Positions 1 to 64,000 are shown, numbered from the stretch's first letter. The stretch: DNA of 64,000 nt from Macrostomum hystrix (GCA_950097015.1 CATNEN010000001.1:62001-126000), one strand, 5' to 3'. A program made the numbers and translations. The notes: generated by a model from the letters alone, not told the origin.

Positions 1-3000
1 GCCGCATTCAATACAGCCAATCCTGCAGTGTTTCTCTGGCTCATTTCCACCGTCGAGGACAAGAATCTGTTTTTCGGTCACGATGATGACGGCTACAGTG
101 CTGTTAGCCTCGCATTTGAGAAGCAGAATTTGGACACACTCAAACAAGTGACTGAGAAGCTTGGTCTGGCGGAGTGCCTGGCGGCAAAAACTGCCAAAAA
201 TCAAAATATTTGCCTTCTAGCCGCATTCAATACAGCCAATCCTGCAGTGTTTCTCTGGCTCATTTCCATCGTCGAGGACAAGAATCTGTTTTTCGGTCAC
301 GATGATGACGGCTACAGTGCTGTTAGCACTGCATTTTTTAAGCAGAATTTGGACACACTCAAACGAGTGACTGAGAAGCTTGGTCTGGCGGAGTGCCTGG
401 CGGCAAAAACTGCCAAAAATGAAAATATTTGCAAAAGAGCCGCATTCAATACAGCCAATCCTGCAGTGTTTCTCTGGCTCATTTCTATCGTCGTGGACAA
501 GAATCAGTTTTTCGTTCAAGACGATGACGGCGAAAGTGCTGTTAGCATCGCATTTAATCTTCAGAATTTGGACACACTCAAACGAGTGACTGAGAAGCTT
601 GGTCTGGCGGAGTGCCTGGCGGCAAAAACTGCCAAAAATCAAAATATTTGCCTTCGAGCCGCATTCAATTCAGCCAATCCTGCAGTGTTTCTCTGGCTCA
701 TTTCCACCGTCGAGGACAAGAATCTGTTTTTCGGTCACGATGATGACGGCGAAAGTGCTGTTAGCCTCGCATTTGAGAAGCAGAATTTGGACACACTCAA
801 ACAAGTGACTGAGAAGCTTGGTCTGGCGGAGTGCCTGGCGGCAAAAACTGCCAAAAATGAAAATATTTGCCTTCGAGCCGCATTCAATACAGCCAATCCT
901 GCAGTGTTTCTCTGGCTCATTTCCACCGTCGAGGACAAGAATCTGTTTTTCGGTCACGATGATGACGGCTACAGTGCTGTTAGCCTCGCATTTGAGAAGC
1001 AGAATTTGGACACACTCAAACAAGTGACTGAGAAGCTTGGTCTGGCGGAGTGCCTGGCGGCAAAAACTGCCAAAAATCAAAATATTTGCCTTCTAGCCGC
1101 ATTCAATACAGCCAATCCTGCAGTGTTTCTCTGGCTCATTTCCATCGTCGAGGACAAGAATCTGTTTTTCGGTCACGATGATGACGGCTACAGTGCTGTT
1201 AGCACTGCATTTTTTAAGCAGAATTTGGACACACTCAAACGAGTGACTGAGAAGCTTGGTCTGGCGGAGTGCCTGGCGGCAAAAACTGCCAAAAATGAAA
1301 ATATTTGCAAAAGAGCCGCATTCAATACAGCCAATCCTGCAGTGTTTCTCTGGCTCATTTCTATCGTCGTGGACAAGAATCAGTTTTTCGTTCAAGACGA
1401 TGACGGCGAAAGTGCTGTTAGCATCGCATTTAATCTTCAGAATTTGGACACACTCAAACGAGTGACTGAGAAGCTTGGTCTGGCGGAGTGCCTGGCGGCA
1501 AAAACTGCCAAAAATCAAAATATTTGCCTTCGAGCCGCATTCAATTCAGCCAATCCTGCAGTGTTTCTCTGGCTCATTTCCACCGTCGAGGACAAGAATC
1601 TGTTTTTCGGTCACGATGATGACGGCGAAAGTGCTGTTAGCCTCGCATTTGAGAAGCAGAATTTGGACACACTCAAACAAGTGACTGAGAAGCTTGGTCT
1701 GGCGGAGTGCCTGGCGGCAAAAACTGCCAAAAATGAAAATATTTGCCTTCTAGCCGCATTCAATACAGCCAATCCTGCAGTGTTTCTCTGGCTCATTTCC
1801 ATCGTCGAGGACAAGAATCTGTTTTTCGGTCACGATGATGACGGCTACAGTGCTGTTAGCACTGCATTTTTTAAGCAGAATTTGGACACACTCAAACGAG
1901 TGACTGAGAAGCTTGGTCTGGCGGAGTGCCTGGCGGCAAAAACTGCCAAAAATCAAAATATTTGCCTTCGAGCCGCATTCAATTCAGCCAATCCTGCAGT
2001 GTTTCTCTGGCTCATTTCCATCGTCGAGGACAAGAATCTGTTTTTCGGTCACGATGATGACGGCTACAGTGCTGTTAGCATCGCATTTATGGAGCAGAAC
2101 TTGGACACACTCAAACAAGTGACTGAGAAGCTTGGTCTGGCGGAGTGCCTGGCGGCAAAAACTGCCAAAAATCAAAATATTTGCCTTCGAGCCGCATTCA
2201 ATACAGCCAATCCTGCAGTGTTTCTCTGGCTCATTTCCACCGTCGAGGACAAGAATCTGTTTTTCGGTCACGATGATGACGGCTACAGTGCTGTTAGCCT
2301 CGCATTTGAGAAGCAGAATTTGGACACACTCAAACAAGTGACTGAGAAGCTTGGTCTGGCGGAGTGCCTGGCGGCAAAAACTGCCAAAAATCAAAATATT
2401 TGCCTTCTAGCCGCATTCAATACAGCCAATCCTGCAGTGTTTCTCTGGCTCATTTCCATCGTCGAGGACAAGAATCTGTTTTTCGGTCACGATGATGACG
2501 GCTACAGTGCTGTTAGCACTGCATTTTTTAAGCAGAATTTGGACACACTCAAACGAGTGACTGAGAAGCTTGGTCTGGCGGAGTGCCTGGCGGCAAAAAC
2601 TGCCAAAAATCAAAATATTTGCCTTCGAGCCGCATTCAATTCAGCCAATCCTGCAGTGTTTCTCTGGCTCATTTCCATCGTCGAGGACAAGAATCTGTTT
2701 TTCGGTCACGATGATGACGGCTACAGTGCTGTTAGCCTCGCATTTGAGAAGCAGAATTTGGACACACTCAAACAAGTGACTGAGAAGCTTGGTCTGGCGG
2801 AGTGCCTGGCGGCAAAAACTGCCAAAAATCAAAATATTTGCCTTCTAGCCGCATTCAATACAGCCAATCCTGCAGTGTTTCTCTGGCTCATTTCCACCGT
2901 CGAGGACAAGAATCTGTTTTTCGGTCACGATGATGACGGCTACAGTGCTGTTAGCCTCGCATTTGAGAAGCAGAATTTGGACACACTCAAACAAGTGACT

Positions 3001-5946
3001 GAGAAGCTTGGTCTGGCGGAGTGCCTGGCGGCAAAAACTGCCAAAAATGAAAATATTTGCCTTCTAGCCGCATTCAATACAGCCAATCCTGCAGTGTTTC
3101 TCTGGCTCATTTCCATCGTCGAGGACAAGAAACTCTTCTTTGAAAAGGATGATGATGGAGCTGCTGCTGTATCCTTTGCCTTTTATCGCCAAGGGTTGGT
3201 CACAGTGAAGCTTTTGACAGACCGTTTTGGACTCAGCGAGTGTTTGAGTTGCATTGACAATCTAAATCGGGATTTGTTTTCTTTTTCCTCACTTAACAGC
3301 GTGAACCCGGGAGTATTTAGCTGGCTTCTAGAGCAGGTCTCCCAGCAATGTCCAGACAAGAAGTCCAGAATCTTCGAGTTGGATTCCAACGGCAACACTC
3401 TGCTTCATGCACTGTATAGGAAGGTCGATTTGTTCGGCGATGTTGATGCGCTTGCAGTGCTGATCGGCCGCATCGACTTTCTTTTTGAAAATGAAGTTGA
3501 TCCAAGAAAAGAAAACAAATTCAGACTCAACTGTCTGCTTGCCGCTGAATCCAGTGCTGACAATCTCAATCGCCTTTTGCGAGCTCTTCAAAGATCAGCG
3601 CATTTGGAAATCTTCAGAAATCTGCAAAGAAACTCGGAGGGCCTTCATGCAGCTCATGTCTTCTGCACTCGCTACGATCTCCGAGTTATCGAGAACGATT
3701 TGAGCAAGCTGTGCGGTCTCAGTCCTGACGAGCTCCTTGCAGTCCGAGTTTCTGACGGACCGCTGAAGGACGCGACTTGTCTGCACTTTGCCTGCGAATC
3801 CGGTCACAAGTTGAACATCGAATACCTTCTAAAGAAAGGACGGAAGCTGGAAGATGAGACAGACGCCGGGCAGACGAGTGTCGACTTTGCCTGCAACAAG
3901 GCGAAGCTCGAGGATGTTTTGGATGTTGCAGAGAAGTCAGTTGGTCTCGGAAAACTGCTCAAGCTGGTTGATCCAACGAAGCGAGCTCTGAACCTTCCAG
4001 ACGTTCAGAGCGCCCGAGGTCACCTGACTCGATTCAACGACTCATCGCTGAAGGCCAGCATTGAGGATGATAAATCCAGACGACAGACGAGAGGCAAGGA
4101 AGCCGGTGAGATGAAAAACGAGAGTCTGCAGGCCGGACACGGAGCTGACAGCATTTCAAAGTCCGAGGATTCGCCAGAAGTGAAAATGCTGTTCAGAGCA
4201 TTCGAGCTCGACTCAAGTGAGATGCTCCGCAGCTTGATCAGTTTGGGCTTCGCCATCGATGAGATCGATGACCAGTTCTCCAGGCATGTCTCAAAGCAGA
4301 TTGGCAATGGGCGGGAAAGCAGTAAGTCTCCTACAATAGCCAAGCTTCAAAAGTACTTCTCCTCAGAAGGAAGAGATTCTGAAGCTCTCATGCTGATGGA
4401 GTACGCAGTGCTGCTCGAGAAGCCGAAGCTGCTCAATGACCTGATGCTGCTGCCACAGTTTGACATCATCCCACAGACTTTGAGGCTGCTCGTTTATCTC
4501 AAGCCCAGAGTGAAGTCGAGCAATGTTGAGAATCTGAAAAAAGTGCAAGCTCTAGCCTTGAACATTGTCGTCAATGTTCTGGAGCACCTCTACGTGAATG
4601 CTGATGAAGAAGAGCGGAATCTTGTTTTCGCCTACCTGAGTGGCTCATTTATGGTGTCAGACGGGCATCCTCAGGTTCGAGGTCCGAGGTTCCCGCCACC
4701 ATTGGATTATCTTACCAGAAAAATTTCAAACGATAAAACTGATCACGAAAAAGTGAGCAAAGATGCGAAGAAACCAAAAAAGCCATCAGAAAAGAAGTCT
4801 GCAGCTGCAGTGATGTCAGTGATGGAGCTGGTGCAGACCCTGGACTGTGACGATTTGTTTGCCACTGACTGCATCAGCCAGTTGGTGGATCGGCAGTGGA
4901 ACGAGGCTCCACCGCTGCCCTGGAGCAGTCCTGCACGCTGCTGCTCATGCAACATACCGCAAAAGGTGACAATTCAACAGCGGTTCATCATCCACTCTGT
5001 CTTTTTCCTGGTCTTTCTGCTCTACTTTGCCTGGTACGTGACGGATTTCAGTCGGACAAAGCAGTTTCCGATTCTAGACGTCGTCCTGTTGGCCTACGCG
5101 CTGTCCTTCACTCTGCAGGAAGTCAACGACTTGCTGAACAAGCTGTCTATGAAGGACATACGAATTTTCAGAAGCCACTTGAGATGTCCTCGCTACTTCA
5201 CCGACTTCTTCAACTACTTTGACATGCTCGGCCTGCTGCTGATGTGGGCGGGGCTGGTCCTGAAGCTGCTTGGCCGGCTGAGCGACCCCAGCCTCATGCG
5301 CAGCTCTCAGGTCGTCCTCAGCGTCTCGTTCCTGTTCCTGGGATTCCGCTCCGTGGCCCTGCTCAGCTACTTCAAGGTCACTGGGCCGAACATCAATATG
5401 CTGAAGAGCTTGCTGTTCAAAGACCTGCTGCCATTCTTGATCATCATGCTGGTTCTGATCTTCTCATTTGGCATTTTCTTCTTCAACCTGCTGTTCCCGG
5501 CCTTCTCAGACCTGACAGACGTCCTGGCTCTCGTGAAGATTTTCACAACGCCCGTGTCGCTGGCCTTAAGCATCTTTGAGTTCTCGTTTTTCGAGTCGTG
5601 CAACTCCAGCAGTTTCGCGACCGGACAGACCTGTGCGGACAGTGGAGGCAACCAGGTGTACAGCCTATTCCTGATGTTCGTGTACGTCTTGCTGGTGAAC
5701 ATTGTGATGTTCAACCTGCTGATCGCACTGTTCAACCGCACCGTGACAGCGATGGCCAGCAGGGCGGAGGTTCTGTGGCGCAAGAATCTGTTCGAGCTGC
5801 TGGAGGAGTTCGCAGAGGTCAGTCCGGTTCCGCCGCCGCTGTCGTTCCCGCTCTACGCCTGGAAACTGCTGCGGAGGTGCCGCCCTTCGCACTGCCGACC
5901 CTGCGCTGGCAAAGTCGGTCCTTCTGACGGCTCTGAGAGAAGCAAG
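1..5946 (+). CDS. Ankyrin-array TRP-superfamily (TRPM-like) cation channel, paralog A, giant coding exon (5'-partial; continues left of window)
   Basis: Frame is open from base 1. It contains 14 near-identical 73-aa double-ankyrin units, then degenerate ankyrins (NGNTLLHAL, DATCLHFACESGH, GQTSVDFAC), a pre-S1 motif CISQLVDRQW, six hydrophobic segments, YFTDFFNYFD, S6 VNIVMFNLLIALFNRT, and a TRP-domain-like LWRKNLFELLEEF..SPVPPP. The exon ends at a phase-0 donor AAG|GTAAGA (5946/5947). Confidence 0.9.
19..3303 (+). repeat. Coding tandem repeat, 219-bp unit (two ankyrin repeats): 14 near-identical units plus one diverged capping unit (3085-3303)
   Basis: The AATCCTGCAGTG (NPAV) marker recurs every 219 bp from 19 to 3085. 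The unit fits the ankyrin consensus twice (DDDGYSAVSLAFEKQNLDTLK and TAKNQNICLLAAFNTANPAVFLWL). Confidence 0.95.
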
Positions 5947-6351
5947 GTAAGAGGCCTGGTGGACTGAGGGACTGACTCTGTTACTCACAGATGATAAATG
6001 GTCTGAATATATAGCCCTTAGATTCAGTCAGACAATGACCGAATCCAATTTTCAATTGCAAGAACTGATTGTGTGTACATGAATGCAAATGGCTTTGTAG
6101 CAAAGACATGCTCAGATTATAGTAAGCTGGGGCTGGTCATGAAACTCTTGAGGACTGATTAACAGTAGAAGCAAGGTGAGAGGCCTGGTGAGCGCAGGTG
6201 AACTGAGGGGCTGACTATGTTTACTCATATAGGCACTAGATTGAGTCAGACGATGACCGAATCCAATTTGAATGGAAATAACTGGTTGTGTGCACATGAT
6301 TGCAAATAAGCTCATGTTTCAAGGCGCTCTTCCTCACGGCTTCCGTTCCAG
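5947..6351 (+). other. GT-AG intron of paralog A (405 bp)
   Basis: GTAAGA donor and pyrimidine-rich ...TTCCAG acceptor; same length and position as the intron in paralog B (offset 24633). Confidence 0.8.
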
Positions 6352-6636
6352 CCGTGGTGGACGAACCGGAGCGACTTCAGCGGCTACCCCGAAGACTTCA
6401 AGCGCTTCCTGATCTTCCAGGCCGAGCAGCTCCGGCAGCAGCGGCCACGGCTGCAGCGGGCGGTCGAGCGGCACAAGGGGGACGTCGATGTGCTGAAGGC
6501 GCACGTGGAGAACCAGGTCAAGGACCTGCGGGAGGAACTGCGGAATGAGATGAAAGAAAACTTCGAGAACCTGCAGCAGCAAATGTCGCAGGTGATGAGC
6601 ATTCTGCAGCAACTGCAGCAGCAGCGTCAGCAGTGA
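6352..6636 (+). CDS. Paralog A terminal coding exon (94 aa, C-terminal coiled coil)
   Basis: Acceptor ttccgttccag|CCG at 6351/6352. In frame with the upstream exon: PWWTNRSDFSGYPEDFKRFLIFQAEQLRQQRPRLQRAVERHKGDVDVLKAHVENQVKDLREELRNEMKENFENLQQQMSQVMSILQQLQQQRQQ*. GC-rich coding-type codons, and the exon is conserved in paralog B. Confidence 0.82.
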   Translation, partial: PWWTNRSDFSGYPEDFKRFLIFQAEQLRQQRPRLQRAVERHKGDVDVLKAHVENQVKDLREELRNEMKENFENLQQQMSQVMSILQQLQQQRQQ

Positions 6637-7334
6637 CCATGCGACTTCAGCATGGTTTTCTCTTTACAAAGCATCCTTGACTGCTTTCAGTCCTCCAAAT
6701 CAATGCAGCGCGCCTTAAACAGGCAATTCTTCATTTGCTGGGCTCTTGTTTATCGCCTTAGATCTGTTTAAGAACTATTTCACCAACAGAAGATTTTCAA
6801 TATGCAACTTTTAATTCATCGAGATTTCGCTACCACTGTTTTAACTGACAATTAATTACAATTACAATCATACTTAATTTAACTCAATTTAATTTAAAAT
6901 AGAAGTTCGTGGAAGATAACTACTTGTACGAGCCGTATATCAAAAAACTATATTTGCTTGCTTTTTACTCGATTTGTTCGATGGTATTTTAAACTATTCC
7001 ATTTTTCGAACTTTTTTGAGGTACCTCTGTGCGTTGAATTTAAAATTCAGAAACTGCCTTCAACATTGACAATGCTTTTGTGCCATCACGCTTCACTTTC
7101 TATAATTTTCTAGAGTCTTGAAATGCTTGCAGAATTTCTTGTGCTCACTGGCACCTCAGTGTGCTCAAGCCCCACTCTGAGCTCGTGTCCGCTTTTACTT
7201 GAGTACTTAACAAGCTTTCGTATATTTTCTGGTACTTTTTGGTGATGACAAAGAAACATTTGCTTGCTGGTGAAATTTACAGCTTCTCAAACTCGGGCAG
7301 ATTGAGCACTGATTGACACTTTGATCGAGTAATG

Positions 7335-7917
7335 AGTCTAGAATCCGCTGTGTGAGCAGTCTAGACTCCCATGTGTGAGCAGTCTAGAATCCCCTGTGCA
7401 AAGCAGTCTAGAATCCCCTGTGCAAAGCACTCTAGAATCCCCTGTGCAAAGCAGTCTAGAATCCCCTGTGTGAGCAGTCTAGAATCCCCTGTGCAAAGCA
7501 GTCTAGAATCCCCTGTGCAAAGCAGTCTAGAATCCCCTGGGTGAGCAGTCTAGAATCCCCTGTGCAAAGCAGTCTAGAATCCCCTGTGCAAAGCAGTCTA
7601 GAATCCCCTGTGCAAAGCAGTCCAGAATCCCCTGAGCAAAGCAGTCTAGAATCCCCTGAGCAAAGCAGTCTAGAATCCCCTGTGCAAAGCAGTCTAGAAT
7701 CCCCTGAGCAAAGCAGTCTAGAATCCCCTGTGCAAAGCAGTCTAGAATCCCCTGTGCAAAGCAGTCTAGAATCCCCTGTGCAAAGCAGTCTAGAATCCCC
7801 TGTGCAAAGCAGTCTAGAATCCCCTGTGCAAAGCAGTCTAGAATCCGCTATGTGAGCAGTCTAGAATCCCCTGTGCAAAGCAGTCTAGAATCCCCTGTGG
7901 AAAGCAGTCCAGAATCC
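7335..7917. repeat. Minisatellite, 24/23-bp unit GCAAAGCAGTCTAGAATCCCCTGT
   Basis: Direct inspection, about 24 copies. Confidence 0.95.
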
Positions 7918-8128
7918 ATAAATTCAGTTTTTAGAAATTTATTAAGTATTCTTCGCTTTTAAAATTTTCAAAGAGCCAAAAACAAGCACTTTCCTTTAGA
8001 TATAGACCTTTGACTTGGTTTTGTTTTTTTTAATTTATTTCGGTTGTTCTTTTCTTAACTGCTCCTATTGTGCACACCTTTTTAAGAACTAACAAGATTA
8101 CATGCTTATCGTTTAATCTATCTTTACT

Positions 8129-8932
8129 TACATGTTTATCTTGTGTTTACAGCCCTAGCTGACATGTTTATCTTGTGTTTACAGACCTAGCTCACATGTT
8201 TATCTTGTGTTTACAGTCCTAGCTCACATGTTTATCTTGTGTTTACAGACCCAGCTCACATGTTTATCCTGTGTTTACAGCCCTAGCTCACATGTTTATC
8301 CTGTGTTTACAGCCCTAGCTCACATGTTTATCTTGTGTTTACAGTCCTAGCTCACATGTTTATCTTGTGTTTACAGCCCTAGCTCACATGTTTATCCTGT
8401 GTTTACAGCCCTAGCTCACATGTTTATCTTGTGTTTACAGCCATAGCTCACATGTTTATCTTGTGTTTACAGCCCTAGCTCACATGTTTATTTTGAGTTT
8501 ACAGCCCCAGCTCACATTCTTATCTTGTGTTTACAGCCCTAGCTCACATGCTTATCTTGTGTTTACAGCCCCAGCTCACATTTTTATCTTGTATTTACAG
8601 CCCTAGCTCACATGTTTATCTTGTGTTTACAGTCCTAGCTCACATGTTTATCTTGTGTTTACAGACCCAGCTCACATGTTTATCTTGTGTTTACAGCCCT
8701 AGCTCACATGTTTATCTTGTGTTTACAGCCCTAGCTCACATGTTTATCTTGTGTTTACAGCCCTAGCTCACATGTTTATCTTGTGTTTAAAGCCCTAGCT
8801 CACTTGTTTATCTTGTGTTTACAGCCCTAGCTCACATGTTAATCTTGTGTTTACAGCCCTAGCTCACATGTTTATCTTGTGTTTACAGCCCCAGCTCACA
8901 TGGTTATCTTGTGTTTACGGCCCTAGCTCACT
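8129..8932. repeat. Minisatellite, 32-bp unit CACATGTTTATCTTGTGTTTACAGCCCTAGCT
   Basis: Direct inspection, about 25 copies. Confidence 0.95.
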
Positions 8933-9321
8933 CATTTCTAACACTAAATTGTTTTACAACAGTGTTCGGGTGTCTAATGGCATGAATGCTGCTTCACAAT
9001 GGTCCAGTGTACAATTTTGAGTTGTATTTGAGCAGTTTTAGTCATGAATTGATTAAAATATTCAAAATTATCTTGGCTGAATCTGATCTGACACATGAGT
9101 GAAGCAGCTGCTGTCATCCAATGAACCGAGTCCTGTTTCAAATCCCATGACTATTTTCTCCCGAGAAATGAATTATCCCAGACTAAAAGCTGATTGACAG
9201 GAGCAATCGATGTTTATCCCAGCCATTTGATCAAAATCAAAATAAATAATTTTGTTATAAAAGTCTCAGACTCGAACTCTGAGATTTATTGACACCTTCT
9301 GATTAGAAACCTAATGTCTCT

Positions 9322-9457
9322 GACTTGGCTGATGATTCACTCACTCAGTTGGCACAATGTCACAGGAGTGGCTCTTGGACTTGGCTGATGATTCACTCAC
9401 TCAGTTGGCACAATGTCACAGGTGTGGCTCTTGGACTTGGCAGTTGATTCACTCACT
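9322..9457. repeat. 56-bp tandem repeat (about 2.4 copies)
   Basis: GACTTGGCTGATGATTCACTCACTCAGTTGGCACAATGTCACAGG.GTGGCTCTTG recurs at 9322, 9378 and 9434. Confidence 0.85.
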
Positions 9458-9479
9458 AAGTGTTTGAGGTCTTGTGCTC

Positions 9480-9810
9480 GAGTCGCAGCAGGATCAAAGC
9501 TGGAATCGCAGCAGGATGTTAGCTGGAATCGCAGCAGGATCGAAGCTGGAATCGCAACAGGATCGAAGCTGGAATCGCAGCAGCATTGTAGCTGGAATCG
9601 CAGCAGGATCGAAGCTGGAAGCGCAGCAGGATCGAAGCTGGAATCGCAGCATAATGGTAGCTGGAATCGCAGCAGCACTGTAGCTGGAATCGCAGCAGCA
9701 TTGTAGCTGGAATCGCAGCAGCATTGTAGCTGGAATCGCAGCAGCATTGTAGCTGGAATCGCAGCATCATTGTAGCTGGAATCGCATCAGGATCGGAGCT
9801 GGAATCGCAT
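9480..9810. repeat. Minisatellite, about 23-bp unit AGCTGGAATCGCAGCAG(GATCGA/CATTGT); present only in duplication unit 1
   Basis: Direct inspection, about 14 copies of two sub-variants. Confidence 0.9.
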
Positions 9811-12291
9811 TACAAAAACTAATTTTGTCACAGAGGTCCTGAGTGAAACAGCGATGAAGCTTCGAAGTTCAAGCTGGTTGCAAAATATTTCATTTATTCT
9901 ACTCGGAGTAGTTTCGTAAGCCGAGTTACTTGAGCTTTTGAGTCCTAAACAAGAGGTCTGAAGTTCGAATCCAAAGCTTTTACCACAATCCTTCACATCT
10001 TGTTCTCTTTACTACTTCTAGTATTTCTGAGAGAGTTAAAGCCTTGTTCATTGCCAATTGCGTGTGTGGTGACAGTGGATCATTGGGTCAGTCAAAAGCT
10101 AGAGAATGAGTGTGAGAGATACAATTCAGACTACTGACAACAGTAGAAAAGCAAGGACTTGGCTGCAAAACTCTCACATAACACTAAAAAATATCGCCAT
10201 AGAAAATGACAAGCTTAAAAGAGACTTCTGTGCACACTGAGAGTGGTGGGAGAGGACGGCGTGTGGCTATGGCTGACTGACGAAGGCAAACAAGCCAGAA
10301 ACCGGTCTCGGTCTGCCAGCGCGAGGTTCGTTCCCCACTTTTAGTGTGTTACAGGCCGAATGCTAGCCGAAAGCGGTATCTACATTTCGAAGCGTTGCCA
10401 CCGCAGTGCCGAATTGCAAGCCTGTATGCATTGGCACTGGATGCTGACCAAATAAGAACACAATGAAAGGACAGAACAGAATAAAACAGGAGGCACTTAT
10501 CATTGAGCAGACATCAGACGAAAGCGAGCCCGAGAATAAACTGCTCAATAGTAAATTTATTAGCAGCAGAGCTCGAAATTATTTTATTTACAAATGACTA
10601 ATTAGTCGATAACAATAGCGAGTATTCGAAGATTTTGAAAAATAAAGTAGCTATATGTTTAACTGCGAAGCATAAGGAAATTATAGAAAACAGAGTGAAT
10701 AACATTAGCCTAATAAAAATATTAATCGACAAGTTTGAGGAATCGCCATGCACCTTTGGGAGGGCAACTGCTTTTCCATCTGGTATACCAGAGACGATTT
10801 GGCGGCAAGTAGTGTAAGTGCCTTATGTGTAGCAGGCGCGACTCACACGGATATTCATAAAGGTTGCAACGAAGAATATTAATTGTTCGTTATACCGCCA
10901 TGACAATCAACAGAATTTGCCCCTTCACGGCCTTCAGTTGCACCAATATAATGCGACTCAGGACGGTAATGACTTCTGAATCCTGTAGAAAACCGGCAAA
11001 TCTTAGTGATAATCCCCTCCACTGGAACATGTTTCCACTTGACACTCCTGCAGTAGGTTCAGACAACACCAGGATTTTCTTCAGCCAAAGCTAATTGCAC
11101 AATTACTGCATTGACAGGTTTACTGTCTTATTTAGCAGTAATTGCCAGCCGAAATGACTGACTAGCAAGACCGCCAATTCCATGATGTATAAACTAGTTC
11201 ATAAATAGAAAACTGGCTGAACTTTGACTTTTTGTCTTCAGGAAAGTAGAGTAGAGCACACTGCCTATTTTCAAATGCTAACTTTGAAAAGGATTGTAGA
11301 ACAAGTTGCTGAAATGAATAAAATATAAATGAGTGATAGCATACAGATAATTTGTTAGCTAAGCAATTGTTTTACCTAGCAAAAGTGGCTCTAATGCTAT
11401 AGTAGAATGCCTGCCGTAACGGCCACCGTAACGCTGCAACGGATAGAAGAGACGCTGATTGCGGGCCGACTACGCAATGGCTACAGAATAGAATAGAATG
11501 CGACATTATCAGTCGAGCCGCCTGCTATCCGCTTACTCATTTCCCATTGGGCAGCCGTTGATTAGCGCTAAATGCCCATTTGCACAGCAAAAACAAAATT
11601 AAAAAGCTTGTATCTCGTGTCAGTAAGCAACGATTTTTGCAAAAATGTTTATACAAAGATAAATCAGTTCTTTTGGAAGGGCCGAGCATATTTTATCTAC
11701 AGAAAAGCAAAACAGTTGCTGCTTCCGAGCCTAGCTCTCGCAGCTGTCTTTGTACCTCACAATACGAGTATGCCAACTGCAACAATAAGCCACAATGAGC
11801 ATAAGACTCAGAGACTAAAACTGTTTGCAGCCATAAAAATGGAGGCTGTCGAGGCTTTGAAATCTTTCGCCCAAGAAAAACTTTAGTCATAAAGGAAAGC
11901 CGAATCGAGCACAGACTCTTAATTGAGGCTCGAGTAGTGCTCTAGCTGCTCAGCCGTGTTCTCGAACTCAACTCGGGGTTTGGTGGGTCCTTTGTGTAGC
12001 CGCACAGATTCTCTCTTGTGTTGAGGCACAAGTTGAGTACAGGACTCATTCTTTTAAATGCTGAGTAGCCAAGAATGTATTTTACCTGGCATTGAAACTG
12101 ATGCAAATGGAGGCTGCGAATGGGGGATGGTCATTTTGTCTCCTACTCAAACTCAACTCAACTAGTAAGTCTACTCAGTGCAGCCATGCAGAAATATTTC
12201 TATATGAGCTCAGAAAGCATTGCAATAGAGGAGCCCTAAAAACTGATGCACACAGTCGCAATGCAGTGTGGCCTGCGATGCCCATCCTTCT

Positions 12292-12314
12292 GTTGCTAGG
12301 CAACAATAAACAAA
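12292..12314 (+). promoter_or_regulatory. RFX X-box (GTTGCTAGGCAAC) with adjacent forkhead-type site (ATAAACAA), module 1
   Basis: Matches the palindromic RFX consensus GTTGCY..RGCAAC; conserved at 37522-37544 and in module 2. Confidence 0.6.
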
Positions 12315-12373
12315 CTGGCGCCAATTTAAGAGCCGGAGTGGAGCATCGTTTCGCTCTTCATTTGCGACGGCAG

Positions 12374-12485
12374 CTTTCAAGCAGCCGACTGACCGACATC
12401 CACCGACCGAGTCTCTCCGTTGCTAGGCGACTCTCTCCGTTGCTAGGCGAGACTCTCCGGATCTCCCGTTGCTGCTGTAGTGCAG
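12374..12485 (+). other. Candidate non-coding 5' exon 1 of paralog B
   Basis: ATG-free GC-rich segment downstream of the X-box, ending in donor CAG|GTGAG. The 5' boundary is uncertain. Confidence 0.4.
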
Positions 12486-12639
12486 GTGAGGGGGTTAATT
12501 GCTGAACTAGTTTCCATAAACTAAACAGTGCTTTACTCTCTTAATGCTGTCATTTCTAACCAACAGTAGGTATATTAGAAAAAATGAGACACTGAATGAT
12601 ATAACCAGAACGAAATGGCACGTTGATTAACGTGAAAAA

Positions 12640-14202
12640 AGAGACAGAATGACATGAAATGAGAGACACAATGACATGAAATGAGAGACACAATGACATG
12701 AAATGAGAGACACAATGACATGAAATGAGAGACACAATGACATGAAATGAGAGACACAATGACATGAAATGAGAGACACAATGACATGAAATGAGAGACA
12801 CAATGACATGAAATGAGAGACACAATGACATGAAATGAGAGACACAATGACATAAAATGAGAGACACAATGACATGAAATGAAAGACACAATGACATGAA
12901 ATGAGAGACACAATGACATGAAATGAGAGACACAATGACATGAAATGAGAGACACAATGACATGAAATGAGAGACACAATGACATGAAATGAGAGACACA
13001 ATGACATGAAATGAGAGACACAATGACATGAAATGAGAGACACAATGACATGAAATGAGAGACACAATGACATGAAATGAGAGACACAATGACATGAAAT
13101 GAGAGACACAATGACATGAAATGAGAGACACAATGACATGAAATGAGAGACACAATGACATGAAATGAGAGACACAATGACATGAAATGAGAGACACAAT
13201 GACATGAAATGAGAGACACAATGACATGAAATGAGAGACACAATGACATGAAATGAGAGACACAATGACATGAAATGAGAGACACAATGACATGAAATGA
13301 GAGACACAATGACATGAAATGAGAGACACAATGACATGAAATGAGAGACACAATGACATGAAATGAGAGACACAATGACATGAAATGAGAGACACAATGA
13401 CATGAAATGAGAGACACAATGACATAAAATGAGAGACACAATGACATGAAATGAAAGACACAATGACATGAAATGAGAGACACAATGACATGAAATGAGA
13501 GACACAATGACATGAAATGAGAGACACAATGACATGAAATGAGAGACACAATGACATGAAATGAGAGACACAATGACATGAAATGAGAGACACAATGACA
13601 TGAAATGAGAGACACAATGACATGAAATGAGAGACACAATGACATGAAATGAGAGACACAATGACATGAAATGAGAGACACAATGACATGAAATGAGAGA
13701 CACAATGACATGAAATGAGAGACACAATGACATGAAATGAGAGACACAATGACATGAAATGAGAGACACAATGACATGAAATGAGAGACACAATGACATG
13801 AAATGAGAGACACAATGACATGAAATGAGAGACACAATGACATGAAATGAGAGACACAATGACATGAAATGAGAGACACAATGACATGAAATGAGAGACA
13901 CAATGACATGAAATGAGAGACACAATGACATGAAATGAGAGACACAATGACATGAAATGAGAGACACAATGACATAAAATGAGAGACACAATGACATGAA
14001 ATGAAAGACACAATGACATGAAATGAGAGACACAATGACATGAAATGAGAGACACAATGACATGAAATGAGAGACACAATGACATGAAATGAGAGACACA
14101 ATGACATGAAATGAGAGACACAATGACATGAAATGAGAGACACAATGACATGAAATGAGAGACACAATGACATGAAATGAGAGACACAATGACATGAGAT
14201 GA
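12640..14202. repeat. Minisatellite, 22-bp unit GAGAGACACAATGACATGAAAT
   Basis: About 71 nearly perfect copies. Confidence 0.97.
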
Positions 14203-14783
14203 GGCCTAATTTAGTCTCCAAAGTTGGCATCTGAGCTAATTTTTCAATATTTCTTCGCGAATACATTAAAAGTCCATCTTCAAGACCTCACAGAAAGTCT
14301 AATCTTAGTATTTTAGAAAATTATTCTTCAAGCAATGGCCCTCTCACCCAAATACACCCAAAGCAATTCGCACAGAACAATGGACAGCAACAATGAACCC
14401 ACAGCCGAAACTGTTTTGCAGCAATAAAATATTCAATGGCGAGTTTGAGCAGGCTAACTCATGCTTTGTCTTCGTCTCAAACTCAACTCGAGTCTTCTCT
14501 GTGCAGATTGAAGCAGCCCCTCAACCTGTGTGTTCAAAGTGAGCAGTGTTTAATCTCTCATGTGGCATTGAAACTGTTGCCAATGGAAGCTGAGAATGGG
14601 TTGGACAAAGTACTTTTGTCACCGACTCAAACCCATCTCAGATGCTTTAGTAGGCCATGCAGACCTGTCTCCGTATGGACTCAGTGTTCATGTACTTTAA
14701 TCAGCTCATAGGATGTTTGAGTAGCACAAACTGGAGCACACAGTCGCAATGCAGTGTAGAATGTATGCTCAACCCATGCTTCT

Positions 14784-14806
14784 GTTGCTAGGCAACAAAT
14801 AAACAA
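14784..14806 (+). promoter_or_regulatory. RFX X-box plus forkhead-type site, module 2
   Basis: GTTGCTAGGCAAC AAATAAACAAA; the flanks are homologous to module 1 (CACACAGTCGCAATGCAGTGT, GCATTGAAACTG). Confidence 0.6.
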
Positions 14807-14859
14807 ATTCGCACCGATTCAAAGTTACTGTCGAGTATCCGTTTTCTCTTCATTCACAG

Positions 14860-14982
14860 CCAACTGAATCATTTTTTAAACTGCTGAAGCCTCTGAGTCT
14901 GTCTGTTGCTAGGTGAGTCTCTCCGTTGCTAGGCGAGTCTCTCCGGATCGCCCATTGCTGGCAGTGTCCAGAGGACTCAAAG
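14860..14982 (+). other. Candidate non-coding 5' exon 2 of paralog B
   Basis: ttttctcttcattcacag| ... AAAG|GTAAGT (consensus donor); no ATG. Confidence 0.45.
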
Positions 14983-16075
14983 GTAAGTAAATTAAACTTT
15001 TTAGTTCAACAGCTTCCGACTTTTGTGCGCACATCCAAGATCTTTAATCATAGTTTAAATTCTGCATACTTTAAGTTACTTGTACGAGTATCGTCTTTTC
15101 CATTTGCCAATAGCTACTTCACCAGCTGTTACAGTATTTAAGTCAAAATATGTATTTATATGGGCTGGCCTGGCGGTGCAATCAGAGTGGAAAAAGTTGT
15201 CTTTTACAATTCCGTTTTCTGTAAGCCATTTGCTACTTTCTACTGTAAGTAGTGCTGATTAGGCATACCTTTTTAGACTACTATATCTTAGGCTATTATA
15301 TTATTATAATAGGCTATCTTAGGATAAAACGCACTGTTATTTCCGATACTCACTACTGCAAACAGTGTGCAACAACAACTAACCATGAAGATTGCGGTGA
15401 AAAAGAGATATAAGTGGAAAAATATTTAAAAGAAAAGAAAAAATAGGACAAAATTGCGAGTGTAAATTAATGCTAAAGAGAAGGGAAGAGAGAGGAGGAG
15501 AGAAGAAGAAGGAGTATCGAATAGTCAAGCATCATATTATATTTCATTTCTAGACTGATAGAAGATAGGAGCTAACGGAGATAGATGGGTAGGAGACAGA
15601 AGAAATTGTTTCAATCGGGATCATTTATCAATGGGAATAATTCCTCAATAGGGATAATTTGTCAGAGGAAAGTTTGATAAAATATGATCATTTGTCAGTG
15701 GAAAATCTAACGTCATGGGACAATTTTATCGCGGGAAAAATAGAAAATTTTGTCAATTAATAAAACGAGAAAGTGAAATTTATTCTACATTGATAATTTT
15801 ACAATTTTACGTGTAATTTGACAAAGAAGTATCCTTGTCGAAGAAGATAATTTGCCCAGGAAGGATAATTTAAACCGAGGGCTTTAGACAAAGGGGACAC
15901 TTTCTCAAATGAGGATATATCGATTAAAGGACTTTTTGCCACGGAATACAGATAAGTATGTACAAAGAGACGAATGTAAAATCAGGGACAATATACCACA
16001 ATTAAATTTGACACACCAATTTTAAACTATTTGACCCGGGCGAATAAATTAATGAAAGAAGTAAAACCCAGCTGT

Positions 16076-17345
16076 TATACTTGCAGTAGTACTGTAGTGA
16101 TATTGTGCTTGCAGTAGCACTGTAGTGATATTATACTTGCAGTAGTACTGTAGTGATTTTATACTTGCACTAGTACTGTAGTGATATTATACTTGCAGTA
16201 GTACTGTAGTGATATTATACTTGCAGTAGTACTGTAGTGATATTGTACTTGCAGTAGTACTGTAGTGATATTGTACTTGCAGTAGTACTGTAGTGATATC
16301 ATACTTGCAGTAGTACTGTAGTGATATTGTGCTTGCAGTAGCACTGTAGTGATATTATACTTGCAGTAGTACTGTAGTGATTTTATACTTGCACTAGTAC
16401 TGTAGTGATATTATACTTGCAGTAGTACTGTAGTGATATTATACTTGCAGTAGTACTGTAGTGATATTGTACTTGCAGTAGTACTGTAGTGATATTGTAC
16501 TTGCAGTAGTACTGTAGTGATATAATACTTGCAGTAGTACTGTAGTGATATCATACTTGCAGTAGTACTGTAGTGATATTGTACTTGCAGTAGTACTGTA
16601 GTGATATTGTACTTGCAGTAGTACTGTAGTAATATAATACTTGCAGTAGTAGTGTAGTGATATCATAATTGCAGTAGTACTGTAGTGATATTGTAATTGC
16701 AGTAGTACTGTAGCGATATTATACTTGCAGTAGTACTGTAGTGATATTGTACTTGCAGTAGTACTGTAGTGATATTGTACTTGCAGTAGTACTGTAGTGA
16801 TATTATACTTGCAGTAGTACTGTAGTGATAATGTAATTGCAGTAGTACTGTAGTGATATTATACTTGCAGTAGTACTGTAGTGATATTGTACTTGCAGTA
16901 GTACTGTAGTGATATTGTACTTGCAGTAGTACTGTAGTGATATTATACTTGCAGTAGTACTGTAGTGATATCATACTTGCAGCAGTACTGTAGTGATATC
17001 ATACTTGCAGTAGTACTGTAGTGATATTGTACTTGCAGTAGTACTGTAGTGATATCATACTTGCAGTAGTACTGTAGTGATATTATACTTGCAGTAGTAC
17101 TGTAGTGATATCATACTTGCAGTAGTACTGTAGTGATATCATACTTGCAGTAGTACTGTAGTGATATTGTACTTGCAGTAGTACTGTAGTGATATCATAC
17201 TTGCAGTAGTACTGTAGTGATATTATACTTGCAGTAGTACTGTAGTGATATTGTAATTGCAGTAGTACTGTAGCGATATTATACTTGCAGTAGTACTGTA
17301 GTGATATTATACTTGCAGTAGTACTGTAGTGATAATTTGCTTGTA
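16076..17345. repeat. Minisatellite, 28-bp unit ATACTTGCAGTAGTACTGTAGTGATATT
   Basis: About 45 copies. Confidence 0.96.
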
Positions 17346-17455
17346 GCATTGCTGCAGTATGAAGGGATTATTGAGGCAAAAAGAGAGTAGAAAGAATATG
17401 TTGGTGTTTAATTAGACTATTTTTTACATCATATTTCCTTATTCCGTTTCGGCAG

Positions 17456-17689
17456 CCTTCGAACTGCTCACTCACTGACAGCCTCTGAGTCTCACCGTTG
17501 CTAGGCGAGTCTCACCGTTGCTAGGCGAGTCTCCCCCGTTGCCAGGGAAGTGTCTCCGTTGCCAGGCGAGTCTCCTCCGTTGCCAGGGAAGTGTCTCCGT
17601 TGCTAGGCGAGTCTCCCCCGTTGCTAGGCGAGTCTCAGCAAGTCGCTCACCGCTGCTGTTGCAGCTGCAGCTGCATCGCGGACTCATCG
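17456..17689 (+). other. Candidate non-coding 5' exon 3 of paralog B, with about 7 tandem X-box-like 20/21-bp repeats
   Basis: ttccgtttcggcag| ... CATCG|GTGAGT; GTTGC(T/C)AGG repeats at 17497-17632; no ATG seen. Confidence 0.45.
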
Positions 17690-17999
17690 GTGAGTGTTGT
17701 TGGCTGGAAAAGTACAATTTGCATACTGGCATTTGCTGACTCTGACCATAGACACCAATAGGAAATAAAGTGCGAATTTACTGATTGGACGGGTTTGCAG
17801 CTTCTTGCTGAAATTCGCTGGTGGAATTTCGCTTAAGAACTTTGTGTTCTTAAGAATATTGGTAAGAAAATTGGCGATAAATCTTCGTTTGTGAGTAACA
17901 TTTTACAGGAAATAATTTTTCTATTGAGAGGATAATTTGACAACTAAGGGGAGACTTTTAATAAAGTGTGATAAGCTACTAATTGAGAAGATATATTTG

Positions 18000-19206
18000 T
18001 TGATTAAGGGGATGACTTGGGGATTAAGGGAATCATTTTGGGATTTGTGGGGTTAATTTGTGGATTGAGGGGATAAATTTAGGATTTAAGGGATAATCTG
18101 TCGATTAAGGGGACAATCTGTGGATTGAGGGGATAATCTGTGGATTGAGGGATAATCTGTGGATTGAGGGCATAATCTCTGGATTGAGGGTATAATCTGT
18201 GGATTGAGGGGATAATCTGTGGATTGAGCGGATAATCTGTGGATTGAGGGTATAATCTGTGGATTGAGGGGATAATCTGTGGATTGAGCGGATAATCTGT
18301 GGATTGAGGGTATAATCTGTGGATTGAGGGGATAATCTGTGGATTGAGGGGATAATCTGTGGATTGAGGGGATAATCTTTTGATTGAGGGGGATAATCTG
18401 TGGATTGATAGGATAATCTGTGGATTGAGGGGATAATCTGTGGATTTTGGGGATAATCTGTTGATTGAGGGGATAATCTGTGGATTGAGGGGATAGTCTG
18501 TGGATTGAGGGGATAATCTGTGGATTGAGGGGATAGTCTGTGGATTGAGGGGATAGTCTGTGGATTGAGGGGATAATCTGTGGATTGAGGGGATAATCTG
18601 TGAATTGAGGGATAATCTGTGGATTGGGGGGATAATCTGTGGATTGAGGGGATAATCTGTGGATTTTGGGGATAATCTGTTGATTGAGGGGATAATCTGT
18701 GGATTGAGGGGATAATCTGTGAATTGAGGGGATAATCTGTGGATTGAGGGTATAATCTGTGGATTGAGGGGATAATCTGTGGATTGAGGGGATAATCTGT
18801 GGATTGAGGGGATAATCTTTTGATTGAGGGGGATAATCTGTGGATTGATAGGATAATCTGTGGATTGAGGGGATAATCTGTGGATTTTGGGGATAATCTG
18901 TTGATTGAGGGGATAATCTGTGGATTGAGGGGATAGTCTGTGGATTGAGGGGATAATCTGTGGATTGAGGGGATAATCTGTGAATTGAGGGATAATCTGT
19001 GGATTGGGGGGATAATCTGTGGATTGAGGGGATAATCTGTGGATTTTGGGGATAATCTGTTGATTGAGGGGATAATCTGTGGATTGAGGGGATAATCTGT
19101 GGATTGAGGGGATAGTCTGTGGATTGAGGGGATAATCTGTGGATTGAGGGGATAATCTGTGAATTGAGGGATAATCTGTGGATTGGGGGGATAATCTGTG
19201 GATTGA
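18000..19206. repeat. Minisatellite, 20-bp unit GGGGATAATCTGTGGATTGA
   Basis: About 60 copies, with a degenerate left edge. Confidence 0.95.
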
Positions 19207-19448
19207 TGTATTGTTCGCTAACTTAGTGGTACATTTTTTAATTAAGTGTGATAAAAACCCAAACAGAAAGGAGACATTTAAAATATATTAGATGACAGGA
19301 ATCAGTTGCAACTCAGGGTAGAGAGGGAAGAAGAGGAATAGAGAAGGGAATAAGGAGGGAATATGGGAGTAGAGACGGGTACCAGTCAAGACTATTCAAT
19401 TCCAACTTATTTTCCACAGCAGGTAACTGACAACCAATGAGTGTCTCT

Positions 19449-19461
19449 GTTGCTAGGCAAC
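19449..19461 (+). promoter_or_regulatory. RFX X-box, module 4 (unit 1 only)
   Basis: GTTGCTAGGCAAC; downstream 19524-19578 is homologous to 17780-17834. Confidence 0.45.
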
Positions 19462-20442
19462 TTTGCGTACTTGTAGTTGCTAATTTTGTCGATAGTAACC
19501 CAATTGGAGATAGTGTGCTCATTGACTGATTGAACGGGTCCTGAAGCTTCTTGCTGAAATGCGCTGGTGGAATTTCACTTTGTGTTTAAGTTTAGGCAAA
19601 AATTCTTCGTTTGGATGTACAGTTGCCGTCTGAGGCGAATATTTTGAGAACTGAGGGGACAATTCGTGGATTTAGGGGATAATTTGCGGATTTAGAGGAT
19701 AATTCGAGGATTTGTGGGATAATGCGCGGATTTGGGGGGATAATGCGCAGATTTAGAGGATAATTCGAGGATTTTGGGGATAATTTTACGATTAAATGGG
19801 ATAGAGGGGAAACTGTGTGGATTATTAGCAAAATATTGGGATTAAACTGCCGCTGATTTTACAGATTGCAAGATAAGTGGGATAAGCTGCAATGGACGGT
19901 GATTCTTAGAAACTGGGATGGCAAACAATATTATTCTCAAGTTTTCCCTCTGTGCAGTGAGAGGCTGTTGCTAAAGTTGCAACTGTACATTTGCGACAGC
20001 AAGCCTAACAAGGTAGGAGTAACAAAAACTAAAGTGCTTCACGCGGGAGGCAAAAATAGTTTATTTGTTCGTTTGCGAATACCAAAAACATTTCTGAAAG
20101 TCCATACCTACACATACCTAAAGAATGGACAATTTTGAATTATTTTGGCAAGCGAGCCACCGTATAATAAACTACCGAATAACTGCAATGAATTGCCTTG
20201 GTTACAGGTTCTACTTTTCTTCCGCGTTTCTGTTTGGCAATAATCTTTCGCCATGCCGACACGCAAAGTCCTGGTTTGATTTGCCTGTTGTAAAATTCAA
20301 TACCTCAGCGATTAGGAAAACACGTTCGGCTAGTGTTCTTCATTTACACGATACTCACAAAAGAATTTCGAGAAATAAATAGATGGAGGGGAATAGTCAT
20401 AGACAGAAGAATAGACGGAGGAATAGACGGAGGAATATACAG

Positions 20443-23125
20443 GGGATTAGAGTGAGCAACTGAGAGGATGAGAGTGAGGAACTGAGAGGGATGAGAGTGA
20501 GGAACTGAGAGGGATGAGAGTGAGGAACTGAGAGGGATGAGAGTGAGGAACTGAGAGGGATGAGAGTGAGGAACTGAGAGGGATGAGAGTGAGGAACTGA
20601 GAGGGATGAGAGTGAGGAACTGAGAGGGATGAGAGTGAGGAACTGAGAGGGGATGAGAGTGAGCAACTGAGAGGGATGAGAGTGAGGAACTGAGAGGGAT
20701 GAGAGTGAGCAACTGAGAGGATGAGAGTGAGGAACTGAGAGGGATGAGAGTGAGCAACTGAGAGGGATGAGAGTGAGGAACTGAGAGGGATGAGAGTGAG
20801 GAACTGAGAGGGATGAGAGTGAGGAACTGAGAGGGGATGAGAGTGAGCAACTGAGAGGGATGAGAGTGAGGAACTGAGAGGGATGAGAGTGAGCAACTGA
20901 GAGGGATGAGAGTGAGCAACTGAGAGGGATGAGAGTGAGCAACTGAGAGGGATGAGAGGGAGGAACTGAGAGGGATGAGAGGGAGGAACTGAGAGGGATG
21001 AGAGTGAGCAACTGAGAGGGATGAGAGGGAGGAACAGAGAGGGATGAGAGTGAGGTACACAGAGGGGATGAGAGTGAGGTACACAGAGGGGATGAGAGTG
21101 AGGTACACAGAGGGGATGAGAGTGAGGTACACAGAGGGGATGAGAGTGAGGTACACAGAGGGGATGAGAGTGAGCAACTGAGAGGGATGAGAGTGAGGAA
21201 CTGAGAGGGATGAGAGTGAGCAACTGAGAGGGATGAGAGTGAGGAACTGAGAGGGATGAGAGTGAGGTACACAGAGGGGATGAGAGTGAGGTACACAGAG
21301 GGGATGAGAGTGAGCAACTGAGAGGGATGAGAGTGAGGAACTGAGAGGGATGAGAGTGAGCAACTGAGAGGGATGAGAGGGAGGAACAGAGAGGGATGAG
21401 AGTGAAGTACACAGAGGGGATGAGAGTGAGGTACACAGAGGGGATGAGAGTGAGGTACACAGAGGGGATGAGAGTTAGGAACTGAGAGGGATGAGAGTGA
21501 GGTACACAGAGGGGATGAGAGTGAGGAACTGAGAGGGATTAGAGTGAGCAACTGAGAGGATGAGAGTGAGGAACTGAGAGGGATGAGAGTGAGCAACTGA
21601 GAGGATGAGAGTGAGGAACTGAGAGGGATGAGAGTGAGGAACTGAGAGGGATTAGAGTGAGGAACTGAGAAGGATGAGAGTGAGGAACTGAGAGGGATTA
21701 GAGTGAGGAACTGAGAAGGATGAGAGTGAGGAACTGAGAAGGATGAGAGTGAGGAACTGAGAAGGATGAGAGTGAGGAACTGAGAGGGATGAGAGTGAGG
21801 AACTGAGAGGGATGAGAGTGAGGAACTGAGAGGGATTAGAGTGAGGAACTGAGAGGGATTAGAGTGGGGAACTGAGAAGGATGAGAGTGAGGAACTGAGA
21901 GGGATGAGAGTGAGGAACTGAGAGGGATTAGAGTGAGGAACTGAGAGGGATGAGAGTGAGGAACTGAGAAGGATGAGAGTGAGGAACTGAGAGGGATGAG
22001 AGTGAGGAACTGAGAGGGATGAGAGTGAGGAACTGAGAGGGATGAGAGTGAGGAACTGAGAGGGATGAGAGTGAGGAACTGAGAGGGATGAGAGTGAGGA
22101 ACTGAGAGGGATGAGAGTGAGGAACTGAGAGGGATTAGAGTGAGGAACTGAGAGGGATTAGAGTGGGGAACTGAGAAGGATGAGAGTGAGGAACTGAGAG
22201 GGATGAGAGTGAGGAACTGAGAGGGATGAGAGTGAGGAACTGAGAGGGATTAGAGTGGGGAACTGAGAAGGATGAGAGTGAGGAACTGAGAGGGATGAGA
22301 GTGAGGAACTGAGAGGGATTAGAGTGAGGAACTGAGAGGGATGAGAGTGAGGAACTGAGAGGGATGAGAGTGAGGAACTGAGAGGGATTAGAGTGAGGAA
22401 CTGAGAGGGATGAGAGTGAGGAACTGAGAGGGATGAGAGTGAGGAACTGAGAGGGATGAGAGTGAGGAACTGAGAGGGATTAGAGTGAGGAACTGAGAGG
22501 GATGAGAGTGAGGAACTGAGAGGGATTAGAGTGAGGAACTGAGAGGGATGAGAGTGAGGTACACAGAGGGGATGAGAGTGAGGTACACAGAGGGGATGAG
22601 AGTGAGGTACACAGAGGGGATGAGAGTGAGGTACACAGAGGGGATGAGAGTGAGGAACTGAGAGGGATGAGAGTGAGGAACTGAGAGGGATTAGAGTGGG
22701 GAACTGAGAAGGATGAGAGTGAGGAACTGAGAGGGATGAGAGTGAGGAACTGAGAGGGATTAGAGTGAGGAACTGAGAGGGATGAGAGTGAGGAACTGAG
22801 AAGGATGAGAGTGAGGAACTGAGAGGGATGAGAGTGAGGAACTGAGAGGGATGAGAGTGAGGAACTGAGAGGGATGAGAGTGAGGAACTGAGAGGGATGA
22901 GAGTGAGGAACTGAGAGGGATTAGAGTGAGGAACTGAGAGGGATGAGAGTGAGGAACTGAGAGGGATGAGAGTGAGGAACTGAGAGGGATTAGAGTGAGG
23001 AACTGAGAGGGATTAGAGTGAGGAACTGAGAGGGATTAGAGTGAGGAACTGAGAGGGATGAGAGTGAGGAACTGAGAGGGATTAGAGTGAGGAACTGAGA
23101 GGGATGAGAGTGAGGAATCGAGAGG
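20443..23125. repeat. Purine-rich minisatellite, 23-bp GGGATGAGAGTGAGGAACTGAGA / 24-bp GGGGATGAGAGTGAGGTACACAGA
   Basis: About 115 copies, ending about 0.7 kb upstream of the paralog B ATG. Confidence 0.96.
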
Positions 23126-23761
23126 ACATTGGAGTGAGGAATAGAGAGGGTGATGTGAGGTGGAGATGTGGGACTTGAGGAACGGGGTTAAAACTTTAGC
23201 AAATTTTCAAGATTAGATATTTGATTTCTTACATTAGCTATTTCATTATTCTACTATAATATATTTTATATATTATTAGCTGTTGCTATGGTAAAATTAT
23301 TTAACGAAAAATACATTACTTGTGCCACCCAGCAATACGTTGTCAGGCAATAATTGTACCTGACAATTATTTACTAAAAAACTGCACCAATTTTGGATCT
23401 CAATTTTATATTCTAATTTACCATTAAACTCAATAAAAGGTTGATGAGCACAGGCTGGATAGAGGAATAAGGATCCAGAATAGGGAGATAGGGAGAATGC
23501 AGAATGGGAAGACAGGAACGGAAGGAGGATGTCTGGGAGATTCAATAGCGGGATTAAGAAGGTGATAAGCGGTACACGCATGAATGTGTTCAAATTTTTA
23601 ATGTCTTGTAATTTCAAAACATTTTCATTAATTGCCTTTTTTAATTAACAGCAAGTGCAGCAGCATTTCAAGTACACGAATAAGAAATTTATTGTTTCTA
23701 ACGTGCCTCACTTGTCACTATTGACCTGACACGGCCAAAATAAGTCTGTGTCTTCAGTTTT

Positions 23762-23784
23762 CTAACGTTCTTCTCTTTCTTCAG
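23762..23784 (+). other. Splice acceptor (branch point CTAAC, polypyrimidine tract, CAG) opening the giant exon of paralog B
   Basis: ctaacgttcttctctttcttcag|CCA. An in-frame TAG at 23818-23820 precedes the ATG at 23839, so upstream exons must be non-coding. Confidence 0.7.
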
Positions 23785-23838
23785 CCAAAAAAGTCTTCTG
23801 AGAAGAATTTCACGGACTAGGAAGAGAAGCAAGGGTTC

Positions 23839-26800
23839 ATGGACACCAATGCTAGCGTCCGTGGACCGGAAGATGCCGGATCAGAGGACCAGGAACTCGA
23901 GGATGCAGAATCGCCGGTCTCTACGTGGGAAGACAGTGGATCAATGAGTCAGAGAAGTGAGTCGGACTCAACTTTCTCTCTGCTGAGCGATGAAAACTTC
24001 GTAATGAACCAAGAGCCGGAGTTGCGAGTTTTCTTCTGGAACATCAAGTATGGAGGTGTTGAAAATAGTCTGCGCAATGACCTTCTTCGAGCCATAGACA
24101 GCAGCGACTCTGAGGAGCTGAGCAGAATATCAGACAGAATCAGAAAAGGACTTCAAGACGATGATGATGCAGAAGTAAAAGCGCTGCTGCTTCTGTCAGC
24201 CGCCGAGCCAGAGCTGGAACTGCAGCAGTTCTTGACTGAAAGACACGCCGACTCATGCCTGCAGGTGCGAAATTCATCAGCGAACAACATGCTGCACTTT
24301 GTGTGCGGATGCGACAACTCAGATTCAGCAACTGCAGCCTTGGAGCTGATCTATAACAAAGTGGGCAAACAGCTGGTCAAGGATGTCAACAACTCAAAGC
24401 AGCTGCCTGTACACATCGCAGCTGAAAACAGCAAGAATCCTGCAGTGTTTCTCTGGCTCATTTCCACCGTCGAGGACAAGAAACTGTTTTTCGTTCAAGA
24501 CGATGACGGCGAAAGTGCTGTTAGCATAGCGTTTCTATATCAGAACTTGGAAACTCTCAAACAAGTGACTGAGAAGCTTGGTCTGGCGGAGTGCCTGGCG
24601 GCAAAACCTGCCAAAAATCAAAATATTTGCCTTCGAGCCGCATTCAATACAGCCAATCCTGCAGTGTTTCTCTGGCTCATTTCCACCGTCGAGGACAAGA
24701 AACTGTTTTTCGTTCAAGACAATGACGGATACAGTGCTGTTAGCACCGCCTTTGATCAGCTGAACTTGGACACACTCAAACAAGTGACTGAGAAGCTTGG
24801 TCTGGCGGAGTGCCTGGCGGCAAAAACTGCCAAAAATGAAAATATTTGCCTTCGAGCCGCATTCAATACAGACAATCCTGCAGTGTTTCTCTGGCTCATT
24901 TCCACCGTCGAGGACAAGAAACTGTTTTTCGTTCAAGACGATGACGGCTACAGTGCTGTTAGTTCAGCATTTTTTAAACAGAACTTGGACACACTCAAAC
25001 AAGTGACTGAGAAGCTTGGTCTGGCGGAGTGCCTGGCGGCAAAAACTGCCAAAAATGAAAATATTTGCTTTCGAGCCGCATTCAATACAGCCAATCCTGC
25101 AGTGTTTCTCTGGCTCATTTCCACCATCGAGGACAAGAATCTGTTTTTCGTTCAAGACGATGACGGCTACAGTGCTGTTAGCATAGCATTTGAGAAGCAG
25201 AATTTGGACACTCTTAAACAAGTGACTGAGAAGCTTGGTCTGGCGGAGTGCCTGGCGGCAAAAACTGCCAAAAATCAAAATATTTGCTTTCGAGCCGCAT
25301 TCAATAGAGCCAATCCTGCAGTGTTTCTCTGGCTCATTTCCACCGTCGAGGACAAGAATCTGCTTTTCATTCAAGACGATTATGGCCAAACTGCTGTTAG
25401 CATAGCATTTGATCAGCTGAACTTGGACACACTCAAACAAGTGACTGAGAAGCTTGGTCTGGCGGAGTGCCTGGCGGCAAAAACTGCCAAAAGTCAAAAT
25501 ATTTGCCTTGTAGCCGCATTCAATACAGCCAATCCTGCAGTGTTTCTCTGGCTCATTTCCATCGTCGAGGACAAGAATCAGTTTTTCGTTCAAGACGACG
25601 ACGGCTACAGTGCTGTTAGCACAGCGTTTCTATATCAGAACTTGGACACACTCAAACAAGTGACTGAGAAGCTTGGTCTGGCGGAGTGCCTGGCAGCAAA
25701 AACTGCCAAAAGTCAAAATATTTGCCTTCTAGCCGCATTCAATACAGCCAATCCTGCAGTGTTTCTCTGGCTCATTTCCACCGTCGAGGACAAGAATCAG
25801 TTTTTCGTTCAAGACGACGACGGCTACAGTGCTGTTAGCACAGCGTTTCTATATCAGAACTTGGACACACTCAAACAAGTGACTGAGAAGCTTGGTCTGG
25901 CGGAGTGCCTGGCAGCAAAAACTGCCAAAAATCAAAATATTTGCCTTCTAGCCGCATTCAATACAGCCAATCCTGCAGTGTTTCTCTGGCTCATTTCCAT
26001 CGTCGAGGACAAGAATCTGTTTTTCGGTCACGATGATGACGGCTACAGTGCTGTTAGCACTGCATTTTTTAAGCAGAATTTGGACACACTCAAACAAGTG
26101 ACTGAGAAGCTTGGTCTGGCGGAGTGCCTGGCGGCAAAAACTGCCAAAAATCAAAATATTTGCAAAAGAGCCGCATTCAATACAGCCAATCCTGCAGTGT
26201 TTCTCTGGCTCATTTCCACCGTCGAGGACAAGAATCTGTTTTTCGTTCAAGACGATGACGGCGAAAGTGCTGTTAGCATAGCATTTTTTAAACAGAACTT
26301 GGACACGCTCAAACAAGTGACTGAGAAGCTTGGTCTGGCGGAGTGCCTGGCGGCAAAAACTGCCAAAAATCAAAATATTTGCTTCTTTGCCGCAATCAAT
26401 ACAGCCAATCCTGCAGTGTTTCTCTGGCTCATTTCCACCGTCGAGGACAAGAAACTGTTTTTCGTTCATGACGATTATGGCCAAACTGCTGTTAGCCACG
26501 CATTTGAGAAGCAGAATTTGGACACTCTCAAACAAGTGACTGAGAAGCTTGGTCTGGCGGAGTGCCTGGCGGCAAAAACTGCCAAAAATGAAAATATTTG
26601 CCTTCGAGCCGCATTAAATACAGCCAATCCTGCAGTGTTTCTCTGGCTCATTTCCACCGTCGAGGACAAGAAACTGTTTTTCGTTCATGACGATTATGGC
26701 CAAACTGCTGTTAGCCTCGCATTTGAGAAGCAGAATTTGGACACACTCAAACAAGTGACTGAGAAGCTTGGTCTGTCGAAGTGCCTGGCGGCAAAAACTG

Positions 26801-29800
26801 CCAAAAATGAAAATATTTGCCTTCGAGCCGCATTCAATACAGCCAATCCTGCAGTGTTTCTCTGGCTCATTTTTACCGTCGAGGACAAGAATCTGTTTTT
26901 CGTTCAAGACGATGACGGCTACAGTGCTGTTAGCACCGCCTTTGATCAGCTGAACTTGGACACACTCAAACAAGTGACTGCGAAGCTTGGTCTGGCAGAG
27001 TGCCTGGCGGCAAAAACTGCCAAAAATGAAAATATTTGTAAAAGAGCCGCATTCAATACAGCCAATCCTGCAGTGTTTCTCTGGCTCATTTTTACCGTCG
27101 AGGACAAGAATCAGTTTTTCGTTCAAGACGATGACGGCTACAGTGCTGTTAGCATAGCATTTTTTAATCAGAACTTGGACACACTCAAACAAGTGACTGA
27201 GAAGCTTGGTCTGGCGGAGTGCCTGGCGGCAAAAACTGCCAAAAATCAAAATATTTGCGTTCGAGCCGCATTCAATTCAGCCAATCCTGCAGTGTTTCTC
27301 TGGCTCATTTCCACCGTCGAGGACAAGAATCTGTTTTTCGTTCAAGACGATGACGGCGAAAGTGCTGTTAGCATCGCATTTAATCTTCAGAACTTGGACA
27401 CACTCAAACAAGTGACTGAGAAGCTTGGTCTGGCGGAGTGCCTGGCGGCAAAAACTGCCAAAAATGAAAATATTTGCCTTCGAGCCGCATTCAATACAGC
27501 CAATCCTGCAGTGTTTCTCTGGCTCATTTCCACCGTCGAGGACAACAATCTGTTTTTCGTTCAAGACAATGACGGCTACAGTGCTGTAACCACAGCATTT
27601 TTTTGTCTGAATTTGGACACACTCAAACAAGTGACTGAGAAGCTTGGTCTGGCGGAGTGCCTGGCGGCAAAAACTGCCAAAAATCAAAATATTTGCCTTC
27701 GAGCCGCAGCGAATTCAGCCAACCCTGCAGTGTTTCTCTGGCTCATTTCCATCGTCAAGGACAAGAATCAGTTTTTCGCAAAGGATAGTGACGGAGCGGC
27801 TTCTGTATCCTTTGCCTTTCATCGACAAGGCTTGGTCACAGTGAAGCTTTTGACAGACCGTTTTGGACTCAGCGAGTGTTTGAGCTGCATTGACAATCTA
27901 AATCGGGATTTGTTTTTTTATTCCAATCTGAACAGCGCGAACCCGGCAGTATTTCCCTGGCTTCTCGAGCAGGTCTCCCAGCAATGTCCAGACAAGAAGT
28001 CCAGAATTTGCGAGTTGGATTCCAACGGCAACACTCTCCTTCATGCACTGTTTAGGAAGGTTGATTTGTTCGGCGATGTTGATGCGCTTGCAGTGCTGAT
28101 CGGCCGCATAAACCTTCTTTTTGAAAATGAAGTTGATCCAAGAAAAGAAAACAAATTCAGACTCAACTGTCTGCTTGCCGCTGAATCCAGTGCTGACAAT
28201 CTCAATCGTCTTTTGCGAGCTCTTCAAAGATCAGCGCATTTGGATATCTTCAGAAATCTGCAAAGAAACTCGGAGGGCCTTCATGCAGCTCATGTCTTCT
28301 GCACTCGCTACGAGCTCCGAGTTATCGAGAACAATTTGAGCAAGCTGTGCGGTCTCAGTCCTGACGAGATCCTTGCAGTCCGAGTTTCTGACGGACCGCT
28401 GAAGGATGCAACTTGTCTGCACTTTGCCTGCGAATCCGGTCACAAGTTGAACATCGAATACCTTCTAAAGAAAGGAAGGAAGCTGGAAGATGAGACAGAC
28501 GCCGGGCAGACGAGTGTCGACTTTGCCTGCAACAAGGCGAAGCTCGAGGATGTTTTGGATGTTGCAGAGAAGTCAGTTGGTCTCGGAAAACTGCTCAAGC
28601 TGGTTGATCCAACGAACCGAGCTCTGAACCTTCCGGACGTTCAGAGCGCCCGAGGTCACCTGACTCGATTCAACGACTCATCGCTGAAGGCCAGCATTGA
28701 GGATGATAAATCCAGACGACAGACGAGAGGCAAGGAAGCCGGTGAGATGAAAAATGAGAGTCATGTCGGATACGGAGCTGACAGCATTTCAAAGTCCGAG
28801 GATTCGCCAGAAGTGAAAATGCTGTTCAGAGCATTCGAGCTCGACTCAAGTGAGATGCTCCGCAGCTTGATCAGTTTGGGCTTCGCCATCGATGAGATCG
28901 ATGACCAGTTCTCCAGGCATGTCTCAAAGCAGATTGGCAATGGGCGGGAAAGCAGTAAGTCTCCTACAATAGCCAAGCTTCAAAAGTACTTCTCCTCAGA
29001 AGAAAGAGATTCTGAAGCTCTCATGCTGATGGAGTACGCAGTGCTGCTCGAGAAGCCGAAGCTGCTCAATGACCTGATGCTGCTGCCACAGTTTGACATC
29101 ATCCCACAGACTTTGAGGCTGCTCGTTTATCTCAAGCCCAGAGTGAAGTCGAGCAATGTTGAGAATCTGAAAAAAGTGCAAGCTCTAGCCTTGAACATTG
29201 TCGTCAATGTTCTGGAGCACCTCTACGTGAATGCTGATGAAGAAGAGCGGAATCTTGTTTTCGCCTACCTGAGTGGCTCATTTATGGTGTCAGACGGGCA
29301 TTCTCAGGTTCGAGGTCCGAGGTTCCCGCCACCATTGGATTATCTTACCAGAAAAATTTCAAACGATAAAACTGATCTCGAAAAAGTGAGCAAAGATGCG
29401 AAGAAACCAAAAAAGCCATCAGAAAAGAAGTCTGCAGCTGCAGTGATGTCAGTGATGGAGCTGGTGCAGACCCTGGACTGTGACGATGTGTTTGCCACTG
29501 ACTGCATCAGCCAGTTGGTGGATCGGCAGTGGAACGAGGCTCCACCGCTGCCCTGGAGCAGTCCTGCACGCTGCTGCTCATGCAACATACCGCAAAAGGT
29601 GACAATTAAACAGCGGTTCTTCCTCCACTCTGCCTTTTTCCTGGTCTTTCTGCTCTACTTTGCCTGGTACGTGACGGATTTCAGTCGGACAAAGCAGTTT
29701 CCGATTCTAGACGTCGTCCTGTTGGCCTACGCGCTGTCCTTCACTCTGCAGGAAGTCAACGACTTGCTGAACAAGCTGTCTATGAAGGACATACGAATTT

Positions 29801-30579
29801 TCAGAAGCCACTTGAGATGTCCTCGCTACTTCACCGACTTCTTTAACTACTTTGACATGCTCGGCCTGCTGCTGATGTGGGCGGGGCTGGTCCTGAAGCT
29901 GCTTGGCCGGCTGAGCGACCCCAGCCTCATGCGCAGCTCTCAGGTCGTCCTCAGCGTCTCGTTCCTGTTCCTGGGATTCCGCTCCGTGGCCCTGCTCAGC
30001 TACTTCAAGGTCACTGGGCCGAACATCAATATGCTGAAGAGCTTGCTGTTCAAAGACCTGCTGCCATTCTTGATCATCATGCTGGTTCTGATCTTCTCAT
30101 TTGGCATTTTCTTCTTCAACCTGCTGTTCCCGGCCTTCTCAGACCTGACAGACGTCCTGGCTCTCGTGAAGATTTTCACAACGCCCGTGTCGCTGGCCTT
30201 AAGCATCTTTGAGTTTTCGCTGTTCGAGTCGTGCAACTCCAGCAGTCTCGCGACCGGACAGACCTGTGCGGACAGTGGAGGCAACCAGGTGTACAGCCTA
30301 TTCCTGATGTTCGTGTACGTCTTGCTGGTGAACATTGTGATGTTCAACCTGCTGATCGCACTGTTCAACCGCACCGTGACAGCGATGGCCAGCAGGGCGG
30401 AGGTTCTGTGGCGCAAGAATCTGTTCGAGCTGCTGGAGGAGTTCGCAGAGGTCAGTCCGGTTCCGCCGCCGCTGTCGTTCCCGCTCTACGCCTGGAAACT
30501 GCTGCGGAGGTGCCGCCCTTCGCACTGCCGACCCTGCGCTGGCAAAGTCGGTCCTTCTGACGGCTCTGAGAGAAGCAAG
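23839..30579 (+). CDS. Ankyrin-array TRP-superfamily (TRPM-like) cation channel, paralog B, giant coding exon (2247 codons)
   Basis: ATG preceded by an in-frame stop. Acidic N-terminus, degenerate ankyrins (NNMLHFVC, QLPVHIAA), 15 x 73-aa units plus cap, further ankyrins, and a 6-TM TRP domain nearly identical to paralog A. Donor AAG|GTAAGA at 30579/30580. Confidence 0.92.
24436..27939 (+). repeat. Coding tandem repeat, 219-bp double-ankyrin unit: 15 units plus a diverged capping unit (27721-27939)
   Basis: NPAV marker at 24436 + n*219 up to 27721 and 27940. Confidence 0.95.
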
Positions 30580-30984
30580 GTAAGAGGCCTGGTGGACTGA
30601 GGGACTGACTCTGTTACTCACAGATGATAAATGTTCTGAATATATAGGCACTAGATTCAGTCAGACAATGACCGAATCCAATTTTCAATTGCAAGAACTG
30701 ATTGTGTGTACATGAATGCAAATGGCTTTATAGCAAAGACATGCTCAGATTATAGTAAGCTGGGGCTTGTCTTGAAACTCTTGAGGACTGATTAACAGTA
30801 GAAGCAAGGTGAGAGGCCTGGTGAGCGCAGGTGAACTGAGGGGCTGACTATGTTTACTCATATAGGCACTAGATTGAGTCAGACGATGACCGAATCCAAT
30901 TTGAATGGAAATAACTGGTTGTGTGCACATGATTGCAAATAAGGTCATGTTTCAAGGCGCTCTTCCTCACGGCTTCCGTTCCAG
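30580..30984 (+). other. GT-AG intron of paralog B (405 bp)
   Basis: Same donor and acceptor as in paralog A. Confidence 0.8.
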
Positions 30985-31428
30985 CCGTGGTGGACGAACC
31001 GGAGCGACTTCAGCGGCTACCCCGAAGACTTCAAGCGCTTCCTGATCTTCCAGGCCGAGCAGCTCCGGCAGCAGCGGCCACGGCTGCAGCGGGCGGTCGA
31101 GCGGCACAAGGGGGACGTCGATGTGCTGAAGGCGCACGTGGAGAACCAGGTCAAGGACCTGCGGGAGGAACTGCGGGATAATATTCAGGATGTGCTCACC
31201 GCTCAGAGAGAGGACACTGAGAAAATCGAGACCGATGTGAAGGGCGTCAAAGAAAGTGTTGGAAAGCTGAACGAGGACGTCAACGAACTCAAAGAGCTGC
31301 AGCTCCGCCAACGAAGACGAGTAAAGCGAGTGAACGATGAGATGAAAGAAAACTTCGAGAACCTGCAGCAGCAAATGTCGCAGGTGATGAGCATTCTGGA
31401 GCAACTGCAGCAGCAGCGTCAGCAGTGA
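30985..31428 (+). CDS. Paralog B terminal coding exon (147 aa, extended coiled coil)
   Basis: ccag|CCG TGG TGG...; in frame with ORF 31123..31428; heptad-like VKDLREELRDNIQDVLTAQREDTEKIETDVKGVKESVGKLNEDVNELKEL. Confidence 0.85.
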   Translation, partial: PWWTNRSDFSGYPEDFKRFLIFQAEQLRQQRPRLQRAVERHKGDVDVLKAHVENQVKDLREELRDNIQDVLTAQREDTEKIETDVKGVKESVGKLNEDVNELKELQLRQRRRVKRVNDEMKENFENLQQQMSQVMSILEQLQQQRQQ

Positions 31429-32212
31429 CCAGGCGACTCCAGCACACGCAGTTTGTAAGCTCTGAACAGTTGTAGCCCAAATTGTAATACGAAATCGATG
31501 ACTGCCACTTTATTTCTGGTTAAAAAGAGCCAAACTCAGCATGAAAACAATTAGAGTCTTTCCGAACCATCCTTGACTACTTTCAGGCCTCTTAATCATT
31601 GCAGTTGCTTCTTCAGTTGCTGGGCCTCACAAAAACTGATATTTTGTTTGCCGACAGAAGATTTTCTAAATTTTAATTTTTTATTCGACGGAATTTCGCT
31701 ACTGCCGATAGATACATGTACAGTTACAAAAACAATTGATTGAACCGAATTGAATTTCAAATAGTAAAAGTTAGCAGAAGTTATTGAAAGATATTCGCTT
31801 TACTCACATTTTTCGCTCATTTTCCAATAAATTTGTTCGAAAATATTTCGAATCATTCAACTTGATTTCGAACTCATTTCAGAGTATGTACCTAGAATAT
31901 ATTATTTAAAAATTGCCATGTTTCTGCTCTTGTGCCATCATATTTCACTTTCTAGAATTCGGTTGTGTCTTGTGCTCACTAGCACAATGCACCATGTGCT
32001 CAAGCCCATTGCACCCTGAACTCGTGTCCGCTTTCGCTTGAGTACTTCCCTCGCTTTTATATCTTTCCTGGTGCTTTTGGAGATGACAAAGAAACCTTCC
32101 GAATGGATGAAATCTACAGCTTCTCAAGCTCTGCCAGACTGAACACTAATGAGAAGGGGATTTCTGCAGTGTGAAGCTTTTGTCGCTTTCATCGAGTAAC
32201 CAGCCAAAATTG

Positions 32213-32890
32213 CCCTGTGCAAAGCAGTCAAGAATCCCCTGTGTGAGCAGTCTAGAATCCCCTGTGTGAGCAGTCTAGAATCCTCTGTGTGAGCAGTCTA
32301 GAATCCCCTGTGTGAGCAGTCTAGAATCCTCTGTGTGAGCAGTCTAGAATGCCCTGTGTGAGCAGTCTAGAATCCCCTGTGCAAAGCAGTCTAGAATGCC
32401 CTGTGTGAGCAGTCTAGAATCCCCTGTGTGAGCAGTCTAGAATCCCCTGTGTGAGCAGTCTAGAATCCCCTGTGTGAGCAGTCTAGAATCCGCTGTGTGA
32501 GCAGTCTAGAATCCCCTGTGTGAGCAGTCTAGAATCCTCTGTGTGAGCAGTCTAGAATCCCCTGTGTGAGCAGTCTAGAATCCCCTGTGTGAGCAGTCTA
32601 GAATCCCCTGTGTGAGCAGTCTAGAATCCCCTGTGTGAGCAGTCTAGAATTCCCTGTGCAAAGCAGTCTAGAATCCCCTATGCAAAGCAGTCTAGAATCC
32701 CCTGTGCAAAGCAGTCTAGAATCCCCTGTGCAAAGCATTCTAGAATCCCACTGTGCAAAGCAGTCTAGAATCCCCTGTGTGAGCAGTCTAGAATCCCCTG
32801 TGCAAAGCAGTCTAGAATCCCCTGTGCAAAGCAGTCTAGAATCCCCTGTGTGAGCAGTCTAGAATCCCCTGTGCAAAGCAGTCTAGAATC
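32213..32890. repeat. Minisatellite 23/24-bp (counterpart of 7335-7917)
   Basis: GTGAGCAGTCTAGAATCCCCTGT dominates the left part and the 24-bp variant the right part. Confidence 0.95.
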
Positions 32891-33099
32891 TATAAATTCA
32901 GTTTTTAGAAATTTATTAAGTATTTTTCGCTTTTTAAATTTTCAAAGAGACAAACTCAAGCACTTTCCTTTAGATATAGACCTTTGACTTGGTTTTGTTA
33001 TTATTATTTTTTCGGTTGTTAATTTCTTAACTGCTCTTATTGTGCACACCCTTTTAAGAACTAACAAGCTTACATGCTTATCGTTTAATCTATCTTTAC

Positions 33100-33295
33100 T
33101 CACATGTTTATCTTGTGTTTACAGCCCTAGCTCACATGTTTATCTTGTGTTTACAGCCCTAGCTGACATGTTTATCTTGTGTTTACAGCCCTAGCTCACA
33201 TGTTTATCTTGTGTTTACAGCCCTAGCTCACATGTTTATCTTGTGTTTACAGACCTAGCTCATATGTTTATCTTGTGTTTACAGCCCTAGCTCAC
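33100..33295. repeat. 32-bp minisatellite (about 6 copies; counterpart of 8129-8932)
   Basis: Same unit and same flanks. Confidence 0.93.
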
Positions 33296-33686
33296 TCATT
33301 TCTAACACTAAATTGTTTTACAACAGTGTTCGCGTGTCTAATGGCATGAATGCTGCTTCACAATGGTCCAGTGTACAGTTTTGAGTTGTATTTGAGCAGT
33401 TTTAGTCATGAATTGATCAAAATATTCAAAATTATCTTGACTGAATCTGATCTGACACATGAGTGAAGCAACAGCTGTCATCCAATGGTCCCGAGTCCTG
33501 TTTCAAATCCCATGACTATTTTCTCCCCAGAATTGAATTATCCCAGACTAAAAGCTGATTGACAGGAGCAATCGATGTTTATCCCAGCCATTTGATCAAA
33601 ATCACAATAAATTATTTTGTTTTAAAAGTCTCAGACTCGAACTCTGAGATTTATTGACACCTTCTGATTAGAAACCTAATGTCTCT

Positions 33687-33910
33687 GACTTGCCTGATGA
33701 TTCACTCACTCAGTTGGCACAATGTCACAGGTGTGGCTCTTGGACTTGGCTGATGATTCACTCACTCAGTTGGCACAATGTCACAGGAGTGGCTCTTGGA
33801 CTTGGCTGATGATTCACTCACTCAGTTGGCACAATGTCACAGGTGTGGCTCTTGGACTTGGCTGATGATTCACTCACTCAGTTGGCACAATGTCACAATT
33901 GTGGCTCTTG
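33687..33910. repeat. 56-bp tandem repeat (4 copies; counterpart of 9322-9457)
   Basis: Direct inspection. Confidence 0.88.
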
Positions 33911-34179
33911 AGCCCGAGTCCTTGAAATTGCGTTGTTTCATAAGACTTTATGCAGCTGAGGTTAGTTATGTTGCCTCGGACTCTCAAGACAAACATAAAG
34001 TACGAGTGTCAAGAGAAGTCAACTCAGATTTTGTTTAGTAGGCTAATAGGCTAATGGAGAAGAGAGAGAGGGTGGGAGGGGCAGAGAGGACCAACCTCTC
34101 AGGGCTAGCAAACGTACAACTAGCGTGGATGTACATAAGCCTACGCGAAGCCTTCTCAACAAGTCAAGTAATTCGTAGA

Positions 34180-34802
34180 GTTGTGGAGTTTCTGGTTTGC
34201 TTCTGGTTAGGTTGTGGAGTTTCTGAGTAAGGTTGTGGAGCTTCTGAGTAAGGTTGTGGAGTTTCTGAGTAAGGCTGTGGAGTTTCTGAGTAAGGCTGTG
34301 GAGTTTATGAGTAAGGCTGTGGAGTTTCTGAGTAAGGTTGTGGAGCTTCTGAGTAAGGTTGTGGAGTTTCTGAGTAAGGTTGTGGAGTTTCTGAGTAAGG
34401 CTGTGGAGTTTCTGAGTAAGGTTGTGGAGTTTCTGAGTAAGGTTGTGGAGTTTCTGAGTAAGGTTGTGGAGTTTCTGAGTAAGGCTGTGGAGTTTCTGAG
34501 TAAGGTTGTGGAGTTTCTGAGTAAGGTTGTGGAGTTTCTGAGTAAGGTTGTGGAGTTTCTGAGTAAGGCTGTGGAGTTTCTGAGTAAGGCTGTGGAGTTT
34601 CTGAGTAAGGCTGTGGAGTTTATGAGTAAGGCTGTGAAGTTTCTGAGTAAGGCTGTGGAGTTTCTGGTAGGTCGTGGAGTTTCTGGTAGGTCGTGGAGTT
34701 TCTGGTAGGTCGTGGAGTTTCTGGTAGGTCGTGGAGTTTCTGGTAGGTCGTGGAGTTTCTGGTAGGTCGTGGAGTTTTCGGATAGGTTGTGGAGTTTCTG
34801 AG
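34180..34802. repeat. Minisatellite, 21-bp GGAGTTTCTGAGTAAGG(T/C)TGT grading into a shorter GGAGTTTCTGGTAGGTCGT variant; unit 2 only
   Basis: Direct inspection. Confidence 0.93.
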
Positions 34803-37521
34803 AGGTTTCTAAAGGTAACTACTAAACTAAAGGTGTGTACTTAAATTGAATGCTCAGGAATTTAAAATTCGTAAGACCCTAATCTTGAAATTTGCCTAAA
34901 GCATACATTGCTTTCCTGAACTTTTTTCTCAAACTAGAAAATGAGGATTGGTACATCAAAATCCTTTGTTACGTTACGACTCATTCGTTAATTTTTTTCT
35001 AATCTAACAAACTTTGTTTAAGAGTCTAAATCAGACAGTTAACTTTTGTTAAACCCAATGCATCTTAAAAACCCATTCTTTCCGTCATTAACTAGATTCT
35101 TTACTGTCATAATAAAAAATTAGCACTAAAAGCCACGAGGCCTACAGTGATAAAACCATAAAAACAGAAAACCCTGCAGAATTGATGTCGTAACGAAAAG
35201 TACAGAAATCTAAAATCGCATATAAATATTTAACTAAAAGGCGAACTGTGATTAAGATTACCATATGCATGTCGCAATGAACAACACAATGATCTGCACC
35301 CACTGGGAAAAAAGCAGGCGGCCCGCTTACGGCGGAGCAGCGTGGCGTAGAGTCTGTGCCGAAGTCGGGATGCGCCACGCTTAGCAAGCGGCTAGCACGC
35401 TATGGTGGCTGCAAAGTCGCAGTCTGGCCGTGTGAGAGATACAATTCAGACTACTGACAACAGTAGAAAAGCAAGGACTTGGCTGCAAAACTCTCACATG
35501 ACACTAAAAAATATCGCCATAGAAAATGACAAGCTTAAAAGAGACTTCTGTGCACACTGAGAGTGGTGGGAGAGGACTGCGTGTGGCTATGGCTGACTGA
35601 CGAAGGCAAACAAGCCAGAAACCGGTCTCGGTCTGCCAGCGCGAGGTTCGTTCCCCACTTTTAGTGTGTTACAGGCCGAATGCTAGCCGAAAGCGGTATC
35701 TACATTTCGAAGCGTTGCCACCGCAATGCCGAATTGCAAGCCTGTATGCATTGGCACTGGATGCTGACCAAATAAGAACACAATGAAAGGACAGAACAGA
35801 ATAAAACAGGAGGCACTTATCATTGAGCAGACATCAGACGAAAACGAGCCCGAGAATAAACTGCTCAATAGTAAATTTATTAGCAGCAGAGCTCGAAATT
35901 ATTTATATTTTATTTACAAATGACTAATTAGTCGATAACAATAGCGAGTATTCGAAGATTTTGAAAAATAAAGTAGCTATATGTTTAACTGCGAAGCATA
36001 AGGAAATTATAGAAAACAGAGTGAATAACATTTGCCTAATAAAAATATTAATCGACAAGTTTGAGGAATCGCCATGCACCTTTGGGAGGGCAACTGCTTT
36101 TCCATCTGGTATACCAGAGACGATTTGGCGGCAAGTAGTGTAAGTGCCTTATGTCTAGCAGGCGACTCACACGGATATTCATGAAGGTTGCAACGAAGAA
36201 TATTAATTGTTCGTTATACCGCCATGACAATCAACAGAATTTGCCCCTTCACGGCCTTCAGTTGCACCAATATAATGCGACTCAGGACGGTAATGACTTC
36301 TGAATCCTGTAGAAAACCGGCAAATCTTAGTGATAATCCCCTCCACTGGAACATGTTTCCACTTGACACTCCTGCAGTAGGTTCAGACAACACCAGGATT
36401 TTCTTCAGCCAAAGCTAATTGCACAATTACTGCAGTGACAGGTTTACTGTCTTATTTAGCAGTAATTGCCAGCCGAAATGACTGACTAGCAAGACTGCCA
36501 ATTCCATGATGTATAAACTAGTTCATAAATAGAAAACTGGCTGAACTTTGACTTTTTGTCTTCAGGAAAGTAGAGTAGAGCACACTGGCAATTTTCAAAT
36601 GCTAACTTTGAAAAGGATTGTAGAACAAGTAGCTGAAATGAATAAAATATAAATGAGTGATAGCATACAGATAATTTGTTAGCTAAGCAATTGTTTTACC
36701 TAGCAAAAGTGGCTCTAATGCTATAGTAGAATGCCTGCCGTAACGGCCACCGTAACGCTGCAACGGATAGAAGAGACGCTGATTGCGGGCCGACTACGCA
36801 ATGGCTACAGAATAGAATAGAATGCGACATTATCAGTCGAGCCGCCTGCTATCCGCTTACTCATTTCCCATTGGGCAGCCGTTGATTAGCGCTAAATGCC
36901 CATTTGCACAGCAAAAACAAAATTAAAAAGCTCGTATCTCGTGTCAGTAAGCAACGATTTTTGCAAAAATTAAAGCAAAACAGTTGCTGCTTCCGAGCCT
37001 AGCTCTCGCAGCTGTCTTTGTACCTCACAATACGAGTATGCCAACTGCAACAATAAGCCACAATGAGCATAAGACTCAGAGACTAAAACTGTTTGCAGCC
37101 ATAAAAATGGAGGCTGTCGAGGCTTTGAAATATTTCACCTAAAAAAACTTCAGACATAAAGGAAGGCCGAATCGAGCACAGACAAAGGACCCGAGCACAG
37201 GTTTTGGTGGGTCCTTTGTGTAGCCGCACAGATTCTCTCTTGTGTTAAGGCACAATTTGAGTACAGAACTCATTCTTTTAAACGCTGAGCAGCCAGGAAT
37301 GAATTTTATCAGGTATTGAAACTGATGCAAATGGAGGCTGCGAATGGGGGTCGGAAATTTGTCTCAACTACTCAAGCTCAACTTAACTAGAAAGTCTACT
37401 CAGTGCAGCCATGCAGAAATATTTCTATATGAGCTCAGAAAGCATTGCAATAGAGGAGCCCTAAAAACTGATGCACACAGTCGCAATGCAGTGTGGCCTG
37501 CGATGCCCAGCCCATCCTTCT

Positions 37522-37544
37522 GTTGCTAGGCAACAATAAACAAA
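37522..37544 (+). promoter_or_regulatory. RFX X-box plus forkhead-type site, module 1 (unit 2)
   Basis: GTTGCTAGGCAAC AATAAACAAA; donor CAG|GTGAG at about 37698. Confidence 0.55.
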
Positions 37545-37849
37545 CTGCAGACGCCAATTTAAGAGCCGGAGTGGAGCATCGTTTCGCTCTTCATTTGCGA
37601 CGGCAGCTTTCAAGCAGCCGACTGACCGACATCCACCGACCGAGTCTCTCCGTTGCTAGGCGAGACTCTCCGGATCTCCCGTTGCTGCTGTAGTGCAGGT
37701 GAGGGGGTTAATTGCTGAACTAGTTTCCATAAACTACTAAACAGTGCTTTACTCTCTTAATGCTGTTATTTCTAACCAACAGTAGGTATATTAGTCGTTT
37801 GTTAAACTATGCTTTAGATGGATTTCAGAAATACAATCCTGACAGATAA

Positions 37850-39064
37850 AATGAGAGACAGAATGACATGAAATGCGAGACACAATGACATGAAATGAGA
37901 GACACAATGACATGAAATGAATGACAAAATGACATGAAATGAGAGACACAATGACATGAAATGAGAGACACAATGACATGAAATGAGAGACAGAATGATA
38001 TGAAATGAGAGACACAATGATATGATATGAGAGACACAATGACATGAAATGAGAGACACAATGACATGAAATGAGAGACACAATGACATGAAATGAGAGA
38101 CAGAATGATATGAAATGAGAGACACAATGACATGAAATGAGAGACACAATGACATGAAATGAGAGACACAATGACATGATATGAGAGACACAATGATATG
38201 AAATGAGAGACACAATGACATGAAATGAGAGACACAATGACATGAAATGAGAGACACAATGACATGAAATGAGAGACAGAATGATATGAAATGAGAGACA
38301 CAATGATATGAAATGAGAGACACAATGACATGAAATGAGAGACACAATGACATGAAATGAGAGACACAATGACATGAAATGAGAGACACAATGACATGAA
38401 ATGAGAGACACAATGACATGAAATGAGAGACACAATGACATGAAATGAGAGACACAATGACATGAAATGAGAGACACAATGACATGAAATGAGAGACACA
38501 ATGACATGAAATGAGAGACACAATGACATGAAATGAGAGACACAATGACATGAAATGAGAGACAGAATGATATGATATGAGAGACACAATGACATGAAAT
38601 GAGAGACACAATGACATGAAATGAGAGACACAATGACATGAAATGAGAGACACAATGACATGAAATGAGAGACACAATGACATGAAATGAGAGACACAAT
38701 GACATGAAATGAGAGACACAATGACATGAAATGAGAGACACAATGACATGAAATGAGAGACACAATGACATGAAATGAGAGACACAATGACATGAAATGA
38801 GAGACACAATGACATGAAATGAGAGACACAATGACATGAAATGAGAGACAGAATGATATGAAATGAGAGACAGAATGATATGAAATGAGAGACACAATGA
38901 CATGAAATGAGAGACACAATGACATGAAATGAGAGACACAATGACATGAAATGAGAGACACAATGACATGAAATGAGAGACACAATGACATGAAATGAGA
39001 GACACAATGACATGAAATGAGAGACACAATGACATGAAATGAGAGACACAATGACATGAAATGA
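37850..39064. repeat. 22-bp minisatellite (counterpart of 12640-14202)
   Basis: About 55 copies, with different variant units (CAGAATGATATG). Confidence 0.96.
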
Positions 39065-39646
39065 GGCCCAATTTAGTCTCCAAAGTTGGCACCTGAGCTA
39101 ATTTTGCAATATTTATTCGCGAATACATTAAAAGTCCATCTTCAAGACCTCACAGAAAGTCTAATCTTAGTATTTTAGAAAATTATTCTTCAAGCAATGG
39201 CCCTCTCACCCAAATACACCCAAAGCAATTCGCACAGAACAATGGACAGCAACAATGAACCCACAGCCGAAACTGTTTTGCAGCAATAAAATATTCAATG
39301 GCGAGTTTGAGCAGGCTAACTCATGCTTTGTCTTCGTCTCAAACTCAACTCGAGTCTTCTCTGTGCAGATTGAAGCAAGCCCCTCAACCTGTGTGCTCAA
39401 AGTGAGCAGTGTTTAATCTCTCATGTGGCATTGAAACTGTAGCGAATGGAAGCTGAGAATGGGTTGGACAAAGTACTTTTGTCACCGACTCAAACCCAAC
39501 TCAAATGCTTTAGTAGGCCATGCAGACCTGTCTCCGTATGGACTCAGTGTTCATGTACTTTAATCAGCTCATAGGATGTTTGAGTAGCACAAACTGGAGC
39601 ACACAGTCGCAATGCAGTGTAGAATGTATGCTCAGCCCATGCTTCT

Positions 39647-39907
39647 GTTGCTAGGCAACAAATAAACAAATTCGCACCGATTCAAAGTTACTGTCGAGTA
39701 TCCGTTTTCTCTTCATTCACAGCCAACTGAATCCTTTTTTAAACTGCTGAAGCCTCTGAGTCTGTCTGTTGCTAGGCGAGTCTTTCCGTTGCTAGGCGAG
39801 TCTCTCTGTTGCTAGGCGAGTCTCTCCGTTGCTAGGCGAGTCTCTCCGTTGCTAGGCGAGTCTTTCCGTTGCTAGGCGAGTCTCTCCGTTGCTAGGCGAG
39901 TCTCTCC
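39647..39907 (+). promoter_or_regulatory. RFX X-box module 2 (unit 2) followed by 7 tandem 20-bp X-box-like repeats GTTGCTAGGCGAGTCTCTCC
   Basis: Full X-box at 39647-39659; repeats start at 39768 with 20-bp spacing. Confidence 0.55.
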
Positions 39908-41039
39908 GGATCGCCCATTGCTGGCAGTGTCCAGAGGACTCAAAGGTAAAGTAAATTTAACTTTTTAGTTCAACAGCTTCCGACTTTTGTACGCACATCC
40001 AAGATCTTTAATCATAGTTTAAAGTCTGCATACTTTAAGTTACTTGTATCGTCTTTTCCATTTGCAATAGCTACTTCACCAGCTGTTACAGTATTTAGGA
40101 CAAAATATGTATTTATATGGGCTGGCCTGGCGGTGCAATCAGAGTGGAAAAAGTTGTCTTTTACAATTCCGTTTTCAGGCAGCTATTTGCTACTTTCTAC
40201 TGTAAGTAGTGCTGATTAAGCATACATTTTTAGACTACTATATCTTAGGCTATTATATTATTATAATAGGCTATCTTAGGATAAAACGCACTGTTATTTC
40301 CGATACTCACTACTGTAAACAGTGTGCAACAACAACTAATCATGAAGATTGCGGTGAAAAAGAGATATAAGTGGAAAAATATTTAAAAGAAAAGAAAAAA
40401 TAGGACAAAATTGCGAGTGTAAATGAATGCTAAAGAGAAGGGAAGAGAGAGGAGGAGAGAAAAAGAAGGAGTATCGAATTGTCAAGCATCATGTTCTATT
40501 TCATTTCTAGGCTGATAGAAGATTGGAGCTAACGGAGATAGATGGGTAGGAGACAGAAGAAATTGTTTCAATCGGGATCATTTATCAATGGGAATAATTC
40601 CTCAATAGGGATAATTTGTCAGATGAAAGTTTGATAAAAGATGATCATTTGTCAGTGGGAAATCTAACGTCATGGGACAATTTTATCGCGGGAAAAATAG
40701 AAAATGGTGTCAATTAATAAAGCGAGAAAGTGAAATTTATTCTACATTGATAATTTTACAATTTTACGTGCAATAAATTGACAAAGAAGTATCTTAGTCT
40801 AAGAAGATAATTTGCCCAGGAAGGATAATTTAAACCAAGGGCTTTAGACAAAGGGGACACTTTCTCAAATGAGGATATATCGATTAAGGGACTTTTTGCC
40901 ACGGAAAACACTTATGTATGTACAAAGAGACAGAGAATGTAAAATCAGGGACGATTTACCACAATTAAATTTTACACACCAATTTTAAACTATTTGACCA
41001 GGGCGAATAAATTAATGAAAGAAGTAAAACCCAGCTGTT

Positions 41040-41798
41040 TTACTTGCAGTAGTACTGTAGTGATATTGTACTTGCAGTAGTACTGTAGTGATATTGTACT
41101 TGCAGTAGTACTGTAGTGATATTGTACTTGCAGTAGTACTGTAGTGATATTATACTTGCAGTAGTACTGTAGTGATATTATACTTGCAGTAGTACTGTAG
41201 TGATATTATACTAGCAGTTACTGTAGTGATATTATACTTGCAGTAGTACTGTAGTGATATTATACTTGCAGTAGTACTGTAGTGATATTGTACTTGCAGT
41301 AGTACTGTATTGATATAATACTTGCAGTAGTACTGTAGTGATATTGTACTTGCAGTAGTACTGTAGTGATATTATACTTGCAGTTACTGTAGTGATATTA
41401 TACTTGCAGTAGTACTGTAGTGATATCATACGTGCAGTAGTATTGTAGTGATATTATACTTGCAGTAGTACTGTAGTGATATTGTACTTGCAGTAGTACT
41501 GTAGTGATATCATACGGGCAGTAGTACTGTAGTGATATTATACTTGCAGTAGTACTGTAGTGATATTGTACTTGCAGTAGTACTGTAGTGATATCATACG
41601 GGCAGTAGTACTGTAGTGATATTATACTTGTAGTAGTACTGTAGTGATATTATACTTGCAGTTACTGTAGTGATATTATACTTGCAGTAGTACTGTAGTG
41701 ATATTATACTTGCAGTAGTACTGTAGTGATATTATACTTGCAGTAGTACTGTAGTGATATTGTACTTGCAGTAGTACTGTAGTGATAATTTGCTTGCA
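41040..41798. repeat. 28-bp minisatellite (counterpart of 16076-17345)
   Basis: About 27 copies. Confidence 0.95.
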
Positions 41799-42409
41799 GC
41801 ATTGCTGCAGTATGAAGGGATTATTGAGGCAAAAAGAGAGTAGAAAGAATATGTTGGCGTTTAATTAGACTATTTTTTACATCATATTTTCTTATTCAGT
41901 TTCGGCAGCCTTCGAACTGCTCACTCACTGACAGCCTCTGAGTCTCACCGTTGCTAGCGAGTCTCACCGTTGCTAGGCGAGTCTCCCCCGTTGCCAGGGA
42001 AGTGTCTCCGTTGCTAGGCGAGTCTCAGCAAGTCGCTCACCACTGCTGTTGCAGCTGCGGCTGCATCGTGGACTCATCGGTGAGTGTTGTTGGCATTGTA
42101 GTTTGCAATTGACTGGAAAAGTACAATTTGCATACTGGCGTTTGCTGACCCTGACCATAGACACCAATAGGAAATAAAGTGCGAATTTACTGATTGGACG
42201 GGTTTGAAGCTTCTTGCTGAAATTCGCTGGTGGAATTTCGCTTAAGAACTTTGTGTTCTTAAGAATATTGGTAAGAAAATTGGCGATAAATCTTCGTTTG
42301 TGAGTAGCATTTTACAGGAAATAATTTGCCTATTGAGAGGATAATTTGACAACTAAGGGGAGATTTTTAATAAAGTGTGATAAGCTACTAATTGAGAAGA
42401 TATATTTGT

Positions 42410-43465
42410 TGATTAAGGGGATGACTTGGGGATTAAGGGAATCACTTTGGGATTTGTGGGGTTAATTTGTGGATTGAGGGGATAAATTTAGGATTTAAGG
42501 GATAATCTGTGGATTGAGGGGATAATCTGTGGATTGAGGGGATAATCTGTGGATTGAGGGGATAATCTGTGGATTGAGGGGATAATCTGTGGATTGAGGG
42601 GACAATCTGTGGATTGAGGGGATAATCTGTGGAATGAGGGGATAATCTTTGGATTGAGGGATAATCTGTGGATTGAGGGGATAATCTGTGGATTGAGGGG
42701 ATAATCTGTGGATTGAGGGGGATAATGTGTGGATTGAGGGGATAATCTGTGGATTGAGGGGATAATCTGTGGATTGAGGGGATAATCTGTGGATTGAGGG
42801 GATAATCTTTGGATTGAGGGGTTAATCTGTTGATTGAGGGGATAATCTGTGGATTGAGGGGATAATCTGTGGATTGAGGGGATAATCTGTGAATTGAGGG
42901 GACAAACTGTGGATTGAGGGGACAAAGTGTGGATTGAGGGGATAATCTGTGGATTGAGGGGATAATCTGTGGATTGAGGGGATAATCTGTGAATTGAGGG
43001 ATAATCTGTGGATTGAGGGGATAATCTGTGGATTGATGGGATAATCTGTGGATTGAGGGGTTAATCTGTTGATTGAGGGGATAATCTGTGGATTGAGGGG
43101 ATAATCTGTGGATTGAGGGGATAATCTGTGGATTGAGGGGATAATCTGTGGATTGAGCGGATATTCTGTGGATTGAGGGGATATTCTGTGGATTGAGGGG
43201 ATAATCTGTGGATTGAGGGTATAATCTGTGGATTGAGGGGATAATCTGTGGATTGAGGGGATAATCTGTGAATTGAGGGATAATCTGTGGATTGAGGGGA
43301 TAATCTGTGGATTGATGGGATAATCTTTGGATTGAGGGGATAATCTGTGGATTGAGGTGATAATCTGTGGATTGAGGGGACAAACTGTGGATTGAGGGGA
43401 TAATCTGTGGATTGAGGGGTTAATCTGTTGATTAAGGGGATAATCTGTGGATTGAGGGGATAATT
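42410..43465. repeat. 20-bp minisatellite (counterpart of 18000-19206)
   Basis: About 52 copies. Confidence 0.95.
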
Positions 43466-43909
43466 TTAAATGGGATAGAGGGGAAACTGTGTTGATTATT
43501 AGCTAAATATTGGGATTTAACTGCCGTTGATTTGACATATTGCAAGATAAGTGGGTTAAGCTGCAATGGACGGTGATTCTTAGAAACTCGGCTGACAAAC
43601 AATAATATTCTCTAGTTTTCCCTCTATGCAGTGAGAGGCTGTTGCTTGTTGCGACTGAACAGCGAGCCACCGTATAATAAACTACCGAATAACTGCAATG
43701 AATGGCCTTGGTTACAGGTTCTACTTTTCTTCCGCGTTTCTGTTTGGCAATAATCTTTCGCCATGCCGACACGCAAAGTCCTGGATTGATTTGTCTGTTG
43801 TAAAATTCAATACCTCAGCGATTAGGAAAACACGTTCGGCTAGTGTTCTTCATTTACACGATAATCCCAAAAGAATTTCGAGAAATAAATAGATGGAGGG
43901 GAATAGTCA

Positions 43910-45024
43910 CAGACAGAGGAATAGACAGAGGAATGACAGAGGAATAGACAGAGGAATGACAGAGGAATGACAGAGGAATGACAGAGGAATAGACAGAGGA
44001 ATGACAGAGGAATGACAGAGGAATGACAGAGGAATGACAGAGGAATGACAGAGGAATAGACAGAGGAATAGACAGAGGAATGACAGAGGAATGACAGAGG
44101 AATGACAGAGGAATGACAGAGGAATGACAGGGGAATGACAGAGGAATGACAGAGGAATGACAGAGGAATGACAGAGGAATAGACAGAGGAATAGACAGAG
44201 GAATGACAGAGGAATGACAGAGGAATGACAGAGGAATGACAGAGGAATGACAGAGGAATGACAGAGGAATAGACAGAGGAATAGACAGAGGAATGACAGA
44301 GGAATGACAGAGGAATAGACAGAGGAATGACAGAGGAATGACAGAGGAATGACAGAGGAATGACAGAGGAATGACAGAGGAATAGACAGAGGAATAGACA
44401 GAGGAATGACAGAGGAATGACAGAGGAATGACAGAGGAATAACAGAGGAATGACAGAGGAATGACAGAGGAATAGACAGAGGAATGACAGAGGAATGACA
44501 GAGGAATGACAGAGGAATGACAGAGGAATGACAGAGGAATAGACAGAGGAATAGACAGAGGAATGACAGAGGAATGACAGAGGAATAGACAGAGGAATGA
44601 CAGAGGAATGACAGAGGAATGACAGAGGAATAGACAGAGGAATGACAGAGGAATGACAGAGGAATGACAGAGGAATGACAGAGGAATAGACAGAGGAATA
44701 GACAGAGGAATGACAGAGGAATGACAGAGGAATGACAGAGGAATGACAGAGGAATGACAGAGGAATGACAGAGGAATGACAGAGGAATGACAGAGGAATG
44801 ACAGAGGAATGACAGAGGAATGACAGAGGAATGACAGAGGAATGACAGAGGAATAGACAGAGGAATAGACAGAGGAATGACAGAGGAATGACAGAGGAAT
44901 GACAGAGGAATGACAGAGGAATGACAGAGGAATGACAGAGGAATAGACAGAGGAATAGACAGAGGAATCACAGAGGAATGACAGAGGAATAGACAGAGGA
45001 ATAGACAGAGGAATAGACAGAGGA
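43910..45024. repeat. 11/12-bp minisatellite GACAGAGGAAT(A)
   Basis: About 100 copies; only a ~3-copy seed exists at 20400-20440 in unit 1. Confidence 0.95.
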
Positions 45025-48000
45025 AGAGGGATGAGAGTGAGAAACAGAGAGGGATGAGAGTGAGGAACTGAGAGGGATGAGAGTGAGGAACTGAGAGGGA
45101 TTAGAGTGAGGAACTGAGAGGGATTAGAGTGAGGAACAGAGAGGGATTAGAGTGAGGAACAGAGAGGGATGAGAGTGAGGAACTGAGAGGGATGAGAGTG
45201 AGGAACTGAGAGGGATGAGAGTGAGGAACTGAGAGGGATTAGAGTGAGGAACTGAGAGGGATTAGAGTGAGGAACTGAGAGGGATTAGAGTGAGGAACTG
45301 AGAGGGATGAGAGTGAGGAACTGAGAGGGATGAGAGTGAGGAACTGAGAGGGATTAGAGTGAGGAACTGAGAGGGATGAGAGTGAGGAACTGAGAGGGAT
45401 GAGAGTGAGGAACTGAGAGGGATGAGAGTGAGGAACTGAGAAGGATGAGAGTGAGGAACTGAGAGGGATTAGAGTGAGGAACTGAGAGGGATTAGAGTGA
45501 GGAACAGAGAGGGATGAGAGTGAGGAACTGAGAGGGATAAGATTGAGGAACTGAGAGGGATGAGAGTGAGGAACTGAGAGGGATTAGAGTGAGGAACTGA
45601 GAGGGATGAGAGTGAGGAACTGAGAGGGATGAGAGTGAGGTACACAGAGGGGATGAGAGTGAGGTACTGAGAGGGATGAGAGTGAGGAACTGAGAGGGAT
45701 TAGAGTGAGGAACTGAGAGGGATGAGAGTGAGGAACTGAGAGGGATTAGAGTGAGGAACTGAGAGGGATTAGAGTGAGGAACTGAGAGGGATGAGATTGA
45801 GGTACACAGAGGGGATGAGAGTGAGGTACACAGAGGGGATGAGAGTGAGGTACACAGAGGAGATGAGAGTGAAGTACACAGAGGGGATGAGACTGAGGTA
45901 CACAGAGGGGATGAGAGTGAGGAACTGAGAGGGATTAGAGTGAGGAACAGAGAGGGATTAGAGTGAGGAACAGAGAGGGATTAGAGTGAGGAACAGAGAG
46001 GGATTAGAGTGAGGAACAGAGAGGGATTAGAGTGAGGAACTGAGAGGGATTAGAGTGAGGAACTGAGAGGGATGAGAGTGAGGAACTGAGAGGGATTAGA
46101 GTGAGGAACTGAGAGGGATTAGAGTGAGGAACTGAGAGGGATGAGAGTGAGGAACTGAGAGGGATGAGAGTGAGGAACTGAGAAGGATGAGAGTGAGGAA
46201 CTGAGAGGGATTAGAGTGAGGAACTGAGAGGGATTAGAGTGAGGAACTGAGAGGGATGAGAGTGAGGAACTGAGAGGGATGAGATTGAGGTACACAGAGG
46301 GGATGAGAGTGAGGTACACAGAGGGGATGAGAGTGAGGTACTGAGAGGGATGAGAGTGAGGAACTGAGAGAGATTAGAGTGAGGAACTGAGAAGGATGAG
46401 AGTGAGGAACTGAGAGGGATGAGATTGAGGAACAGAGAGGGATGAGAGTGAGGTACACAGAGGGGATGAGAGTGAGGTACACAGAGGGGATAAGAGTGAG
46501 GTACACAGAGGGGATGAGAGTGAGGTACACAGAGGAGATGAGAGTGAGGTACACAGAGGGGATGAGAGTGAGGTACACAGAGGGGATGAGAGTGAGGTAC
46601 ACAGAGGGGATGAGAGTGAGGTACACAGAGGGGATGAGAGTGAGGTACACAGAGGGGATGAGAGTGAGGAACCGAGAGGGATGAGAGTGAGGAACTGAGA
46701 GGGATTAGAGTGAGGAACTGAGAAGGATGAGAGTGAGGAACTGAGAGGGATGAGAGTGAGGAACTGAGAGGGATGAGAGTGAGGAACTGAGAGGGATGAG
46801 AGTGAGGAACTGAGAAGGATGAGAGTGAGGAACTGAGAGGGATTAGAGTGAGGAACTGAGAGGGATGAGAGTGAGGAACTGAGAGGGATGAGAGTGAGGA
46901 ACACAGAGGGGATGAGAGTGAGGAACAGAGAGGGATTAGAGTGAGGAACTGAGAGGGATTAGAGTGAGGAACTGAGAGGGATGAGAGTGAGGAACAGAGA
47001 GGGATGAGAGTGAGGAACTGAGAGGGATGAGAGTGAGGAACAGAGAGGGATTAGATTGAGGAACTGAGAGGGATTAGAGTGAGGAACAGAGAGGGATGAG
47101 AGTGAGGAACTGAGAGGGATTAGAGTGAGGAACAGAGAGGGATGAGAGTGAGGAACTGAGAGGGATTAGAGTGAGGAACAGAGAGGGATTAGAGTGAGGA
47201 ACTGAGAGGGATGAGAGTGAGGAACTGAGAGGGATTAGAGTGAGGAACTGAGAGGGATTAGAGTGAGGAACTGAGAAGGATGAGATTGAGGTACACAGAG
47301 GGGATGAGAGTGAGGTACACAGAGGGGATGAGACTGAGGTACACAGAGGGGATGAGAGTGAGGTACACAGAGGGGACGAGAGTGAAGTACACAGAGGGGA
47401 TGAGAGTGAGGAACAGAGAGGGATTAGAGTGAGGAACTGAGAGGGATTAGAGTGAGGAACAGAGAGGGATTAGAGTGAGGAACAGAGAGGGATTAGAGTG
47501 AGGAACTGAGAGGGATTAGAGTGAGGAACTGAGAGGGATTAGAGTGAGGAACTGAGAGGGATTAGAGTGAGGAACTGAGAGGGATGAGAGTGAGGAACTG
47601 AGAAGGATGAGAGTGAGGAACTGAGAGGGATTAGAGTGAGGAACTGAGAGGGATTAGAGTGAGGAACTGAGAGGGATGAGAGTGAGGAACTGAGAGGGAT
47701 GAGAGTGAGGTACACAGAGGGGATGAGAGTGAGGTACTGAGAGGGATGAGAGTGAGGAACTGAGAGGGATTAGAGTGAGGAACTGAGAAGGATGAGAGTG
47801 AGGAACTGAGAGGGATAAGATTGAGGAACAGAGAGGGATGAGAGTGAGGTACACAGAGGGGATGAGAGTGAGGTACACAGAGGAGATGAGAGTGAGGTAC
47901 ACAGAGGGGATGAGAGTGAGGTACACAGAGGGGATGAGAGTGAGGTACACAGAGGGGATGAGAGTGAGGTACACAGAGGGGATGAGAGTGAGGTACACAG

Positions 48001-51000
48001 AGGGGATGAGAGTGAGGAACTGAGAGGGATGAGAGTGAGGAACTGAGAAGGATGAGAGTGAGGAACTGAGAGGGATGAGAGTGAGGAACTGAGAGGGATG
48101 AGAGTGAGGAACTGAGAGGGATGAGAGTGAGGAACTGAGAAGGATGAGAGTGAGGAACTGAGAGGGATTAGAGTGAGGAACTGAGAGGGATGAGAGTGAG
48201 GAACTGAGAGGGATGAGAGTGAGGAACTGAGAGGGATGAGAGTGAGGAACTGAGAGGGATGAGATTGAGGAACTGAGAGGGATGAGAGTGAGGAACTGAG
48301 AGGGATGAGAGTGAGGTACACAGAGGGGATGAGAGTGAGGAACTGAGAGGGATGAGAGTGAGGTACACAGAGGGGATGAGAGTGAGGAACTGAGAGGGAT
48401 GAGATTGAGGAACTGAGAGGGATGAGAGTGAGGAACTGAGAGGGATGAGAGTGAGGAACTGAGAGGGATTAGAGTGAGGAACACAGAGGGGATGAGAGTG
48501 AGGTACTGAGAGGGATTAGAGTGAGGAACTGAGAGGGATTAGAGTGAGGAACTGAGAGGGATTAGAGTAAGGAACTGAGAGGGATGAGATTGAGGTACAC
48601 AGAGGGGATGAGAGTGAGGTACACAGAGGGGATGAGACTGAGGTACACAGAGGGGATAAGAGTGAGGTACACAGAGGGGATGAGAGTGAGGTACACAGAG
48701 GGGATGAGAGTGAGGTACACAGAGGGGATGAGACTGAGGTACACAGAGGGGATGAGAGTGAGGTACACAGAGGGGATGAGAGTGAGGTACACAGAGGGGA
48801 TGAGAGTGAGGTACACAGAGGGGATGAGAGTGAGGTACACAGAGGGGATGAGAGTGAGGAACTGAGAGGGATGAGAGTGAGGAACTGAGAAGGATGAGAG
48901 TGAGGAACTGAGAGGGATTAGAGTGAGGAACTGAGAGGGATGAGAGTGAGGAACTGAGAGGGATGAGAGTGAGGAACTGAGAGGGATTAGAGTGAGGAAC
49001 AGAGAGGGATGAGAGTGAGGAACTGAGAGGGATGAGAGTGAGGAACTGAGAGGGATGAGAGTGAGGAACTGAGAGGGATTAGAGTGAGGAACAGAGAGGG
49101 ATGAGAGTGAGGAACTGAGAGGGATGAGAGTGAGGAACTGAGAGGGATGAGAGGGAGGAACTGAGAGGGATTAGAGTGAGGAACTGAGAGGGATGAGAGT
49201 GAGGAACTGAGAGGGATGAGAGTGAGGAACTGAGAGGGATGAGAGTGAGGAACTGAGAGGGATGAGAGTGAGGAACTGAGAGGGATGAGAGTGAGGAACT
49301 GAGAGGGATGAGAGTGAGGAACTGAGAAGGATGAGAGTGAGGAACTGAGAGGGATTAGAGTGAGGAACTGAGAGGGATGAGAGTGAGGAACTGAGAGGGA
49401 TGAGAGTGAGGAACTGAGAGGGATGAGAGTGAGGAACTGAGAGGGATGAGATTGAGGAACTGAGAGGGATGAGAGTGAGGAACTGAGAGGGATGAGAGTG
49501 AGGTACACAGAGGGGATGAGAGTGAGGAACTGAGAGGGATGAGAGTGAGGTACACAGAGGGGATGAGAGTGAGGAACTGAGAGGGATGAGATTGAGGAAC
49601 TGAGAGGGATGAGAGTGAGGAACTGAGAGGGATGAGAGTGAGGAACTGAGAGGGATTAGAGTGAGGAACACAGAGGGGATGAGAGTGAGGTACTGAGAGG
49701 GATTAGAGTGAGGAACTGAGAGGGATTAGAGTGAGGAACTGAGAGGGATGAGAGTGAGGAACTGAGAGGGATGAGAGTGAGGAACTGAGAAGGATGAGAG
49801 TGAGGAACTGAGAGGGATTAGAGTGAGGAACTGAGAGGGATTAGAGTGAGGAACAGGGAGGGATGAGAGTGAGGAACTGAGAGGGATAAGATTGAGGAAC
49901 TGAGAGGGATGAGAGTGAGGAACTGAGAGGGATTAGAGTGAGGTACACAGAGGGGATGAGAGTGAGGAACTGAGAGGGATGAGAGTGAGGAACTGAGAGG
50001 GATTAGAGTGAGGAACAGAGAGGGATTAGAGTGAGGAACAGAGAGGGATGAGAGTGAGGAACTGAGAGGGATGAGATTGAGGAACAGAGAGGGATGAGAG
50101 TGAGGAACTGAGAGGGATGAGAGTGAGGAACTGAGAGGGATGAGAGTGAGGAACTGAGAGGGATGAGAGTGAGGTACACAGAGGGGATGAGAGTGAGGAA
50201 CTGAGAGGGATGAGAGTGAGGAACTGAGAGGGATTAGAGTGAGGAACAGAGAGGGATTAGAGTGAGGAACAGAGAGGGATGAGAGTGAGGAACTGAGAGG
50301 GATGAGATTGAGGTACACAGAGGGGATAAGAGTGAGGTACACAGAGGGGATGAGAGTGAGGTACACAGAGGGGATAAGAGTGAGGTACACAGAGGGGATG
50401 AGAGTGAGGTACACAGAGGAGATGAGAGTGAGGTACACAGAGGGGATGAGAGTGAGGTACACAGAGGGGATGAGAGTGAGGTACACAGAGGGGATGAGAG
50501 TGAGGTACACAGAGGGGATGAGAGTGAGGTACACAGAGGGGATGAGAGTGAGGTACACAGAGGGGATGAGAGTGAGGTACACAGAGGCGATGAGAGTGAG
50601 GTACACAGAGGGGATGAGAGTGAGGAACTGAGAGGGATTAGAGTGAGGAACTGAGAGGGATTAGAGTGAGGAACTGAGAGGGATGAGAGTGAGGAACTGA
50701 GAGGGATTAGAGTGAGGAACTGAGAGGGATGAAAGTGAGGAACTGAGAGGGATGAGAGTGAGGAACTGAGAGGGATTAGAGTGAGGAACTGAGAGGGATT
50801 AGAGTGAGGAACTGAGAGGGATTAGAGTGAGGAACTGAGAAGGATGAGAGTGAGGAACTGAGAGGGATGAGATTGAGGTACACAGAGGGGATGAGAGTGA
50901 GGTACACAGAGGGGATGAGAGTGAGGTACTGAGAGGGATGAGAGTGAGGAACTGAGAGGGATTAGAGTGAGGAACTGAGAAGGATGAGAGTGAGGAACAG

Positions 51001-54000
51001 AGAGGGATGAGAGTGAGGAACTGAGAGGGATGAGAGTGAGGAACAGAGAGGGATGAGATTGAGGAACAGAGAGGGATGAGAGTGAGGTACACAGAGGGGA
51101 TGAGAGTGAGGTACACAGAGGGGATAAGAGTGAGGTACACAGAGGGGATGAGAGTGAGGTACACAGAGGGGATGAGAGTGAGGTACACAGAGGGGATGAG
51201 AGTGAGGTACACAGAGGGGATGAGAGTGAGGTACACAGAGGGGATGAGAGTGAGGTACACAGAGGGGATGAGAGTGAGGAACTGAGAGGGATGAGAGTGA
51301 GGAACTGAGAGGGATGAGAGTGAGGAACTGAGAGGGATTAGAGTGAGGAACTGAGAGGGATGAGAGTGAGGAACTGAGAGGGATGAGAGTGAGGAACTGA
51401 GAGGGATGAGAGTGAGGTACACAGAGGGGATGAGAGTGAGGAACTGAGAGGGATGAGAGTGAGGAACTGAGAGGGATTAGAGTGAGGAACAGAGAGGGAT
51501 TAGAGTGAGGAACAGAGAGGGATGAGAGTGAGGAACTGAGAGGGATGAGATTGAGGTACACAGAGGGGATAAGAGTGAGGTACACAGAGGGGATGAGAGT
51601 GAGGTACACAGAGGGGATAAGAGTGAGGTACACAGAGGGGATGAGAGTGAGGTACACAGAGGAGATGAGAGTGAGGTACACAGAGGGGATGAGAGTGAGG
51701 TACACAGAGGGGATGAGAGTGAGGTACACAGAGGGGATGAGAGTGAGGTACACAGAGGGGATGAGAGTGAGGTACACAGAGGGGATGAGAGTGAGGTACA
51801 CAGAGGGGATGAGAGTGAGGTACACAGAGGCGATGAGAGTGAGGTACACAGAGGGGATGAGAGTGAGGAACTGAGAGGGATTAGAGTGAGGAACTGAGAG
51901 GGATTAGAGTGAGGAACTGAGAGGGATGAGAGTGAGGAACTGAGAGGGATTAGAGTGAGGAACTGAGAGGGATGAAAGTGAGGAACTGAGAGGGATGAGA
52001 GTGAGGAACTGAGAGGGATTAGAGTGAGGAACTGAGAGGGATTAGAGTGAGGAACTGAGAGGGATTAGAGTGAGGAACTGAGAAGGATGAGAGTGAGGAA
52101 CTGAGAGGGATGAGATTGAGGTACACAGAGGGGATGAGAGTGAGGTACACAGAGGGGATGAGAGTGAGGTACTGAGAGGGATGAGAGTGAGGAACTGAGA
52201 GGGATTAGAGTGAGGAACTGAGAAGGATGAGAGTGAGGAACAGAGAGGGATGAGAGTGAGGAACTGAGAGGGATGAGAGTGAGGAACAGAGAGGGATGAG
52301 ATTGAGGAACAGAGAGGGATGAGAGTGAGGTACACAGAGGGGATGAGAGTGAGGTACACAGAGGGGATAAGAGTGAGGTACACAGAGGGGATGAGAGTGA
52401 GGTACACAGAGGGGATGAGAGTGAGGTACACAGAGGGGATGAGAGTGAGGTACACAGAGGGGATGAGAGTGAGGTACACAGAGGGGATGAGAGTGAGGTA
52501 CACAGAGGGGATGAGAGTGAGGAACTGAGAGGGATGAGAGTGAGGAACAGAGAGGGATGAGAGTGAGGAACTGAGAGGGATGAGAGTGAGGAACTGAGAG
52601 GGATGAGAGTGAGGAACTGAGAAGGATGAGAGTGAGGAACTGAGAGGGATTAGAGTGAGGAACTGAGAGGGATGAGAGTGAGGAACTGAGAGGGATGAGA
52701 GTGAGGAACTGAGAGGGATGAGAGTGAGGAACTGAGAGGGATGAGATTGAGGAACTGAGAGGGATGAGAGTGAGGAACTGAGAGGGATGAGAGTGAGGTA
52801 CACAGAGGGGATGAGAGTGAGGAACTGAGAGGGATGAGAGTGAGGTACACAGAGGGGATGAGAGTGAGGAACTGAGAGGGATGAGAGTGAGGAACTGAGA
52901 GGGATAAGATTGAGGAACTGAGAGGGATGAGATTGAGGAACTGAGAGGGATGAGAGTGAGGAACTGAGAGGGATTAGAGTGAGGAACAGAGAGGGATGAG
53001 AGTGAGGAACTGAGAGGGATGAGAGTGAGGAACTGAGAGGGATTAGAGTGAGGAACAGAGAGGGATGAGAGTGAGGAACTGAGAGGGATGAGAGTGAGGA
53101 ACTGAGAGGGATGAGAGGGAGGAACTGAGAGGGATTAGAGTGAGGAACTGAGAGGGATGAGAGTGAGGAACTGAGAGGGATGAGAGTGAGGAACTGAGAG
53201 GGATGAGAGTGAGGAACTGAGAGGGATGAGAGTGAGGAACTGAGAGGGATGAGAGTGAGGAACTGAGAGGGATGAGAGTGAGGAACTGAGAAGGATGAGA
53301 GTGAGGAACTGAGAGGGATTAGAGTGAGGAACTGAGAGGGATGAGAGTGAGGAACTGAGAGGGATGAGAGTGAGGAACTGAGAGGGATGAGAGTGAGGAA
53401 CTGAGAGGGATGAGATTGAGGAACTGAGAGGGATGAGAGTGAGGAACTGAGAGGGATGAGAGTGAGGTACACAGAGGGGATGAGAGTGAGGAACTGAGAG
53501 GGATGAGAGTGAGGTACACAGAGGGGATGAGAGTGAGGAACTGAGAGGGATGAGATTGAGGAACTGAGAGGGATGAGAGTGAGGAACTGAGAGGGATGAG
53601 AGTGAGGAACTGAGAGGGATTAGAGTGAGGAACACAGAGGGGATGAGAGTGAGGTACTGAGAGGGATTAGAGTGAGGAACTGAGAGGGATTAGAGTGAGG
53701 AACTGAGAGGGATGAGAGTGAGGAACTGAGAGGGATGAGAGTGAGGAACTGAGAAGGATGAGAGTGAGGAACTGAGAGGGATTAGAGTGAGGAACTGAGA
53801 GGGATTAGAGTGAGGAACAGGGAGGGATGAGAGTGAGGAACTGAGAGGGATAAGATTGAGGAACTGAGAGGGATGAGAGTGAGGAACTGAGAGGGATTAG
53901 AGTGAGGTACACAGAGGGGATGAGAGTGAGGAACTGAGAGGGATGAGAGTGAGGAACTGAGAGGGATTAGAGTGAGGAACAGAGAGGGATTAGAGTGAGG

Positions 54001-57000
54001 AACAGAGAGGGATGAGAGTGAGGAACTGAGAGGGATGAGATTGAGGAACAGAGAGGGATGAGAGTGAGGAACTGAGAGGGATGAGAGTGAGGAACTGAGA
54101 GGGATGAGAGTGAGGAACTGAGAGGGATGAGAGTGAGGTACACAGAGGGGATGAGAGTGAGGAACTGAGAGGGATGAGAGTGAGGAACTGAGAGGGATTA
54201 GAGTGAGGAACAGAGAGGGATTAGAGTGAGGAACAGAGAGGGATGAGAGTGAGGAACTGAGAGGGATGAGATTGAGGTACACAGAGGGGATAAGAGTGAG
54301 GTACACAGAGGGGATGAGAGTGAGGTACACAGAGGGGATAAGAGTGAGGTACACAGAGGGGATGAGAGTGAGGTACACAGAGGAGATGAGAGTGAGGTAC
54401 ACAGAGGGGATGAGAGTGAGGTACACAGAGGGGATGAGAGTGAGGTACACAGAGGGGATGAGAGTGAGGTACACAGAGGGGATGAGAGTGAGGTACACAG
54501 AGGGGATGAGAGTGAGGTACACAGAGGCGATGAGAGTGAGGTACACAGAGGGGATGAGAGTGAGGAACTGAGAGGGATTAGAGTGAGGAACTGAGAGGGA
54601 TTAGAGTGAGGAACTGAGAGGGATGAGAGTGAGGAACTGAGAGGGATTAGAGTGAGGAACTGAGAGGGATGAAAGTGAGGAACTGAGAGGGATGAGAGTG
54701 AGGAACTGAGAGGGATTAGAGTGAGGAACTGAGAGGGATTAGAGTGAGGAACTGAGAGGGATTAGAGTGAGGAACTGAGAAGGATGAGAGTGAGGAACTG
54801 AGAGGGATGAGATTGAGGTACACAGAGGGGATGAGAGTGAGGTACACAGAGGGGATGAGAGTGAGGTACTGAGAGGGATGAGAGTGAGGAACTGAGAGGG
54901 ATTAGAGTGAGGAACTGAGAAGGATGAGAGTGAGGAACAGAGAGGGATGAGAGTGAGGAACTGAGAGGGATGAGAGTGAGGAACAGAGAGGGATGAGATT
55001 GAGGAACAGAGAGGGATGAGAGTGAGGTACACAGAGGGGATGAGAGTGAGGTACACAGAGGGGATAAGAGTGAGGTACACAGAGGGGATGAGAGTGAGGT
55101 ACACAGAGGGGATGAGAGTGAGGTACACAGAGGGGATGAGAGTGAGGTACACAGAGGGGATGAGAGTGAGGTACACAGAGGGGATGAGAGTGAGGTACAC
55201 AGAGGGGATGAGAGTGAGGAACTGAGAGGGATGAGAGTGAGGAACTGAGAGGGATGAGAGTGAGGAACTGAGAGGGATTAGAGTGAGGAACTGAGAGGGA
55301 TGAGAGTGAGGAACTGAGAGGGATGAGAGTGAGGAACTGAGAGGGATGAGAGTGAGGTACACAGAGGGGATGAGAGTGAGGAACTGAGAGGGATGAGAGT
55401 GAGGAACTGAGAGGGATTAGAGTGAGGAACAGAGAGGGATTAGAGTGAGGAACACAGAGGGATGAGAGTGAGGAACTGAGAGGGATGAGATTGAGGTACA
55501 CAGAGGGGATAAGAGTGAGGTACACAGAGGGGATGAGAGTGAGGTACACAGAGGGGATAAGAGTGAGGTACACAGAGGGGATGAGAGTGAGGTACACAGA
55601 GGAGATGAGAGTGAGGTACACAGAGGGGATGAGAGTGAGGTACACAGAGGGGATGAGAGTGAGGTACACAGAGGGGATGAGAGTGAGGTACACAGAGGGG
55701 ATGAGAGTGAGGTACACAGAGGGGATGAGAGTGAGGTACACAGAGGGGATGAGAGTGAGGTACACAGAGGGGATGAGAGTGAGGTACACAGAGGGGATGA
55801 GAGTGAGGAACTGAGAGGGATGAGAGTGAGGAACAGAGAGGGATGAGAGTGAGGAACTGAGAGGGATGAGAGTGAGGAACTGAGAGGGATGAGAGTGAGG
55901 AACTGAGAAGGATGAGAGTGAGGAACTGAGAGGGATTAGAGTGAGGAACTGAGAGGGATGAGAGTGAGGAACTGAGAGGGATGAGAGTGAGGAACTGAGA
56001 GGGATGAGAGTGAGGAACTGAGAGGGATGAGATTGAGGAACTGAGAGGGATGAGAGTGAGGAACTGAGAGGGATGAGAGTGAGGTACACAGAGGGGATGA
56101 GAGTGAGGAACTGAGAGGGATGAGAGTGAGGTACACAGAGGGGATGAGAGTGAGGAACTGAGAGGGATGAGAGTGAGGAACTGAGAGGGATAAGATTGAG
56201 GAACTGAGAGGGATGAGATTGAGGAACTGAGAGGGATGAGAGTGAGGAACTGAGAGGGATTAGAGTGAGGAACAGAGAGGGATGAGAGTGAGGAACTGAG
56301 AGGGATGAGAGTGAGGAACTGAGAGGGATTAGAGTGAGGAACAGAGAGGGATGAGAGTGAGGAACTGAGAGGGATGAGAGTGAGGAACTGAGAGGGATGA
56401 GAGGGAGGAACTGAGAGGGATTAGAGTGAGGAACTGAGAGGGATGAGAGTGAGGAACTGAGAGGGATGAGAGTGAGGAACTGAGAGGGATGAGAGTGAGG
56501 AACTGAGAGGGATGAGAGTGAGGAACTGAGAGGGATGAGAGTGAGGAACTGAGAGGGATGAGAGTGAGGAACTGAGAAGGATGAGAGTGAGGAACTGAGA
56601 GGGATTAGAGTGAGGAACTGAGAGGGATGAGAGTGAGGAACTGAGAGGGATGAGAGTGAGGAACTGAGAGGGATGAGAGTGAGGAACTGAGAGGGATGAG
56701 ATTGAGGAACTGAGAGGGATGAGAGTGAGGAACTGAGAGGGATGAGAGTGAGGTACACAGAGGGGATGAGAGTGAGGAACTGAGAGGGATGAGAGTGAGG
56801 TACACAGAGGGGATGAGAGTGAGGAACTGAGAGGGATGAGATTGAGGAACTGAGAGGGATGAGAGTGAGGAACTGAGAGGGATGAGAGTGAGGAACTGAG
56901 AGGGATTAGAGTGAGGAACACAGAGGGGATGAGAGTGAGGTACTGAGAGGGATTAGAGTGAGGAACTGAGAGGGATTAGAGTGAGGAACTGAGAGGGATG

Positions 57001-60000
57001 AGAGTGAGGAACTGAGAGGGATGAGAGTGAGGAACTGAGAAGGATGAGAGTGAGGAACTGAGAGGGATTAGAGTGAGGAACTGAGAGGGATTAGAGTGAG
57101 GAACAGGGAGGGATGAGAGTGAGGAACTGAGAGGGATAAGATTGAGGAACTGAGAGGGATGAGAGTGAGGAACTGAGAGGGATTAGAGTGAGGTACACAG
57201 AGGGGATGAGAGTGAGGAACTGAGAGGGATGAGAGTGAGGAACTGAGAGGGATTAGAGTGAGGAACAGAGAGGGATTAGAGTGAGGAACAGAGAGGGATG
57301 AGAGTGAGGAACTGAGAGGGATGAGATTGAGGAACAGAGAGGGATGAGAGTGAGGAACTGAGAGGGATGAGAGTGAGGAACTGAGAGGGATGAGAGTGAG
57401 GAACTGAGAGGGATGAGAGTGAGGTACACAGAGGGGATGAGAGTGAGGAACTGAGAGGGATGAGAGTGAGGAACTGAGAGGGATTAGAGTGAGGAACAGA
57501 GAGGGATTAGAGTGAGGAACAGAGAGGGATGAGAGTGAGGAACTGAGAGGGATGAGATTGAGGTACACAGAGGGGATAAGAGTGAGGTACACAGAGGGGA
57601 TGAGAGTGAGGTACACAGAGGGGATAAGAGTGAGGTACACAGAGGGGATGAGAGTGAGGTACACAGAGGAGATGAGAGTGAGGTACACAGAGGGGATGAG
57701 AGTGAGGTACACAGAGGGGATGAGAGTGAGGTACACAGAGGGGATGAGAGTGAGGTACACAGAGGGGATGAGAGTGAGGTACACAGAGGGGATGAGAGTG
57801 AGGTACACAGAGGCGATGAGAGTGAGGTACACAGAGGGGATGAGAGTGAGGAACTGAGAGGGATTAGAGTGAGGAACTGAGAGGGATTAGAGTGAGGAAC
57901 TGAGAGGGATGAGAGTGAGGAACTGAGAGGGATTAGAGTGAGGAACTGAGAGGGATGAAAGTGAGGAACTGAGAGGGATGAGAGTGAGGAACTGAGAGGG
58001 ATTAGAGTGAGGAACTGAGAGGGATTAGAGTGAGGAACTGAGAGGGATTAGAGTGAGGAACTGAGAAGGATGAGAGTGAGGAACTGAGAGGGATGAGATT
58101 GAGGTACACAGAGGGGATGAGAGTGAGGTACACAGAGGGGATGAGAGTGAGGTACTGAGAGGGATGAGAGTGAGGAACTGAGAGGGATTAGAGTGAGGAA
58201 CTGAGAAGGATGAGAGTGAGGAACAGAGAGGGATGAGAGTGAGGAACTGAGAGGGATGAGAGTGAGGAACAGAGAGGGATGAGATTGAGGAACAGAGAGG
58301 GATGAGAGTGAGGTACACAGAGGGGATGAGAGTGAGGTACACAGAGGGGATAAGAGTGAGGTACACAGAGGGGATGAGAGTGAGGTACACAGAGGGGATG
58401 AGAGTGAGGTACACAGAGGGGATGAGAGTGAGGTACACAGAGGGGATGAGAGTGAGGTACACAGAGGGGATGAGAGTGAGGTACACAGAGGGGATGAGAG
58501 TGAGGAACTGAGAGGGATGAGAGTGAGGAACTGAGAGGGATGAGAGTGAGGAACTGAGAGGGATTAGAGTGAGGAACTGAGAGGGATGAGAGTGAGGAAC
58601 TGAGAGGGATGAGAGTGAGGAACTGAGAGGGATGAGAGTGAGGTACACAGAGGGGATGAGAGTGAGGAACTGAGAGGGATGAGAGTGAGGAACTGAGAGG
58701 GATTAGAGTGAGGAACAGAGAGGGATTAGAGTGAGGAACACAGAGGGATGAGAGTGAGGAACTGAGAGGGATGAGATTGAGGTACACAGAGGGGATAAGA
58801 GTGAGGTACACAGAGGGGATGAGAGTGAGGTACACAGAGGGGATAAGAGTGAGGTACACAGAGGGGATGAGAGTGAGGTACACAGAGGAGATGAGAGTGA
58901 GGTACACAGAGGGGATGAGAGTGAGGTACACAGAGGGGATGAGAGTGAGGTACACAGAGGGGATGAGAGTGAGGTACACAGAGGGGATGAGAGTGAGGTA
59001 CACAGAGGGGATGAGAGTGAGGTACACAGAGGGGATGAGAGTGAGGTACACAGAGGCGATGAGAGTGAGGTACACAGAGGGGATGAGAGTGAGGAACTGA
59101 GAGGGATTAGAGTGAGGAACTGAGAGGGATTAGAGTGAGGAACTGAGAGGGATGAGAGTGAGGAACTGAGAGGGATTAGAGTGAGGAACTGAGAGGGATG
59201 AAAGTGAGGAACTGAGAGGGATGAGAGTGAGGAACTGAGAGGGATTAGAGTGAGGAACTGAGAGGGATTAGAGTGAGGAACTGAGAGGGATTAGAGTGAG
59301 GAACTGAGAAGGATGAGAGTGAGGAACTGAGAGGGATGAGATTGAGGTACACAGAGGGGATGAGAGTGAGGTACACAGAGGGGATGAGAGTGAGGTACTG
59401 AGAGGGATGAGAGTGAGGAACTGAGAGGGATTAGAGTGAGGAACTGAGAAGGATGAGAGTGAGGAACAGAGAGGGATGAGAGTGAGGAACTGAGAGGGAT
59501 GAGAGTGAGGAACAGAGAGGGATGAGATTGAGGAACAGAGAGGGATGAGAGTGAGGTACACAGAGGGGATGAGAGTGAGGTACACAGAGGGGATAAGAGT
59601 GAGGTACACAGAGGGGATGAGAGTGAGGTACACAGAGGGGATGAGAGTGAGGTACACAGAGGGGATGAGAGTGAGGTACACAGAGGGGATGAGAGTGAGG
59701 TACACAGAGGGGATGAGAGTGAGGTACACAGAGGGGATGAGAGTGAGGAACTGAGAGGGATGAGAGTGAGGAACTGAGAGGGATGAGAGTGAGGAACTGA
59801 GAGGGATTAGAGTGAGGAACTGAGAAGGATGAGAGTGAGGAACTGAGAGGGATGAGAGTGAGGAACTGAGAGGGATGAGAGTGAGGAACTGAGAGGGATG
59901 AGAGTGAGGAACTGAGAAGGATGAGAGTGAGGAACTGAGAGGGATTAGAGTGAGGAACTGAGAGGGATGAGAGTGAGGAACTGAGAGGGATGAGAGTGAG

Positions 60001-63000
60001 GAACTGAGAGGGATGAGAGTGAGGAACTGAGAGGGATGAGATTGAGGAACTGAGAGGGATGAGAGTGAGGAACTGAGAGGGATGAGAGTGAGGTACACAG
60101 AGGGGATGAGAGTGAGGAACTGAGAGGGATGAGAGTGAGGTACACAGAGGGGATGAGAGTGAGGAACTGAGAGGGATGAGAGTGAGGAACTGAGAGGGAT
60201 AAGATTGAGGAACTGAGAGGGATGAGATTGAGGAACTGAGAGGGATGAGAGTGAGGAACTGAGAGGGATTAGAGTGAGGAACAGAGAGGGATTAGAGTGA
60301 GGAACAGAGAGGGATTAGAGTGAGGAACTGAGAGGGATTAGAGTGAGGAACTGAGAGGGATTAGAGTGAGGAACTGAGAGGGATGAGATTGAGGTACACA
60401 GAGGGGATGAGAGTGAGGTACACAGAGGGGATGAGACTGAGGTACACAGAGGGGATGAGAGTGAGGTACACAGAGGGGATGAGAGTGAGGTACACAGAGG
60501 GGATGAGAGTGAGGTACACAGAGGGGATGAGAGTGAGGTACACAGAGGGGATGAGAGTGAGGTACACAGAGGGGATGAGAGTGAGGAACTGAGAGGGATG
60601 AGAGTGAGGAACTGAGAGGGATGAGAGTGAGGAACTGAGAGGGATGAGAGTGAGGAACTGAGAAGGATGAGAGTGAGGAACTGAGAGGGATTAGAGTGAG
60701 GAACTGAGAGGGATGAGAGTGAGGAACTGAGAGGGATGAGAGTGAGGAACTGAGAGGGATGAGAGTGAGGAACTGAGAGGGATGAGATTGAGGAACTTAG
60801 AAGGATGAGAGTGAGGAACTGAGAGGGATGAGAGTGAGGAACTGAGAGGGATGAGAGTGAGGAACTGAGAGGGATGAGAGTGAGGAGCTGAGAGGGATTA
60901 GAGTGAGGAACAGAGGGGGATGAGAGTGAGGAACTGAGAGGGATGAGAGTGAGGAACTGAGAGGGATGAGATTGAGGAACTGAGAGGGATTAGAGTGAGG
61001 AACTGAGAGGGATGAGAGTGAGGAACTGAGAGGGATGAGAGTGAGGAACTGAGAGGGATGAGAGTGAGGAACTGAGAGGGATGAGAGTGAGGAACTGAGA
61101 GGGATGAGAGTGAGGTACACAGAGGGGATGAGAGTGAGGAACTGAGAGGGATGAGAGTGAGGTACACAGAGGGGATGAGAGTGAGGAACTGAGAGGGATG
61201 AGAGTGAGGAACTGAGAGGGATGAGAGTGAGGAACTGAGAGGGATGAGAGTGAGGAACTGAGAGGGATTAGAGTGAGGTACTGAGAGGGATTAGAGTGAG
61301 GAACTGAGAGGGATGAGAGTGAGGAACTGAGAGGGATGAGAGTGAGGAACTGAGAAGGATGAGAGTGAGGAACTGAGAGGGATTAGAGTGAGGAACTGAG
61401 AGGGATTAGAGTGAGGAACAGAGAGGGATGAGAGTGAGGAACTGAGAGGGATAAGATTGAGGAACTGAGAGGGATGAGAGTGAGGAACTGAGAGGGATGA
61501 GAGTGAGGTACACAGAGGGGATGAGAGTGAGGAACTGAGAGGGATGAGAGTGAGGAACTGAGAGGGATTAGAGTGAGGAACAGAGAGGGATTAGAGTGAG
61601 GAACAGAGAGGGATGAGAGTGAGGAACAGAGAGGGATGAGATTGAGGAACAGAGAGGGATTAGAGTGAGGTACACAGAGGGGATGAGAGTGAGGTACACA
61701 GAGGGGATAAGAGTGAGGTACACAGAGGGGATGAGAGTGAGGTACACAGAGGAGATGAGAGTGAGGTACACAGAGGGGATGAGAGTGAGGTACACAGAGG
61801 GGATGAGAGTGAGGTACACAGAGGGGATGAGAGTGAGGTACACAGAGGGGATGAGAGTGAGGTACACAGAGGGAATGAGAGTGAGGTACACAGAGGGGAT
61901 GAGAGTGAGGTACACAGAGGGGATGAGAGTGAGGAACTGAGAGGGATTAGAGTGAGGAACTGAGAGGGATGAGATTGAGGTACACAGAGGGGATGAGAGT
62001 GAGGTACACAGAGGGGATGAGACTGAGGTACACAGAGGGGATGAGAGTGAGGTACACAGAGGGGATGAGAGTGAGGTACACAGAGGGGATGAGAGTGAGG
62101 TACACAGAGGGGATGAGAGTGAGGTACACAGAGGGGATGAGAGTGAGGTACACAGAGGGGATGAGAGTGAGGAACTGAGAGGGATGAGAGTGAGGAACTG
62201 AGAGGGATGAGAGTGAGGAACTGAGAGGGATGAGAGTGAGGAACTGAGAAGGATGAGAGTGAGGAACTGAGAGGGATTAGAGTGAGGAACTGAGAGGGAT
62301 GAGAGTGAGGAACTGAGAGGGATGAGAGTGAGGAACTGAGAGGGATGAGAGTGAGGAACTGAGAGGGATGAGATTGAGGAACTTAGAAGGATGAGAGTGA
62401 GGAACTGAGAGGGATGAGAGTGAGGAACTGAGAGGGATGAGAGTGAGGAACTGAGAGGGATGAGAGTGAGGAACTGAGAGGGATTAGAGTGAGGAACAGA
62501 GAGGGATGAGAGTGAGGAACTGAGAGGGATGAGAGTGAGGAACTGAGAGGGATGAGAGTGAGGAACTGAGAGGGATTAGAGTGAGGAACTGAGAGGGATG
62601 AGAGTGAGGAACTGAGAGGGATGAGAGTGAGGAACTGAGAGGGATGAGAGTGAGGAACTGAGAGGGATGAGAGTGAGGAACTGAGAGGGATGAGAGTGAG
62701 GTACACAGAGGGGATGAGAGTGAGGAACTGAGAGGGATGAGAGTGAGGTACACAGAGGGGATGAGAGTGAGGAACTGAGAGGGATGAGAGTGAGGAACTG
62801 AGAGGGATGAGAGTGAGGAACTGAGAGGGATGAGAGTGAGGAACTGAGAGGGATTAGAGTGAGGTACTGAGAGGGATTAGAGTGAGGAACTGAGAGGGAT
62901 GAGAGTGAGGAACTGAGAGGGATGAGAGTGAGGAACTGAGAAGGATGAGAGTGAGGAACTGAGAGGGATTAGAGTGAGGAACTGAGAGGGATTAGAGTGA

Positions 63001-64000
63001 GGAACAGAGAGGGATGAGAGTGAGGAACTGAGAGGGATAAGATTGAGGAACTGAGAGGGATGAGAGTGAGGAACTGAGAGGGATGAGAGTGAGGTACACA
63101 GAGGGGATGAGAGTGAGGAACTGAGAGGGATGAGAGTGAGGAACTGAGAGGGATTAGAGTGAGGAACAGAGAGGGATTAGAGTGAGGAACAGAGAGGGAT
63201 GAGAGTGAGGAACAGAGAGGGATGAGATTGAGGAACAGAGAGGGATTAGAGTGAGGTACACAGAGGGGATGAGAGTGAGGTACACAGAGGGGATAAGAGT
63301 GAGGTACACAGAGGGGATGAGAGTGAGGTACACAGAGGAGATGAGAGTGAGGTACACAGAGGGGATGAGAGTGAGGTACACAGAGGGGATGAGAGTGAGG
63401 TACACAGAGGGGATGAGAGTGAGGTACACAGAGGGGATGAGAGTGAGGTACACAGAGGGAATGAGAGTGAGGTACACAGAGGGGATGAGAGTGAGGTACA
63501 CAGAGGGGATGAGAGTGAGGAACTGAGAGGGATTAGAGTGAGGAACTGAGAGGGATTAGAGTGAGGAACTGAGAGGGATGAGAGTGAGGAACTGAGAGGG
63601 ATGAGAGTGAGGAACTGAGAGGGATGAGATTGAGGAACTGAGAGGGATGAGAGTGAGGAACAGAGAGGGATGAGAGTGAGGAACTGAGAGGGATTAGAGT
63701 GAGGAACAGAGAGGGATGAGAGTGAGGAACTGAGAGGGATGAGAGTGAGGAACTGAGAGGGATTAGAGTGAGGAACTGAGAGGGATGAGAGTGAGGAACT
63801 GAGAGGGATTAGAGTGAGGAACTGAGAGGGATTAGAGTGAGGAACTGAGAGGGATTAGAGTGAGGAACTGAGAGGGATTAGAGTGAGGAACTGAGAGGGA
63901 TGAGAGTGAGGAACTGAGAGGGATGAGAGTGAGGAACTGAGAGGGATGAGAGTGAGGAACTGAGAGGGATGAGAGTGAGGAACTGAGAGGGATGAGAGTG
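45025..64000. repeat. Large purine-rich 23/24-bp satellite array (>19 kb, runs off the window) with higher-order repeats
   Basis: Same monomers as 20443-23125; repeat-derived ORFs recur at fixed offsets of 1243, 1586, 3286 and 3964 bp. Confidence 0.97.

What the first reader, a model, noticed from the sequence alone, without database searches (positions are those of the whole stretch)
24436..27939. TRP channel with a hypervariable, DARPin-like ankyrin array: candidate diversifying recognition receptor-channel
Seen: the 73-aa units are almost invariant at scaffold and silent sites, while multi-nucleotide, non-synonymous variation piles up at a few fixed codons. In paralog B, units 1-15 read as follows. 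After 'AF': LYQ, DQL, FKQ, EKQ, DQL, LYQ, LYQ, FKQ, FKQ, EKQ, EKQ, DQL, FNQ, NLQ, FCL. Before 'AF': I, T, S, I, I, T, T, T, I, H, L, T, I, I, T. After 'G': E/Y/Q. After 'NIC': LR, LR, FR, FR, LV, LL, LL, KR, FF, LR, LR, KR, VR, LR, LR. Established: aligned to the ankyrin consensus DxxGxTPLHxAAxxG, these are the beta-turn and inner-helix positions that form the concave binding face and are largely those randomised in DARPin libraries. Homogenised repeats with hypervariable surface codons are the hallmark of fungal HNWD/NLR allorecognition receptors. Inference: this is a family of ion channels whose cytoplasmic ligand specificity is programmed by a shuffled repeat code, for example a non-self or pathogen sensor that triggers cation influx, or a diversified chemosensor, rather than a NompC-style mechanical spring.
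Basis: partly seen in the sequence, partly recalled or inferred. Interest (0 to 1): 0.92.

Follow-up and report, generated by a model that had tools for sequence, protein, structure and literature searches.

The report
Flatworm TRP channel, hypervariable ankyrin array
An expressed flatworm (most likely Macrostomum hystrix) ion-channel gene carries 15 near-identical double-ankyrin modules that differ mainly at about a dozen codons on the inner-helix face; this pattern is known from fungal immune receptors but I found no report of it in an ion channel, and its function is untested.

Summary
They lie in one 6.7-kb exon (23839-30579).

- **Fold:** each 73-aa unit is predicted to form two ankyrin repeats (pLDDT 92.8). 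The C-terminal half folds and aligns as a TRPM-type channel core.
- **Transcription:** RNA contigs show the family is transcribed and spliced. The intron is 30580-30984 and a coiled-coil exon is 30985-31428.
- **Family:** the genome has 10 close tandem paralogs with 2 to about 38 homogenised units.
- **Variation:** across 136 units, non-synonymous diversity at the hypervariable codons is 0.36, against 0.075 for scaffold synonymous diversity. Synonymous diversity falls to 0.015 far from these codons.
- **Position:** the hypervariable codons sit on helix 1 and the preceding turn of both sub-repeats (ankyrin positions 5, 9, 10, 13, 14, 15). The same positions vary in Macrostomum lignano homologues.

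Caveats: tests using each site's own synonymous rate are weak. Overlap with DARPin library positions is partial. The array is cytoplasmic. No ligand, polymorphism between individuals, or immune role is shown.

The scan had already flagged sibling paralogs on other DNA of this genome.

Verdict: real, unusual, and probably a diversifying binding surface. The function is open.

The parts
23839..30579 (+). Paralog B, giant coding exon 1 (2247 codons). The ORF reads on to a stop at 30600 only because it runs into the intron.
   Evidence: ORF. Splice donor AAG|gtaaga at 30579/30580 read. The joint is present in RNA contigs of runs X1 and X3 and absent from DNA run X8.
23839..24435 (+). N-terminal acidic region plus capping ankyrin repeats (includes the canonical 'PVHIAAENS' motif).
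   Evidence: Translation. Weak Ank_2 hit. Helical repeat in the AF2 model.
24436..27720 (+). 15 homogenised 219-bp (73-aa) double-ankyrin units. Unit k starts at 24436+219(k-1). Hypervariable codons in each unit are 26, 31, 34, 35, 36, 62, 66, 67, 70, 72, and also 11, 17, 20, 21, 24.
   Evidence: Ankyrin fold.
27721..27939 (+). Degenerate unit 16 (49% identical to the unit consensus).
27940..29637 (+). Non-homogenised ankyrin repeats (the only ones Pfam calls, about aa 1520-1570) and a helical linker domain (pre-S1, TRPM MHR4-like).
   Evidence: Pfam Ank hits. AF2 model and TRPM3/4 fold matches.
29638..30450 (+). Transmembrane channel domain S1-S6 with TRP helix ('VLWRKNLFELLEEF...PVPPPLSF').
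   Evidence: Pfam Ion_trans at 32.8 bits, above the cut-off of 25. phmmer to TRPM3/TRPM2 at E 2e-15. Long S6-TRP helix in the model. Foldseek matches to TRPM4/TRPM3.
30580..30984 (+). GT..AG intron.
   Evidence: Skipped in contigs of X1 and X3. Continuous in DNA run X8. Sequence.
30985..31428 (+). Exon 2: 147 codons plus TGA. Conserved post-TRP segment and coiled coil. This is the true C-terminus.
   Evidence: Frame continues from exon 1. The translation parallels the M. lignano C-termini 'PWW..DFSGYP..FKRFL'. It gives only coiled-coil-type Pfam noise. The two exons were never joined; each was searched by reference on its own.
1..5946 (+). Paralog A. The window holds its last 15 units (1-3303) and the channel part. 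The full gene has 29 units and starts upstream of the window.
   Evidence: L032.

Best explanation
The gene encodes a subunit of a TRPM-type cation channel. The usual N-terminal TRPM homology region is replaced by a long cytoplasmic ankyrin solenoid of about 39 repeats in this copy.

**How the array evolves.** Thirty of the repeats form 15 near-identical 73-aa double-ankyrin modules. The array evolves by unequal crossing-over and gene conversion (concerted evolution). This keeps the scaffold uniform and changes module number (2 to about 38 homogenised units) and order among at least 10 tandem paralogs.

**Where variation is kept.** About a dozen codons keep or gain amino-acid diversity well above the neutral level. 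They sit on the non-packing face of the first helix of each repeat and on the turn before it. The most likely reading is that this face is a protein-binding surface under diversity-enhancing selection. Each paralog would then present a different combinatorial surface to cytoplasmic partners that gate, tether or localise the channel.

**Shown:** the anatomy, the predicted fold, the paralog family, transcription, and the diversity contrast.

**Inferred:** the surface binds something, selection rather than mutation causes the diversity, and binding affects gating.
For: - **Anatomy:** the units and the variable codons are verified.
- **Diversity contrast:** hypervariable-codon piN is 0.363 against scaffold piS 0.075 (bootstrap CI 0.042-0.117). 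In paralog B alone the values are 0.409 against 0.080.
- **Parsimony counts:** the non-synonymous rate at codons 11, 17, 26, 31, 34, 35, 62, 66, 67, 70 and 72 is 3-7x the background synonymous rate, significant after Bonferroni correction.
- **Tree-free bound:** 3.8x, p 8e-10.
- **Synonymous gradient:** 0.015 per site at 6 or more codons from a hypervariable codon, against 0.09-0.15 nearby. Non-repeat parts of the paralogs have pS 0.035. So the scaffold is actively homogenised, and variation near these codons is older or faster.
- **Fold:** AF2 pLDDT 92.8. Best fold matches are Espin ankyrin domain (TM 0.70/0.80), NOMPC, TRPA1, ankyrin-B/R and DARPins.
- **Placement:** the variable codons follow the same h-2, h+2, h+3, h+6, h+7 pattern on helix 1 of both sub-repeats. 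The conserved residues between them are small and hydrophobic. Of the 12 most variable codons, only the weak two-state codon 11 (T/I) lies on the second helix of a sub-repeat, at its C-terminal end.
- **Cross-species:** the same positions vary in M. lignano P0002 and P0004 (Spearman 0.51, p 5e-6).
- **Combinatorics:** 53 and 37 distinct face motifs, partly re-assorted.
- **Gene integrity:** no stops in 136 units. Scaffold and tail omega are 0.45-0.53.
- **Transcription:** spliced RNA contigs from two studies.
Against: - With each site's own synonymous count (SLAC-like test), only codons 11, 17, 20, 62 and 72 reach p<0.05. Codons 31, 34, 35, 66 and 67 also carry many synonymous changes. Local hypermutation, or conversion from divergent donors, is therefore not excluded.
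- Tree-based counts are inflated by recombination.
The 'concave face' placement rests on secondary structure, helical periodicity and textbook ankyrin geometry.
- Most variable codons have one dominant residue.
- No ligand is known, and there are no data between individuals.
- RNA contigs are a collapsed consensus of the paralogs, so expression of copy B itself is not shown.
- The assembly was long-read with short-read polishing (PMC10468722), which can introduce errors in arrays.
Confidence: 0.55

Rival explanations
1. The array is a mechanical element, acting as a NOMPC-like spring, tether or spacer. Module number is what matters. The variable codons are simply the least constrained surface positions, and they retain old module types that unequal crossing-over shuffles. 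There is no selection for diversity.
For: NOMPC is among the best fold matches for both the array and the channel half. Array length varies about 20-fold among paralogs. Within hypervariable codons, piN (0.36) is about equal to piS (0.32), so omega is near 1 by the sites' own standard. Several motifs recur as linked 'types', for example the set seen in ...VHDDYGQTAVSLAFEKQ....
Against: Neutral surface codons should not exceed the synonymous diversity of the same units, yet they do so 4-10x in every array tested. Variation follows helical periodicity on one face of helix 1 in both sub-repeats and, apart from the weak two-state codon 11, spares the second helices. The channel core is TRPM-like, not TRPN.
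Confidence: 0.25
2. The pattern is mutational rather than selective. Short gene-conversion tracts from divergent older paralogs, or a local mutation hotspot, keep re-introducing clustered differences at fixed places in the unit.
For: Synonymous diversity is also raised in and near the variable codons. Multi-nucleotide differences and linked blocks spanning codons 20-36 exist. Older paralogs with divergent 73-aa units are present in the genome (L040, L041, L043).
Against: A mutational process should not follow an i, i+3, i+4 helical pattern, nor the same structural positions in both sub-repeats, while sparing the intervening buried codons 28, 29, 32, 33, 64, 65, 68 and 69. No stop codons appear at about 1600 hypervariable codon instances. 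The window has no other gene, such as a reverse transcriptase.
Confidence: 0.12
3. This is a young, decaying gene family, with runaway repeat expansion in genes that are losing function. The pattern has no functional meaning.
For: Omega is fairly high in the non-repeat parts (0.53). One paralog (C1:137k) has two frameshifts. Three copies have different N-termini. The family sits in minisatellite-rich DNA.
Against: Nine of ten copies keep uninterrupted exons of 3.7-9.6 kb. Omega is below 1. The family is transcribed and correctly spliced in two studies. The architecture and the variable positions are shared with M. lignano at about 63% identity.
Confidence: 0.08

Closest known systems
Fungal NLR/STAND receptors with internally conserved ANK, TPR or WD repeats (HET-E/D, NWD family; Paoletti 2007, Dyrka 2014, PMC4986451)
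   Same: Repeats are at least 85% identical to each other. Repeat number varies. Repeats are shuffled within and between paralogs. [quoted passage not shown]
   Different: Here the output domain is a TRP channel rather than a NOD plus cell-death domain. The host is an animal. The unit is a 73-aa pair of ankyrin repeats. Polymorphism between individuals and formal positive selection are not yet shown.
NOMPC/TRPN (PDB 5vkq)
   Same: A TRP channel with a very long N-terminal cytoplasmic ankyrin solenoid. It is a structural match for both halves.
   Different: To my knowledge, NOMPC's 29 repeats differ from one another and are conserved between species. The core here is closer to TRPM in sequence and fold. 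Here array length and surface vary between paralogs.
TRPM channels (TRPM3, TRPM4, TRPM2)
   Same: These are the best sequence and fold matches for the linker, S1-S6 and TRP helix. The 'PPP' motif after the TRP helix and a C-terminal coiled coil are also shared.
   Different: No TRPM N-terminal homology (SLOG/MHR1-3) domain was detected. Ankyrin repeats stand in its place.
DARPin libraries (Binz et al. 2003; positions recalled from my own knowledge)
   Same: An identical consensus scaffold with variable residues on the beta-turn and helix 1. Positions 5, 13 and 14 (and weakly 3 and 33) coincide. DARPins appear among the fold matches.
   Different: Positions 9, 10 and 15, which are framework in DARPins, vary here. 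Only about 3 strongly variable and 9 moderately variable codons occur per two repeats. The repeats carry extra short helices.
PRDM9 zinc-finger minisatellite (an animal example of the same evolutionary mode; from my own knowledge)
   Same: A coding minisatellite with homogenised units and hypervariable contact residues. It evolves by unequal exchange.
   Different: It has a different fold and a different ligand (DNA), it is a single gene, and there is no channel.

Membership tests
Ankyrin repeat | Sequence match to the Pfam ankyrin models within the units | tested here: not met
   Three units scanned alone give no Ank hit, only spurious DUF hits. Ank hits lie only after the array.
Ankyrin repeat | Helix-turn-helix plus beta-turn solenoid fold | tested here: met
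   AF2 pLDDT 92.8. Foldseek finds Espin1 ankyrin domain at E 1e-10 (TM 0.70/0.80), plus NOMPC, TRPA1 and ankyrin-B. This is a predicted model, not an experimental structure.
Ankyrin repeat | Homology to units with the canonical TxLHxAA motif | tested here: met
   M. lignano P0001 and own-genome L040/L041 units align position for position and carry 'RTILHAAAEN' and 'SAVHVAF'.
TRP channel | Six-helix ion-transport domain with pore loop | tested here: met
   PF00520 at 32.8 bits, above the cut-off of 25. Helices in the model.
TRP channel | TRP helix after S6 and similarity to solved TRP channels | tested here: met
   'EVLWRKNLFELLEEF' follows S6. phmmer to TRPM3/2/4 at E 1e-15 to 1e-12. Foldseek to TRPM4/TRPM3 at E 1e-11.
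TRP channel | Cation conduction | not testable with these tools
   Needs electrophysiology.
TRPM subfamily | N-terminal TRPM homology region (SLOG/MHR1-3) | tested here: not met
   No such Pfam family at E up to 0.1 on the whole protein. The N-terminus is ankyrin.
TRPM subfamily | Phylogenetic placement of the channel core inside TRPM | not tested
   Only best-hit evidence is available. TRPC-like clusters score nearly as well in the Atlas.
Repeat arrays with high internal conservation under diversifying selection (Paoletti/Dyrka criteria) | At least 85% identity between repeats over at least 100 aa | tested here: met
   136 units are each at least 80% identical (aa) to the unit consensus (the filter used). 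TRF reports 92-94% nucleotide matches.
Repeat arrays with high internal conservation under diversifying selection (Paoletti/Dyrka criteria) | Repeat-number variation | tested here: inconclusive
   2 to about 38 homogenised units between paralogs. Variation between individuals was not tested.
Repeat arrays with high internal conservation under diversifying selection (Paoletti/Dyrka criteria) | Positive selection at specific codons | tested here: inconclusive
   Strong against the background dS. Weak with site-specific dS. No recombination-aware likelihood test could be run.
Repeat arrays with high internal conservation under diversifying selection (Paoletti/Dyrka criteria) | Selected sites map to the interaction surface | tested here: inconclusive
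   The sites lie on helix 1 and the preceding turn with helical periodicity. Solvent exposure was not computed.

The most novel reading that the evidence does not exclude
A germline-encoded, combinatorially diversified receptor-channel family in an animal. The ankyrin arrays would evolve like fungal NLR repeats or PRDM9 fingers to recognise fast-changing cytoplasmic ligands. Candidates are effectors of intracellular parasites or symbionts, toxins, or partner-derived proteins after hypodermic insemination. Binding would be converted directly into cation influx through a TRPM-type pore. This would amount to an 'NLR-like sensor wired to an ion channel'.
Probability: 0.15. Interest if true: 0.92.

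Novelty: new variant of a known kind. Interest (0 to 1): 0.72.

Why it matters
Ankyrin arrays of TRP channels are usually seen as springs, tethers or regulatory platforms that are conserved between species.

A channel family whose array is homogenised like a minisatellite, but diversified on one helical face, would be the first ion channel known to me to evolve in the way known for fungal NLRs and PRDM9. It suggests that ligand recognition by a repeat 'code' can be coupled directly to ion flux.

It also gives a natural, DARPin-like series of surfaces on one scaffold. Macrostomum has transgenic and RNAi tools, so binding specificity and gating could be tested by swapping arrays.

If the pattern proves to be only relaxed constraint plus repeat turnover, it is still a clean case of concerted evolution inside a giant coding exon.

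Tried and rejected
- **Spurious Pfam hits:** hits on the array (DUF6352, DUF7574, DUF1292, NMB0315_dom_I, E2-E1mid and others) are summed weak matches on a repeat and were discarded.
- **Rfam:** nothing in the window.
- **Antisense ORFs:** the 133-211 aa ORFs across the array, and the ORFs in minisatellites, are by-products of periodic sequence.
- **Site-specific selection test:** a SLAC-like test using each site's own synonymous count gave little. It is reported as a caveat, not as support.
- **Surface mapping:** I could not map variable residues on the model surface, because model coordinates are not exposed to scripts.
- **Which copy is expressed:** RNA contigs could not be assigned to copy B. 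Their variant letters match C1:137k and C5:5.96M best (23 of 25), and the DNA depth is far above that of nearby flanking sequence, so they are a collapsed family consensus.
- **Literature:** searches found nothing on Macrostomum TRP/ankyrin, on the M. lignano gene identifiers, or on TRP channels with concerted evolution.
- **Atlas:** the first Atlas call failed on length.
- **Array-only proteins:** a search with the array region found only M. lignano channel homologues.
- **P0001 control:** the divergent M. lignano array P0001 does not share the variability profile (rho 0.09). The pattern therefore belongs to the homogenised sub-clade only.
- **Spliced model:** The two exons were analysed separately by reference.


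Full report
**1. What is there**

The window is G000:C1:62001-126000 of a 220,453,370-base, 42-contig genome. The closest database proteins are all from Macrostomum lignano, at 62-65% identity. The published M. hystrix assembly is described as about 220 Mb in 42 contigs (PMC10468722). The source is therefore most likely M. hystrix; this is an inference from that match.

TRF reports a 219-bp array at 24436-27778 with 15.3 copies and 92% matches. A sister array lies at 1-3131. The array sits in frame in one ORF at 23839-30600. Slicing at the NPAVF anchor gives units exactly 73 aa apart.

**2. Gene model and transcription**

Contigs of public runs were laid on 27800-32200.
- Runs X1 and X3 come from two different studies. 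Their contigs join 30579 to 30985 and skip a GT..AG interval.
- DNA run X8 covers that interval continuously.
- The spliced form can only come from RNA, so the family is transcribed.

The true gene is exon 1 (23839-30579), an intron (30580-30984) and exon 2 (30985-31428). Exon 2 encodes 'PWW..DFSGYPEDFKRFLIFQ...' and a coiled coil. This parallels the M. lignano C-termini. I analysed the two exons separately by reference and built no joined sequence.

The laid contigs carry letters that match other paralogs best: 23 of 25 for C1:137k and C5:5.96M. Their DNA depth is 3-4x that of sequence just downstream of the gene. They are therefore a collapsed family consensus. Expression of copy B itself is not proven.

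**3. Domains**

Pfam calls ankyrin only after the array (about aa 1520-1570). It calls Ion_trans at 29638-30399 with 32.8 bits against a cut-off of 25. The units themselves give only spurious hits.

The channel half matches solved TRPM3, TRPM2 and TRPM4 at E 1e-15 to 1e-12. Atlas neighbours are TRPM first and TRPC second.

An AF2 model of aa 1368-2247 (pLDDT 72) finds TRPM4/TRPM3 as best folds, with TM 0.61 on the target. NOMPC is ranked sixth. No TRPM N-terminal homology domain is detected. The protein is thus a TRPM-type core carrying ankyrin repeats instead.

An AF2 model of aa 120-500 (the cap plus four units) has pLDDT 92.8. It matches Espin ankyrin domain (TM 0.70/0.80), NOMPC, TRPA1, ankyrin-B/R and DARPins.

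From the DSSP string, each unit is two ankyrin repeats:

| Sub-repeat | Helix 1 | Helix 2 | Extra helix |
|---|---|---|---|
| a | positions 64-70 | positions 2-11 of the next unit | 15-19 |
| b | positions 28-35 | positions 38-48 | 50-55 |

Older relatives keep the canonical motifs at the same places: 'RTILHAAAEN' and 'SAVHVAF' in M. lignano P0001, and L040 and L041 in this genome.

**4. The family**

The genome holds 10 close paralogs, 93-100% identical in the channel part. They form two tandem clusters, at C1:32-160 kb and C5:5.95-6.07 Mb. More than 60 more distant matches also exist.

Homogenised-unit counts, excluding the 1-2 degenerate terminal units of each array, are 2, 3, 8, 11, 11, 12, 15, 19, 28 and about 38.

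The longest copy (C1:137k) has two frameshifts. This could be decay, or an error of a long-read assembly polished with short reads.

Only M. lignano channel homologues share the unit in the protein database.

**5. Is variation concentrated beyond chance?**

The analysis used 136 homogenised units, of which 110 are unique at the nucleotide level and 108 at the protein level.

*Diversity contrast.*
- Scaffold codons: piS 0.075 (bootstrap CI 0.042-0.117) and piN 0.034.
- The eight most variable codons (26, 31, 34, 35, 36, 66, 67, 70): piN 0.363.
- The ratio of hypervariable piN to scaffold piS is 4.8 overall. It is 5.1 in paralog B alone and 3.9-10.3 in three other arrays.

*Tree-free bound.* A minimum spanning tree over the codon states at each site gives 54 non-synonymous steps on 19 sites. 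This compares with 33 synonymous steps on 44 scaffold sites (3.8x, binomial p 8e-10). Because the eight codons were chosen for their variability, this p is inflated; the Bonferroni-corrected per-codon test below does not have that problem.

*Parsimony on a FastTree tree.* Non-synonymous rates are 3-7x the background synonymous rate at codons 11, 17, 26, 31, 34, 35, 62, 66, 67, 70 and 72. All are significant after Bonferroni correction.

*The caveat.* Using each site's own synonymous changes, only 11, 17, 20, 62 and 72 reach p<0.05. Codons 31, 34, 35, 66 and 67 also carry much synonymous change; piS inside the hypervariable codons is 0.32.

*Synonymous gradient.* Purely synonymous heterozygosity falls with distance from a hypervariable codon:

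| Distance from nearest hypervariable codon | Synonymous heterozygosity per site |
|---|---|
| Within the codon | 0.146 |
| 1-2 codons | 0.094 |
| 3-5 codons | 0.142 |
| 6 or more codons | 0.015 |

The non-repeat parts of the paralogs differ by pS 0.035 and pN 0.019.

So the far scaffold is more uniform than the genes that carry it, which indicates active homogenisation. The neighbourhood of the variable codons is more diverse than the gene family is old. Two processes would produce this: long retention of variants by selection with hitch-hiking, or a local mutation or conversion process.

**6. Where the variable codons lie**

In both sub-repeats they occupy the residue two before helix 1, and helix-1 positions +2, +3, +6, +7 and +8.
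- Sub-repeat b: 26 | 30 (weak), 31, 34, 35, 36.
- Sub-repeat a: 62 | 66, 67, 70, 72.

The conserved residues between them are small and hydrophobic: A28, V29, A32, F33 and I64, C65, A68, A69. This is the packing face.

In canonical ankyrin numbering these are positions 5, 9, 10, 13, 14 and 15. DARPin libraries randomise 2, 3, 5, 13, 14 and 33 (my own knowledge of Binz et al. 2003; PMC8683736 confirms only that surface positions are randomised).

Five of the 12 top codons therefore coincide with DARPin positions. Weaker variation occurs at the equivalents of positions 3 and 33 (codons 24 and 21). Of the 12 top codons only the weak two-state codon 11 (T/I) lies on a helix 2, at its C-terminal end; codon 17 lies in the short extra helix. 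Solvent exposure could not be computed.

The same positions (20, 21, 24, 26, 31, 34, 35, 66) are the most variable in the M. lignano homogenised arrays P0002 and P0004 (Spearman 0.51, p 5e-6). The divergent array P0001 shows no such profile (rho 0.09).

Only 31, 34 and 35 are truly hypervariable, with 9-10 residues each. The others keep one residue in 56-85% of units.

Face motifs are numerous, at 53 and 37 distinct forms, and partly re-assorted. There are 96 joint combinations against 121 expected for free assortment. 45 of 136 units have their nearest relative in another paralog.

**7. Interpretation**

The most likely reading (about 0.55) is a TRPM-type channel whose cytoplasmic ankyrin solenoid evolves by concerted evolution, with a diversity-favoured binding face.

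The rivals are:
- a mechanical or spacer array with merely unconstrained surface codons (0.25);
- a mutational or conversion artefact (0.12);
- a decaying family (0.08).

Nothing supports the specific proposals of non-self, pathogen or chemical sensing. The array is on the cytoplasmic side, as in all TRP channels, so any ligand must be intracellular.

**8. Known parallels and novelty**

The evolutionary mode matches fungal NLR repeats. There, ANK, TPR and WD arrays with high internal conservation show repeat-number polymorphism and positive selection on the concave face (PMC4986451). In animals it matches the PRDM9 finger array (my own knowledge).

I found no paper describing it for an ion channel.

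Earlier agents of this scan examined sibling paralogs. They also judged the pattern real but selection unproven. This report adds:
- the diversity contrast;
- the synonymous gradient;
- the cross-species profile;
- the splice and expression evidence.

I class it as a new variant of known kinds.

Noticed in passing
window 1-24600 versus 24600-49000: The window is a tandem segmental duplication of about 24.6 kb. Each copy carries one channel gene followed by the same series of minisatellites with periods of about 24, 32, 56, 22, 20, 28, 20 and 23 bp. Examples are 7335-7917 versus 32223-32890, and 12633-14203 versus 37849-39065.
   Followed up: partly
window 45025-64000: A 23-bp minisatellite (AGAGGGATGAGAGTGAGGAACTG) runs for at least 19 kb (815 copies) to the window's end, with extreme GC skew of about +0.78. 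The upstream copy of the same array (20443-23150) has only 117 copies.
   Followed up: no
window 30801-30900: Inside the intron lies a partial duplicate of the exon 1 end plus splice donor ('gaagcaaggtgagaggcctggtg...'), a copy of about 30572-30660.
   Followed up: no
window 31454-31607: Run X1 shows two or three alternative short GT..AG skips downstream of the stop codon (31454 to 31587, 31605 or 31607). This suggests alternative splicing in the 3' UTR.
   Followed up: no
L042 (G000:C1:126001-129600) and L033: The next paralog downstream (C1:137k) has about 38 units but two frameshifts, one in the N-terminal region and one inside the array. It is either a pseudogene or carries long-read assembly indels.
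   Followed up: partly
protein P0010: A 1537-aa ankyrin-TRP protein, 36% identical to this channel, is filed in NCBI under a Kangiellaceae bacterium MAG on a 5-kb contig. It is probably flatworm or other animal contamination of a metagenome bin.
   Followed up: no
L031, L034, L035: Three paralogs have N-termini unrelated to the 'MDTNASVRGPED' start of the others ('MNFLFRCDLDLW...' and 'MDLSVSYIDKQ...'). This suggests 5' exon replacement during the tandem duplications.
   Followed up: no
L043, L044, L041: Distant paralogs with 29-57% identical channel parts also have a double-ankyrin period of about 72-73 aa, with canonical TPLH and CFH motifs. The two-repeat module is therefore old, and only the youngest clade is homogenised.
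   Followed up: partly
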